A stretch of DNA of 64,000 bases from Macrostomum lignano. Its lineage: Eukaryota. Both the position numbers and the translations under genes were made by a program. Of this stretch, positions 1-64,000 are shown in pieces. Position 1 is the stretch's first letter; every line of letters starts with the position of its first letter. The notes below the pieces were generated by a model that was not told the origin of the DNA, did no database searches, and saw nothing but the letters and a program-made list of their open reading frames with translations. The stretch covers positions 306,756-370,755 of the forward strand of contig NIVC01000962.1 in assembly GCA_002269645.1 (NCBI GenBank), written 5' to 3'.

Positions 1-800
1 CCCCAATGCACCCACCACCTCAATCCCTGCCCCAATACACCCACCACCTCAATCCCTGCCCCAATACATCCACCACCTCACTCCCTGCCCCAATACACCC
101 ACAACCTCAATCCCTGCCCCAATACACCCACCACCTCAATCCCTGCCCCAATACACCCACCAACTCACTCCCTGCCCCAATACACCCACCACCTCAATCC
201 CTGCCCCAATACATCCACCACCTCAATCCCTGCCCCAATACACCCACCACCTCAATCCCTGCCCCAATACATCCACCACCTCAATCCCTGCCCCAATACA
301 CCACCACCTCACTCCCTGCCTCAATACACCCACCACCTCAATCCCTGCCCCAATGCACCCACCACCTCAATCCCTGCCCCATTACACCCACCAACTCACT
401 CCCTGCCCAACTACACCCACCACCTCAATCCCTGCCCCAATACATCCACCACCTCAATCCCTGCCCCAATCCACCCACCACCTCAATCCCTGCCCAACTA
501 CACCCACCACCTCAATCCCTGCCCCAATACACCCACCAACTCACTCCCTGCCCAACTACACCCACCACCTCAATCCCTGCCCCAATACATCCACCACCTC
601 ACTCCCTGCCCCAATACACCCACCACCTCAATCCCTGCCCCATTACACCCACCACCTCAATCCCTGCCCCATTACACCCACCAACTCACTCCCTGCCCAA
701 CTACAACCACCACCTCAATCCCTGCCCCAATACATCCACCACCTCACTCCCTGCCCCAATACACCCACCACCTCACTCCCTGCCCCATTACACCCACAAC
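1..800. repeat. 29-bp C-rich minisatellite in COX intron 2
   Basis: Unit CCACCACCTCAATCCCTGCCCCAATACAC. Confidence 0.95.
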
Positions 801-887
801 CTCTCACCCTTCATTGCCCCAACTGTGCCCAACTCGCTCCTACGCAAACCAATAATCAATTTAAGCATTATTGCCCAGCTCGCTCAC

Positions 888-3215
888 ATTATGGTCGCCC
901 CACGTATAGCCGGGATGCTGCCGAGGGTCGGACTTGAAAAACATGTGCGAAAAGTGCTGGGCAAACGAGCCGAACAGCATGTTGGTGCCGATCGCGCTTG
1001 GCTTGAACGGCTGGCCAGGCTGGCGTTTGAACAGAATGGCGACCACTTCGCCCACTGTCGGCAGCTGCTTCGGGCCTGAGGGCCGTCAGTTTTGGGAGCG
1101 ATGCTTGTTCAGGGATGCAGAAAAAGGTCAAAGGAGTCAAAGACTGTGTGGATGGGTAAACTGGGACCAAAGGTGGTCAATGACTCGCCCATCCAATTCC
1201 AAACCAAACTTACTCTAAAGAGGTACGGATACTACTTTCAGATGCAGACATGCAGAACTGTATTCAGATAGCAGGAAATACAAAACAAAAAGTTTTGTTG
1301 TTAAAAATAGCAGACCACAGTATTAATTTGCTTATCACTAATTATTCAATGTTTTCAAATATTGTAAACAGATCTTACGGGCTAGACAGAAGAAGATGAT
1401 GGAGACTACAATTAATTCAGAATACTGAGAGACAATGTGGGATGGGCAGGAATGAACGGCGAGAGCCTGGGGTAGGGCGAGAGAAGGAATGGCAGCGGAG
1501 CTCGAATCCACGCTGTCTGGCGGGCAGCGCACACAGCAACAAACCGAAGCTTGGCCGAAGCTTCAGTGTGCAGAGAGAGAGTTAATGCAGTGACCTCAGC
1601 TCCATCTCATGCACGCTATAAAGAGATTTTATGGGCCACCGCAAACACGCAAAGCATGCACATGGGAAATGGCAATAACAGCAGACACACCTGGAGAGGG
1701 AAGTGGCAATAACAACAGACACACCTGGAGAGGGAAATGGCAGTTCGACAGACACATCTGGAGAGGGAAATGAGAATAGCATGCTGAGACACATGCTGAG
1801 AGAAAAGCAATAACAACAGACACACCTGGAGAGGGAAATGGCAATAACAACAGACACACCTGGAGAGGGGAATGGCAATAACAACAGACACACCTGGAGA
1901 GGGAAATGGCAATAACAACAGACACACCTGGAGAGGGAAATGGCAGTTCGACAGACACATCTGGAGAGGGAAATGACAATAGCATGCTGAGACACATGCT
2001 GAGAGAAAAGCAATAACAACAGACACACCTGGAGAGGGAAATGGCAATAACAACAGACACACCTGGAGAGGGGAATGGCAATAACAACAGACACACCTGG
2101 AGAGGGAAATGGCAATAACAGCAGACACACCTGGAGAGGGAAATGGCAATAACAACAGACACACCTGGAGAGGGGAATGGCAATAACAACAGACACACCT
2201 GGAGAGGGGAATGGCAATAACAGCAGACACACCTGGAGAGGGGAATGGCAATAACAGCAGACACACCTGGAGAGGGGAATGGCAATAACAGCAGACACAC
2301 CTGGAGAGGGGAATGGCAATAACAACAGACACACCTGGAGAGGGGAATGGCAATAACAGCAGACACACCTGGAGAGGGGAATGGCAATAACAGCAGACAC
2401 ACCTGGAGAGGGGAATGGCAATAACAGCAGACACACCTGGAGAGGGAAATGGCAATAACAACAGACACACCTGGAGAGGGAAATGGCAATAACAACAGAC
2501 ACACCTGGAGAGGGGAATGGCAATAACAACAGACACACCTGGAGAGGGAAATGGCAATAACAACAGACACACCTGGAGAGGGGAATGGCAATAACAACAG
2601 ACACACCTGGAGAGGGAAATGGCAATAACAACAGACACACCTGGAGAGAGAAAACTGCAACGAACTCGTGGAATCCAGCAGCTGTCACTCACCAACGACG
2701 CCCATGGGTGTCGGGCAGTTCAAGGGCACGGGCGGCAGAGTCTGGCTGTAGTAGGACATGTTGCTGAAACCTTCGACTGTCGTGTACCCGACGCCCGCCC
2801 GGAAGGACGGCGGCACGGAGACCACCCCGAGACGGACCTTCAGCACCAGGCGCATAAACAGTCGGCGGAGAAAAGTCAAACGGTTCACAACTGACCAGAG
2901 CGGCCGGAAATTGGTCACCAGGTAGTGAGTAGTCTCGGTGTCCGGGCGGAGCAGCCTGGCTAACCAGGTGGACCAGTTGGACCGCTGGCAGATCCGGCCG
3001 TAGTAGCCCGTATTGGTGCAGTCGCACTCGAAGCCGCCTGCGGTGCCCTTTTCCATGCAAATGCCGCCATTTTTGCAGGGCGACGAGCAGCAGGGGTTGA
3101 ACTGCGATTCCCCGGCTGGACTCCGGCCCCGCTGATGAGGCTGCTGAGACTGCGGCTGCTGGTAGCCGCTGGACCTCAAGAATAGGACTAAGAGAGTCAG
3201 ACAGCTGACTGCCAT
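888..3215 (-). CDS. PTGS: Prostaglandin G/H synthase (cyclooxygenase), 5' part. Exons 2693-3215 and 888-1075; the gene continues beyond the window start
   Basis: Signal peptide MAVSCLTLLVLFL; EGF domain NPCCSSPCKNGG...CDCTNTGYYG; membrane-binding helices with an Arg120-equivalent (LKVR); FSNMSYYSQTLPPVPLNCPTPMGV. Exon 2 reads GPKQLP...NMLFGSFAQHFSHMFFKSD, matching COX QHFTHQFFKT. Junctions G|GTGAGT (2692), CTCAG|GC (1076) and AAT|GTGAGC (887) keep the frame. Confidence 0.93.
1660..2650. repeat. 34-bp minisatellite in COX intron 1
   Basis: Unit GCAATAACAACAGACACACCTGGAGAGGGAAATG, about 25 copies plus variants. Confidence 0.95.
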
Positions 3216-3373
3216 GGCCCACTTGGCGGCTGACGCGGCTGTGGGTGTTGGAGACGGTGGCACTGATGTACATGTAAAGCTAGGCTTGGATTAGAAGTTT
3301 CTTTTTAATGTGTTGCCAGATCGCATGAAGGAATCGACACAAGTTCTTGTCCGCTACGAGCAGGCTCACGCTA

Positions 3374-3439
3374 GGGGGTTGTCGCCTAGCGGTTGGAGCG
3401 TCGGACTCACGACTTTGAATGTCGGGGGTTCGATTCCCG

Positions 3440-3440
<1 letters not shown>
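3374..3440 (+). mobile_element. tRNA-derived SINE head, 3'-truncated at a (TATC)n tract
   Basis: A box TCGCCTAGCGGTTGG and B box GGTTCGATTCC at tRNA-like spacing; no 3' acceptor stem; same family as 18301-18589. Confidence 0.7.
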
Positions 3441-3920
<480 letters not shown>

Positions 3921-3925
<5 letters not shown>

Positions 3926-6100
3926 TATAGCCAGGACCTGCACCGGAGCGGTTACGAAAATTAGATTTCTCGGTAGTTGCACGTACTCTTTTGCACTACT
4001 TGAGTAGTCTGATTTTCGTTCGGCATGGCTGGTTCCAGCAGGTAGTTCCTCTGGATAAAAGCGCTTACCGCGCCCATTGGCTTTCCAGCTGCCTTAATCG
4101 TTTCCGGTGATCTTGTGTGCGTGCTTTCAGCTTGATTGGCTGCGGCAAGCAAGCTCGAAAGAGCTCGCTTCGCTCGCTCTTTCTCGCTATCTACTATCTA
4201 TAGCCAGGACCTGCACCGGAGCGGTTACGAAAATTAGATTTCTCGGTAGTTGCACGTACTCTTTTGCACTACTTGAGTAGTCTGATTTTCGTTCGGCATG
4301 GCTGGTTCCAGCAGGTAGTTCCTCTGGATAAAAGCGCTTACCGCGCCCATTGGCTTTCCAGCTGCCTTAATCGTTTCCGGTGATCTTGTGTGCGTGCTTT
4401 CAGCTTGATTGGCTGCGGCAAGCAAGCTCGAAAGAGCTCGCTTCGCTCGCTCTTTCTCGCTATCTACTATCTATAGCCAGGACCTGCACCGGAGCGGTTA
4501 CGAAAATTAGATTTCTCGGTAGTTGCACGTACTCTTTTGCACTACTTGAGTAGTCTGATTTTCGTTCGGCATGGCTGGTTCCAGCAGGTAGTTCCTCTGG
4601 ATAAAAGCGCTTACCGCGCCCATTGGCTTTCCAGCTGCCTTAATCGTTTCCGGTGATCTTGTGTGCGTGCTTTCAGCTTGATTGGCTGCGGCAAGCAAGC
4701 TCGAAAGAGCTCGCTTCGCTCGCTCTTTCTCGCTATCTACTATCTATAGCCAGGACCTGCACCGGAGCGGTTACGAAAATTAGATTTCTCGGTAGTTGCA
4801 CGTACTCTTTTGCACTACTTGAGTAGTCTGATTTTCGTTCGGCATGGCTGGTTCCAGCAGGTAGTTCCTCTGGATAAAAGCGCTTACCGCGCCCATTGGC
4901 TTTCCAGCTGCCTTAATCGTTTCCGGTGATCTTGTGTGCGTGCTTTCAGCTTGATTGGCTGCGGCAAGCAAGCTCGAAAGAGCTCGCTTCGCTCGCTCTT
5001 TCTCGCTATCTACTATCTATAGCCAGGACCTGCACCGGAGCGGTTACGAAAATTAGATTTCTCGGTAGTTGCACGTACTCTTTTGCACTACTTGAGTAGT
5101 CTGATTTTCGTTCGGCATGGCTGGTTCCAGCAGGTAGTTCCTCTGGATAAAAGCGCTTACCGCGCCCATTGGCTTTCCAGCTGCCTTAATCGTTTCCGGT
5201 GATCTTGTGTGCGTGCTTTCAGCTTGATTGGCTGCGGCAAGCAAGCTCGAAAGAGCTCGCTTCGCTCGCTCTTTCTCGCTATCTACTATCTATAGCCAGG
5301 ACCTGCACCGGAGCGGTTACGAAAATTAGATTTCTCGGTAGTTGCACGTACTCTTTTGCACTACTTGAGTAGTCTGATTTTCGTTCGGCATGGCTGGTTC
5401 CAGCAGGTAGTTCCTCTGGATAAAAGCGCTTACCGCGCCCATTGGCTTTCCAGCTGCCTTAATCGTTTCCGGTGATCTTGTGTGCGTGCTTTCAGCTTGA
5501 TTGGCTGCGGCAAGCAAGCTCGAAAGAGCTCGCTTCGCTCGCTCTTTCTCGCTATCTACTATCTATAGCCAGGACCTGCACCGGAGCGGTTACGAAAATT
5601 AGATTTCTCGGTAGTTGCACGTACTCTTTTGCACTACTTGAGTAGTCTGATTTTCGTTCGGCATGGCTGGTTCCAGCAGGTAGTTCCTCTGGATAAAAGC
5701 GCTTACCGCGCCCATTGGCTTTCCAGCTGCCTTAATCGTTTCCGGTGATCTTGTGTGCGTGCTTTCAGCTTGATTGGCTGCGGCAAGCAAGCTCGAAAGA
5801 GCTCGCTTCGCTCGCTCTTTCTCGCTATCTACTATCTATAGCCAGGACCTGCACCGGAGCGGTTACGAAAATTAGATTTCTCGGTAGTTGCACGTACTCT
5901 TTTGCACTACTTGAGTAGTCTGATTTTCGTTCGGCATGGCTGGTTCCAGCAGGTAGTTCCTCTGGATAAAAGCGCTTACCGCGCCCATTGGCTTTCCAGC
6001 TGCCTTAATCGTTTCCGGTGATCTTGTGTGCGTGCTTTCAGCTTGATTGGCTGCGGCAAGCAAGCTCGAAAGAGCTCGCTTCGCTCGCTCTTTCTCGCTA

Positions 6101-6110
<10 letters not shown>
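3921..6110. repeat. Tandem array of 8 apparently identical 273-bp units, possibly a non-autonomous Helitron/Helentron-like element
   Basis: An identical 63-aa ORF recurs every 273 bp. Each unit ends in the hairpin AAAGAGCTCGCTTCGCTCGCTCTTT. The array is bracketed by compound (TATC)n tracts. Confidence 0.9.
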
Positions 6111-6400
<290 letters not shown>

Positions 6401-7429
6401 CTTTCTAGCTAAGAATAAAATGCAGTTGTTTCTCTTTCTAACTTTCCGGTGTTACATTACGTTAATCAAAATCGTTAGCGCGGAACGATTTCTATGGAGT
6501 TACGAATTAGTTTTTAAACGGTACAGTTGAAAGCACAGATCGCTACTTACTTTTCATGAGCACGGTATTAATATGTATAAAGCAGGTTGCTGAGTGGCGG
6601 GTAAAGTGTGTGCTTAAGCCTTAAACTATAAAGTTGTCGGAAGAATGGCGGACCGCAAGCCGGTTTCTAAATTTAGAACTCGAAACGTCTCTCTTTCCGA
6701 GGCGAAATCTGTATTGCGTTTATGTGACGTAGTTTATAGCTCAGGTGAGCAGTTGCGGTGAGCCGGCTCTCATGTCACAATTTATTAACTCTGCTGCCGC
6801 CCACCCTCCGAGCCCTGATTGGCCGCCACCGCGTGGGTCCAGCCATGACGACGCGCTGGTTGGCGCGAATTCAAACTGGCAAATAGTATTTGGGGCAGAG
6901 CCGAGCAGACTCAAATAGAGAATTTAGACCGGCATCGGGCATGAATGGTGAGAGCCGCAGCGGCTGGGTAGATGGGGCGACTGTGCAGCAGTGCCCTTAG
7001 TTGACCCTTTGCGTAGCCAAAGCAGAGCCCGCGTGTTGCTAAAATAATCTTACAATGATCTCACTGAGCGCAGGAATTTCTGGCAGCCCCCCCCCCCAGT
7101 AGTGAAGGCATAAGTGCCTGCCGCGCCGCCGTGTGAATGGAATTAAATTTAGCCAACGAACGAACCAGCGGGCCTGCCAGGGAGCAGGGCTGGGGCCGCC
7201 AGCTGCACAGAGCGTAGGCGGGGGCGCTGTTGTCCATTCGTCATAGGGTGGCGAGAGTTGCATCACGTGATGCAACTGATACTGCGAGCTACAGGGGTCT
7301 TTATTTCAGTTTGGGAAGTAGGCAACTGCAGGTCATTCAGTAGGTCGATGAGTGTAAACAGAAACATTGATATCTGTAGATTAGAGAACCAGCTTGGGTA
7401 GATAAATGGCGATGGATACCTGGACAGAA

Positions 7430-7481
7430 ACTAATAGATGATAGATGATGGATAGATAGATAGACAGATAGATAGATAGAC

Positions 7482-7532
<51 letters not shown>

Positions 7533-7681
7533 CAGATAGATAGATAGATAGAAAGACAGATAGATAGATACATAGATAGATAGAGAGATAGATAGATAGA
7601 TAGATAAATAGACAGATAGATAGATAGATAGAAAGATAGATAGATAGATAAAAAGATAGATAGATAGACAGATAGATAGAC

Positions 7682-7716
<35 letters not shown>

Positions 7717-7769
7717 AAGACAGATAGATAGATACATAGATAGATAGAGAGATAGATAGATAAATAGAC

Positions 7770-7803
<34 letters not shown>

Positions 7804-8068
7804 AAAGATATATAGATAGATAGACAGATAGACAGATAGACAGATAGATAGATAGATAGACAGATAGATAGATAGATAGATAGACAGATAGACAGATAGA
7901 TATATAGACAAATAGACAGATAGATAGATAGATAGATAGATAGACAGATAGACAGATAGATATATAGACAGATAGATAGATATATAGATAGACAGATAGA
8001 CAGATAGATAGATATATAGATAGATAGACAGATAGATATATAGACAAATAGACAGATAGATAGATAAG
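7430..8068. repeat. (GATA/GACA)n microsatellite
   Basis: Directly visible. Confidence 0.97.
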
Positions 8069-8519
8069 CAACACTTACAGCCAGATGCAGCACAGCCTGT
8101 GCCCCACCCACTCAAGCTCAGTCTAAAGAGTTAAACTGGATTCAGCCAGGCAGCAACAGACATAAATTAGGGGCAGGAGAAAGCAGACGCCACCCCAGAG
8201 TCAAAATTGGAATGCAGTCAGACGAGTGGGCAGGGGGGCTAATTAATAAAAGCCGCCAGTGAAATGGAGACTGTAAATAAACCAGTCAGACTGACTTTTT
8301 TAAACACTGTCGCTCCAGCAGCACAATGGAATGCTCAAGCCAGGAAGGCGCATGAACTGACAAATGAGACTTGAGGGGGCGGGGGAGGGGGCGATGACTG
8401 GCATTCCTGCTCCGCGCTCTTTGATCTCAAACGAAATACCGCATTGTTTATCTTCATTTGCTGTTATAACCATTTTACTTCTGGGTTATATTTTACGAAT
8501 AATTCAGACCTAGCCTTAC

Positions 8520-10100
8520 GGGGGAATGCAGACTCAGAGGAGAATGAAGACTCAAAGAGGAATGCAGACTCAAAAGGGGAATGCAGACTCACAGGGGAAT
8601 GCAAGCTCACAGGGGAATGCAGACTAGCAGGTGGGAATGCAGACTCAAGAGGGGAATGCAGACTCAAGAGGGGAATGCAGACTCAAGAGGGGAATGCAGA
8701 CTTAAGAGGGGAATGCAGACTCACAGGGGAATGTAGACTCACAGGGGAATGCAGACTCAAGAGGGGAATGCAGACTCAAGAGGGGAATGCAGAATTAAGA
8801 GGGGAATGCAGACTCACAGGGGAATGCAGACTCACAGGGGAATGCAGACTCAGGAGGGGAATGCAGACTCAAGAGGGGAATGCAGACTTAAGAGGGGAAT
8901 GCAGACTCACAGGGGAATGCAGACTCAAGAGGGGGATGCAGACTTAAGAGAGGAATGCAGAATTAAGAGGGGAATGCAGACTCACAGGGGAATGCAGACT
9001 CACAGGGGAATGCAGACTCAGGAGGGGAATGCAGACTCAAGAGGGGAATGCAGACTTAAGAGGGGAATGCAGACTCACAGGGGAATGCAGACTCAAGAGG
9101 GGGATGCAGACTTAAGAGAGGAATGCAGACTCAAGAGGGGAATGCAGACTAGCAGAGGGAATGCAGACTCAAGAGAGGAATGCAGACTCACAGGGGAATG
9201 CAGGCTCAAGAGGGGAATGCAGACTAGCAGGGGGAATGCAGACTTAAGAGGGGAATGCAGACTCACAGGGGAATGCAGACTCAAGAGGGGAATGCAGACT
9301 CAAGAGGGGAATGCAGACTTAAGAGGGGAATTCAGACTCACAGGGGAATGTAGACTCACAGGGGAATGCAGACTCAAGAGGGGAATGCAGACTCAAGAGG
9401 GGAATGCAGACTCAAGAGGGGAATGCAGACTTAAGAGGGGAATGCAGACTCACAGGGGAATGTAGACTCACAGGGGAATGCAGACTCAAGAGGGGAATGC
9501 AGACTAGCAGAGGGAATGCAGACTCAAGAGAGGAATGCAGACTCACAGGGGAATGCAGGCTCAAGAGGGGAATGCAGACTAGCAGGGGGAATGCAGACTT
9601 AAGAGGGGAATGCAGACTCACAGGGGAATGCAGTCTCAAGAGGGGAATGCAGACTCAAGAGGGGAATGCAGACTTAAGAGGGGAATGCAGACTAGCAGGG
9701 GGAATGCAGACTTAAGAGGGGAATGCAGACTCACAGGGGAATGCAGGCTCAAGAGGGGAATGCAGACTCAAGAGGGGAATGCAGACTTAAGAGGGGAATT
9801 CAGACTCACAGGGGAATGCAGACTCACAGGGGAATGCAGGCTCAAGAGGGGAATGCAGACTCAAGAGGGGAATGCAGACTTAAGAGGGGAATGCAGACTA
9901 GCAGGGGGAATGCAGACTTAAGAGGGGAATGCAGACTCACAGGGGAATGCAGTCTCAAGAGGGGAATGCAGACTCACAGGGGAATTCAGACTCACAGGGG
10001 AATGCAGACTCACAGGGGAATGCAGACTCACAGGGGAATGCAGACTCACAGGGGAATGCAGACTCACAGGGGAATGCAGACTCAGAGGAATGTAGACTCA
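8520..10100. repeat. 18/19-bp minisatellite
   Basis: Units GGGGAATGCAGACTCAAGA and GGGGAATGCAGACTCACA. Confidence 0.95.
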
Positions 10101-10577
10101 GAAATGCAGATATGTTCTCAAGCTGCTCATTTTGCGCCGCAGTCAGAACAGCGAAAAAAAACAGCCAAATTTGGCAGTCAACCCACTTGACATGCGCATG
10201 TTTGGGGGACACCCAACCCACTACTATGAGCGTATGCTGTTTTACATTTGCTCACATGGGTCTAAATTTAGCAACAGTAAAGTCTACTTTTTCATAATTA
10301 TCAGGCGACTCCAGACTGCACTGCCAATAAACTTGTGACTCATGACTCATGCCATCCACAGCAAAGATTAATAAAAATGATCGTAACTTATCTTTGCTTT
10401 GCTACTATGAGTAGACAAAGAGAAAAACAATCGGGTCATAATTTCTCTTCTTTAGATTTGGCGGTGAATAAAAATTCTAATAGATAAAACCGTTTTATTG
10501 AAGTCGATTCATACTACTATAGAGAGTCATCAGTAGTCTAATTAGTCTAAAATGCATTTTATCATTTGCGTCACAAA

Positions 10578-13500
10578 TCAAATCGAGCCGAACAGGAGGC
10601 CGGCCAGGGCGCGCAGAAACTCGGCCTTCTTGGCTGACTCGACTTCGTGCAGCCAGTCGGGCCGGTTGCACGAGTTCAGCTCCATGGCGCGGGCCGCGCG
10701 CACGAATTTGTCCCGTTTGGCTAGGGCGCCGCGGCGGGCGCTGGACACAGTGAGGATCTCCAACAGGCTGAGATCCCACAGGTAGGGCAGCGTGCAGTCC
10801 GACAGATCGGGACCGCCGGACGGGTCGGACAGAAGGCGGACAGCCGATGCCTGCGGTGGGGCGGACAGGTCATTGAGCTCCATAGAGACGCTATTGTAAC
10901 CAAGGTAACACTGTAACAGGCCTAGAAATGAATACAACAGCCCTAGCAACCAACCTAACAGCCCTAGCAACAAACCCAACAGCCCTAGAAACCAACCTAA
11001 CAGCCCTAGCAACAAACCCAACAGCCCTAGCAACAAACCCAACAGCCCTAGCAACCAACCCAACAGCCCTCGCAACAAACCCAACTGCCCTCGCAACAAA
11101 CCCAAAAGCCCTCGCAACTAACCCAACAGCCCTAGCAACAAACTCAACAGCCCTAGCAACTAACAACCCAACAGCCCTAGCAACAAACCCAACAGCCCTG
11201 CAACCAACCCAACAGCCCTAGCAACAAACCCAACAGCCCTAGCAACAAACCCAACAGCCCTGCAACCAACCCAACAGCCCTAGCAACAAACCCAACAGCC
11301 CTAGCAACAAACCCAACAGCCCTGCAACCAACCCAACAGCCCTAGCAACAAACCCAACAGCCCTAGCACTGTATCTACAGATCCCATAGCATACAGAAGC
11401 CCCAGTAACAAAGCAAGCAGCCATAGCAACTAGCCCATTTCCTTGGCAACATCCGGTCGGCAACTAACCTGGTCTGGCACAGACTGGGCCAATATACCGG
11501 CGCAGCTGCGCATTCCAAGCAGCTCGCAGCAGCGCGCCATCCTGCGCACAGCATCGTCGCTAAACAGTTGAATCGGCAGGGGCCGTTCGAACAGTTCGGT
11601 AGCGGCGATGGCGGCCTCCAAGTAGCAGCGCAGGGCCAGCGAAGGCTCGCGCTCTGCATAAGCCAGGTCGGCCCTGGTCAGCAGCCAGCTGGGGTTGGCG
11701 GGCTGAAGCCGAACTGCGGTGTCCAGCAGCTCGCCAAGAGCTCGCCGGGTCACGGCCCGATGAAGCGCGGTGGGCAGGCGGACTGGCAGCTGGTCCGGCC
11801 ACAGCTGCGGACAGGAGGTGTGCACTGGCGAGTTCAGGTCGGTGCAGGCCAGGCAGGTGAGCTTGGCCAGCAGCGACAGCAGCAGGTCGACGTGCTGCTC
11901 AGAGCGGAGGCTGCGCAACAGGCGGTGCAGGCAGCGACGAGCGAAGCCCAGCTCGGCCGGGCTGCCTGCCGAGGCGCCGCCGTTGCCCGCCGGGGCTCCA
12001 GCTGGTGTCCTGCGGGGTCGGCAATCAAGTTATTAGAGAATAAAATCAATTAATCGCTACGATGTCGCCGAAGGTGTTGCGCCAGGGTGCCCGCAGCCCT
12101 CCTGAGAATATTTATTTTATTGCTTTGCCTACAGACAGCTGGTCACGTGACAGCTCACAAGTCTAGAAGTTAGAGATGGCGACATCCACTGGCCCATAAG
12201 TTAGGAGGTCACGTGACCTCTGTCAAACCCATAAGTTCAGAGGTCATGTGACCTGTCAGACCCATAAGTTAGTAGGTCACGTGACCCCTGTCAGACCCAT
12301 AAGTTCAGAGGTCTCGTGACCTCTGTCAGACCCATAAGTTCAGAGGTCACGTGACCTCTGAAACGAGTTGTAAAGCAGTGGTCACGTGACTTACACCGAA
12401 ACTAGGTCATTAATCCAAGGAGGGGTCACTTGACGTACTGTGGTTTTTCCGCACTAGTCTGTTGGTGAGTTTTAAGCTACCGCTAACCGATTATAAAAAC
12501 CCGATCTCCTCACCTCTTGCCGCCGCCCAGTGTCACAAAGAATCGTCCAACTCGAGCCCAAAGGTCGGCGTGACTTGGCGACTTCTGAGCCAACAAGCCG
12601 GAGCCGGCACCGCTGGCGGCGGTCGCGGCTGAGTCCCGGTCAGCGGCAGCCAGCATGAGCAGCCTGGCAAAATCGATACAGTAGTTGGCAGCCGTGGCCT
12701 GCTGATGATGCCGCCCGCCTCCGCCACCGCCGCCAACGAACTGGGGCGGCAGGCGGCCAGCGGCGAGCAGCACGCAGCTGCCCAGCACCGCCAGATCCTC
12801 CGAGAAGCCGCCGGAGCTGCCGCCGCCACCTTCCTGCATCTGGCGGAGCGCGGATTCAACAGCCGGGGCCAGGTCGGCGGGACGGGGCAGGCCCGTTGCT
12901 AAGCAACTGGTCGCGTCTAAAAGCAGCAACGAGAGCTGATACTGCTGTTGCTGCTTCTGCTGCTGGGATTGGGAGGCCAGCAACCGTCTGGCCAGCTGGA
13001 ACTCCTCGGTTCGCTGCAGAACGGAAGCTTTCCCTGCCAGCACCGCGGCAGTTGCTGCTGTCGTCGTGTTGACCGGCGCCAGAAGCTGCTGCTGGCGCTG
13101 ATGATGAGGCTGATGCAGAAGAGGCTGCACCGCCTGCTGCTGCCGGGAGGTGGGCGGCAGCCAGGCCTGGCACAGCCCGGCCACGGACTGCGGGCTCCAG
13201 CTGTGCTGACGGCAAAGGCGCTCCACCAGGCTGGCCACCTCGGCAGGCTGGTAGGTGTACAGCAGGCGGAGGTCGTCAGCCGACTCTCCGGGAGTCGCCG
13301 CCTCCACCTCCTGGTGGAACGCCTTGGCCTCGTCGTCGGCAGCCGGCGGCCCGGCATCGTCGGCATCTTCAGCATCGTCGTCGGTGTCGAGTCCGCAGTC
13401 CAAGTCTGCGTCGTCGCACCCGGCACCAGCGTCGGGATGTTCGCCGAGGAGCCGCTGCCGCTCCTCCTGCAGCAGGTTGTCCTCGGGCCAGGGCCAGCCG

Positions 13501-16500
13501 GCCAAGTCGGCCGCAGCTGGCGCGGGCTTCAAACGGCGCAACACGTGGCGCAACAAACGGCGCAGCGACTGCCGGCGTTTGTCGACGCCTGGGCCGCCGC
13601 AGGAGCTCCGGTTTGGGCCAACCGCTGCGGCGGTGGCCGCGTTCAGGAGAAAGCGAAGGCCGCGACCGCCGTGGGCAGCCAGCAAGCGGTGATAGTCCAG
13701 CAGCATGGAGCCGCAGGAGGCGGCGGCGGCCTCTCCACTGACAGCCTGGGTGGCCGCTTGGCGAACCAGGCGACAGGTGCGAACCTTGGTAGGAAGGAGT
13801 TATAATTTGATGACCCCGGCAAGAAATGAATTATTACCATTTTTATCATTTACAGATTCCCGTGTAACTTATTGGACTTCAAATCCTATATGACAATCTA
13901 CTACGATCCCAGATCCCAATCTGATCCCAGATCACAATCCGATCCCAGATCCCAATCCGATCCCAGATCCCAATCTGATCCCAGATCCCCATCTGATCCC
14001 AGATCCCAATCTGATCCCAGATCACAATCCGATCCCAGATCCCAATCTGATCCCAGATCCCCATCTGATCCCAGATCCCAATCTGATCCCAGATCACAAT
14101 CCGATCCCAGATCCCAATCTTATCCCAGATCCCAATCCGATCCCAGATCCCAAACCGATCCTAGATCCCAATCTGATCGCAGATCCTAGATCCAAATCCG
14201 ATCCCAGATCCCAAACCGATCCCAAATCCCAATCCGATCCCAGATCCCAATCAAATCCCAGATCCTTCATCCCTCACCTGGAACTTGACATCCGAGCTAA
14301 CAGCGTCGCTGCTCTCGACCCCTTCGGCCATGCGGTCCCAGTAGAAGTCGGGCACAGGCGAGCTCTCGCCCCGGCCAATAAACCCGGCCAGCTCTTCGTC
14401 GACCAGCAGGCGGCCCAGACCGTCGCAGGAGCCGCCGGCGGCAGCTTGGCAAGCGTCCAGCTGGCGGAGCAGCGCCGGTCGAGCCTCCAGGAGACGCGAG
14501 ACGGAGCTGATTGGTTGGGAAAGGAAGAAAAAGACAGGTGAGACATTAATAACAATCGGCAATGATTGACAGGTGTAGCCAGATGTCATCTGGACTCGAA
14601 AATTTACCCTTATAGATGCTTTGCATGTGATTGGCTAAAATCATCAAACTTTTTTTAATAAAATTACTCTTTATACTGTACTTTGGTTTGAATCATACAT
14701 GCGAAACACCCGGCCAAAAATGCCAGACCGAAAAATGCAGACGTAGTACTAATTAGATGACGAGGTATTTAGCCTTGATAACATAGTCACAGTTACTCCT
14801 GCCGTTTACCCAAAAATTACGTCAATTATGGGTTGTTTCTTTTGTAGGCGTTGCAATTTTGGTCAAAAAGCAAGTCGCACGGCCGGTGTAAATCAGAGAG
14901 GGTTGCGCATGTATGGTTTGAATGTAGGTCTAAATATCAATGGAAGCTGAGAGCTCATCTCAGTCATACTTGGCAATGTCTTCCCTATCATCACCATGTA
15001 CCAGATCTATATTTACTAGCTAAGTACCAACCCAATTGGGTATTGGTACTGTCTGCGTCTATCCAGTTATCGATAATGACCCAGGATTATCCTACCTGGC
15101 AACAAGGCATATTTTCAGACTCTGAGATCAGCTCGATGAGCGTTTCGCTCTACTTAGGCTCACTTTTTATTCTAGAGATCTTACTTTATAAAATTACAAT
15201 ATAAAAATAATATTTAAATTTTGCGCGTACCGAATCGCAGTCAGGTAGGCCTCCAACAGCTGACGCGGCACCTCGGCGGAGTCCTCGGCGCTATAGGGGT
15301 CCTCGTTGAAACTCGCCATTGCTTCGTCAGATGCGGCCGGGCCGGCTGACACGAAATGATCGAATGCTTGCGAGTAGCGGCGCTGCATGAAGTAGTACTG
15401 GCCCAGCTCGAAGTGCACCAGGCACCTGCGAATGTGGGAGTTGCATGACCTCATTAGCTAGCTTCTTTGGGGATTCTTACTATGTAGGATTTGGATTCTT
15501 AGATTGGGGATCTGGGTCTTTAGATTGGGGATCTGGGTGTTTAGATTGGGGATCTGGATGTTTTGATTGGGGATCTGGATTCTTAGATTTGGGATCTGGG
15601 TGTTTAGATTGGGGATATGGGTGCTTTGATTGGGGATCTGGATTCTTAGATTGGGGATCTGGGTGTTTAGATTGGGGATCTGGGTGTTTAGATTGGGGAT
15701 CTGGGTGTTTTGATTGGGGATCTGGATTCTTAGATTTGGGATCTGGGTGTTTAGATTGGGGATCTGGGTGCTTTGATTGGGGATCTGGATTCTTAGATTG
15801 GGGATCTGGGTGTTTAGATTGGGGATCTGGGTGTTTAGATTGGGGATCTGGGTGTTTAGATTGGGGATCTAGGTGTTTTGATTGGGGATCTGAATTCTTA
15901 GATTGGGGATCTGGGTGTTTAGATTGGGGATCTGGATTCTTAGATTGGGGATCTGGGTTCTTAGATTGGGGATCTGGAATTTTAGATTTGGGATCTGGAT
16001 TCTTAGATTGGGGATCTGGATTCTTAGATTGGGGATCTGGATTCTTAGATTGGGGATCTGGATTCTTAGATTAGGGATCCAGAATCTTAAGATTGGGATC
16101 CTGGATTCTTAGATTGGGGAACTGTATTCTTAGATTGGGGATCTGGGTGTTTAGATTGGGGATCTGGGTGTTTAGATTGGGGATCTGGGTGTTTAGATTG
16201 GGGATCTGGGTGTTTTGATTGGGGATCTGAATTCTTAGATTGGGGATCTGGGTGTTTAGATTGGGGATCTGGATTCTTAGATTGGGGATCTGGGTTCTTA
16301 GATTGGGGATCTGGAATTTTAGATTTGGGATCTGGATTCTTAGATTGGGGATCTGGATTCTTAGATTGGGGATCTGGATTCTTAGATTGGGGATCTGGAT
16401 TCTTAGATTAGGGATCCAGAATCTTAAGATTGGGATCCTGGATTCTTAGATTGGGGAACTGTATTCTTAGATTGGGGATCTGGATTCTTAAATTGGGGAT

Positions 16501-18787
16501 CTGGATTCTTAAATTGGGGATCTGGATGTCTTGATTGGGGATCTAGATCCCTAGCTTTTAAAGCCTAGAATCCGGAACAACCCAGCCAGTGCAAAGCCGA
16601 GACGCGCACCGCCAATAAGAGTTGTCCACAGGCTCGCAGGCGGACCAGTCAGGCTCAATCTCCGGCTCCGCAAGGGTCGGCACCAGAAAAGCGGCTGGTA
16701 ACGGCCTGGCAACGCAGCCGTCTCCGTCTCGCTGTTGCTGATCTAATTCGCCAATTAGGCATTCGAGACTGCGATCGACTCTGGCCATGAGGTGGCCAGC
16801 GATCTCCTGGGACTGGGCGCAGTGCAGCTCAGTGGACCTGTCCGTGATGCCAGCCACGCCTTGCACCATTGAGCGGAGCGGCTTCTTCACGTAGTTCTCT
16901 TCAACTAGACAGCGCAGGGCCCACCGGTGGTACAGCTGGTACAGCCAGCGGGCGCACGGCCGCAGCCCGTTGTCCGCTGGCGGGCTGTAAGGGTCCGGGA
17001 GACCTGCACAGGCACACAGCCATAGGAACAGGCGGTGAGCCAGTGCTATGGGCAATTTGCGTGCGGTTCTGCCCAGGCGGTAGTGCAGCTGGGCCAGGAT
17101 CTTGGCTGAGAGGCTGAGCAGGACTCGCCACTGCTGCGACTCGCTGCCCTGGTAGGTTGAAGAGATTCTGGGTTATATACCCAATCAGTCTTGGTAGTGT
17201 CTACCCAATCAGTCTTGGTAGTGTCTACCCAATCATTCTTGGTAGTGTCTACCCAATCAGTCTTGGTAGTGTCTACCCAATCAGTCTTGGTAGTGTCTAC
17301 CCAATAACACTTGGTAGTGTCTACCCAACCACACTTAGTAGTGTCTACCCAACCACACTTAATAGTGTCTACCCAATCAGACTTGGTAGTGTCTACCCAA
17401 ACACATGTGGCACAGTCTTCCCAATCATACTTGATACTGTGTCAACAAAATTATCACTATTTACAAAATATCTCTTGGTTCTTTCTCATAATTATCTATT
17501 CATCAATGCATCAATACAAATTGTCAACCCATTGACCCATTCAGTATTTATGATAGTCCACTCAACTTTACATTGATTTTTTCTATCTACTTGTAATTTT
17601 TAACCTAATTATAGGGCCAGCATATAGTAATTTATGATAGTCCACTCAACTTTACATTGATTTTTTCTATCTACTTGTAATTTTTAACCTAATTATAGAG
17701 CCAGTATATAGTAATTTATGATAGTCCACTCAACTTTACATTGATTTTTTCTATCTACTTGTAATTTTTAACCTAATTATAGAGCCAGCATATAGTAATT
17801 TATGATAGTCCACTCAACTTTACATTGATTTTTTCTATCTACTTGTAATTTTTAACCTAATTATAGAGCCAGTATATAGTAATTTATGATAGTCCACTCA
17901 ACTTTACATTGATTTTTTCTATCTACTTGTAATTTTTAACCTAATTATAGAGCCAGCATATAGTAATTTATGATAGTCCACTCAACTTTACATTGATTTT
18001 TTCTATCTACTTGTAATTTTTAACCTAATTATAGAGCCAGTATATAGTAATTTATGATAGTCCACTCAACTTTACATTGATTTTTTCTATCTACTTGTAA
18101 TTTTTAACCTAATTATAGAGCCAGCATATAGTAATTTATGATAGTCCACTCAACTTTACATTGATTTTTTCTATCTACTTGTAATTTTTAACCTAATTAT
18201 AGAGCCAGTATATAGTAATTTAATTTATTAATAAAACATCCAATAATTTAATCATTTTGCTTAATATAATTTGTCCCATTTTGTGTTTTTTAATTATTTT
18301 AATAATAATAATAATATAATTGATTACACCTGCCCCAATTGGGCCAGAGATAGCTATTGTGCAGCACATCTGAAGGCTGTGTATAGCTATTCAGTCCAGG
18401 GACTGGGGGGTCACCACATATAGCCTCAATTACCCCAGCTAATGCTGGCACCCATTTTACAGCTGGGTGAACTGAAGCAATGCAGAGTTAAATGTCTTGC
18501 TCAAAGACACAAATTATTCCAGTAGGATTGGGAATTGAACCCCCAACCTTCAAGTTGTGAGTCCAACACTCTAACCACTAGGCTATAACAAATTATTTTA
18601 TACATAGATAAAACAATAATTTTATAGTACTCACTTGTTCTTTGCCATCATATTGCCTTGAATGATCTAGAAAATGTCGCAAATACTTTAGAAGCTGTTT
18701 ATCAGAGGCTGAGCCAGTATTTAATAAGGAATCCAAATTTTTAGGATTGATTACAAAGTTGAACCAATCTTCATGTGCATGAATCAT
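10578..18787 (-). CDS. INTS8: Integrator complex subunit 8, about 1086 aa. Exons 18635-18787, 16610-17148, 15231-15425, 14278-14506, 12514-13784, 11469-12009, 10578-10910
   Basis: Motifs resemble metazoan INTS8 from memory: N-terminal WFNFVI...HFLDHS (human WFEFLL...QFLEQA), LYHRWALRCLV (LYNRWAIRTIV), PSWLLTRADLAY...ALRCYLEA...RRMARCCELL, and C-terminal YLWDLSLLEIL...ELNSCN...FLRALAGLLF. All six introns are GT-AG with consistent phases (0,2,2,0,2,0). The last acceptor (10911) is the least certain. Confidence 0.9.
10935..11365. repeat. 21-bp minisatellite in INTS8 intron 6
   Basis: Unit CCAACAGCCCTAGCAACAAAC. Confidence 0.95.
12140..12435. repeat. Degenerate about 34-bp repeat built around the palindrome GTCACGTGAC, in INTS8 intron 5
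   Basis: Five exact GTCACGTGAC copies and three one-mismatch variants. Confidence 0.85.
13903..14265. repeat. 18-bp minisatellite in INTS8 intron 4
   Basis: Unit GATCCCAGATCCCAATCT/C. Confidence 0.95.
14746..14828. repeat. Dispersed repeat core shared with 22865-22945 (unclassified transposon family)
   Basis: GTACTAATTAGATG.CGAGG.ATTTAG.CTTGATAA...AGTTACTCCTGCCGTTTACCCAAAA is present at both sites. Confidence 0.8.
15488..16550. repeat. 21-bp minisatellite in INTS8 intron 2, with an internal 337-bp higher-order duplication
   Basis: Unit AGATTGGGGATCTGG(GTGTTT/ATTCTT); identical ORFs at 15903 and 16240. Confidence 0.95.
17170..18220. repeat. 24-bp minisatellite (17170-17400) and 84-bp tandem repeat (about 17545-18220, about 8 copies) in INTS8 intron 1
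   Basis: Unit TAGTGTCTACCCAATCAGTCTTGG; TCCACTCAAC recurs at 17557, 17641, 17725 and onward, with alternating GCCAGCATA/GCCAGTATA variants. Confidence 0.93.
18301..18589 (-). mobile_element. tRNA-derived SINE, apparently full length (about 290 bp), in INTS8 intron 1
   Basis: The minus strand has an A box (TAGCCTAGTGG), a decayed B box (GGTTCAATTCC), a CORE-like central segment (TGTCTTTGAGCAAGACATTTAAC...CAGCTGTAAAATGGG) and a (TTA)n tail. The head aligns with 3377-3440. Confidence 0.8.
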
Positions 18788-21700
18788 TATTATACTTATC
18801 TGCCAATGACTATATTCTATGTTGCTGGAATGTAATAATCATTTACATATATTAAAAATCTATATTTTGATAAAACAACAATGGCTTTAACTCAAATCAA
18901 TAGGGTATATAGACCTACACTATATATGTTGGCATGAAAATTTTAAATAAAATTGTAACCAAGTAATGAACTAACTAAAACAGTCCCACCATAGCTATAT
19001 AATTAGCTATGGGAAGTTATAGATACTTCAATATAAATACTTTGCAGAACATATATATGGTTAAAGGAATGCATATTTCCCCTATATCTAGTTCTTATTA
19101 GGTTGATAAGAAAGTTCTCGCTGTTTCTAGAAAATTCCAGAAACTTTTTTCCAGAATGTTCTGGAACTTTTTTTCCAGAATTACTGAATTACTTTGTTTG
19201 AATTACTTTGTTGAATAACTTTGTTGTTATACTCATGAAATCTCAGTTTGTTGAAATGAAGAGAAAATGGCAAGAACTTTCTTATCAACTAGATATATAT
19301 AATAATATTAGCCACTCAATAATAGAGACTTAAAAGATCATTTGAGACCTTGGTTTAATAGATAATAAGGGGGTAGAGTAGTAGAAATAAATTAATTTTA
19401 CTAGTTTCAAAGCTTTTATGAAAGGAACTCCCTGATATTAGACTTAAGCAATAAAGATTTTGTATAATTAAGGTAGCAAGACCTAATATTAAAATTAATA
19501 TAGTCCTAACTATTTTCTTCTACAAAAATGATACATTAATGAATAAAAGAAAACTATTATCATTGGATTAAATATCATTAAAAGTTTATTGTAATCTATT
19601 GCTTAAACATATCAAAACACAAACTTTGAATAATTGTTTTTATTTCTTATAGGTGCTTTTTAATTAAACTGTTATATTCCTATGAAACCCTAATTATGTT
19701 GCCTACAAACTGTAATCTAAATAGCAGCTATTAGTGCAGTAAACAGACAGACATGCTAATAGATAGATAAGAAGGTAGGCACATAGGTCGGCAGTCTAAA
19801 TTATTGCAATTTGGGTGGCATTTAATTTGGCAATGTTTTTACTTTGTTCATTTTCTTTGCCAATGAACTTTATACTCTATATGATACTATTATTATAATA
19901 GCAATTATACAATAAAATATACATTTAGAACATATATATTAAAGGTTAGATAGACTATTTTTTACCTTAAGACCAGATAGAGATAGAGAACCTAGCATAT
20001 GATTGCAGGTCCAGAAGAGGAGAAGAAAAAAAGAAGAAAGATGAAGAAAGAAAAGGTGAGGACAAGAGAGAGATAAGAGAGAAAGATTAAAGAGTAGGGA
20101 CCTAAGAAGTAAAAATGTTTTTGTATATATATTCTTCACTAAGGAGCCTAGGGACCCTGGGGTTTTAGCAAAAAAATCTTTTGGTATCCAAGGCACAATT
20201 TTTTTAGGGAATTGGCACCCCTAAGCTAGGTCAATATTATATATATATATAAATAGGCCAAGGCTATAGGAAAAATTTAGATATGGCAACAAATATAGTA
20301 TAGCCTAAATATAGGAAAATTTTGGTAGAACTCCTAAAAAATATAATTTTTAATAAGAAAATATTTATATAAACCTTACTTTTAAATAAAACTATTATTT
20401 TTTTGCTTTTAACTTTGCTTTTAATTGGCAATGCTTATTCCTACAGTACTATAGAAATATTAAAATATTAAGAATATTTTCTATTCTTATAGGCCTACAG
20501 TACTGTAAAGATAGGCCTAAACTTTGCTTTTATTTAATATCTATTTTACTATTGAATATTAAGCCTTGTAATAGGTCTATAAAGCTTAATGGGTAATTCC
20601 ACGAGATGACGGTCGTTGGGTTGGAGCAAATAATAATCAGTAATCATACAAAAGACAAACTAAATTGAGACTTTGTGAGTTCTATATTTATGGGCGTGAC
20701 CTCTAGATTGAGATGAGATACATTTTAAAGTCATTTGTCTTACTGTGTTGATTTAGCAGAGAGAAACTTTCGATGACGGTCATTTTTGGTGAAAGTTTAT
20801 GTATCCAACTTTATAACTTAAGTTTAAGATTCCTGCGAATCAGGCAAGTTTTTGTCTCAATTGATCATTAATTGTAGTAAACAATAGCTAGATGAATGGT
20901 TACAAACAATTATTACATTTTAGTAGACAACTTTAACTGTGTTGCACATTTTTTCTTAAATGACGGTCGTTGACTGACGGTCGTTTGTTTCAAAAAACGA
21001 CCTTCAGTTTTAAAAAGTGTATTAGGATGCTCTATTTTTAGATACAATCTTGGTTAAAAGATTGTTTATAATCCATAGTTGTTCATATAAAAACTATAAC
21101 TTGCTTGTCTAACCATAAAATTTATTATACCTGTTTCACATTTCAGATCAAACGTACTTATGCACCTTCAACAAAAACATCACTTCATGATTGCACAACT
21201 CAACATATGATCATAAAGATGGACAGTCCTAATCTATTCAAGAATTCAAAGAATAGAATATAACAATTAACAAAACCAAAGGCAAATACAGATTATTTGT
21301 TAGGCAATAAGCAGTAGCACCAATGGATAGTAAAAACTTGAGTCTAGTTAGACTACTTATACTGAAGATTGGGGCATGTGTTAAGGTGCATTGCAAACTA
21401 AAGTGGAGAGTTCTAGGTGCATGGTTAGTAATTGGAACAACCTTTTTAAAAGTTCAGGCTGAAAATGATTTTAAGGTATCAAACAAGTAATTGACAGTAT
21501 ACATTTTTAATAAAAGACTTGAATTCCACTATATTTTTCTTTACAATCAAAACTGTAAAAACTTTGAAAGAGAAATTGAATAAGTAATTCACATTAAAAA
21601 AGACATGATTTTAGAATATCAGTAAATTCAGTTTTTTGTATAAAATTTAGGAATAAATGATAGTAATTCAGGTTTTATAAAGATCAACAAATTTCAGAAT

Positions 21701-22119
21701 ACTAGAAAATGATGGTCGTTAAAAAAATGATGGTCGTTTTTAACACTTAAAAAAGGGAAGTCAAACTTTTTAAAATAAAAAATTATGATAGATAGAACTA
21801 TATTAGATCATAAAACTTTATAATTTCAGTCTTTAGATATAAGAAAGAAAGATTTTTATTATTTATGCACTTGATGCATTATGTTTATTAACTTTTTTTC
21901 TAATTGAAAACAAGATTAAACTTTTTATAATGTCCCGCGGGACATTTAAAATCTTGCAAGGGTACCATGATCAAAACAAAATATATATACCTAGAGGTAG
22001 ATAAATGTGTATGAAACTACATAAAAATGAAACTATACATAATTATATGCAAAATGAAATATTCACATTTGCAAATAATTTTTAAAAAAATTTCTATACC
22101 TTTGATGACCCTATCATGG

Positions 22120-22662
22120 AAGGCAGTGCTTATCCCCACGGTACCGTAGGAATAATTTCTGTCTTATTCCAACGGTACCGTGCGAATAATTTTCTGCTTA
22201 TCCGCACGGCACACTGAGGAGATAGCTGCCCTATCTTCTACATATGCCATGCGAATAATTTTCTGCTTATCCGCACGGCACACTGACGAGATAGCTGCCC
22301 TACACGTCCTCTGTTTTATTCCCTCTGCAAGCTTTACTAGCTGCCCTATCTGCTACATATATTTGCTGTGCGTGAATAGTTTATAGCTTATTGAAAGGGA
22401 ATTCATTTGTTACTACACAAAAAAATTCTTTCTCATAGTAAAGTCGTTAAATCTTTATTTCTTTAGAACAAATGTTCAAGCCAAGTTAAGTTGTTATACT
22501 GCACTCAAATCGTATGTACTAAACTTCCCACACGGCTTATGTAGAAGATAGGGCAGCTATCTCGTCAGTGTGCCGTGCGGATAAGCAGAAAATTATTCGT
22601 ACGGTACCGTTGGAATAAGACAGAAATTATTCCTACGGTACCGTGGGGATAAGCACTGCCTT
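22120..22662. mobile_element. MITE with about 120-bp near-perfect terminal inverted repeats
   Basis: AAGGCAGTGCTTATCCCCACGGTACCGTAGG... is mirrored by ...CCTACGGTACCGTGGGGATAAGCACTGCCTT; internal partial duplication; no clear target-site duplication. Confidence 0.85.
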
Positions 22663-24126
22663 ATAATTTTGTCTCTTATATATCTATATTCGTGAATAAA
22701 TTGCATGAGTTTACATAAACGAAAAAAAAGAAAGTTGGAAGGAAACTAAACGGTTGGAGACCTGATTGCAGCGCATGGGCATTTTGGCGGACGGCGTCCG
22801 GCGCGGATCTAATACGGCGCGGCGCGGCGCGTACGGCGCGCGGCGATTAGTACGGCGCGGCGCGGTACTAATTAGATGCCGAGGCATTTAGGCTTGATAA
22901 GACAGTCATAGTTACTCCTGCCGTTTACCCAAAACTGCGTTAATTTTGCTTTAGAGTTTCTTTCATAGGTAAGTCATTTCACAGCGTGGCGCAGGTTGTG
23001 TAGGCGTCTGGCGTACTTAAGCCATGCGCTGCAATAGGGGTTGGAGATATTTGCTTCTGGCTTTGTGTATTTATAAATGCAACATATTAGGTCCGGAACT
23101 TTCAGAAAAATCCTAGCATTATAATAAATTATAATTAATAAGACATTTACATTACACTTCCATGCGAAGCTTGATGACATAATTAGTTATTCCGATTTAT
23201 ATATTATATATATTGGCAGACGAAATGACTATATCGTATATTGGCAGACGAAAAGGCGGCAGACGAAATGACTGTCAACCTATATTTGGCTCTTTTAGCT
23301 AGGCCCTATAGGCATGCCACTTTTCATCTTGCTTTATGTGTGCATGTGTATGAGTGCTTTTGTGCATAAATTTTGCAAATAAAATGATATATTTATGGCA
23401 ATGTTATGTTACAATTTTGTCAATACTGGTTGCAAATGACAAAAGTGATTAACATTTTATTTTAAATCAGGCTGTTACATAGGCCACCTTATATTTCTTC
23501 TTTAGTTTAATTCAAAAAAAGTAATTAAAAAGCTCAATAATAGTTTTGTACAATATTATTATTGTAATAAATACTTATTTAAACAATTTAGATCTAATAA
23601 AAAATTGTATAAAAACTAGCAACTATTAGGTCCTAACTGCAACAATCAATATATTTTGTGGCATATAGTAAAACAAAATTAAAAGAAGTAGCATTGAATA
23701 TATCATTATTAGAATGCCTAACTAACATTGCTATACAAAAATCATAATATAGATAATATATTCAAAATAAGTTATTCTTTTTTATTGAAAACATAGGCCT
23801 AGTGCATTACATTATTGCATTTCTGCAATATTATTGCATTTTTCTAGGACAAGTATATCAAAATCTACTTAGGTTGGTAATGAAGTTAGTAAGTCACTAT
23901 TCCATTCTGCCATTAACATAGATGGCTATAGGCAATGAGATCTATATATAAACAAATGATAGTTTAACATATATCTCTTTGGAAGATACTTTGTTATAGT
24001 TATAACAAATGACTTGATATATCCTTTTGCAATCCAAAAATTTGGAGTTTATCCATGCTATTTAGTGCTATTAGTTACCTAGGCATTTAGTTTTTTTACT
24101 TAGTCTTGGGTGTCAGTTTCTGTCTA

Positions 24127-24940
24127 CAAGGGTTGTCCCAGAAATAGCTGAAAAACCAGTACATAGGCTGACTGTGATATTCAAATTTGATGCAACTTGT
24201 GTCATAAGTAGAAAAAATCCAATGGTGGTTTTGCTTTTTAAATGGGGTAAAATGTCAATTCATTCAAAAGTTGTGCCTATAATTAGAACAAAAGATAGGG
24301 GGTAAAGTTATATGAAGTCAAAAGGTCTGCAAAGTCAGTCACACAGCATCGCCATTGCCCTTGACTGATGACTTTTCGACAAATTCACCCCTCAACCTGC
24401 AGCCTGCACATACATGCGCAACCTTGGGATTCACCCGGCCGTTCCTATTGGCAACACACACATGTAAGTCGCTATTGGTTGAGAGCAGTCATGTGACTAC
24501 TATTCCGTCCAATAGCGACTTACATGTGTGTGTTGCCAATAGAAACGGCCAGGTGAATCCCTAGGTTGCGCCCAAGCATGAGCCTGCAGCTGTTCTGCTT
24601 GTGCTTCTACTTCAGATTAGCTTCTGCTTTTTTCAAGAGCTTATATGATCTTTTGTTTCTTTTGCTTCTTTGTTTGCTTTTCTTTTCAAATTGATGGTTC
24701 TGACTAAACATTAAAATTTTAGTCTATGGCCAGCATAGTAGGCTCAACTTGGTGTTACTCTACCCCTTACCCTTTGTTCTAATTATAGGCATAACTTTTG
24801 AATGAATTGACATTTTTACCCCATTTAAAAAGCAAAACAACCATTGGATTTTTTTCTACTTATGATGCAAGTTGCATCGAATTTGAATATCACAGTCAGC
24901 CTCTATACCAGTTTTCCCACTATTTCTGGGACAACCCTTA
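24127..24940. mobile_element. Old MITE with about 170-bp decayed inverted arms, flanked by TA (Tc1/mariner-type)
   Basis: TA|CAAGGGTTGTCCCAGAAATAG...CAAAAGTT is mirrored by AACTTTTG...CTATTTCTGGGACAACCCTTA|TA. Confidence 0.8.
24416..24571. mobile_element. Nested palindromic element with about 65-bp arms
   Basis: GCGCAACC...CTATTGGCAACACACACATGTAAGTCGCTATTGG is mirrored by CCAATAGCGACTTACATGTGTGTGTTGCCAATAG...GGTTGCGC. Confidence 0.75.
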
Positions 24941-25514
24941 TATATCTCTAGTCCTTGGTATGAGCTTCTATTATTCTACTTATAGACCTTGGTATGAGCT
25001 GCTGCCTCCCTTTGACTTATTTGTCTTAGCTAAAAGGTAGTCCAAAGACACAATGGAAGGCAAGCATTGTCTATATCAGATACTACTAATCCCTGAGAAG
25101 CCCACATAGGCTAAGCACAGGGCTAGTCAGGGAAGACCTATCTGCAATGTGGTCTTCAGTGGTAACTGGTAACAGTCTCATTTGGTAGCCCAGAGAAACT
25201 GGATGAGCTGTGGGATATTCTTGGGCTAGCAAGCATAGTACAAAGATGGGTTAGGCCTAAGATAGTTGAGCTAGTCTCGGTTGAAGGCTGGGCAGTGGCA
25301 GACAAAATGCTTGGCATTTTCATTCTTGAAGTTATAGAAGGGGCAGAGTTCACTCTGGCCTGGTAATGCCTGGCAAGGCAACCATGACCTATGAAGTTCA
25401 CAGTAAGAACGCGGATGTTTTTTTATTTTGGTTCAAAGGGATTCTCCGCAGCTTGAGGGATAGATTGGGCACTGCCACTTGGGATTGGCGACAGTTTGGA
25501 ATGCCATCCCATTT

Positions 25515-25790
25515 GTATACATTGGGGGGTAGAGGTTCTGATGGGAGTGGGTGTACATTAGGGGGTAGAGGTTCTGATGGGAGCGGGTGTACATTAGGGG
25601 GTAGAGGTTCTGACGGGAGCGGGTGTACATTAGGGGATAGAGGTTCTGATGGGAGCGGGTGTACATTAGGGCGTAAAGGTTCTGATGGGAGCGGGTGTAC
25701 ATTATGGGGTTGAGGTTCTGATGGGAACGGGTGTATGTTAGGAGGTAGAAGATCTGACGGGAGTGGGTGTACATTGGGGGGTAGAGGTTC
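25515..25790. repeat. 36-bp minisatellite
   Basis: Unit TACATTAGGGGGTAGAGGTTCTGATGGGAGCGGGTG. Confidence 0.9.
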
Positions 25791-25799
25791 ACACAGGTG

Positions 25800-26030
25800 T
25801 GTAGGTGCAGGATATCCGCCCAGTCGTTAATCTGATTATTAATGACCGCGGCGCGGATGGGGGCCAGAGGCACGGGACCAAGGAGCAAGCTGGAGCTACC
25901 CGTCTTAGCGAGGGAGTCAGCGAGCTCGTTACCTTTGAAACCGGCGTGTCGTGTTCCTCCAATTTGTAGTGGTGGTGTGGCACAGGGCCTGCAAGGCAGC
26001 CTGACTGTCAAACCGAACCCACACAAAACC
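25800..26030 (-). pseudogene. RNase H domain remnant of a non-LTR retrotransposon
   Basis: FDSQAALQAL in one frame and HAGFKGNELADSLAKTG...GPVP in another. These are two conserved RNase H motifs, separated by a deletion or frameshift. Confidence 0.7.
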
Positions 26031-26119
26031 CATTGCATGCGCTAACCGGAGCACCCAAAAGCTGCCTTGAGGAGATTCCCTGAGCACCACAGGCAACACA
26101 CAGGAAGCACAGATTCGCA

Positions 26120-26341
26120 ATGAAGTTCCTTGGTCGCCGATTCGTGAAGGCGCCCAAATACTTGACGCCTCGCCGGCTCGAGGCCGTGTCCAACTGGTCC
26201 TTCACCGCCGGCACCTATGCGGCCTCGGCCATCGTCCTGCTGTTGTTCGTGACCGACTGGCGGGTCACCAACCGCTTCATCCCAATCTACGGCAGGAAGT
26301 TCGCCGAGATGGACAAAGCCGAGGAGGAGCGGCTGAACTAG
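26120..26341 (+). CDS. UQCR11: Cytochrome b-c1 complex subunit 10 (QCR10/UQCR11), single exon, 73 aa
   Basis: MKFLGRRF...NWSFTAGTYAASAIVLLLFVTDWRV...IPIYGRKF resembles FLGPRY...NWVPTA...VWATDWR...VPYINGKF; one transmembrane segment; AATAAA near 26389. Confidence 0.85.
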   Translation: MKFLGRRFVKAPKYLTPRRLEAVSNWSFTAGTYAASAIVLLLFVTDWRVTNRFIPIYGRKFAEMDKAEEERLN

Positions 26342-27919
26342 CGAGCTTGACTAAACCAATAGCAGATTTGACGCTGTAAACAAACTTTAATAAACTAATT
26401 TAGTTCATACTACTAACCGAAGTAGCATTAGTAGGAAGTGTTTTTCTTCAAACTACAATCTAAGTGATGCGTGTTTTTAACGGCAGACAAATTAGTGTAG
26501 TAAATGATACTTTGTCATCAACCGAAATTCTTGTGTACTGAGTGTCCAGTCCAGGCCTAGATAAAAATAAAATGCGATTGAAACAACAGAGTTCACATCC
26601 ACTTTTGCTTAGCTCTAATCGAATGGCATTGAAGTTTTTTATTTTTATTGAAAGTATGTAGATATTAATTTGTGAAATTAGCTACCGATATGTGAAATTA
26701 GCATCCCAATATGTGGAATTAGCATCCCATATGTGAAATTAGCATCCCATATGTGAAATTAGCATCCCATATGTGTACTTAGCATAGCAATTGTGAAATA
26801 AAACTGTCTTCTTTAAAATTAATTTCAGAAACGCGCCAAAATTTACAGAATTATGAGCCATTAATATTTTGTTAAACTCGGTGAGTACATTATGGGTGCT
26901 GTTTATAAAGAGTTTATCCCATTTATTAATAAATCCCATGATGACAAACTCACATTTGAAATTTCCGGGCATCATTGCAGTGCAGATTTTACACTTGATT
27001 ATTTTGTCTTTACTTTTTTGTTTTATTATCTAATATGAGTACATCATTATGCGTTACCTTTTACTTTGTTTTGCTAGTTATTATTCTACAATTCGTTACG
27101 CCATTAATCAGTGCTGCAGTGCAGTCCCATTCACACATGATACGGGTTATGAGATCTGATTATAATTCTATGCACCCTTGTTGTATGTAAGCAAAGTTTA
27201 CCTCAGGATTCAAATTTTAATGACAACAAAATATTTAATCTATTTTAGGCAATTCGAGGACTGCACTACTGATGGTAAGTAGTAGGATTTTTTACCTAGA
27301 TATATTCTCATAGTAGCACAATGATGACAAAACACAATTTGAAGCAAAGATCACCGCGTCGAGCTGACTCGGGTTGATGATCTCGAACTTCTGTTTTAGC
27401 TTTACCTAATTTATGTAAAACTGAATCTTTATTTTAATTTTATTGTTTGTTATAATTAATTTTATAAACCAGCTTTGACTTGAGCTCGGCTTCGCTCGTG
27501 TAGTCTTTGATCCGTGATACAGGTTATGAGAGCTGAGTGCTACTGCTGTGTTTCATTTGCTCTGTCTATTTAGGTAGCAAATTCATGCGGTGTGACACTA
27601 GATTCCAATCTAATTATACTTTGCTTTTTGTGGAAATTTTTAGACTGAGATCAGCTTCCAAGATGATGGATGATGCTGCAACCTGCGAACCCGAGTGACC
27701 GTTGACAACTGTATAGTGTTTATCTTCTTTACAAATATACCAATGGCATAGTTTTTTTGGAGAGCTTTTTTCTCTACTAAGATTTTGTGCTCTAAATTTT
27801 TTGTGTGCGTTTCACTTTTGTGTGGAGTACGGCATGTTAACGTTGATAGGTAAAGCATTGAAGGCTTGGGTGAACTTATAATTGGAGACATGCTTGCAGC
27901 GAAGGTTAAAGGAACGAAG

Positions 27920-28515
27920 AGATCATTGAAGGGTTGGTTGGGTGAAGGGATCATTGAAGGGTTGGGTGGGTGAAGGATCATTGAAGGGTTGGGTGAAGGG
28001 ATGAATGAAGGGTTGGTTGGGTGAAGGGATCATTGAAGGGTTGGTTGGGTAAATGGATCATTGAAGGGTTGGTTGGGTGAAGGGATCATTGAAGGGTTGG
28101 TTGGGTGAAGGGGTCATTGAAGGGTTGGTTGGGTAAATGGATCATTGAAGGGTTGGTTGGTTGAAGGGATCATTGAAGGGTTGGTTGGGGGAAGGATCAT
28201 TAAAGGGTTGGTGGGTGAAGGGATCATTGAAGGGTTGGTTGGGTGAAGGATCATTGAAGGGTTGGGTGGGTGAAGGGATCATTGAAGGGTTGGGTGGGTG
28301 AAGGGATCATTGAAGGGTTGGGTGGGTGAAGGGATCATTGAAGGGTTGGGTCGGTGAAGGGATCATTGAAGGGTTGGTTGGGTGAAGGGATCATTGAAGG
28401 GTTGGTTGGGTGAAGGGATCATTGAAGGGTTGGGTCGGTGAAGGGATCATTGAAGGGTTGGTTGGGTGAAGGGATCATTGAAGGTTTGGGTGGGTGAGGG
28501 ATCATTGAAGGGATG
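27920..28515. repeat. About 24-bp G-rich minisatellite upstream of BTF3
   Basis: Unit approximately GAAGGGATCATTGAAGGGTTGGTTGGGT. Confidence 0.92.
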
Positions 28516-28569
28516 ATTGATAAGTTAAATAAATCTCTGTGTTTTTGATATGCGAAAGATTCAATTTAT

Positions 28570-28708
28570 ACTACTGAGAAAAAGTAGGCGAATAAAGATT
28601 TGAATTGTAAAATCTCTCACATAGCCCGAGAAATGTCGCCATAAAAGAAGCGTCTGTGCCCACATAGAGTCGACGTTAAAATCTTATTCGTCTACTTTTC
28701 TCAGTAGT
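28570..28708. mobile_element. Small MITE-like element with about 31-bp inverted arms, upstream of BTF3
   Basis: ACTACTGAGAAAAAGTAGGCGAATAAAGATTT versus AAATCTTATTCGTCTACTTTTCTCAGTAGT. Confidence 0.65.
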
Positions 28709-28819
28709 CTGAATTGAAAATCTCCATGATACAAGGTATCACTGTAAGGTTAGTAGAGCTTAGAATAATCGATCTATACCCATATTTCAGTGCCAAGAGA
28801 ACACACAGCAGTGACTAGC

Positions 28820-29564
28820 ATGGACCGGCAGGCCAAGATAGAGAAGCTGAAGGCGCAGGTGGACTCTGTCCGCATCGGCGGCAAGGGCTCCGCCCGCCGC
28901 AAGAAGAAGGTTCTGCACAAGAACACTGGCACTGACGAGCGGAAGGTCACCGCCACGCTGAAGAAGCTGGGCGTCAATTCCATACCCGGCATCGAGGAGG
29001 TGAACATGTTCAAGGATGACAACGAGGTCATTCACTTCAACAATCCCAAGGTGCAGGCCTCTCTGCAGGCCAACACCTTCGCCATCACTGGCCAGTCTGA
29101 GACCAAGCGGCTCACCGAGCTGCTGCCCACAGTCTGGAACCAGATGGGGCCGGACAACTTCGCCAACCTCAAGAGGCTGGCTACTGGTGCCGGGGGCTTT
29201 GGTGAGTGCTGCAGTAGCTGCGCTTTTTGCTGGGCTCTGGCGTTCACTTATCCTTCACCCATCCCTTCACCCATTCTTCACCCATTCACCCATCCCTTCA
29301 CCCATCCCTTCACCCATTCACCCATCCCTTTACCTATCCCTTTAACCATCCCTTCACTCATCCCTTCACTCATCCCTTCACTCATCCCTTCACTCATCTA
29401 TCCGCCCTCGTCACCCCGTAGGCCTGTCTCAGCCAGAGGAAGGCGCCGCTGGAGGCGCTGTCGACAGCGCCGGGACGGCGGCCTCGGGCGCTGCCGCCGC
29501 TGCCGACGACGACGACGTGCCGGAGCTGGTCGGCAACTTCGACGAGGCCGCCAAGACGGAGTGA
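28820..29564 (+). CDS. BTF3: Transcription factor BTF3 / nascent polypeptide-associated complex beta, 174 aa. Exons 28820-29201 and 29422-29564
   Basis: [53 protein letters not shown]; C-terminus [17 protein letters not shown]. Phase-1 GTGAGT/CGTAG intron. Confidence 0.96.
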
Positions 29565-29964
29565 AATTCGGGGCAGACTTGTTGTGACCGCTCGCGCCCT
29601 ACTACTAGTATAGGATTCGTCAGTTATTATTCTGTTAAGCAAAGCGCGCAAACTTTAGTGCGCTTCTGTCCCAATGCATTCATCATTCTAATATCTGTCT
29701 GAGTCGGATTTTTGTTCCCGAATATTTTGCTAAATTTTGCTTGCCTTAGTTATTTCTCATCTGAGCTGGTGTCACAGCGGCTAAAGGGTTCCCCTCTTTG
29801 CGATTCAGGTCCCCTATATGTGTGTGCTTAGCATTGTACTTTTAGCTCCTATTTTCTCTTATTGTCCAGGTCGTTGAACCTAGTCAACGAGTTACTGAGT
29901 TACCCAATTTTTTGTATAACTAATTGTGGTTAAAAAGAGTGTCCTCCGCAATCCCATTGGATGA

Positions 29965-30290
29965 GATTAAATCCCATAGGGATGAGATTCTTTTGGATTT
30001 AAATCTTATAGGGATGAGATTCTTTAGGATTTAAATCCCATAGGGATGAGATTGTTTGGGATTCAAATCCCATAGGGATGAGATTGTTTGGGATTCAAAT
30101 CCCATAGGGATGAGATTGTTTGGGATTTAAATCCCATAGGGATGAGTGAGATTCTTTGGAGTTTAAATCCCATAGGGATGAGATTGTTTGGGATTTAAAT
30201 CCCATAGGGATGAGTAAGATTCTTTAGGATTTAAATCCCATAGGGATGAGATTCTTTGAGATTTAACTCCCATAGGGATGAGATTGTTTG
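29965..30290. repeat. About 32-bp minisatellite containing palindromes
   Basis: Unit AAATCCCATAGGGATGAGATTGTTTGGGATTT. Confidence 0.9.
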
Positions 30291-30589
30291 TGTTAACCGA
30301 CCCGACTGCAGTTGAGTGGAGAATCTGTGCAATGTTCTGAGCAACCCCCCCTCCGTGTCTGTCTGTTCCATCAGTAATTTAAAAATAAACTCAAATTAAA
30401 ACAGGTTTTGAGTACATGTTGTGCTTTTGTAACTGTCTTGAGTCCGGGGCTTAAATGTGGTAAATATATACGCTAACAGTAAATGAATTGTTGTTGTAGC
30501 CTGCTGTGGGGTCAGACTTTTGGCAATAATGCTTTTTGAGATTTTTTAATAGGAATAAAATGGGTCACTTTTTTTTTACCTTTCCCTAC

Positions 30590-31170
30590 CCCTTCCCTGT
30601 TCCCTGTTACCTCTCCCCGCTTCCCTGTCCCGATCCCCCTCTTCCTTGTCCCTCTTCCTTGTCCCCTCTTCCCTGCTCCTCTCCTTCCTCTTCATTCTCT
30701 CTCTTCCCTGCCCCTCTTCCCCCCTCTTCATTCTCTCTCTTCCCTGCCCCTCTCCCCCCTCTTCATTCTCTCTCTTCCCTGCCCCTCTTCCCCCTCTTCA
30801 TTCTCTCTCTTCCCTGCCCCTCTTCCCCCTCTTCATTCTCTCTCTTCCCTGCCCCCCTTCCCCCTCTTCATTCTCTCTCTTCCCTGCCCCCCTTCCCCCT
30901 CTTCATTCTCTCTCTTCCCTGCCCCCTTCCCCCTCTCCATTCTCTCTCTTCCCTGCCCCCCTTCCCCCTCTTCATTCTCTCTCTTCCCTGCCCCTCTTCC
31001 CCCTCTTCATTCTCTCTCTTCCCTGCCCCTCTTCCCCCTCTTCATTCTCTCTCTTCCCTGCCCCTCTTCCCCCTCTTCATTCTCTCTCTTCCCTGCCCCT
31101 CTTCCCCCTCTTCCCTTTCTTTCCCGTCCTCTTCCCTGCCCTCTCCCCTGTCCCTCTCCCCAGTCCCATT
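30590..31170. repeat. 35-bp CT-rich minisatellite upstream of KRI1
   Basis: Unit CTTCCCTGCCCCTCTTCCCCCTCTTCATTCTCTCT. Confidence 0.93.
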
Positions 31171-31286
31171 CCCCTAATCGCACACACTAATATTATCGCA
31201 CACATTAAGCTAATATTCTTAATTAATGATCCGCAAGACTGTCTGGTCGCTATCCGATGCATGCACCCACTGCCGGCCGCACAGAC

Positions 31287-34200
31287 ATGCTGAAAATAAA
31301 CAAAAAGTTTGCTAAAAAATACGACGAGTATCGTCGCAAAGAGGAGCTGCAGAAGTGTGAGTAGGAGCTGGGTTTTTGGTGAGAAGAGGGGATTAGAATT
31401 GCGGTAAAGCAGAAAGTAAAAAAAATTATCAACGGATAAACATTAAGGGGATCAGAGAGAGACGGTGAGAATAAGAAATTGGGGGCAGTGGCACACAGGG
31501 GGCAGCGGCACACAGTGGGCAGTGACGCACAATCAGGCAGTGGCACACATGGGGGCAGTGACGCACAATCAGGCAGTGGCACACAGGGGCAGTGACACAG
31601 GGGGGCAGTGACGCACAATCAGGCAGTGACACACAGGGGGGCAGTGACACTCAGGGGGGGGCAGTGACGCACAATCAGGCAGTGGCACACATGGGGGCAG
31701 TGACGCACAATCAGGCAGTGGCACACAGGGGCAGTGACACAGGGGGGCAGTGACGCACAATCAGGCAGTGACACACAGGGGGGCAGTGACACTCAGGGGG
31801 GGGCAGTGACGCACAATCAGGCAGTGGCACACATGGGGGCAGTGACGCACAATCAGGCAGTGGCACACAGGGGCAGTGACACAGGGGGGCAGTGACGCAC
31901 AATCAGGCAGTGACACACAGGGGGGCAGTGACGCACAATCAGGCAGTGGCACACATGGGGGCAGTGACGCACAATCAGGCAGTGGCACACAGGGGCAGTG
32001 ACACAGGGGCAGTGACACACAGGGGGCAGTGACACAGGGGCAGTGACACACAGGGGGGCAGTGGCACACAGGGGCAGTGACACAATCAGGCAGTGACACA
32101 CAGTGGGCAGTGACACACAGTGGGCAGTGACGCACAGGGGGCAGTGACACACGGGGCAGTGACACTCGGGGGGGGGAGTGACGCACAGGGGGCAGTGACA
32201 CACGGGGCAGTGACGCACAGGGGGCAGCGGCACACAGGGGAGGGCAGTGGCACACAGGTGTTAGACACACAATCAGGCAGTGGCACACAGTGGTTAGACA
32301 CACAATCAGGCAGTGGCACACAGGGGTTAGACACACAATCAGGCAGTGGCACACAGTGGGCAGTGACGCACAGTGGGCAGTGACGCACAGTGGGCAGTGA
32401 CGTACAGGGGGCAGTGACACACAGGGGGCAGTGACGCACAGTGGGCAGTGACACTCGGGGGGGAGTGACGCACAGGGGCAGCGGCACACAGGGGAGGGCA
32501 GTGGCACACAGGGGTTAGACACACAATCAGGCAGTGGCACACAGGGGTTAGACACACAATCAGGCAGTGGCACACAGGGGTTAGACACACAATCAGGCAG
32601 TGGCACACAGGGGTTAGACACACAATCAGGCAGTGGCACACAGGGGTTAGACACACAATCAGGCAGTGGCACACAGGGGTTAGACACACAATCAGGCAGT
32701 GGCACACAGGGGTTAGACACACAATCAGGCAGTGGCACACAGGGGTTAGACACACAATCAGGCAGTGGCACACAGTGGGCAGTGACGCACAGGGGGCAGT
32801 GACACAGGGGGGCAGCGGCACACAGTGGGCAGTGACGCACAGGGGGCAGTGACACAGGGGGCAGTGACACACAATCATCCTTAATCCCCCCAGCAGTCAA
32901 GGACAAATACGGAGATGTAAAGCTGAGCCAGGCAAAGTCAGCCACAGAGGCTGCGGACGCCTCAGAGTCATCCGAGTCCTCTGAGTCCAGCTCAGACTCG
33001 GAGCCCCAGGGCTGGACCCCTGGCACAGAGGCCGGCTTTCTCCGGGTCTACGCGGCCCTTCAGTCTGGGGACTCCCGGCTGTACGATCCCAAAGTCAACT
33101 GGTTCCAGGAGGACGAGGAGGCCAGCGATGAAGCTGAGGATGCTGGAAGCGATGAGGCGGAGAAGGAAGAAAAACACAAGCCGATGTACTATAATGAGTT
33201 TCATAGGAAATTCCTGCTCGAAGGAGCCTAGTAAGTGTTCTAAAAGTGCATTGAAAGCTATTAAAAGTACATTAGAGAACACACCAATAACAAGTGTTTG
33301 CGTTTGTGTCTTCAAGACTTTTTTAATTCATTGCTTTGCATTTCCAACTGTGACAGCAAGGCCGGCGAGGACTCCGCAACTGCCGCTGCGCCCGATGCCG
33401 AGGTGCGGGAGAATCTCCGAGAGGCTGAACGGATACGGGACTCGCTGGCTAGGGCTCAGTGAGTGCTGCTGTGTACTGCTCGCCTTCTCTCCACTCTCTC
33501 CCCTCCGCCCTCTCCCTCCGCCCTATCCCTCCGCCCTATCCCTCCGCACTCTCCCTCCGCCCCTTCTATTAGGGTGAGCCAAAAGTTTCCGGAATTTTTT
33601 AGAATCGAACTTTTAGTTAATTTTTGTCTATGGAAAAGCTTAAAAACAGCAACCATCTACTATGCTGTTGGCCAGCCTTATCATCACTCTTTAGCTTAAC
33701 ATTGCTCAGTTTCCCAGACCCTGCCTACTTAAGCCAGCAAACGCATCCAATGGAACTGCCAAGAACTGAATGGCGAGCAATTCTGCTCAACCACTTTCAT
33801 GCGGGACGCAACGCAGCAGAGGCACATCGCGAGTTGTTGCAGCTGATGGGCCCACATGCACCCTCCAAGTCGTCGGTGTACGACTGGTTCTCTCGCTTTG
33901 CTGAGGAGAACTATGAGCTGAAGGACAAGCCGAGGTCAGGCCGACCCCCTGCTGCTGATGGCGATGCCGTTCTCCAAGCCCTTGAGGACAATCCGGATTA
34001 CAGCGTGCGCAAGCTGTCAGCCGCTACTGGGGTGTCCTATGGCACGGTCCGGCGGAGCCTGCATGCTGCGGACAAGGTGCCGAAGAAGCCAACTCTAGTG
34101 CCCCATGAGCTGACACCTCAGCAGCTGAGAGCCAGGGTGGATGTGGCAACTTCGAATCTTCGCCAGGCCGGTTCGCCAAACTTTCTCAAGTCGATAATCG

Positions 34201-37200
34201 CTCAAGACGAGAAGTGGGTCTGCTATGAGAACCCAAGCACATCAGCCGTCTGGGTCGATGCTTCTGAAGAACCACCCAGCTGCCCAATGCGGAACCCCCA
34301 CTGCGGCAAGGAGCTGCTCTCTTTCTGGTTCTGCTCGTCTGGCCCTGTTTTCTGGGAGGTCATCCCGCATGGCATGGCTGTGAACGCGGAGGTGATCTGC
34401 AGCGAACTGGAGCAGGTCGCCCGTTTGCTGCGATCCGTGTGCCCGGGACACCGCGACAAGGTGCTCCTCTTCGAAAATGCGCGGCCTCACAAAGCAAGAC
34501 TCACTCAGGCCAAGCTGGCAAGCCTGGGCTTCAGTGTTTTGCCCCACCCACCATACTCGCCAGACCTCTCGCCATGCGACTACCATGTGTTCAGGTCTCT
34601 CCAGAGCTTTTGTGATGGACAGCGGTTCGCCAACAAGCAACATGTGGAGCAGGCAGTGCAGAAATGGATTGATTCAAAGCCTGCGAGCTTCTGGAGGGAG
34701 GGGATTGAGGCATTGCCAGCAAGATGGGAGAGGGTCAGGGCCTTGAATGGCAACTACATCACATCGCTGTAAACTGTTTGTTCTTGACACTATTTGTTAT
34801 AGTTTTAAGATGTTCAAATTCCGGAAACTTTTGGCTCACCCTAATATATACCTCTCTTCCTCCACCTCTCCCACTGCCCCATCCCTAAGCCTTTACCTTC
34901 TCATTAGTTTCCCTCCCATACCTACAGGCCTGCAATATTCTCCCCCACTGCTTTCTCACGACCCCGCTTGTGTTCCACTTCTACCTTTGCAGCGCCAATG
35001 ACTCCAAAGCCAAGGCTAACGGCAAGGAGGGCAGCGAAGAGGAAGACGAGGAGGATTTTCTGGTGAAACGCCGACCCGGCGACCAGCAGGCGAATGGCGA
35101 GGGCGACGGCGACGACCCGATGCTGCGCTTGCACCGGTTTGTTGCCGAGCCCAGCGACTCCGGGGATGGGCTGGAGCCCGAGTGCAAGGCTGACCTGGTA
35201 GGGTTTGAGTAAATCCGGCAGGGTTTGGGTAGATCTGGTAGGGTTTGAGTAGATCTGGTAGGGTTTGAGTAGATCTGATAGGGTTTGAGTAGATCTGATA
35301 GGGTTTGGATAGATCTGGTAGGGTTTGAGTAGATCTGGTAGGGTTTGAGTAGATCTGGTAGGGTTTTGGTAGATCTGGTAGGGTTTGAGTAGATCTGATA
35401 GGGTTTGGATAGATCTGATAGGGTTTGAGTAGATCTGGTAGGGTTTGAGTAGATCTGGTAGGGTTTGAGTAGATCTGAGGTTCGGGAACATCCTGTAGGT
35501 TTTGGGAACATCCGGTAGGTTTTGGGAACATCCGGTAGGTTTTGGGAACATCCGGTAGGTTTTGGGAACATTCGGTAGGTTTTGGGAACATCCGGTAGGT
35601 TTTGGGAACATCCGGTAGGTTTTGGGAACATCCGGTAGGTTTGGGGAACATCCGGTAGGTTTCGGGAACATCCGGTAGGTTTTGGGAACATCCGGTAGTT
35701 CACGGGCACCCCAGCGCGAACATCTCGGTCTCCCGCAGGCGCAGCTGAAGCGCCACTGGACAGACGACTCCAAACTGACGGAGGCGGAGCGCTACCTCCG
35801 GGACTTCATCACCAAGGAGTTCTGGCGCCGGCCGCGGCAGCGCCAGCAGCAACCGGCAGAAGCGCCGTCGGAGTCGAATTCGGAGGCCGCCCTGTCCGAA
35901 GACGAGGCCTTCTTAACCAAACAGTCCGAGTTCGAATCCCGTTGGAACGGCCGGACAGACGAGCGAGATCCGGAGTTCGAGTCCGGCTTCCAGCGCACCT
36001 TTGCCAGCGGAGACGGGCAGCTGGACGGAGACTCCGATGACGATGAGCTGTTCGTGGCCAAGAAGGCCTGCCCGGCGACTGCCCAGGAGCTCGAGCTGGA
36101 CGAACAGACCGCCGCTGAACTGCTGCGGCTGGAGGAGCGGCGAGACCGGAAGCCTCCACAGCCGGCAGGCGAGAATGAGGAAGCTGAGCGGCTGCCGGAT
36201 GATGACGATGAGGCAGCTGGGGGCGAGGCTGGGGAGGCTGGCATCCGCAGCTACCCTCGCCGAATCGGCGATTCGCTTCGCCAGTCGACCGCCGACGCCG
36301 ACCGGTCGCGCCGTCGGGCGGAGCTCCGGGAGCGTCGGCGGGCGGATCGGCTGGCCAGGCGGCGCGAGTTCGACGCGGCGGCCAGGATGAAGGCAGCCGA
36401 GCTGGAGCGGCGGCTGGAGCGGCTGCGGCGAAATGCCGGCATCGGCGACGTCGCCAAGGACTGCGAGGGCGAGGACGAGGCCGGACGGGACCGGCTGGCC
36501 GACACCCTGGGCGGCGACTTCCTCGACGAGGACTTCGACCCGGCCGAGCACGACCGCCGGATGGCCAGCCTGTTCGGCGAGGATTTCTACGGCGAGGCTC
36601 ACGGTGACGAGAAGGCGGCGAAGAAGCCGCAGTTCAGCGAGGACGAAGATGAAGGCGAGGGCGAGACCGGCGAGTCGGTGGAGGAGCTTCGCCGCAGGCT
36701 GCAGGACGAGGCCGACCGGCTTGGGGCGGAGGATCTGATCCGGGCCGGCCCCGGGGAGGCCGACCTGCCGTGCCGGTTCAACTATCGGCAGGTGAGCGGG
36801 GGGTTCACAGGCTCCGTTCACGGACTGTTCACACACTATTCACAGACTGTTCACACACTATTCACAGACTGTTCACACACTATTCACATACTGTTCACAC
36901 ACTATTCAAAGACTGTTCACACACTATTCACAGACTGTTCACACACTATTCACAGGTTGTTCACACACTATTCACAGACTGTTCACACACTATTCACATA
37001 CTGTTCACACACTATTCACATACTGTTCACACACTATTCACATCTATTCACGCTCACATTCACCGACTCCATCCCCTGCCAGGTGGAGCCCAACGATTTC
37101 GGTCTGAGCGCCGTGGAGATTCTGCTGGCAGACGACCGGGAGCTGAACAGCTGGTGCTCGGTGCGCAAGGCCAGCCAGTACCGCGAGCGCGAGGCCGACT

Positions 37201-37712
37201 GGCGCGACCGGCGCCGATTTCGAAGCGCGCGCGCTCAGGAGCGCAAGACGCAACTCATGCCCGGCATGATGAAGCGGCTGGAGGCTGCGGCGGCCTATCC
37301 GGACGCGAAGGCCTGGGCCGCAGCAGCCGCCGCCGGGCTGGACTTGGCGGGCGAGCTGGCCGGCGCGGCAGTTCAAAAGAAACGCCGGCGAAAGAAGCGA
37401 AAGCAGCAGCAGCAGCAGCAGGCGAAAGAAGAAACTGGAGAAGACGCTGAGCAGCAGCCGCGGTCGCGGAAGAAGCGACGCCTCCTGCCTGAGCAGCAGG
37501 TTGCGGCAGTCGGTCCACAAGCCGCAGAATCAGCAACTACTTCTCAAAAGCAGAAGACGGTGCAGCAGAAAAGTAAGAAGCACCAGAAGCAGAAGAAAAA
37601 GCCGGGCTCTGACGGGCGACTGCAGATCAGCGAGCAGCGACTGGCGGAGCTGGGCATCGATCCCAGGCAGTTCCGCCGGATGCAGAAGCAGAAAAAAGCT
37701 TCAGCATCGTGA
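31287..37712 (+). CDS. KRI1: KRI1 homolog (40S ribosome biogenesis), about 797 aa. Exons 31287-31356, 32897-33230, 33357-33458, 34993-35197, 35739-36791, 37083-37712
   Basis: LKINKKFAKKYDEYRRKEELQK-FKDKYGD; PMYYNEFHRKFLLE; EAERYLRDFI; SYPRRIGDSLR; DFDPAEHDRRMASLFGEDFY; FNYRQ|VEPNDFGLSAVEILLADDRELNSWCSVRK (Kri1 C-terminal domain). GT-AG introns have consistent phases. The exon 2 acceptor is a NAGNAG (CAGCAG), so it may shift by 3 nt. Confidence 0.92.
31480..32875. repeat. Compound G-rich minisatellite in KRI1 intron 1
   Basis: GGGGCAGTGACACACA-type units plus a 30-bp ACACAATCAGGCAGTGGCACACAGGGGTTAG-type unit. Confidence 0.93.
33569..34844 (+). mobile_element. Full-length mariner (Tc1/mariner) DNA transposon, 1276 bp, in KRI1 intron 3
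   Basis: Perfect 29-bp terminal inverted repeats TTAGGGTGAGCCAAAAGTTTCCGGAATTT, a TA target-site duplication on both sides, and an uninterrupted transposase ORF. Confidence 0.97.
33750..34772 (+). CDS. Mariner transposase, 340 aa
   Basis: N-terminal HTH (GRNAAEAHREL...VYDWFSRF...KPRSGRP); LVPHEL, QDEKW, ENARPH and HPPYSPDLSPCDYHVF motifs with 34-residue spacing. The second catalytic Asp reads Glu. Confidence 0.95.
   Translation: MELPRTEWRAILLNHFHAGRNAAEAHRELLQLMGPHAPSKSSVYDWFSRFAEENYELKDKPRSGRPPAADGDAVLQALEDNPDYSVRKLSAATGVSYGTVRRSLHAADKVPKKPTLVPHELTPQQLRARVDVATSNLRQAGSPNFLKSIIAQDEKWVCYENPSTSAVWVDASEEPPSCPMRNPHCGKELLSFWFCSSGPVFWEVIPHGMAVNAEVICSELEQVARLLRSVCPGHRDKVLLFENARPHKARLTQAKLASLGFSVLPHPPYSPDLSPCDYHVFRSLQSFCDGQRFANKQHVEQAVQKWIDSKPASFWREGIEALPARWERVRALNGNYITSL
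35198..35700. repeat. Two adjacent 20-bp minisatellites in KRI1 intron 4
   Basis: GGGTTTGAGTAGATCTGGTA, then GGTTTTGGGAACATCCGGTA. Confidence 0.95.
36830..37050. repeat. 22-bp minisatellite in KRI1 intron 5
   Basis: Unit CACACACTATTCACAGACTGTT. Confidence 0.93.
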
Positions 37713-38537
37713 TTGACACCTCATTAATTATGTGGCTGCTCACGCATTTCTTAGGAAACTAAATAAAGCCGGCTTTGAGTTTTGAAATCAAATTGACAAG
37801 TGAACGCGATATGAGCATTGCTATTTTTCATTTATTTAAAACTTCGATGTGTTTATGAATCATAAATATATTTTTATGATGATATAAAAATTCGAATAAC
37901 ACGCGGCTAATAATAATATTGGGTAATTGGATTAGCAGTACTGTACTACTGATGTACATGTAAGTAGTGTATAATAAAACTCCGGCTATTACGGAAAACC
38001 ACAGTTCACGGAATATGCAACACGGAAAGACGAAGAAAATATAGAATTGATTTATAATAATCCGGTATTATCAAGTTATAATCCGCCTAGAGCAGAGTTC
38101 CTGATTCATCCCAATTAAAAATGTTCGCAAAATTTACTGACAAAAAACTTACTAGCAGTAGTAGATGCGAAGCCTTGACAGCTACCAAGATTATTGATTT
38201 TGCTAATCCCGATCCCGGGGGGAGGGGGTCAAGGCTGACCCCTCGCCAAGAAATGGCCCCCGGGAAATTTTTTCTTCGTTTGCCCTTTCGTAGTTACTGG
38301 TGGATCCGGGGGGTCAAGGGGTCAACTGCCCCCCTCTCCGGGAAAATCCTGGATTCCCGCCACTGAATCAGCTGAATTTGGGATTCTGAAATCCGGGATT
38401 TCGGGATTTTAATTCCGAAAAACCTGAAAGCTTCAATCCCGCTAGAGCAGTTAGCAGAAGCAATACGTCACACTGAAGCAAGTATAAATCATTTGATTAG
38501 TTCCGCGTTCCATATAGGGGTTGCCATGGCAACAGCG

Positions 38538-41500
38538 TCAGAGCAGCAGCTGCAGCACGCCGCCACCTGCCGGACTCTTCACCAGCCGCGGCCCGCCGCC
38601 CGCCTCGGCCGCCTGCTTGACCTCCACCTGGCAGGCCGGCTTGCTGTTGCCATGGCAACGGAATGTCAACCGGTCGGCCAGGCGCACCGGCAGATCCCGG
38701 CCGGCCAGCTGGCAGGCCCGGCGGAGCACCGCCACCAGCTCCGTCAGCCGCTCCTCGCCGGTGAGCGGCGCGCCCGCCTCCGTGGTCAGGATCTGGCGCG
38801 CGGGGGAGGCGGAGAGTGTGGCTTATTCACCTCCATATTAGCTGTATCGCTCCCCATCCGCCCCAATATCCGCTCCCCATCCGCCCCAATATCCGCTCCC
38901 CATCCGCCCCAATATCCGCTCCCCATCCGCCCGAATATCTGCTCTCCATCCGCCCCTATATCCGCTCCCCATCCCCCCCAATATCCGCTCCCCATCCGCC
39001 CCAAAATCCACTCCCCATCCGCCCCAATATCCACTCCCCATCCGCCCCAAAATCCACTCCCCATCCGCCCCAATATCCACTCCCTATCCGCCCCAAAATC
39101 CACTCCCCATCCGCCCCAATATCCACTCCCTATCCGCCCTAATATCCACTCCCCATCCGCCCCAAAATCCACTCCCCATCCGCCCCAAAATCCACTTCCC
39201 ATCCGCCCCAATATTCACTCCCTATCCGCCCCAAAATCCACTCCACATCCGCCCCAATATCCACTCCCCATCCGCCCCAATATCCGCTCTCCATCCGCCT
39301 CAATATCCGCTCTCCATCCGCCCCAATATCCGCTCCCCATCCGCCCCAATATCCGCTCTCCATCCGCCTCAATATCCGCTCTTCATCCGCCCCCAAATCC
39401 GCTCCCCATCCGCCTGAAAATCCGCTCTCCATCCGCCCCTATATCCGCTCCCCATCCACCCCAATATATGCTCCCTATCCGCCCCAATATCCACTCCCAA
39501 TCCGCCCCAATATCCACTCCCCATCCGCCTCAATATCCGCTCTTCATCCGCCCCCAAATCCACTCCCCATCCGCCCCAATATCGCTCCCCATCCGCCCCT
39601 CACCATCAGCAGGTCGCCGCCGGCGCCGCGCCCGTCGAAGGCCAGGCAGACGGCGGGGTCGCCGGCCGAGCGGGTGAGGGACAGCCAGGCCAGGCCAGCC
39701 AGGGGCCGCACCGGCCCCACCAGGTTGGCGCCGCGCTGGTCCGCCTTGGCGACGCCCAGGCCGCTGATCAGCAGGCAGCGCCGGGTCATCTTGAAGGCGC
39801 CGCCCCGCTCAGCCTTGACCACAGGGTGGGAGAACAGCAGCTGGCCGGGAATCTTGGCGGCCGCCCGCGGCCTGGGCAGCTGGTACTCGCCAAGCCAGCG
39901 CCGCGGCAGGCCGGCCCTCAGGCGGTCGGTGCCGAGCAGCAGCTCGCAGCTGGCCAGCTTCAGCCGGAACTCCGGCCTCTCGTGCCTGGGAATCGAGGCC
40001 AGCATGCGCTCGGCACGCCAGCGGTTGTGCACCCGGCGCAGCTCGGCCAGCAGGCCGGCCAAGGCCGCCGGCGGTCTCTCCGGCCATTCAACGCCCCGGC
40101 CGAGGTCCTTCCGCCTGGCGACGCCGTCGAATGCGGCGCAGACGCGCAAGATGTAGGCGCGGATTTTGTAGCGCCGATAGCGCCGGGCGATGATGCAGGC
40201 GGCGCGCAGGCGGGCGAACCGACGCCGGGCCAGCAGGCCGCGAACTCGCTGCGGTTTTTTTATCAATATTGTAGAGAAAAATTGCTAGCCAAAATAAAAT
40301 TTTTCCGGCTATGTGCGTTATAGTTACTAAACTACTTACAGTAGAGCAATTAACAATTTTCGCGAAATCGATTTTTTCACGTTCAATAATATTATTATTA
40401 TTGATTGCTTCATCGATATGAGTAAAATAATTGAATTTTTGTTGCAGGCTGTCACGATAAAAACAAAAAATAAAGTTAAAAAATAAGATAATCAAATCAA
40501 TGTTTCTATGAAAGACGGCACAAACGTTTGGATATAGAAACTCGTATGCATGCTAAAACTGTGTAGCATTTTGAGCGGTGGCAATAAAAGATGGGGATCA
40601 AGGTGGGAGAATTGGGAGATTAACTAGGTGAGAACTGTGAGATCAGGGATGAGAACTGTGAGATCAGGGGTGAGAAGTGTGAGATCAGAGGTGAAAACTG
40701 TGAGATCAGGGATGAGAACTGTGAGATCAGGGGTGAGAAGTGTGAGATTAGGGGTGAGAACTGTGAGATCAGGGATGAGAAGTGTGAGATCAAGGGTGAG
40801 AAGTGCAAGACTAAAGGTGAGAAGTGTGAGATTAAGGGTGAGAAGTGCGAGACTAAAGGCGAGAAGTGTGAGATCAAAGGTGAGGTGTGAGATGAGGAAG
40901 ATGCAGGGTTGCGGAGTCCAGCCGCAGCCCAAACCCAAGCACAGTTAACTCTAAGAAGCGAGATTTTCAAAAGCGCAATTCGATAGCAACAACATCGGCA
41001 TGCAGACGGGAAGGCTTGGGTCCAGAACTGAAGAGCACTTACAGTCTGAATCCACACGGCCAGCCGGTACTTGGCAAAGTAGATCCTGCCAAGCCTACCC
41101 CTATAATGCTGCGATTGCGTAATCAGGGTGAAAGTGGTTTTAAGTAGCATCTGTTGCGCATTGTATGGCTACATTTTAAAGAAATTAAATAGAATTAAGC
41201 AATATTAGCTAAAAATGCAAACCACACTACTGTGGCAAGTAGAGTAATAAGAAAAGTTGCACCATGTTTACGCCTAAAAAGCGATTGTATTCTGCCTAAC
41301 TTTGGCCAACTAAATAAAACATTTTTCAAAGCAATTAAAATGATGAATAGTTGTTAAGCGAAGGCAATGCTTGGGCTTATAGTACGCTCGTAAAACTGCT
41401 AAATATAGAAGCAACTGCCTGAATTGTAATTCAGTTGCCAAACCCAATTAATTTCTAATATGCATCTACAATTGGCTTAAAAGGCGAATGACAAACATAA

Positions 41501-44500
41501 ACTGCAGCACGTAAATGTATTTTTTATACCTGACGCATCTTTAACCGCCTCTGCTTAATGTGTGGATTGCTATTTCACATTTTCAAGCGTTTTTACCCTT
41601 GCATGACTTATGTTGCTTCACCATCCTCTCCTCACCATTGCCTTTGATGACTTTGATCTTTCCCGTCCCTTCATCTCCCTTCCCGTCCCTTCATCTCCCT
41701 TCCCGTCCATTCATCTCCCTTCCCGTCCCTTCATCTCCCTTCCCGTCCATTCATCTCCCTTCCCGTCCCTTCATCTCCCTTCCCGTCCCTTCATCTCCCT
41801 TCCCGTCCATTCATCTCCCTTCCCGTCCATTCATCTCCCTTCCCGTCCCTTCATCTCCCTTCCCGTCCATTCATCTCCCTTCCCGTCCCTTCATCTCCCT
41901 TCCCGTCCATTCATCTCCCTTCCCGTCCCTTCATCTCCCTTCCCGTCCATTCATCTCCCTTCCCGTCCCTTCATCTCCCTTCCCGTCCCTTCATCTCCCT
42001 TCCCGTCCCTTCATCTCCCTTCCCGTCCCTTCATCTCCCTTCCCGTCCATTCATCTCCCTTCCCGTCCCTTCATCTCCCTTCCCGTCCATTCATCTCCCT
42101 TCCCGTCCCTTCATCTCCCTTCCCGTCCCTTCATCTCCCTTCCCGTCCATTCATCTCCCTTCCCGTCCCTTCATCTCCCTTCCCGTCCATTCATCTCCCT
42201 TCCCGTTACTTCATCTCCCTTCCCGTCCCTTCATCTCCCTTCCCGTCCCTTCATCTCCCTTCCCGTCCATTCATCTCCCTTCCCGTCCCTTCATCTCCCT
42301 TCCCGTCCCTTCATCTCCCTTCCCGTCCCTTCATCTCCCTTCCCGTCCCTTCATCTCCCTTCCCGTCCCTTCATCTCCCTTCCCGTTACTTCATCTCCTT
42401 TCCTGTCCCTTCATCTCCTCTCCTGTCCCTTCATCTCCCTTCCTGTCCCTTCATCTCCCCTCTCACCCTTCATCTCCCCTCTCACTTTTCATCTCCTACT
42501 CTCACCCTTCATCTCCCCCTCTCACCCTTTATCTCCTACTCTCACCCTTCATCTCCCCTCTCACCCTTCATCTCCCCCTCTCACCCTTCATCTCCCACTC
42601 TCACCCTTCATCTCCTCCTGCAGCCCAGCCTCACCTTCTGTATAACGGTAACCACAGCGGGCAGGGCTCGAACCCGGGCCTGCTCAAGCGCGAACACGGT
42701 CCTGGCGTGCCGCACGAACAGCTTGCTGACTCCGTAGCGAACCCGGTCCTCGGAGTCCAGCTGCAGGCGGGCCAGGATGCTGCGAGCCGCATCTCTGGGC
42801 GGCATGCCGAGCGGCGGGTGCGGCCAGACCGCTGGCGAGTCGCACAGCTTGTAGCGCTGCAGGAAGTAGGGGTACGGCAGCCGCAGGGCGAAGCCGGCTC
42901 TCCGCACTCTGGCGCTCTCCAGCAGGTTCAGGTAGCGGGCCTGGTGCTCCACGAGCCGGCTATCGAAGCTGCCAGGCTGCTTGGAGCCGTTTGGCTTCAG
43001 GCAGCGAACGTAGTGAGGCCTCATGCCCGCCAGCCGCTGCACCAGAGCCTGGATGCTCTGCTTGAACAGCAGCCCAGCTGATGGCGGCCGCTTCTGCACT
43101 CTGTTGGCCGCCTCCGCGCCCTCCGGCCACTGGGAGGACAGGTGCCGGTCCGAGCTGAGGGGTGTGTTTATGGAGGCCAGGTCTGGTCCAGAGCGTGTGT
43201 TTATGGAGGCCGGGTCTGGTCCAGAGCGTGTGTTTATGGAGGCCAGGTCTGGTCCAGAGCGTGTGTTTATGGAGGCCGGGTCTGGTTAAGAGCGTGTGTT
43301 TATGGAGGCCGGGTCTGGTTAAGAGCGTGTGTTTATGGAGGCCGGGTCTGGTCCAGAGCGTGTGTTTATGGAGGCCAGGTCTGGTCCAGAGCGTGTGTTT
43401 ATGGAGGCCAGGTCTGGTCCAGAGCGTGTGTTTATGGAGGCCGGGTCTGGTCCAGAGCGTGTGTTTATGGAGGCCGGGTCTGGTCTAGAGCGTGTGTTTA
43501 TGGAGGCCGGGTCTGGTTAAGAGCGTGTGTTTATGGAGGCCGGGTCTGGTCCAGAGCGTGTGTTTATGGAGGCCGGGTCTGGTTAAGAGCGTGTGTTTAT
43601 GGAGGCCGGGTCTGGTTAAGAGCGTGTGTTTATGGAGGCCGGGTCTGGTTAGGAGCGTGTGTTTATGGAGGCCGGGTCTGGTTAGGAGCGTGTGTTTATG
43701 GAGGCCGGGTCTGGTTAGGAGCGTGTGTTTATGGAGGCCGGGTCTGGTTAAGAGCGTGTGTTTATGGAGCCCGGGTCTGGTTAAGAGAGTGTGTTTATGG
43801 AGGCCGGGTCTGGTTAGGAGCGTGTGTTTATGGAGGCCGGGTCTGGTTAGGAGCGTGTGTTTATGGAGGCCGGGTCTGGTTAGGAGCGTGTGTTTATGGA
43901 GGCCGGGTCTGGTTAGGAGCGTGTGTTTATGGAGGCCGGGTCTGGTTAGGAGCGTGTGTTTATGGAGGCCAGGTCTGGTCCAGAGCGTGTGTTTATGGAG
44001 GCCGGGTCTGGTCCAGAGCGTGTGTTTATGAAGGCCAGGTCTGGTCCAGAGCGTGTGTTTATGGAGGCCGGGTCTGGTTAGGAGCGTGTGTTTATGGAGG
44101 CCGGGTCTGGTTAGGAGCGTGTGTTTATGGAGGCCGGGTCTGGTCTAGAGCGTGTGTTTATGGAGGCCAGGTCTGGTCCAGAGCGTGTGTTTATGGAGGC
44201 CAGGTCTGGTCCAGAGCGTGTGTTTATGGAGGCCGGGTCTGGTCCAGAGCGTGTGTTTATGGAGGCCAGGTCTGGTCCAGAGCGTGTGTTTATGGAGGCC
44301 GGGTCTGGTTAAGAGCGTGTGTTTATGGAGGCCGGGTCTGGTTAAGAGCGTTTGTTTATGGAGGCCGGGTCTGGTTAAGAGCGTGTGTTTATGGAGGCCA
44401 GGTCTGGTCCAGAGCGTGTGTTTATGGAGGCCAGGTCTGGTCCAGAGCGTGTGTTTATGGAGGCCGGGTCTGGTCTAGAGCGTGTGTTGATAGAGGCCGG

Positions 44501-47500
44501 GTCTGGTTTAAACTGTGTTTATGAAGGTTTAATCTGTGTAGAGTGTGGTTAAGGATGTTTACTCTGTCTACATTGTGTTTATGGAGGTATAATCTGGTTT
44601 AGAGTGTGTTCCAGAGGCGGATCGGGCAGCACTGCAATGCAATATTCGCAGGCCAATCTCAGACCTCAGGCACAGGTGGCCAAATTAACCAATTAGCCAA
44701 CCCAGGGCGGCAAGGTGCAAATTTGTGGCAGGCGAGAGAAAGCAGTGAAGCTTTAATTCGCTGAATAAATATTAACTGCAATATTTTTGCTGTAATTGAT
44801 ATGTCAGATTAGCTATGAAAATTTCAGAAAGGATGGGGTTACCGAGCCACTCGAGTTAGAGGTGAATTTTTAATGACAGATTAATTTGCGCACCTGGCAT
44901 TAAGAATGAATATTTGTGTGCACGCGACTTTTGCGAAGCCTGCGTCGTGCAAAGGTAAATAAAAAATTGGTCACGGGTAGATGGCAGGGGTCGTACAGGT
45001 ACTAAGGCAGTAGGGTACAGTGTAGATGCTTGGTAGTCTACAGCAGAAGGTAGATTGCAGGCTAAATATGCTGAGGGTACACAAATAGCGGACAGAGAGG
45101 GTAGATCAGACAGGGTAGATAGGGAGGGTAGACAGGCACAATCTACAGAAAGGTAGATAGAGAGGGTAGACAGGCACAATCTACAGAAAGGTAGATAGGG
45201 AGGGTAGACAGGCACAGTCTACAGAAAGGTAGATAGAGAGGGTAGACAGGCACAATCTACAGAAAGGTAGATAGAGAGGGTAGACAGGCACAATCTACAG
45301 AAAGGTAGATAGAGAGGGTAGACAGGCACAATCTACAGAAAGGTAGATAGGAAGGGTAGACAGGCACAATCTACAGAAAGGTAGATAGGAAGGGTAGACA
45401 GGCACAATCTACAGAAAGGTAGATAGGAAGGGTAGACAGGCACAATCTACAGAAAGGTAGATAGGAGGGTAGACAGGCCCGCACCTGCTGTACAGCAGCC
45501 GCTTGAAGTCCTGGTACAACGTGTCCTTGTTCTTGTCCAGAAAGTTCTCCACTGAGTACACCACGGCTCCAGCGTAATGGGTGATGCGGAAGTCCCTCTC
45601 GTGCTGCATCGCCTTGTCGGCCGGGCTCAGCTTCCGGCTGTCGAAGTGCGGGCTAGGCCGCTGCTGGAACTCGCGCTCGCAGCGGGCGAGGAACTCGCGG
45701 TCGGTGAGCTGGCCGGGGCGCAGGCAGGTCTCGTCCAGCAGGGCGAACAGGCCGCTGGTGGGCCGGTCGATGAGCTCGCAGATTGGCTCGTTGTTGAAGT
45801 ATTGAATCTGCGAGCGGGGCAGGGTTTGGGGGTCAGTTATGCTCCTTTTGCTTGATGGGTCACTTAGGATTAAATGGGATCACGTAGGATCAATTGGGAT
45901 CACGTAGGATCACGTAGGATCAATTAGAATCGCGTAGGATCAATTAGGATCACGTAGGATCAATTAGAATCCCGTAGGATCAATTAGGATCACGTAGGAT
46001 CAAATGGGGTCACTTAGGAGCAATGGGGGGCAATGTAGGGTCACTAAGAGTCAGTTAGGGTCTCTGAGAGTCCGTTAGGGTCACTGAGAGTCAGTTAGGG
46101 TCACTAAGAGTCAGTTAGGGTCACTGAGAGTCAGTTAGGGTCACTGAGAGTCAGTTAGGGTCTCTGAGAGTCATTTAGGGTCACTGAGAGTCATTTAGGG
46201 TCACTGAGAGTCAGTTAGGGTCACTGAGAGTCATTTAGGGTCACTGAGAGTCAGTTAGGGTCACTGAGAGTCATTTAGGGTCACTCTGAGTCAGTTAGGG
46301 TCACTGAGAGTCAGTTAGGGTCACTGAGAGTCAGTTAGGGTCACTGAGAGTCAGTTAGGGTCACTGAGAGTCATTTAGGGTCACTGAGAGTCAGTTAGGG
46401 TCACTGAGAGTCATTTAGGGTCACTCTGAGTCAGTTAGGGTCACTGAGAGTCAGTTAGGGTCACTGAGAGTCAGTTGGGGTCACTGAGAGTCAGTTAGGG
46501 TCACTGAGAGTCATTTAGGGTCACTGAGAGTCATTTAGGGTCACTGAGAGTCAGTTAGGGTCTCTGAGAGTCAGTTAGGGTCACTGAGAGTCAGTTAGGG
46601 TCACTGAGAGTCATTTAGGGTCACTGAGAGTCAGTTAGGGTCACTGAGAGTCATTTAGGGTCACTCTGAGTCAGTTAGGGTCACTGAGAGTCAGTTAGGG
46701 TCACTGAGAGTCAGTTAGGGTCACTGAGAGTCAGTTAGGGTCACTGAGAGTCATTTAGGGTCACTGAGAGTCAGTTAGGGTCACTGAGAGTCATTTAGGG
46801 TCACTCTGAGTCAGTTAGGGTCACTGAGAGTCAGTTAGGGTCACTGAGAGTCAGTTGGGGTCACTGAGAGTCAGTTAGGGTCACTGAGAGTCATTTAGGG
46901 TCACTGAGAGTCATTTAGGGTCACTGAGAGTCAGTTAGGGTCTCTGAGAGTCAGTTAGGGTCACTGAGAGTCAGTTAGGGTCACTGAGAGTCATTTAGGG
47001 TCACTGAGAGTCAGTTAGGGTCACTGAGAGTCAGTTAGGGTCACTGAGAGTCAGTTAGGGTCACTGAGAGTCAGTTAGGGTCACTGAGAGTTAGTTAGGG
47101 TCACTGAGAGTCAGTTAGGGTCACTGAGAGTCATTTAGGGTCACTGAGAGTCATTTAGGGTCACTGAGAGTCATTTAGGGTCACTGAGAGTCAAATGTGG
47201 TCACTGAGAGTCAGTTGGGGTCACTGAGAGTCAGTTAGGGTCACTGAGAGTCAGTTGGGGTCACTGAGAGTCAGTTAGGGTCACTGAGAGTCAAATGTGG
47301 TCACTGAGAGTCAGTTGGGGTCACTGAGAGTCAAATGTGGTCACTGAGAGTCAGTTGGGGTCACTGAGAGTCAAATGTGGTCACTGAGAGTCAGTTGGGG
47401 TCACTGAGAGACATTCAGAAATATGCAACCGAAAAGCAATGGAAGCCAGCCAGTGTGAAGCAATGTTCTGCAGGCAAGAACTTGTCGCGTAACTGCTGTG

Positions 47501-48568
47501 TCAAATTCAAATAATCTGTTATAAACAAAAGCCAAGTTAAAAACGGGGCACCCCTCAAGGCTTACCAATCTTGTCAGAATAACTTTCTCAGCGAAGCCGC
47601 TGGGTACAGGGCCTTACGATGTTCAAAGTTTTGCTAATGACATCGCGCTAAGCGTTTCACTGTTTCACTGCATCATGAAATGCCTTAAAGTTGGTTTGCA
47701 GTCTGCATAGAGCCAAGTGAAACTGACTGCATTGAGGGGCGGGAGAGCAACAAGAGGGCAAGAGATAAGGGAGAGAGAGAGAGGCTATAAAGGGAAAATA
47801 ATGAGATTAGAATGGAGCGGGGAGATGGGGAGGGAGAGACAGAGACTGGGGGGCAGAGGGAGGACGGAGAGAATGAGTGGGAAGGGAGAAGTGGATCGGG
47901 AGGGAGAGAAGGGGTGGGAGGGAGAGAAGGGGGTGGGAAGGGAGAAGTGGATCGGGAGGGAGAGAAGGGGTGGGAGGGAGAGAAGGGGGTGGGGAGGGAG
48001 AAGTGGATGGGGAGGGAGAGAAGGGGGTGGGAGGGAGAGAAGGGGTGGAAGGGAGAAGAGGTGGAAGGGAGAAGGGGTGGAAGGGAGAAGAGGTGGAAGG
48101 GAGATAAGTGAGGTTAGAAGAAGGCCAAGAACAGATGCATGAAAAGAGCAGAGCAAAGATTCAGGTGACGTGAGCACAGACTCAGAACACACCTGAACGC
48201 ATTAACTAAGCAGCGCTAATCAAGACAGACGGCATTCAATAACCACACAGTCCTGCATAAGCCTTATTAGCTCGCACAAAAAACAAAAACTGTAAAAGGA
48301 GATCAAGACGGCGGGAACCGCCCATATCCGCTCTCGAATCCACATCTCTTCCAATTCATTTCTCTCCCGCATTCGCTCACTTGACACGCCCAAAACCTGA
48401 TCCACAAGGCAATGGATGGGCAGGAGGCGGTCACGCCGCTCCCGAGAGAGGAAGATCAAAACGGCACGGGTCGGAAAAGCCTCGACAAAAAAGCAGCAGA
48501 GCTGTCACGCGAGTTCAACAGAGAGCGCATAGCAGACACAATAGAGTGCTCAAACAGGCAGAGACAGG

Positions 48569-48664
<96 letters not shown>

Positions 48665-51600
48665 TAAGCAATAAACTAAACAATGAACTCAGCTTAGAAG
48701 TGTACGCTGGGGACCCTCAACTACATTTCACGCAGTAATAAATGCAGAATGGCTCGCACAATATCTTCACCACACCGAACATTGAATAGCTGGGAGGCCA
48801 AGTGGCTGAGGGTGAGACAGGAATTCCAGGCGTGCCAATTGACTGCTCAGCTTTGAGTTGTGCTCTGCGGTATTCACTAGGCAAAGTGCTCAGAGAATTC
48901 TGGTACTGGTCAACTGCTGATGCCTACGGTGGAATACAGCGTTTTGGAGAGGAGAGAAGAGATGTGGTGGAGTTGGGACGGAGAAAATGGAATAGGGGAG
49001 GAGAGGGAGAGAAGGGAGAGGCACAGAAGGGAGAGACACAGAAGCGAGAGGCACAGAAGGGAGAGGCACAGAAGCGAGAGGCACAGAAGCGAGAGGCACA
49101 GAAGGGAGAGGCACAGAAGGGAGAGGCACAGAAGGGAGAGGCACAGAAGGGAGAGGCACAGAAGGGAGAGGCACAGAAGGGAGAGGCACAGAAGGGAGAG
49201 GCACAGAAGCGAGAGGCACAGAAGCGAGAGGCACAGAAGGGAGAGGCACAGAAGGGAGAGGCACAGAAGGGAGAGGCACAGAAGGGAGAGGCACAGAAGG
49301 GAGAGGCACAGAAGGGAGAGGCACAGAAGCGAGAGGCACAGAAGGGAGAGGCACAGAAGGGAGAGGCACAGAAGCGAGAGGCACAGAAGGGAGAGGCACA
49401 GAAGCGAGAGGCACAGAAGGGAGAGGCACAGAAGGGAGAGACACAGAAGCGAGAGGCACAGAAGGGAGAGGCACAGAAGGGAGAGGCACAGAAGCGAGAG
49501 GCACAGAAGGGAGAGGCACAGAAGGGAGAGGCACAGAAGGGAGAGGCACAGAAGCGAGAGGCACAGAAGGGAGAGGCACAGAAGGGAGAGGCACAGAAGG
49601 GAGAGGCACAGAAGCGAGAGGCACAGAAGGGAGAGGCACAGAAGGGAGAGGCACAGAAGCGAGAGGCACAGAAGGGAGAGGCACAGAAGGGAGAGGCACA
49701 GAAGGGAGAGGCACAGAAGGGAGAGGCACAGAAGCTAGAGGCACAGAAGGGAGAGGCACAGAAAGGAGAGGCACAGAAGGGAGAGGCACAGAAGCGAGAG
49801 GCACAGAAGGGAGAGGCACAGAAGGGAGAGGCACAGAAAGGAGAGGCACAGAAGGGAGAGGAAGCGATAAGTGATCTGAGAATGCGAGCTGTAAATGACA
49901 TTCGTAGAAGAAGAAATTCAAGAATATCAGCAAAGCCTAAAACCATCAAAGAAAAGCACAAAAAGTGAGGCGGTGCCTCACTAGCGAGCAAAGGCTGCAG
50001 TTGTAGCAGCAGTCAACCTTATCAGCAAGAGCTGCAGAAAATCTTGTTCTAAACTTAACCGGCTTGCTTATCTTAAAAAACAGTCTGTTTCTCCGGTGCT
50101 AAACAGACAGCATGGAGCCCCCCAAAATTACGACTATTGCCAAAATAAAAGAGCTTTATGAATGAAACGTCTATTTGCAGAATTTAGAATTAAAAAAAGC
50201 CAGGGGCAATGATATAAACAAATGCTCTAAATATGGAGTCCAGGCGAAATGGAAGGAGAGAGGCGAATAGGTGAGGCATTACAGAATAAGAGGGAGTGCC
50301 GAAGGGAGAGAGGAAGGGAGAGAGAAGAAGAGAGGAAGGAAGAGAGGAGGAGAGAGGAGTGGAAAGAGGAAGGGAGAGAGGAAGGGAGAGGAAGGGAGAA
50401 AGGAAGGGAGAGAGGAAGGGAGAGAGGAAGGGAGAGAGGAAAGGAGAGAGGAAGGGAGAGAGGAGGGGAGAGAGGAAGGGAGAGAGGAGGGGAGAGAGGA
50501 AGGGAGAGAGGAAGGAGAGAGGAAGGGAGAGAGGAAGGGAGAGGAAGGGAGAGAGGAAGGGAGAGAGGAAGGGAGAGAGGAAGAGAGAGAGGAGGGGAGA
50601 GAGGAAGAAGAGAGGAATGGAGAGAGGAAGGGAGAGAGGAATGGAGAGGAAGGGAGAGAGGAAGGGAGAGAGGAAGAAGAGAGGAATGGAGAGAGGAAGG
50701 GAGAGAGGAATGGAGAGGAAGGGAGAGAGGAAGGGAGAGAGGAAGAAGAGAGGAAGGGAGAGAGAAGAAGAGAGGAAGGAAGAGAGGAGGAGAGAGGAGT
50801 GGAGAGAGGAAGGGAGAGAGGAAGGGAGAGGAAGGGAGAGAGGAAGGGAGAGAGGAAGGGAGAGAGGAAGGGAGAGAGGAAGGGAGAGAGGAAGGGAGAG
50901 AGGAGGGGAGAGAGGAAGGAAGAGAGGAAGGGAGAGAGGAAGGGAGAGAGGAAGGGAGAGAGGAAGGGAGAGAGGAAGGGAGAGAGGAGGAGAGAGAGGA
51001 AGGGAGAGAGGAAGGGAGAGAGGAAGGGTGAGAGGAAGGGAGAGAGGAAGAAGAGAGGAATGGAGAGAGGAAGGTAGATAGGAAGGGTGAGAGGAAGGGA
51101 GAGAGGAAGAAGAGAGGAATGGAGAGAGGAAGGGAGAGAGGAATGGAGAGGAAGGGAGAGAGGAAGGGAGAGAGGAAGAAAGAGAGGAAGGGAGAGAGGA
51201 AGGGAGAGAGGAAGGGAGAGAGGAAGGGAGAGAGGAAGGGAGAGAGGAGGGGAGAGAGGAAGGGAGAGAGGAAGGGAGAGAGGAAGGGAGAGAGGAAAGG
51301 AGAGAGGAAAGGAGAGAGGAAGGGAGAGAGGAAGGGAGAGAGGAAGGGAGAGAGGAAAGGAGAGAGGAAGAAGAGAGGAAGAAAGAGAGGAAGGGAGAGA
51401 GGAAGGGAGAGAGGAAAGGAGAGAGGAAGGGAGAGAGGAAGGGAGAGAGGAAGGAGAGAGGAAGGGAGAGAGGAAGGGAGAGAGGAAAGGAGAGAGGAAG
51501 GGAGAGAGGAAGGGAGAGAGGAAGAAGAGAGGAATGGAGAGAGGAAGGGAGAGAGGAATGGAGAGAGGAAGGAGAGAGGAAGAGAGGAAGGGAGAGAGGA

Positions 51601-54600
51601 AGGGAGAGAGGAAAGGAGAGAGGAAGGGAGAGAGGAAGGGAGAGAGGAAGAAGAGAGGAATGGAGAGAGGAATGGAGAGAGGAATGGAGAGAGGAAGGGA
51701 GAGAGGAAAGGAGAGGAAGAAGAGAGGAATGGAGAGAGGAAGGGAGAGAGGAATGGAGAGAGGAATGGAGAGAGGAAGGAGAGAGGAAGAGAGGAAGGGA
51801 GAGAGGAAGGGAGAGAGGAAAGGAGAGGAAGAAGAGAGGAATGGAGAGAGGAAGGGAGAGAGGAATGGAGAGAGGAATGGAGAGAGGAAGGAGAGAGGAA
51901 GAAGAGAGGAAGGGAGAGAGGAAGGGAGAGAGGAAGGGAGAGAGGAAGGGAGAGAGGAAGGGAGAGAGGAGGGGAGAGAGGAAGGGAGAGAGGAAGGGAG
52001 AGAGGAAGGGAGAGAGGAAAGGAGAGAGGAAGAAGAGAGGAAGGGAGAGAGGAAGGGAGAGAGGAAGGGAGAGAGGAAAGGAGAGAGGAAGAAGAGAGGA
52101 AGAAAGAGAGGAAGGGAGAGAGGAAGGGAGAGAGGAAAGGAGAGAGGAAGAAGAGAGGAAGGGAGAGAGGAAGGGAGAGAGGAAGGGATAGAGGAAAGGA
52201 GAGAGGAAGGGAGAGAGGAAGGGAGAGAGGAAGGGAGAGAGGAAGGGAGAGAGGAAGGGAGAGAGGAAGGGAGAGAGGAGGGGAGAGAGGAAGGGAGAGA
52301 GGAAGGGAGAGAGGAAGGGAGAGAGGAAAGGAGAGAGGAAGAAGAGAGGAAGGGAGAGAGGAAGGGAGAGAGGAAGGGAGAGAGGAAAGGAGAGAGGAAG
52401 AAGAGAGGAAGAAAGAGAGGAAGGGAGAGAGGAAGGGAGAGAGGAAAGGAGAGAGGAAGAAGAGAGGAAGGGAGAGAGGAAGGGAGAGAGGAAGGGATAG
52501 AGGAAAGGAGAGAGGAAGAAGAGAGGAAGAAAGAGAGGAAGGGAGAGAGGAAGGGAGAGAGGAAAGGAGAGAGGAAGGGAGAGAGGAAGGGATAGAGGAA
52601 GGGAGAGAGGAAGGGAGAGAGGAAGGGAGAGAGGAAAGGAGAGAGGAAGGGAGAGAGGAAGGGAGAGAGGAAGAAGAGAGGAATGGAGAGAGGAAGGGAG
52701 AGAGGAATGGAGAGAGGAAGGAGAGAGGAAGAGAGGAAGGGAGAGAGGAAGGGAGAGAGGAAAGGAGAGAGGAAGGGAGAGAGGAAGGGAGAGAGGAAGA
52801 AGAGAGGAATGGAGAGAGGAAGGGAGAGAGGAATGGAGAGAGGAAGGGAGAGAGGAAAGGAGAGGAAGAAGAGAGGAATGGAGAGAGGAAGGGAGAGAGG
52901 AATGGAGAGAGGAATGGAGAGAGGAAGGAGAGAGGAAGAGAGGAAGGGAGAGAGGAAGGGAGAGAGGAAAGGAGAGGAAGAAGAGAGGAATGGAGAGAGG
53001 AAGGGAGAGAGGAATGGAGAGAGGAATGGAGAGAGGAAGGTAGAGAGGGAGAGAGGAAGGGAGAGAGGAAGGGAGAGAGGAAAGGAGAGGAAGAAGAGAG
53101 GAAGGGAGAGAGGAAGGGTGACAGTGAAAAGACCAAAGAGATCAACTCTGATTCAAAACTAAACTCGAGCTACCGGGCAGCAGAGGCAACTCACATGCTC
53201 CCACTGGATGCCTTCCCTCTCGTACTCCTCCTGCTCCTGCTTGAGGATGAGCTCGATAAACAGCTGCTGCAGGCGCTCGTTGCAGTAGTTGATGCAGAAC
53301 TGCTCGAAGCTGCAAAATCAGAATTAAGAATTTTGTGTTTTATTTGTTTTTAAAGATCAATAAAAACTATACTTAAAACCCAATGGTCCTAAAACTGAAG
53401 AGACGGAAGCGACTCAAACCTGAAGCCTGAAGAATTCAAACCTGAAGTGACTCAAACCTGAAGCGACTCAAACCTGAAGCGACTCAAACCTGAAGCGACT
53501 CAAACCTGAAGCGACTCAAACCTGAAGCCTGAAGCGACTCAAACCTGAAGCGACTCAAACCTGAAGCGACTCAAACCTGAAGCGATTCAAACCTGAAGCG
53601 ACTCAAACCTGAAGCGACTCAAACCTGAAGCGATTCAAACCTGAAGCGACTCAAACCTGAAGCGACTCAAACCTGAAGCCTGAAGCTACTCAAACCTGAA
53701 GCCTGAAGCTACTCAAACCTGAAGGACTCAAACCTGAAGGACTCAAACCTGAAGGACTCAAACCTGAAGGACTCAAACCTGAAGGACTCAAACCTGAAGG
53801 ACTCAAACCTGAAGGACTCAAACCTGAAGGACTCAAACCTGAAGCCTGAAGGACTCAAACCTGAAGCCTGAAGGACTCAAACCTGAAGCCTGAAGCTACT
53901 CAAACCTGAAGGACTCAAACCCGAAGCCTGAAGCCCCACCCAAAGCCCCAGTCCCCAACCTGTTAATCTCGAAGATCTCGAACCCGTAGATGTCGAGAAT
54001 GCCGATGGCCCGCCGTTTGTCGCCGTCGCTGCCGAAGTGGCCAGCGGCAGCCAGCGCCGAGTTCACTTTCTCGAAGACGAAGTTGAACAGGCGGTCGTAG
54101 ATGGCCTTGGCCAGGGCGTCCCTGGCGTAGGTGGCCTGCGGCAAGTCGTAGGCCTTATCGACCGAGTCGCTGGCCGTCACAATGCGCCGGGAGGTCAGCG
54201 CCTTGACAAGGCCGTCGGGCGGCACTCTGAGCAGGCCGGCGAGCTGCGCCACGGCCTGGCGGCACGAGGACTTCACCCGAACCGAGCTGTTGCTCCGGTC
54301 CTCCGGGTCGGCCTCGTACTCCATGTTGCCCTGCGAGTTTGAGTAACCCCCGAATTAGGCTGCCCGTTCAATGGGATTCGAGTTCAGGACCAACAGTGGC
54401 AGGCGACTCACCAGCAGCATGACGGCAGCGGTGACCCTCAGGCAGCTGTCCTTCTCGTCCGATGAGAACTGAACGGAGTCCATGGCCTGCGTCACTTTGC
54501 GGAAGTTGGCGGCGTCCTCCTTCTGAAGGGAGGCGGGTGTGGTCAGTGAGCAAATCTGTGTGGTGAATCCGTGAGTGAGTGATTGAATCAAACCTGAAGT

Positions 54601-57600
54601 GATTAAAATCCATGAGTGATGAATCCGTGAGTGATTGAATCCGTGAGTGAGTGAATCCGTGAGTGAGTGAATCCGTGAGTGAATCAGTGAGTGAATCAGT
54701 GAGTGAATCAGTGAGTGAATCAGTTAGTGAATCGGTCAGATAGGTATGTAAATCAGTGAGTTTGGTGAGTGAGCCAGCGAGATCGGTGAGTGAGTCAGTG
54801 AATCGGTGAGCGAGTCAGTGAATCGGTGAGCAAGTCAGTGAATCGGTGAGTGAGTCAGTGAGATCGGTGAGTGAGTCAGTGAGATCGGTGAGTGAGTCAG
54901 TGAATCGGTGAGTGAGTCAGTGAGATCGGTGAGTGAGTCAGTGAATCGGTGAGTGAGTCAGTGAATCGGTGAGTGAGTCAGTGAATCGGTGAGCAAGTCA
55001 GTGGATTGGTGAGTGAGTCAGTGAGATCGCTGAGTGAGTCAGTGAATCGGTGAGTAAGTCAGTGAATCGGTGAGTGAGTCAGTGAATCGGTGAGTGAGTC
55101 AGTGAATCGGTGAGTGAGTCAGTGAATCGGTGAGTGAGTCAGTGAATCGGTGAGTGAGTCAGTGAATCGGTGAGTGAGTCAGTGAATCGGTGAGTGAGTC
55201 AGCTCACCCCCAGCGCAGCGCAGCCGCCCTGCACCAGATACGCGAAGTCGCGCAGGGAGCCCTGCGGCAGGCCCAGCCGTTTTCTTTCCGTCTCGGGCAG
55301 CCCCGCCAGCATCTGGTAGAAAATGTGAAAGTTGCGCTCCCCAGACTGCTGGTGCACAACGCGGCTCTTCTCCAGCAGGTAGTTCCGCATGCTGCCACCG
55401 GCGGGGTCGCCTTTGAAGTCGAACATGATGTCCATGTACTTGCCGAACCGGCTGGAGTTGTCGTTCCGCGTTGTCTGCGCGTTGCCGTAGGCCTCCAGCA
55501 GGCTGGTGGACTGGATGAGGATCTCCGCCACCCTGGATGAGGATCATTGTGTGAGTCATCGGAGTGCTGGGATCATTGTGTGAGTCATCGAGTGCTGGGA
55601 TCATTGTGTGAGTCATCGGAGTGCTGGGATCATTGTGTGAGTCATCGGAGTGCTGGGATCATTGTGTGAGTCATCGGAGTGCTGGGATCATTGTGTGAGT
55701 CATCGAGTGCTGGGATCATTGTGAGTCATCGAATTTGGGTCATAGAATCGGGGGCATTGTGGGTCATAGAATCGGGAGCATTGTGGGTCATACATGTATA
55801 ATCTGGAGCATTTTGGGTCATAGAATCGGGAGCATTGTGGGTCATAGAATCGGGAGCGTTGCGAGTCACAAGAAGATTTCTAATACAGAAATGAAAGCCA
55901 ATATCGACAGTCGCATTATATAGAAAATAAAAGCACAGAACTTGGTCAGTGAGTTTGAATAAGTGCAGACTTCCTCACAAGGCCTGAGTCACAAGCCGTG
56001 AGCTGCCAGTCCCATAGCCGGGTCAGGGCGTGCAGATTGCGCAAAAACTGCAACCACCTTCCCTCAGCTAATAGACGGAGACCGGAAAACCTGGGGCATA
56101 AAAATTGCAACATTTTCGCTACATTTCAATTTGCTGCATTCGAGTCCGAGAAATGAATGAGCGCCTTGGGCCGCACACCTCATTTCTTCATCTTTTAGTT
56201 TTACTTTTCAGATTGTTTTGTTTTAGTTTTCGTCGCGATTGTTGTTTAGTATAGTGGAAGAAAAATGAAACTACTACAGTTAATAAAAATTTAAATACGC
56301 ATTTAATCATAAAGCTATAACAAAAGTACACATCAATAAGACAACTCTCGTATCATTGTACTTCGTGTTAGATTTTTGTTTCATTTTTTAAGTACATGTG
56401 CACTTTTGTCGGAGAAAAGTCAAAGTCTGAATAATATTGCATTAAAAAGGCTTAGAGACTTTTCATCGAGCAAATATTAGTACACATGTACTTTTTGTCT
56501 AAAAGTACACAGCAGTACTAACCGATCCACCTGAGCTCGAACTCGCTGCCGATCGATCGATCGACTCTGCCGGGAGCCGGCGGGTGCGGCCCCAGCACCG
56601 AAGGCGGCATTGTGGGCTAAATACTGCAGAATGACTTTGCTGGCCTCTGTCTTGCCAGAGCCGCTCTCACCGGAGATCAGAATGCAGGTGTCCTGCCCGA
56701 ATCTGGCCAGAGTTTTGTGCGCCGTGTCCGCCACCCAGTAGATGTGCGGCGGCCGCTCGTAGCGCTCTCGGTTTCGATAGTCCGCAATGTACTTTTCAGT
56801 GTAGAGCTGCAGGTCTCGATAGGGGTTCACGGAGACCAGAATCTCGCCAATATAGGTGTAGATCTTGTTCTTAGCGAATCTATGATGGTTTTAATGTTCA
56901 AAGTACAGTTATGGGACCAAGTTTGCTAAAATAAGCAGATATCAATTTTTCAATTCACATTTAAGTAAAAGCCAAACCCAAAGGCTGAATTACTTCTTTT
57001 GACTAAAATGCAAGTATGCATAAAAAATATTTATTTCAATCAAAATTAACGAAATTTATAACAAAATTTTACATTTTTTGTCTTAAAATGAACTAAAATT
57101 ACATCAAGTAAGTATAAAGTTAACAAATCGAATAAGTAAGTTTTAAAAGCTAAAATCTAAAATTCAATAAACCATTTAAATAGAGCAACTTTTTTAAATC
57201 TACTGCTAAGTAAATACTGATAATAAATATCCTCTTTTATCAAAGAATTGCAGCCTAATTTTTTGGTAACTAAATTAGGTATAGTCCAAAACATCTTCCA
57301 TACATATTTCTTTAATCTTCAACACTACAAATCTTCAACACTACAAAAAATTAAATGAACAAAATACAGCCTTTCATAATAAAGAGAACTAAAAATTATT
57401 AGCTACATTTCAACTGGTTAAAGTAAGTCTTTGCTTCACGTTTTTATCAAGAAAACAGCGGAAAAAATATGCGTAAAACGGCACTTATATTGTGCCAGGA
57501 TGGCGGTTGTGGACTCACCGTTCTTGAAGGTTTTCGACAATGTCCTCGTTGGTAAGAGAGTCGTATAAAATAAAATCAGATATTCCAACTCTATCTTCGT

Positions 57601-57616
57601 TGCTCTGCCCTTCCAT
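38538..57616 (-). CDS. MYO1D: Unconventional class I myosin, MYO1D/Myo31DF type, about 1039 aa. Exons 57519-57616, 56523-56879, 55208-55532, 54412-54522, 53960-54330, 53195-53309, 45485-45807, 42635-43154, 39604-40248, 38538-38792
   Basis: P-loop [12 protein letters not shown]; [21 protein letters not shown]; LDIYGFE; [12 protein letters not shown]; [30 protein letters not shown]; [10 protein letters not shown]; IQ region followed by a TH1 tail ([10 protein letters not shown]...VEWP...RWRA) typical of MYO1D/G. All nine introns are GT-AG and frame-consistent. Confidence 0.92.
38850..39600. repeat. 22-bp C-rich minisatellite in MYO1D intron 9
   Basis: Unit ATCCGCCCCAATATCCGCTCCC. Confidence 0.93.
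40625..42615. repeat. 21-bp (40625-40895) and 20-bp CT-rich (41660-42615) minisatellites in MYO1D intron 8
   Basis: Units GGTGAGAACTGTGAGATCAGG and TCCCGTCCCTTCATCTCCCT. Confidence 0.93.
43160..45480. repeat. 33-bp (43160-44510) and 38-bp (45095-45480) minisatellites in MYO1D intron 7
   Basis: Units GAGCGTGTGTTTATGGAGGCCGGGTCTGGTCCA and AGACAGGCACAATCTACAGAAAGGTAGATAGAGAGGGT. Confidence 0.95.
45865..47410. repeat. 20-bp minisatellite in MYO1D intron 6
   Basis: Unit TCACTGAGAGTCAGTTAGGG, about 68 copies from 46040, preceded by a GGATCACGTA-type repeat. Confidence 0.96.
47770..53120. repeat. Purine-rich repeat complex in MYO1D intron 6: GA-rich 47770-48115, (GA)n 48570-48660, 15-bp unit 49010-49860, 12-bp unit 50290-53120
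   Basis: Units GAGGCACAGAAGGGA and GAGAGGAAGGGA. Confidence 0.95.
53410..53930. repeat. 16-bp minisatellite in MYO1D intron 5
   Basis: Unit GCGACTCAAACCTGAA. Confidence 0.95.
54610..55870. repeat. 20-bp minisatellite (54610-55200, MYO1D intron 3) and 28/29-bp minisatellites (55540-55870, intron 2)
   Basis: Units GTGAGTGAGTCAGTGAATCG and GGATCATTGTGTGAGTCATCGGAGTGCTG. Confidence 0.93.
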
Positions 57617-58235
57617 AATGAAGGCTTCGGGTGATTAAATTACAAAAAGTTCAATTTTCCGACACAGAAAAACATTAGCTAAGTATCACGCAGGCTGAGC
57701 TTTTTTGAAGTAAAGCAGGTGCAGTGGGCGAGCTCACGCGCTATATTGAGGGTTCATGGAAAGATTAAAATTTAAAAAGAAATCCACTTTTTGTCTAAAT
57801 TATTAGTTATTAAGCAAATAAAATATACCAAATTTAATTTATACTTTTACTAGAATCTATAATTGTAATAATTACAGAATCAACTCGCGCTTCTGAACTT
57901 GCTTCTGTGATTTTTGTTTTAATCTTTGAATAAATTTCATGCATTTTTCATTTTCACGCATTTTTCATTTTTCATTTTTCATGCAAATTTCATGCATTTT
58001 TATGATTTTTAGGTGCAGGAAATGTATATAGACTTAAAAATTGACACAGAATCCTTAATTTTCTGACGGAAAAGATTTTTGAATATCAATAGAGCTATAA
58101 GAAAGGCACAACGTACATATCAAAAGACGAACATTGGGTCTGCCTCCTATCTAAAGCAATAATAATTTTTGCTGAAAAATGAAAGCTTCCTATCTTCGTA
58201 GTGTATTTTTCGGCGAAAAGAATCCTTCAAAACAT

Positions 58236-58408
58236 TGTAGTGTGCGTACGCACAGTATGGTACGCCCGGGCAGTCTGATTGGCTGCGGAGTGGGGTGGGT
58301 GCCGCCACCCCAATTCTAACTCCATAATATATAGACGCGTGCCCAGCGCGGCGAGATTTGTAAGAGTTTGGCTACACAGCAAACACGGCCTCTGACTCAG
58401 TTACTACA
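58236..58408 (+). repeat. 5' LTR (173 bp)
   Basis: TGTAGTGTGCG...GTTACTACA, a direct repeat of 62670-62841; contains a TATATA-like box. Confidence 0.97.
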
Positions 58409-58440
58409 ATGGCGTCGCAAGAACTGAACCTTTAAAAATC

Positions 58441-61400
58441 ATGACTCAGCAAATTTCACTCGCGCCACCCGGGCCGTTTACAATCGATAGCGACTGCCAC
58501 TCCACAGCACAGCGCTGGACTGCATGGACTCGTCGCTTCGCCACGTACATCAATGCAGCTGGAATCACCGACAAGACTCGAGGGCAGCAGCTGCTGCTGT
58601 ACGCCGCAGGAGAGGAGCTGCAGGCTGTAGTCGAAGAGAACGAGATCGCCTCTGGATAGGACTACAGCAGCCTCGCGAAAAACATCCAGACGTTCTGGGA
58701 CGGGAAGAATAACATTTTGTTCCTGCGTTTCAAGTTTGAGACCTGCAGACAGCAGCCTGGCGAGCAGATCGACCAGTGGTATCAGCGTCTGCGCAAGGCG
58801 GCGGAGCAGTGTGAGTTCGGGACCCTCAGAGACTCGCTGATCCGTGACAAAATCGTCGCCTACTGCGAATCTGAGAGACTCAGGAGAGACTTCTTGCAGA
58901 CCAACAATATCTCCCTGGCAGATGTGCTCAAAAAGGCGAGGGCGAAAGAAGCCGCGGAGCAGCAGGCCACCGCGATGGAGAGCGACAGGCCAGGGGAACC
59001 GCAGCAGCTCGCAGCAGTCAGAAGAGACCAGAAGCCACAGATGCCGCAGACACCAACGCAGCACGTATCGTGCGATCGCTGCGGCAGGCCAGGGCACCCC
59101 ACGTGCACCGCAGCGCAGGGCAAGAGCTGCAGAAAGTGCGGGAAGCCGGGCCACTTCGCGCGAGCCTGCAGGTCCAAGCAGGGCGCCCCGCAGAGCGGCG
59201 CCGACGCCGTCGCAACGCTGCAAGGCGAGACCAGCTACCAGAAGGTGGACCACCCGGACTCCGGCGTGTTCGAGGTCGATCAGGGTGAGCAGTCGGCCCA
59301 CACAATAGCCGAGATCAACGGCTCCAGACTGTCGGTGTTGATCGACAGCGGTGCGGCTCGAAATGTGATCAACCGGGCCACGTTCGAGAGTCTGAGACAG
59401 CGGCCGCACCTGCAGACCACCTCGGACAGGCTGTTCGCGTACGGGTCGGACAGGCCGATGCAGCTGCTGGGCAAGGCGGCGATGGACGTCCGCATTTTCG
59501 GCCGGCAGGCAGTCGCCACGTTCCACGTCGTCGAAGGGAGAGGCATCACCATCATCGGCAGGCAGACGGCCACTCAGATGGACATCCTGCGGGTCGGGCC
59601 ACCACCGACAGCCGGACAGCAGGTGCTGCAGGTCGCTGAAGCGGAGGCGGCGGTCGATGGCCTTCTCAGCGGCACGAGATCCAGCGGAGTGCCTCAAGGA
59701 CACGTCAAGGACATCGGCAGGGTGCTGCGCAAGCACGCCAGCGTGTTCAGCGGAATCAGCTGCTTCACCGGGCCGCCTGCCGACATCCACCTCACCGACA
59801 GCGCCCGCCCGGTCTGCCATGCGCCTTCGAAGGTGCCGATCCACCTGGCAGACGCGGTGGACAAGGAACTGCAGTTGTTAGAGCAGCTCGGGATCATTGA
59901 GCCCGTCGACGGCCCGGCGCCGTGGGTCGCGCGGATGGTCGTCGTGCCCAAGAAGGAGCCGGGAGAGGTGCGCATCACGCAGGACCTCCGCGATGTCAAC
60001 CGCTTTGTCATCCGCGAGCGACACCAGATTCCGACTTTCGAGGAGGTGACCGGGGACATGGCTGGCAGCACTGTGTTCTCAGAGCTGGACATCGCGAAGG
60101 CGTTCTACCAGGTGCCTGTCGCCGAGAAATGCCGCAACCTGCTAACATTCTCGACGCCTCGCGGGCTTCGCCGTCTCACCCGGCTGTGCATGGGCCTGTC
60201 CACCTCCCAGGAGATCCTGCAGAATGTGATGAGTCGAGTGCTGGCTGGTCTGCCCAACGTCAAATGGATCCACGACGACGTGGTCGTGTTCGGCCGCACG
60301 ATGGCGGAGCACAACAGCAGCCTCGAGGCATGTCTGGCCCGCCTGGCGCAGCATGGCATCACGCTGAACGCTCGGAAATGCCGACTGGCGCGCAGCAGCA
60401 TCGAGTTCATGGGAATGCGGCTCACGGCGGAAGGGGTCCAGGCCACGGAGAGCAAGGTCGCCGCCGTTCAAGACTTCAAGGAGCCCGAGTCGATTGGGCA
60501 GCTTCGCTCATTCCTGGGCCTCGTGAACTACCTCGCCGTGTTCACGCCACAGCTGGCCAAGGTGGCGGAGCCGCTGCGGCGCCTGACCAGGAAGACCGTC
60601 GACTGGCAGTGGGGCGCCGACCAGGCCAGCGCCTTTGAGCAGCTGAAGCGCAGCATCGCGGAGCCGACAACGCTGGCTTTTTACGACAAGCGGCTACACA
60701 CGCAGCTGATTGTGGACGCGGGGCCGACCGGACTGGGCGCCATCCTGGCGCAGGTGCAGCGCGACGGCAGCTCGAGGCCGGTCGCATACGCCAGCCGGAC
60801 CCTCTCCGATGTCGAGCGGCGATATTCGCAGACCGAGAAAGAAGCACTCGCCGTGAAGTTCGGCTGCCTGAAGTTTGAGTACTACCTGCATGGATCGCCC
60901 CAGTTCACAGTGGTCTCTGATCACAAGCCGCTGACGGCCATGTTCGCGCCTGGGTCGCGGCCGCCTCCACGAGTCGAGCGAATGGCGCTGAGGATCCAGC
61001 ACCTAGTGTTCAAGGTCGAGTATCAGCCGGGAGCCTCCAATGCTGCAGATGTACTCAACAGGCAGCCCCTAAGTGAGCACGACGGAAGTTTTGGCGAGCA
61101 GCGGAGGGAGGCCTACATCAACGAGGTAGCGCAGGCGGCTGTGCCGATGGCGCTGACACTCCAAGACATCCGCAAGAGCTCTGCCAGCGACCCAGTCATC
61201 CGGGCGGCGATAGCGGCGACGCAAGGCGGTCGGTGGGATCGCTCCAACCCCGAGATGCGCTCGCTCCACGCGCTGCGAGAGGAGCTGTCTGCGGTTGACG
61301 GGGTCCTCCTTCGACACCACCGAATCGTCGTGCCAGCTGATCTGCGGCAGCAGATGCTCGAATTAGCGCATCAAGGGCACCAGTGCTCGCAGAAGACGAT

Positions 61401-62443
61401 CGCCAGACACTGCACGAAGGTCTGGTGGCCGAGGATGGCAACTCAAGCGGAGGAATTCGTCAGTCGATGCCGCAGCTGCGCCGTCACGTCGCACACGCCA
61501 GCCGTCCGGGCCACGCCTCTGCAGCCGACGCCGATCCCGCGGGCGCCTGGCTGTCGATCGGCGCCGATTTCGTGGGACCCATCAACAACAACATGCTGCT
61601 GGTGTGCGTGGACCGCCACTCAAGGTTTCCGGAGGTGCAGCTCATGCAGACGACGACGGCCGAGGCATTGATTCCCCGCCTGCGAGAGATGTTCGCCCGC
61701 TTCGGGATCCCACAGGAGCTCGTGACAGATAATGGACCACCTTTCTCGTCCAAGGAGTTCGGCCGGTTCCTGGCGAGCTACGGGATCAAGCACCGCCTCA
61801 TCACGCCTACTACCCAGCGGCCAACGGCATGACAGAGCGACTGAACCGCTCCATCAACAAAGTCGTGCGAGCAGCCATCGAGGAGCGGCGGGACTGGAGG
61901 GCCGCTCTGGACGAGTGGCTGCTGGCCTACAGGAACACGCCGCACACGGCCACCGGGCGCGCACCAGCCGAGCTGCTGATGGGCCGGCGGCCAAACGACA
62001 TCATCCCCGCCGCCCGGCCGTCCCAGCGAGTCCGCATCAACGAGCAGCGGCTGAGAGAAGCCGACGCTGGCGCCAAGGCGGCGATGAAGCAGCACGCGGA
62101 CGCAAAAAGGCGACCACGGCGGCACGACGTCCAGGTCGGCGACTCGGTGCTACGACGGCGGGTCGGTGCCAGCAAGACGCAGACGCCATTCGAGAGCGGT
62201 GCCTGGACAGTCCAGCGGGTGGCCGGCAACTCGCTGCTGCTACGCCGGGACGGCACGACCTGCTGGCGGCACTGCACGGCGGTCAAAGTCGTCAGCCCCG
62301 ACTTGGCCGACGCCGGCGCCCAGACGCAGACCGCTACACCGAGAGCTTCGGGCGAGGCGGCCCGAGATCCACCCGCCTCCCCCGTGGCGCTGCGCCCGCA
62401 CCCCCGCGCTGCTCGGGCGGGCGTGAAAATCTACAAGGACTGA
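58441..62443 (+). pseudogene. gag-pol polyprotein, interrupted as assembled by an in-frame TAG at 58657-58659 and 1-bp frameshifts near 61537 and 61806
   Basis: Gag zinc knuckles CDRCGRPGHPTC and CRKCGKPGHFARAC; protease IDSGA; RT IHDD; RNase H VDAG/YSQTEKEALAV/SDHKPL; integrase HHCC plus GADF, TDNG and MTERLN (DDE), which fall in three different frames. Confidence 0.9.
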
Positions 62444-62669
62444 ATTTGAAATCCTGCAATGACTGAAATTAACTGACTTTCTTTTCCGTAATATGCGGAC
62501 TGAAGTTTTTTTACGTTTTTGCTGCATTCAATTCAAATATTTTATTTCCTCAATATTTTAATCTCCATTTTCAATGCGCATCATCGTGTGAATCTTTCGA
62601 ACTTTGTATTTTCGAGTTACGTTTAAATCGATTTTCTTCTCTCTCAGTCTCTATTCGAAAGGGGAGAGA

Positions 62670-62841
62670 TGTAGTGTGCGTACGCACAGTATGGTACGCC
62701 CGGGCAGTCTGATTGGCTGCGGAGTGGGTGGGTGCCGCCACCCCAATTCTAACTCCATAATATATAGACGCGTGCCCAGCGCGGCGAGATTTGTAAGAGT
62801 TTGGCTACACAGCAAACACGGCCTCTGACTCAGTTACTACA
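62670..62841 (+). repeat. 3' LTR (172 bp)
   Basis: Direct repeat of 58236-58408, preceded by the polypurine tract. Confidence 0.97.
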
Positions 62842-64000
62842 AACATTTTCCATGGATTTCGAGTGTTGCGTCCTTCTACTTTTTAGTAGCACTTGGCCCA
62901 GAGATGTATAAATACACATATACATGTACATGTACGATCGAGTAGCCTGAATATGAGAACATACATTTAATGCACCCGCGTACTGTACATGTACTAATGC
63001 GTCTGTGTGGCTGCTCGGAGACCATGCAGCAAAAATGATAAACTGTACTGTAACTGCTTGCTTGATCCAATTCAATTGCTGGCTGGCTGGGGGCCGCGTC
63101 AGCTGTGACCCGCAAGTGCTCAAAGCCTTCTGCAAACAGACAAATTAAACCAAAATCAATCATCTATCTGCTTGCCTCGCATAACTGGCCAACAAAAATC
63201 TTTAAACAGCAGGAAGGTTGCTTTTAAAGAAAAAAATAATTCACAGAGGTAATTAAAATAAGATTTGATTATTGTAATATTTATATATTTAAATATTAAA
63301 TAGAAAGAACAATGTGTACCTGAAATAACAATTTTAAGTTTATTACTGGTAATTAGTTAATTATAAATATTAATTTAATGCTGAATAAATGATTTACGAT
63401 AAAATAAAAATTTAATAGTCCTGGAAAATACTCGTAAAATGTGTCTCAAAAGCAAGCCAAAAACAAAGATCTTGACTAAAATATCAAAGATTGACCATTC
63501 TGCAGGAAATTCTGAAGAGTCTTTAACAGTAGAATAATAAGCCATTTTTCGGCCCGTCGAACTACCAAGAGGGGGAATTCCCCCCCCCCCCCAACAATTT
63601 TTTTGCTGCGCCTTATTGGAGCAACGCAGGCACACGAAATTCAAGAACACGGGCCAACTTTCTGTGCGCACCTTTTCAAAAAAGAATCAAGTCGCCAGCC
63701 CTCCAGACCGTCGAGATATTCAACGATTCTGCCAGAAGGTCGGATTTTTCCCATAAGTGCCAGTGTATTCAGTAGTGTATTCAGGCTTGCCCACTGTCGA
63801 GGCTTTGATAGGCGAAACTTGAGAAATTCGCATCAGGGTGCCATAGTCACCTGGTGCCACCTGTTGAAGGTCCAGAAGCTCCGCCTGGGTGAAGGCTAGT
63901 AACCAACGAAGTTACAGCTGATGCAGACACATGTGGTCGACGTGCTGATGAAATTTTGGAGGCTTGCAGGCTGCACTGAGGCGCAGTGCTGATTGGCGCA

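What the first reader, a model, noticed from the sequence alone, without database searches (positions are those of the whole stretch)
17160..25400. Sharply bounded ~8 kb domain almost erased of CpG in an otherwise CpG-rich genome
Seen: by manual scan, 17160-20580 (about 3.4 kb) contains only 3 CG dinucleotides and 23281-24349 contains none. INTS8 exon 2, which starts at 17148, and the DNA after about 25.4 kb are CpG-rich. Other AT-rich stretches (for example 56.9-58.2 kb) keep CpGs, so low GC alone does not explain it. Known: 5-methylcytosine deamination converts CpG to TpG/CpA, or to TpA if both strands are hit. Inference: a locally dense, long-lasting germline methylation or deamination domain covers the 5' end of a housekeeping gene and stops at exon 2. 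This differs from ordinary whole-gene-body methylation and suggests a domain-targeted system.
Basis: partly seen in the sequence, partly recalled or inferred. Interest (0 to 1): 0.8.

Follow-up and report, generated by a model that had tools for sequence, protein, structure and literature searches.

The report
CpG-erased blocks at flatworm gene starts
In the flatworm Macrostomum lignano, the non-coding DNA around the start of the INTS8 gene has lost almost all its CpG sites, most likely because it is one of a few small germline-methylated blocks at gene 5' ends in a genome that otherwise shows no sign of methylation.

Summary
The counts are exact: 3 CpGs in 17160-20580 and none in 23281-24349, far below chance (Poisson p about 1e-14 and 1e-8). 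The 8 kb is not uniform, however. About 4.2 kb of single-copy, CpG-free backbone is interrupted by younger transposon insertions that keep their CpGs, and 27% of the first stretch is CpG-less tandem array.

The window is Macrostomum lignano contig NIVC01000962.1. Two duplicated contigs carry the same CpG-free backbone, so it is not a chimeric join. The domain covers INTS8 intron 1, the AT-rich coding exon 1, and the spacer up to about 700 bp before the divergent UQCR11-like gene.

Among the three copies, CpG transitions run about 5.6 times the rate at other G/C sites inside the domain. In the flank the figure is 1.2 times. Transposon copies inside such blocks have lost every CpG to TG or CA.

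In about 232 kb of other M. lignano loci, comparable CpG-free gaps occur at only three more places. All three sit at gene 5' ends: upstream of an ankyrin-repeat gene, upstream of an E2 ubiquitin-conjugating enzyme gene, and in PGAP1 intron 1.

Best reading: sparse germline 5mC confined to 5'-proximal non-coding blocks. No methylation data were available, so this is indirect.

The parts
16558..17148 (-). INTS8 exon 2 (5' end at 17148). GC 0.62, GC3 0.72, 44 CpGs. It forms the CpG-normal left boundary of the domain.
   Evidence: The reading frame continues from exon 1, with an acceptor AG at 17150-17149 on the minus strand. The gene was called INTS8 from Pfam TPR_INTS8 hits.
17149..18634 (-). 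INTS8 intron 1, with no CpG at all. It contains a 24-bp minisatellite (17178-17440), an 84-bp x 8 tandem array (17546-18222), and a SINE-like, tRNA/CORE-like segment at about 18330-18590 with the box-B-like motif GGTTCAATTCC. The SINE identification is by eye only.
   Evidence: Part of the SINE-like segment (18308-18445) has a 76% relative in L006. Rfam found no tRNA.
18635..18787 (-). INTS8 coding exon 1 (51 codons, MIHAHEDWFNFV...KEQ followed by a GT donor). GC 0.33, GC3 0.275, and a single CpG at 18678.
   Evidence: The annotated gene range reaches window 18823. The exon is conserved in copy L002.
18788..20590. Single-copy, CpG-free backbone upstream of exon 1 (2 CpGs, GC about 0.28). It is shared with copy L002 (about 97% identity at aligned bases), and from 19490 onward with L001.
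20591..22119 (.). Segment present in the window and L001 (99.3% identical) but not in L002, so it is a younger insertion. CpGs cluster at 20602-20998 around the repeated motif GACGGTCGTT. It is partly decayed: 21023-21422 has o/e 0.1.
   Evidence: Between the window and L001, 3 of 32 CpG-site positions differ against 0.3% of other positions.
22120..22662 (.). Foldback/MITE-like element with 132-nt terminal inverted repeats (97% complementary). It is found only in the window copy and has CpG o/e about 1.
22760..23039 (.). CG-rich insertion found only in the window copy, including the run GGCGCGGCGCG at 22788-22863. It belongs to a repeat family with a relative at 14746-14848.
23040..23264 (.). 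Patch shared by all three copies that still carries CpGs (repeated GGCAGACGAAA motif). It supplies most of the ancestral CpG sites used in the polarised test.
23265..24349 (.). Second CpG-free backbone stretch: 1085 nt with 0 CpGs against 22.5 expected from base composition. Shared by all three copies.
24125..24942 (.). Foldback element with arms of about 190 nt. Its palindromic core (arms 24416-24478 and 24509-24571) is absent from L001 and L002 and carries 8 CpGs. A decayed copy of the core lies in the CpG-erased PGAP1 intron 1 (L006 6211-6347).
   Evidence: The Rfam miRNA-like hits fall below gathering scores.
24943..25517 (.). Right-hand transition zone, with o/e 0.09-0.2. CpG density rises from 25410 onward.
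25518..26341 (+). CpG-normal right flank. It holds a 36-bp minisatellite (25518-25790), a retroelement RNase H fragment on the minus strand (about 25800-26040), and the intronless UQCR11-like gene (26120-26341, PF08997) transcribed divergently from INTS8.

Best explanation
The domain is the mutational footprint of a discrete block of DNA that is CpG-methylated in the germline of Macrostomum lignano. This animal keeps DNMT1 and DNMT3 but has very little 5mC overall.

Inside the block, 5-methylcytosine deaminates to thymine. CpGs therefore decay to TpG or CpA several times faster than other C/G sites mutate. With the AT-biased mutation pressure of this genome, old sequence in the block reaches a CpG o/e of about 0.05-0.1. 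Transposons that insert into the block arrive with normal CpG content and then decay, which produces the patchwork.

The block covers INTS8 intron 1, the small coding exon 1 and the spacer upstream of it. It ends at exon 2 on one side and about 700 bp before the neighbouring UQCR11-like gene on the other. Similar blocks of 1-2.5 kb lie at the 5' ends of at least three other genes.

What is shown:
- the CpG-specific deficit;
- its presence in all three duplicated copies;
- CpG transition hypermutability confined to the domain;
- in-place decay of transposon copies;
- recurrence at gene 5' ends.

What is inferred:
- that the cause is 5mC;
- that it acts in the germline;
- that the target is 5'-proximal non-coding DNA, meaning a first intron, a possible trans-splicing outron, or an upstream spacer.
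For: (1) The deficit is specific and extreme. o/e is 0.04 and 0.0 while GpC is normal, against 0.47-1.39 in all other AT-rich non-tandem bins of the window.

(2) It is not an artefact. Window 16120-36341 is identical to NIVC01000962.1. Two further contigs of the duplicated DV1 genome carry the same CpG-free backbone, differing at only about 2-3% of aligned bases.

(3) Polarised three-copy comparison. In the domain, 6 of 28 ancestral CpG positions changed by transition, against 33 of 870 non-CpG G/C positions (5.6x, p=8e-4). In the flank the figures are 14 of 317 against 50 of 1396 (1.2x, p=0.5). Domain against flank gives p=0.003.

(4) Pairwise comparison. CpG-site differences are 13x and 8x background in the domain, and 2.4x and 1.4x in the flank. 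Restricted to non-coding flank and normalised per G/C site, the ratios are 1.4-1.6x against 3.9-6.1x in the domain.

(5) CpG-bearing patches are mostly insertions private to one or two copies.

(6) Transposon copies decay in place. The palindrome element has 6 CpGs in the young window copy, and all 6 are TG or CA in the copy inside PGAP1 intron 1. Another repeat has 3 of 3 CpGs decayed in the block upstream of the E2 gene, compared with its copy outside any block. A control pair with no old copy inside a block (a young window-only insertion in the domain and an older copy outside it) keeps 4 of 5 CpGs at 27% divergence.

(7) Exon 1 has GC3 0.275 and 1 CpG. Exon 2 has GC3 0.72 and 44 CpGs. This points to a long-standing regional mutation regime.

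(8) A rough equilibrium estimate from the measured rates gives o/e of about 0.58/k, or about 0.10 at k=5.6. That matches the observed values (my calculation from the counts).

(9) Recurrence. In the window plus about 212 kb of other loci, non-tandem CpG-free gaps of at least 400 nt occur in only four places, all within 650 bp of a CDS start. Random placement gives p of about 9e-4, or 0.003 without the index case. AT-rich bins are bimodal, with 21 of 160 below 0.2 and a trough at 0.2-0.3.

(10) Published reviews report that M. lignano retains DNMT1 and DNMT3 and has low 5mC (PMC11292947, PMC9246332, PMC10658182).
Against: - No methylation measurement was available. Everything rests on sequence footprints.
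- Event counts are small: 6 polarised CpG transitions and 17 pairwise.
- TpG and CpA are not in excess. This is expected for old decay under AT-biased mutation, but it removes one classical signature.
- Methylation next to or over a promoter or first exon is the opposite of the canonical invertebrate pattern, where the region around the transcription start is spared.
- Non-coding flank CpG sites are also somewhat more variable than other sites (3.3x before normalising per G/C site), so the contrast is quantitative rather than absolute.
- The sampled loci were reached through retrotransposon genes and are not a random sample of the genome.
- Four 5'-end cases out of 11 gene starts is a small basis for a rule. 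Seven gene starts (UQCR11, BTF3, Kri1, Frizzled, a CUB-domain gene and two small genes) show no erased block.
Confidence: 0.6

Rival explanations
1. Fossil composition. The backbone is very old single-copy non-coding DNA that lost its CpGs in an ancestor with broader methylation. Today nothing special happens there. The rest of the non-coding genome looks CpG-normal only because it is young, made of recently inserted transposons and fast-turning-over minisatellites.
For: 39% of the window is tandem repeat and a large share of the rest is transposon-derived. LTR elements and tandem repeats make up 21% and 15% of the genome (PMC5730564). CpG-bearing patches inside the domain are young insertions. 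Part of the AT-rich control next to 58.2 kb is a repeat.
Against: Decay is still going on. CpG positions in the domain changed 5.6x faster than other G/C positions since the three copies diverged, but only 1.2x faster in the flank. An insertion shared only by the window and L001 differs at 3 of 32 CpG-site positions, against 0.3% elsewhere. Members of transposon families that still have young copies have lost all CpGs inside erased blocks. The AT-rich non-coding flank at 26.8-27.9 kb is at least as old as the split of the three copies and keeps an o/e of 0.65-0.89.
Confidence: 0.13
2. Methylation or heterochromatin directed at transposons, for example guided by piRNAs. It would be nucleated by the SINE-like, MITE-like and foldback elements nested in the spacer and spread over neighbouring DNA. 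On this view the link to gene 5' ends is incidental.
For: The domain contains several transposon-like elements. Erased blocks at different loci share a few repeat families.
Against: Transposons are not generally depleted. Ty3/gypsy elements at ten places (the window element and those in L004-L012) have o/e 0.8-1.1 along their whole length. The mariner-like element has 0.6-0.65. The youngest MITEs inside the domain have an o/e of about 1. Most of the erased backbone has no other copy in about 300 kb of sampled sequence. A gene-free, transposon-rich locus (L012) has no erased block.
Confidence: 0.1
3. A CpG-specific process that does not involve 5mC. Candidates are selection against CpG in 5' regulatory DNA or in outron or first-intron RNA (avoidance of a CpG-binding factor), or transcription-associated cytosine deamination at the 5' end of the transcription unit.
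For: All four blocks sit at gene 5' ends. The INTS8 annotation starts 1 nt after an acceptor-like ttccAG, which would be compatible with an upstream outron. 38.8% of M. lignano genes are trans-spliced (PMC5730564).
Against: Transcription-associated deamination is not specific to CpG, and non-CpG G/C transition rates are the same in the domain (3.8%) and the flank (3.6%). GC and AT skews change sign along the domain. Selection would not explain the complete loss of CpGs in neutral transposon copies, where the products are exactly TG and CA. The acceptor-like site is absent from copy L002, which has catg there.
Confidence: 0.12
4. Artefact: a chimeric or contaminant join, or simply CpG-less tandem repeats and low GC.
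For: 27% of the first CpG-free stretch is tandem array. GC is low, at 0.23-0.35.
Against: Three long contigs (398, 419 and 161 kb) of the assembly carry the block between the same two genes. An INTS8 coding exon lies inside it. After masking tandem repeats the deficit remains (p about 1e-14). AT-rich DNA of equal GC elsewhere has an o/e of about 0.86.
Confidence: 0.02

Closest known systems
Mosaic or sparse CpG methylation of invertebrate genomes, seen as bimodal CpG o/e (for example honey bee, where about 1% of CGs are methylated in a small set of housekeeping genes; review PMC9246332)
   Same: There are two discrete sequence classes, CpG-normal and CpG-depleted. The genome encodes DNMT1 and DNMT3. 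Global 5mC is very low. The genes involved look like housekeeping genes (INTS8, an E2 ubiquitin-conjugating enzyme, PGAP1).
   Different: The depleted class here is non-coding DNA at or before the first GC-rich coding exon: the first intron, the upstream spacer and a tiny exon 1. Exons from exon 2 onward and later introns keep an o/e of 0.5-1.4. Canonical gene-body methylation depletes exons across the transcription unit and spares the region around the start site.
5'-biased gene-body methylation of holometabolous insects
   Same: The signal is concentrated near the 5' end of a subset of broadly expressed genes, in a genome with very little methylation.
   Different: In those insects the methylated and CpG-depleted sequence is mainly the 5' coding exons. 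Here the first GC-rich coding exon marks the boundary where CpG content returns to normal, within 12 nt of the exon 2 acceptor in PGAP1 and within 6 nt in INTS8.
Vertebrate CpG depletion with CpG islands
   Same: Same chemistry: 5mC deamination gives CpG-to-TpG/CpA decay, with younger transposon insertions keeping more CpGs than old ones.
   Different: The geometry is inverted. In vertebrates most of the genome is depleted and unmethylated islands sit at promoters. Here about 95% of the sampled non-tandem DNA is CpG-normal, and the small depleted islands sit at gene 5' ends.
Fungal repeat-induced point mutation (RIP) and RIP-like AT-rich regions
   Same: Sharply bounded AT-rich blocks produced by C-to-T mutation.
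   Different: RIP acts on duplicated DNA and leaves an excess of TpA with a deficit of CpA and TpG. Here the backbone is single-copy, TpA o/e is about 1.0 and CpA and TpG are about 1.0-1.1. Young repeats inside the block are the least mutated parts. The organism is an animal.

Membership tests
5mC-deamination footprint (germline-methylated domain) | CpG o/e far below neighbouring DNA of the same GC content, with GpC not depleted | tested here: met
   o/e is 0.04 and 0.0, against 0.86 on average in 24 AT-rich control bins. GpC o/e is 1.15-1.84.
5mC-deamination footprint (germline-methylated domain) | CpG positions mutate by transition several-fold faster than other G/C positions, and do so only inside the domain | tested here: met
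   The ratio is 5.6x in the domain against 1.2x in the flank (polarised, p=0.003). Pairwise, transitions outnumber transversions 17 to 2 at domain CpG sites. Event numbers are small.
5mC-deamination footprint (germline-methylated domain) | Excess of the decay products TpG and CpA | tested here: inconclusive
   TpG o/e is 0.99 and CpA o/e 1.07 in 17160-20580, much the same as the AT-rich control (0.94 and 1.12). Old products are expected to decay further under the measured strong-to-weak (G/C to A/T) mutation bias.
5mC-deamination footprint (germline-methylated domain) | The organism has maintenance and de novo CpG methyltransferases | not tested
   Taken from the literature only: DNMT1 and DNMT3 are retained and 5mC levels are low (PMC11292947, PMC9246332, PMC10658182).
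5mC-deamination footprint (germline-methylated domain) | 5mC is actually present on the remaining CpGs of the block in germ cells | not testable with these tools
   No bisulfite, EM-seq or nanopore data can be reached. The primary paper with bisulfite data (Wasik 2015, PMC4603488) is not held.
Canonical invertebrate gene-body methylation | Depletion extends over exons and introns through the body of the transcription unit, sparing the start region | tested here: not met
   INTS8 exon 2 has o/e of about 0.8 and later introns and exons 0.5-1.4. PGAP1 downstream of exon 2 has 0.6-1.5. The depleted part is the 5' end itself.
Transposon-targeted methylation | Transposon copies in general are CpG-depleted | tested here: not met
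   Gypsy elements at ten places (window plus L004-L012) have o/e 0.8-1.1. The young MITEs have about 1.
RIP-like hypermutation | Targets duplicated DNA; TpA excess with CpA and TpG deficit | tested here: not met
   The backbone has no second copy in the sampled sequence. TpA is 1.06, CpA 1.07 and TpG 0.99.
Foreign, organellar or contaminant insertion | The segment is absent from paralogous or allelic copies and carries no host gene parts | tested here: not met
   It is present in three contigs between the same genes and contains INTS8 exon 1.

The most novel reading that the evidence does not exclude
Macrostomum lignano directs its DNMT1/DNMT3 activity neither to gene bodies nor to transposons in general. 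Instead it targets short, sharply delimited non-coding blocks at the 5' ends of a subset of genes (first intron, outron or upstream spacer), ending at the first GC-rich coding exon. This would be a methylation geometry not described in any animal. Because these blocks have already lost nearly all their CpGs, bulk 5mC would look very low even if the system were fully active.
Probability: 0.3. Interest if true: 0.75.

Novelty: new variant of a known kind. Interest (0 to 1): 0.58.

Why it matters
[quoted passage not shown] M. lignano is the flatworm model that still has DNMT1 and DNMT3, and it can be made transgenic.

If the footprint reflects real methylation, three things follow:
- It gives precise coordinates at which to test what sparse 5mC does in this animal.
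- It suggests a targeting rule, 5'-proximal non-coding DNA bounded by the first GC-rich exon, that differs from both the gene-body and the transposon models.
- It offers a simple reason why bulk 5mC is low: the targets have lost nearly all their CpGs.

It also shows a regional mutation regime strong enough to turn one coding exon of a housekeeping gene AT-rich (GC3 0.275 against 0.72 in the next exon).

If methylation is absent there, a CpG-specific decay process limited to gene 5' ends would need a new explanation.

Tried and rejected
I printed the six frames. They average a stop about every 15 codons and I saw no plausible coding remnant by eye, so I did not spend further searches. Transposon protein content of the backbone therefore remains untested by profile search.
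- Homology search with the INTS8 N-terminus (exons 1 and 2, 240 aa): no hit at E<=1e-3, not even the annotated M. lignano protein. This gave no cross-species support for exon 1 and no route to the INTS8 gene body on the other two contigs.
- Exact look-ups of the mariner-like ORF and the gypsy ORF of the window: not on record.
- Rfam scan of the domain: only sub-threshold miRNA-like hits on a perfect palindrome, a weak U4-like hit and a chance tmRNA fragment. No tRNA was found for the SINE-like segment.
- Wasik et al. 2015, the only paper with M. lignano bisulfite data, is not in the library. Searches for a described methylation pattern found only statements of 'low levels'.
- Rejected: RIP, foreign insertion, chimeric join, and 'low GC explains it' (see the membership tests).
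- The trans-splice or outron idea for the DNA upstream of exon 1 rests on one acceptor-like site that is not conserved in L002. I keep it only as a possibility.
Full report
**Identity of the sequence.** The 73-aa intronless ORF at 26120-26341 (Pfam UCR_6-4kD) is encoded on three contigs of assembly GCA_002269645.1. Window 16120-36341 is 100% identical to NIVC01000962.1:322,875-343,096. NIVC00000000 is the Mlig_3_7 assembly of the flatworm Macrostomum lignano (PMC5730564). Retrotransposon homologues named 'Macrostomum lignano' confirm this. The sequenced DV1 line carries extra large chromosomes and 180 Mb of duplicated blocks at 95% identity or more. LTR elements make up 21% and tandem repeats 15% of the genome, and 38.8% of genes are trans-spliced. 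This explains the three copies of the locus, here called W (the window, equal to L003), L001 and L002. It also explains why 39% of the window is tandem repeat.

**Check of the observation.** GpC is not depleted. After masking tandem arrays, every 400-bp bin outside the domain has o/e of at least 0.47. The 24 AT-rich ones average 0.86, while backbone bins inside have 0-0.2 (Mann-Whitney p=6e-6). Poisson probabilities are 2e-14 and 1.4e-8.

Three corrections apply:
- The 8.2 kb as a whole has 99 CpGs (o/e 0.45) and is a mosaic of CpG-free gaps and CpG-normal patches.
- 27% of the first stretch is two tandem arrays whose units lack CpG, so the left edge is resolved only to 17148-18223.
- The right edge is gradual, between 25.0 and 25.6 kb.

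TpG, CpA and TpA ratios are uninformative.

**Anatomy.** INTS8 lies on the minus strand (Pfam TPR_INTS8). Exon 2 starts at 17148. A 51-codon exon 1 lies at 18635-18787, inside the domain, and the annotated gene reaches 18823. Exon 1 has GC 0.33, GC3 0.275 and one CpG. Exon 2 has GC 0.62, GC3 0.72 and 44 CpGs.

The domain is therefore intron 1, plus exon 1, plus about 6.6 kb of spacer, up to roughly 700 bp before the divergently transcribed UQCR11-like gene. Intron 1 holds a minisatellite, an 84-bp array and a SINE-like segment. The spacer holds foldback or MITE-like elements.

**Comparison of the three copies.**
- The CpG-free backbone is shared: 17882-20590 with L002, 19490-20590 with both copies, and 23039-24309 and 24991-25517 with both copies. 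These copies differ at 2-3% of aligned bases, or 0.6% between W and L001 in 19.5-20.6 kb. L001 and L002 show the same CpG-free profile. A chimeric join or contaminant is excluded.
- Most CpG-bearing patches are private insertions. 20591-22119 is in W and L001 only. The MITE at 22120-22662, the CG-rich 22760-23039 and the palindrome core near 24416-24571 are in W only.
- CpG content therefore tracks how long a sequence has resided in the block.

**Is the decay ongoing and local?** I polarised substitutions by majority among the three copies.

| Region | CpG positions changed by transition | Non-CpG G/C positions changed by transition | Ratio | p |
|---|---|---|---|---|
| Domain | 6 of 28 | 33 of 870 | 5.6x | 8e-4 |
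| Flank (26.3-36.3 kb) | 14 of 317 | 50 of 1396 | 1.2x | 0.5 |

Domain against flank gives p=0.003.

Pairwise, CpG-site differences are 11/84 and 8/45 in the domain (13x and 8x background; 17 transitions, 2 transversions). In the flank they are 2.4x and 1.4x. Restricting the flank to non-coding blocks and normalising per G/C site gives 1.4-1.6x, against 3.9-6.1x in the domain.

Both regions show AT-biased mutation, with an implied equilibrium GC of about 0.17 in the domain and about 0.35 in the flank. With these rates a simple equilibrium estimate gives CpG o/e of about 0.58/k. That is about 0.1 at k=5.6, close to what is seen. This is my calculation from the counts, and it is rough.

**Decay of transposon copies in place.**
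- The palindromic element in W (young, W-only) has 6 CpGs in the part that aligns with its copy in L006 6211-6347. In that copy, which lies in a CpG-erased block, all six are TG or CA.
- A second repeat has 3 CpGs in a copy outside any block (L004 2541-2655). All three have decayed in the copy upstream of the E2 gene (L007 22280-22394).
- A control pair with no old copy inside a block (W 22865, a young insertion in the domain, and W 14746, outside it) keeps 4 of 5 CpGs despite 27% divergence.

**Recurrence.** Through gypsy polyprotein homologues and their cluster members I fetched nine further M. lignano loci, L004-L012.
- Across the window and these loci, AT-rich non-tandem bins are bimodal: 21 of 160 are below 0.2, with a trough at 0.2-0.3 and a main mode at 0.6-1.2.
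- Non-tandem CpG-free gaps of at least 400 nt occur in only four places:
  1. the INTS8 domain;
  2. L004 5369-6327, starting 119 bp upstream of the ATG of an ankyrin-repeat gene;
  3. L006 5219-7732, which is intron 1 of PGAP1; its exon 1 is also AT-rich, and CpGs resume 12 nt before the exon 2 acceptor;
  4. L007 22613-23345, 637 bp upstream of the ATG of an E2 ubiquitin-conjugating enzyme gene.
- Random placement of four blocks of these sizes in the 232 kb of annotated loci puts all four within 650 bp of one of the 11 CDS starts with p of about 9e-4, or 0.003 without the index case. The tolerance was chosen after seeing the data.
- Seven other gene starts show no such block.
- Gypsy elements at ten places (window plus L004-L012) have o/e 0.8-1.1. 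A gene-free, transposon-rich locus has no block. Transposons as such are therefore not the target.

**Interpretation.** The simplest mechanism that fits all of this is CpG methylation confined to small blocks, with deamination of 5mC driving CpG-to-TpG/CpA decay. Reviews state that M. lignano retains DNMT1 and DNMT3, that 5mC is present at low levels, and that the genomic pattern is unknown for free-living flatworms. Blocks that have already lost their CpGs, and that make up about 4% of non-tandem DNA in my sample, would contribute very little bulk 5mC.

The position of the blocks is unlike canonical gene-body methylation. They cover a first intron, an upstream spacer and a small AT-rich first exon, and they end at the first GC-rich coding exon. 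They are also unlike transposon-directed methylation, and they invert the vertebrate CpG-island geometry.

Whether the DNA upstream of INTS8 exon 1 is transcribed, as an outron or a 5' UTR intron from a promoter shared with UQCR11, is only a possibility. The acceptor-like ttccAG next to the annotated 5' end is not conserved in L002.

**Limits.**
- No methylation data were available.
- Counts of mutational events are small.
- The extra loci were reached through retrotransposons.
- The 5'-end rule rests on four cases.
- AT-richness itself is not explained by CpG loss. Unique non-coding DNA in this genome is AT-rich in general, and the domain merely shows a somewhat stronger bias.

**Verdict.** I rate it a new variant of a known kind (methylation footprints in a mosaic genome), of moderate to high interest, because it yields a concrete and cheaply testable prediction about where a flatworm places its sparse 5mC.

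Noticed in passing
window 18635-18787 vs 16558-17148: Two adjacent coding exons of one gene (INTS8) differ sharply in codon composition: GC3 0.275 against 0.72, and 1 CpG against 44. PGAP1 exon 1 (L006 4986 to about 5125) is likewise AT-rich. A regional mutation regime appears to override codon usage.
   Followed up: partly
window 19490-21721 and 26342-35698 vs L001, L002: The three duplicated copies are mosaically related. The window is 99.3% identical to L001 but about 97% to L002 in the spacer. It differs from L002 at about 0.5% of aligned bases, and from L001 at about 3.6%, in the downstream flank. This implies recombination or gene conversion between the duplicated chromosomes of the DV1 line.
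   Followed up: partly
window 50291-53118: A 2.8-kb array that is almost entirely purine on the + strand (36-bp GAAGGGAGAGAG-type units, no C in the two 1-kb bins from 51001 to 53000). Overall, 39% of the window is tandem repeat, mostly minisatellites with 12-36 bp units.
   Followed up: no
window 3914-6112: A 273-bp unit repeated 8.1 times at 100% identity, flanked on both sides by long (ATCT)n microsatellites. This looks like a very recent amplification, or possibly an assembly collapse or expansion.
   Followed up: no
window 58236-62842: A young Ty3/gypsy LTR retrotransposon with 174-bp LTRs 99.4% identical, a 984-codon gag-PR-RT-RNase H ORF and downstream integrase ORFs. CpG o/e is about 1.0. 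Its closest located M. lignano relatives are only 48-57% identical, and a UniRef entry without a contig is 88% identical.
   Followed up: partly
window 33624-34772: An intact-looking mariner/Tc1-like transposase ORF (382 codons by the tool's count, from a TTG start) inside the Kri1 gene region. It is not annotated as a gene in the public record.
   Followed up: no
window 24416-24571; L006 6211-6347: A near-perfect 63-nt-arm palindrome (95% complementary) at the centre of a foldback element. It gives miRNA-like Rfam hits (mir-249, mir-3149) well below gathering scores. It is a dispersed repeat family, so these are probably hairpin look-alikes and not miRNA genes.
   Followed up: partly
window 17178-17440 vs L002 865-2253: The 24-bp minisatellite in INTS8 intron 1 is about 260 bp long in the window copy and about 1.4 kb in L002. 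Array length has changed rapidly between the duplicated copies.
   Followed up: no
window 18823 vs L002 3300: The annotated INTS8 5' end follows an acceptor-like ttccAG (offset 1 nt) in the window copy, but L002 has ttcatg at the same place. BTF3 (window 28793) also starts 2 nt after tttcAG. These may mark spliced-leader acceptor sites.
   Followed up: partly
INTS8 N-terminus (window exons 1-2): A 240-aa query from exons 1 and 2 found no homologue at all in the 5.8-billion-protein collection, not even the annotated M. lignano INTS8, although the small UQCR11-like protein from the same contig is in the collection.
   Followed up: no
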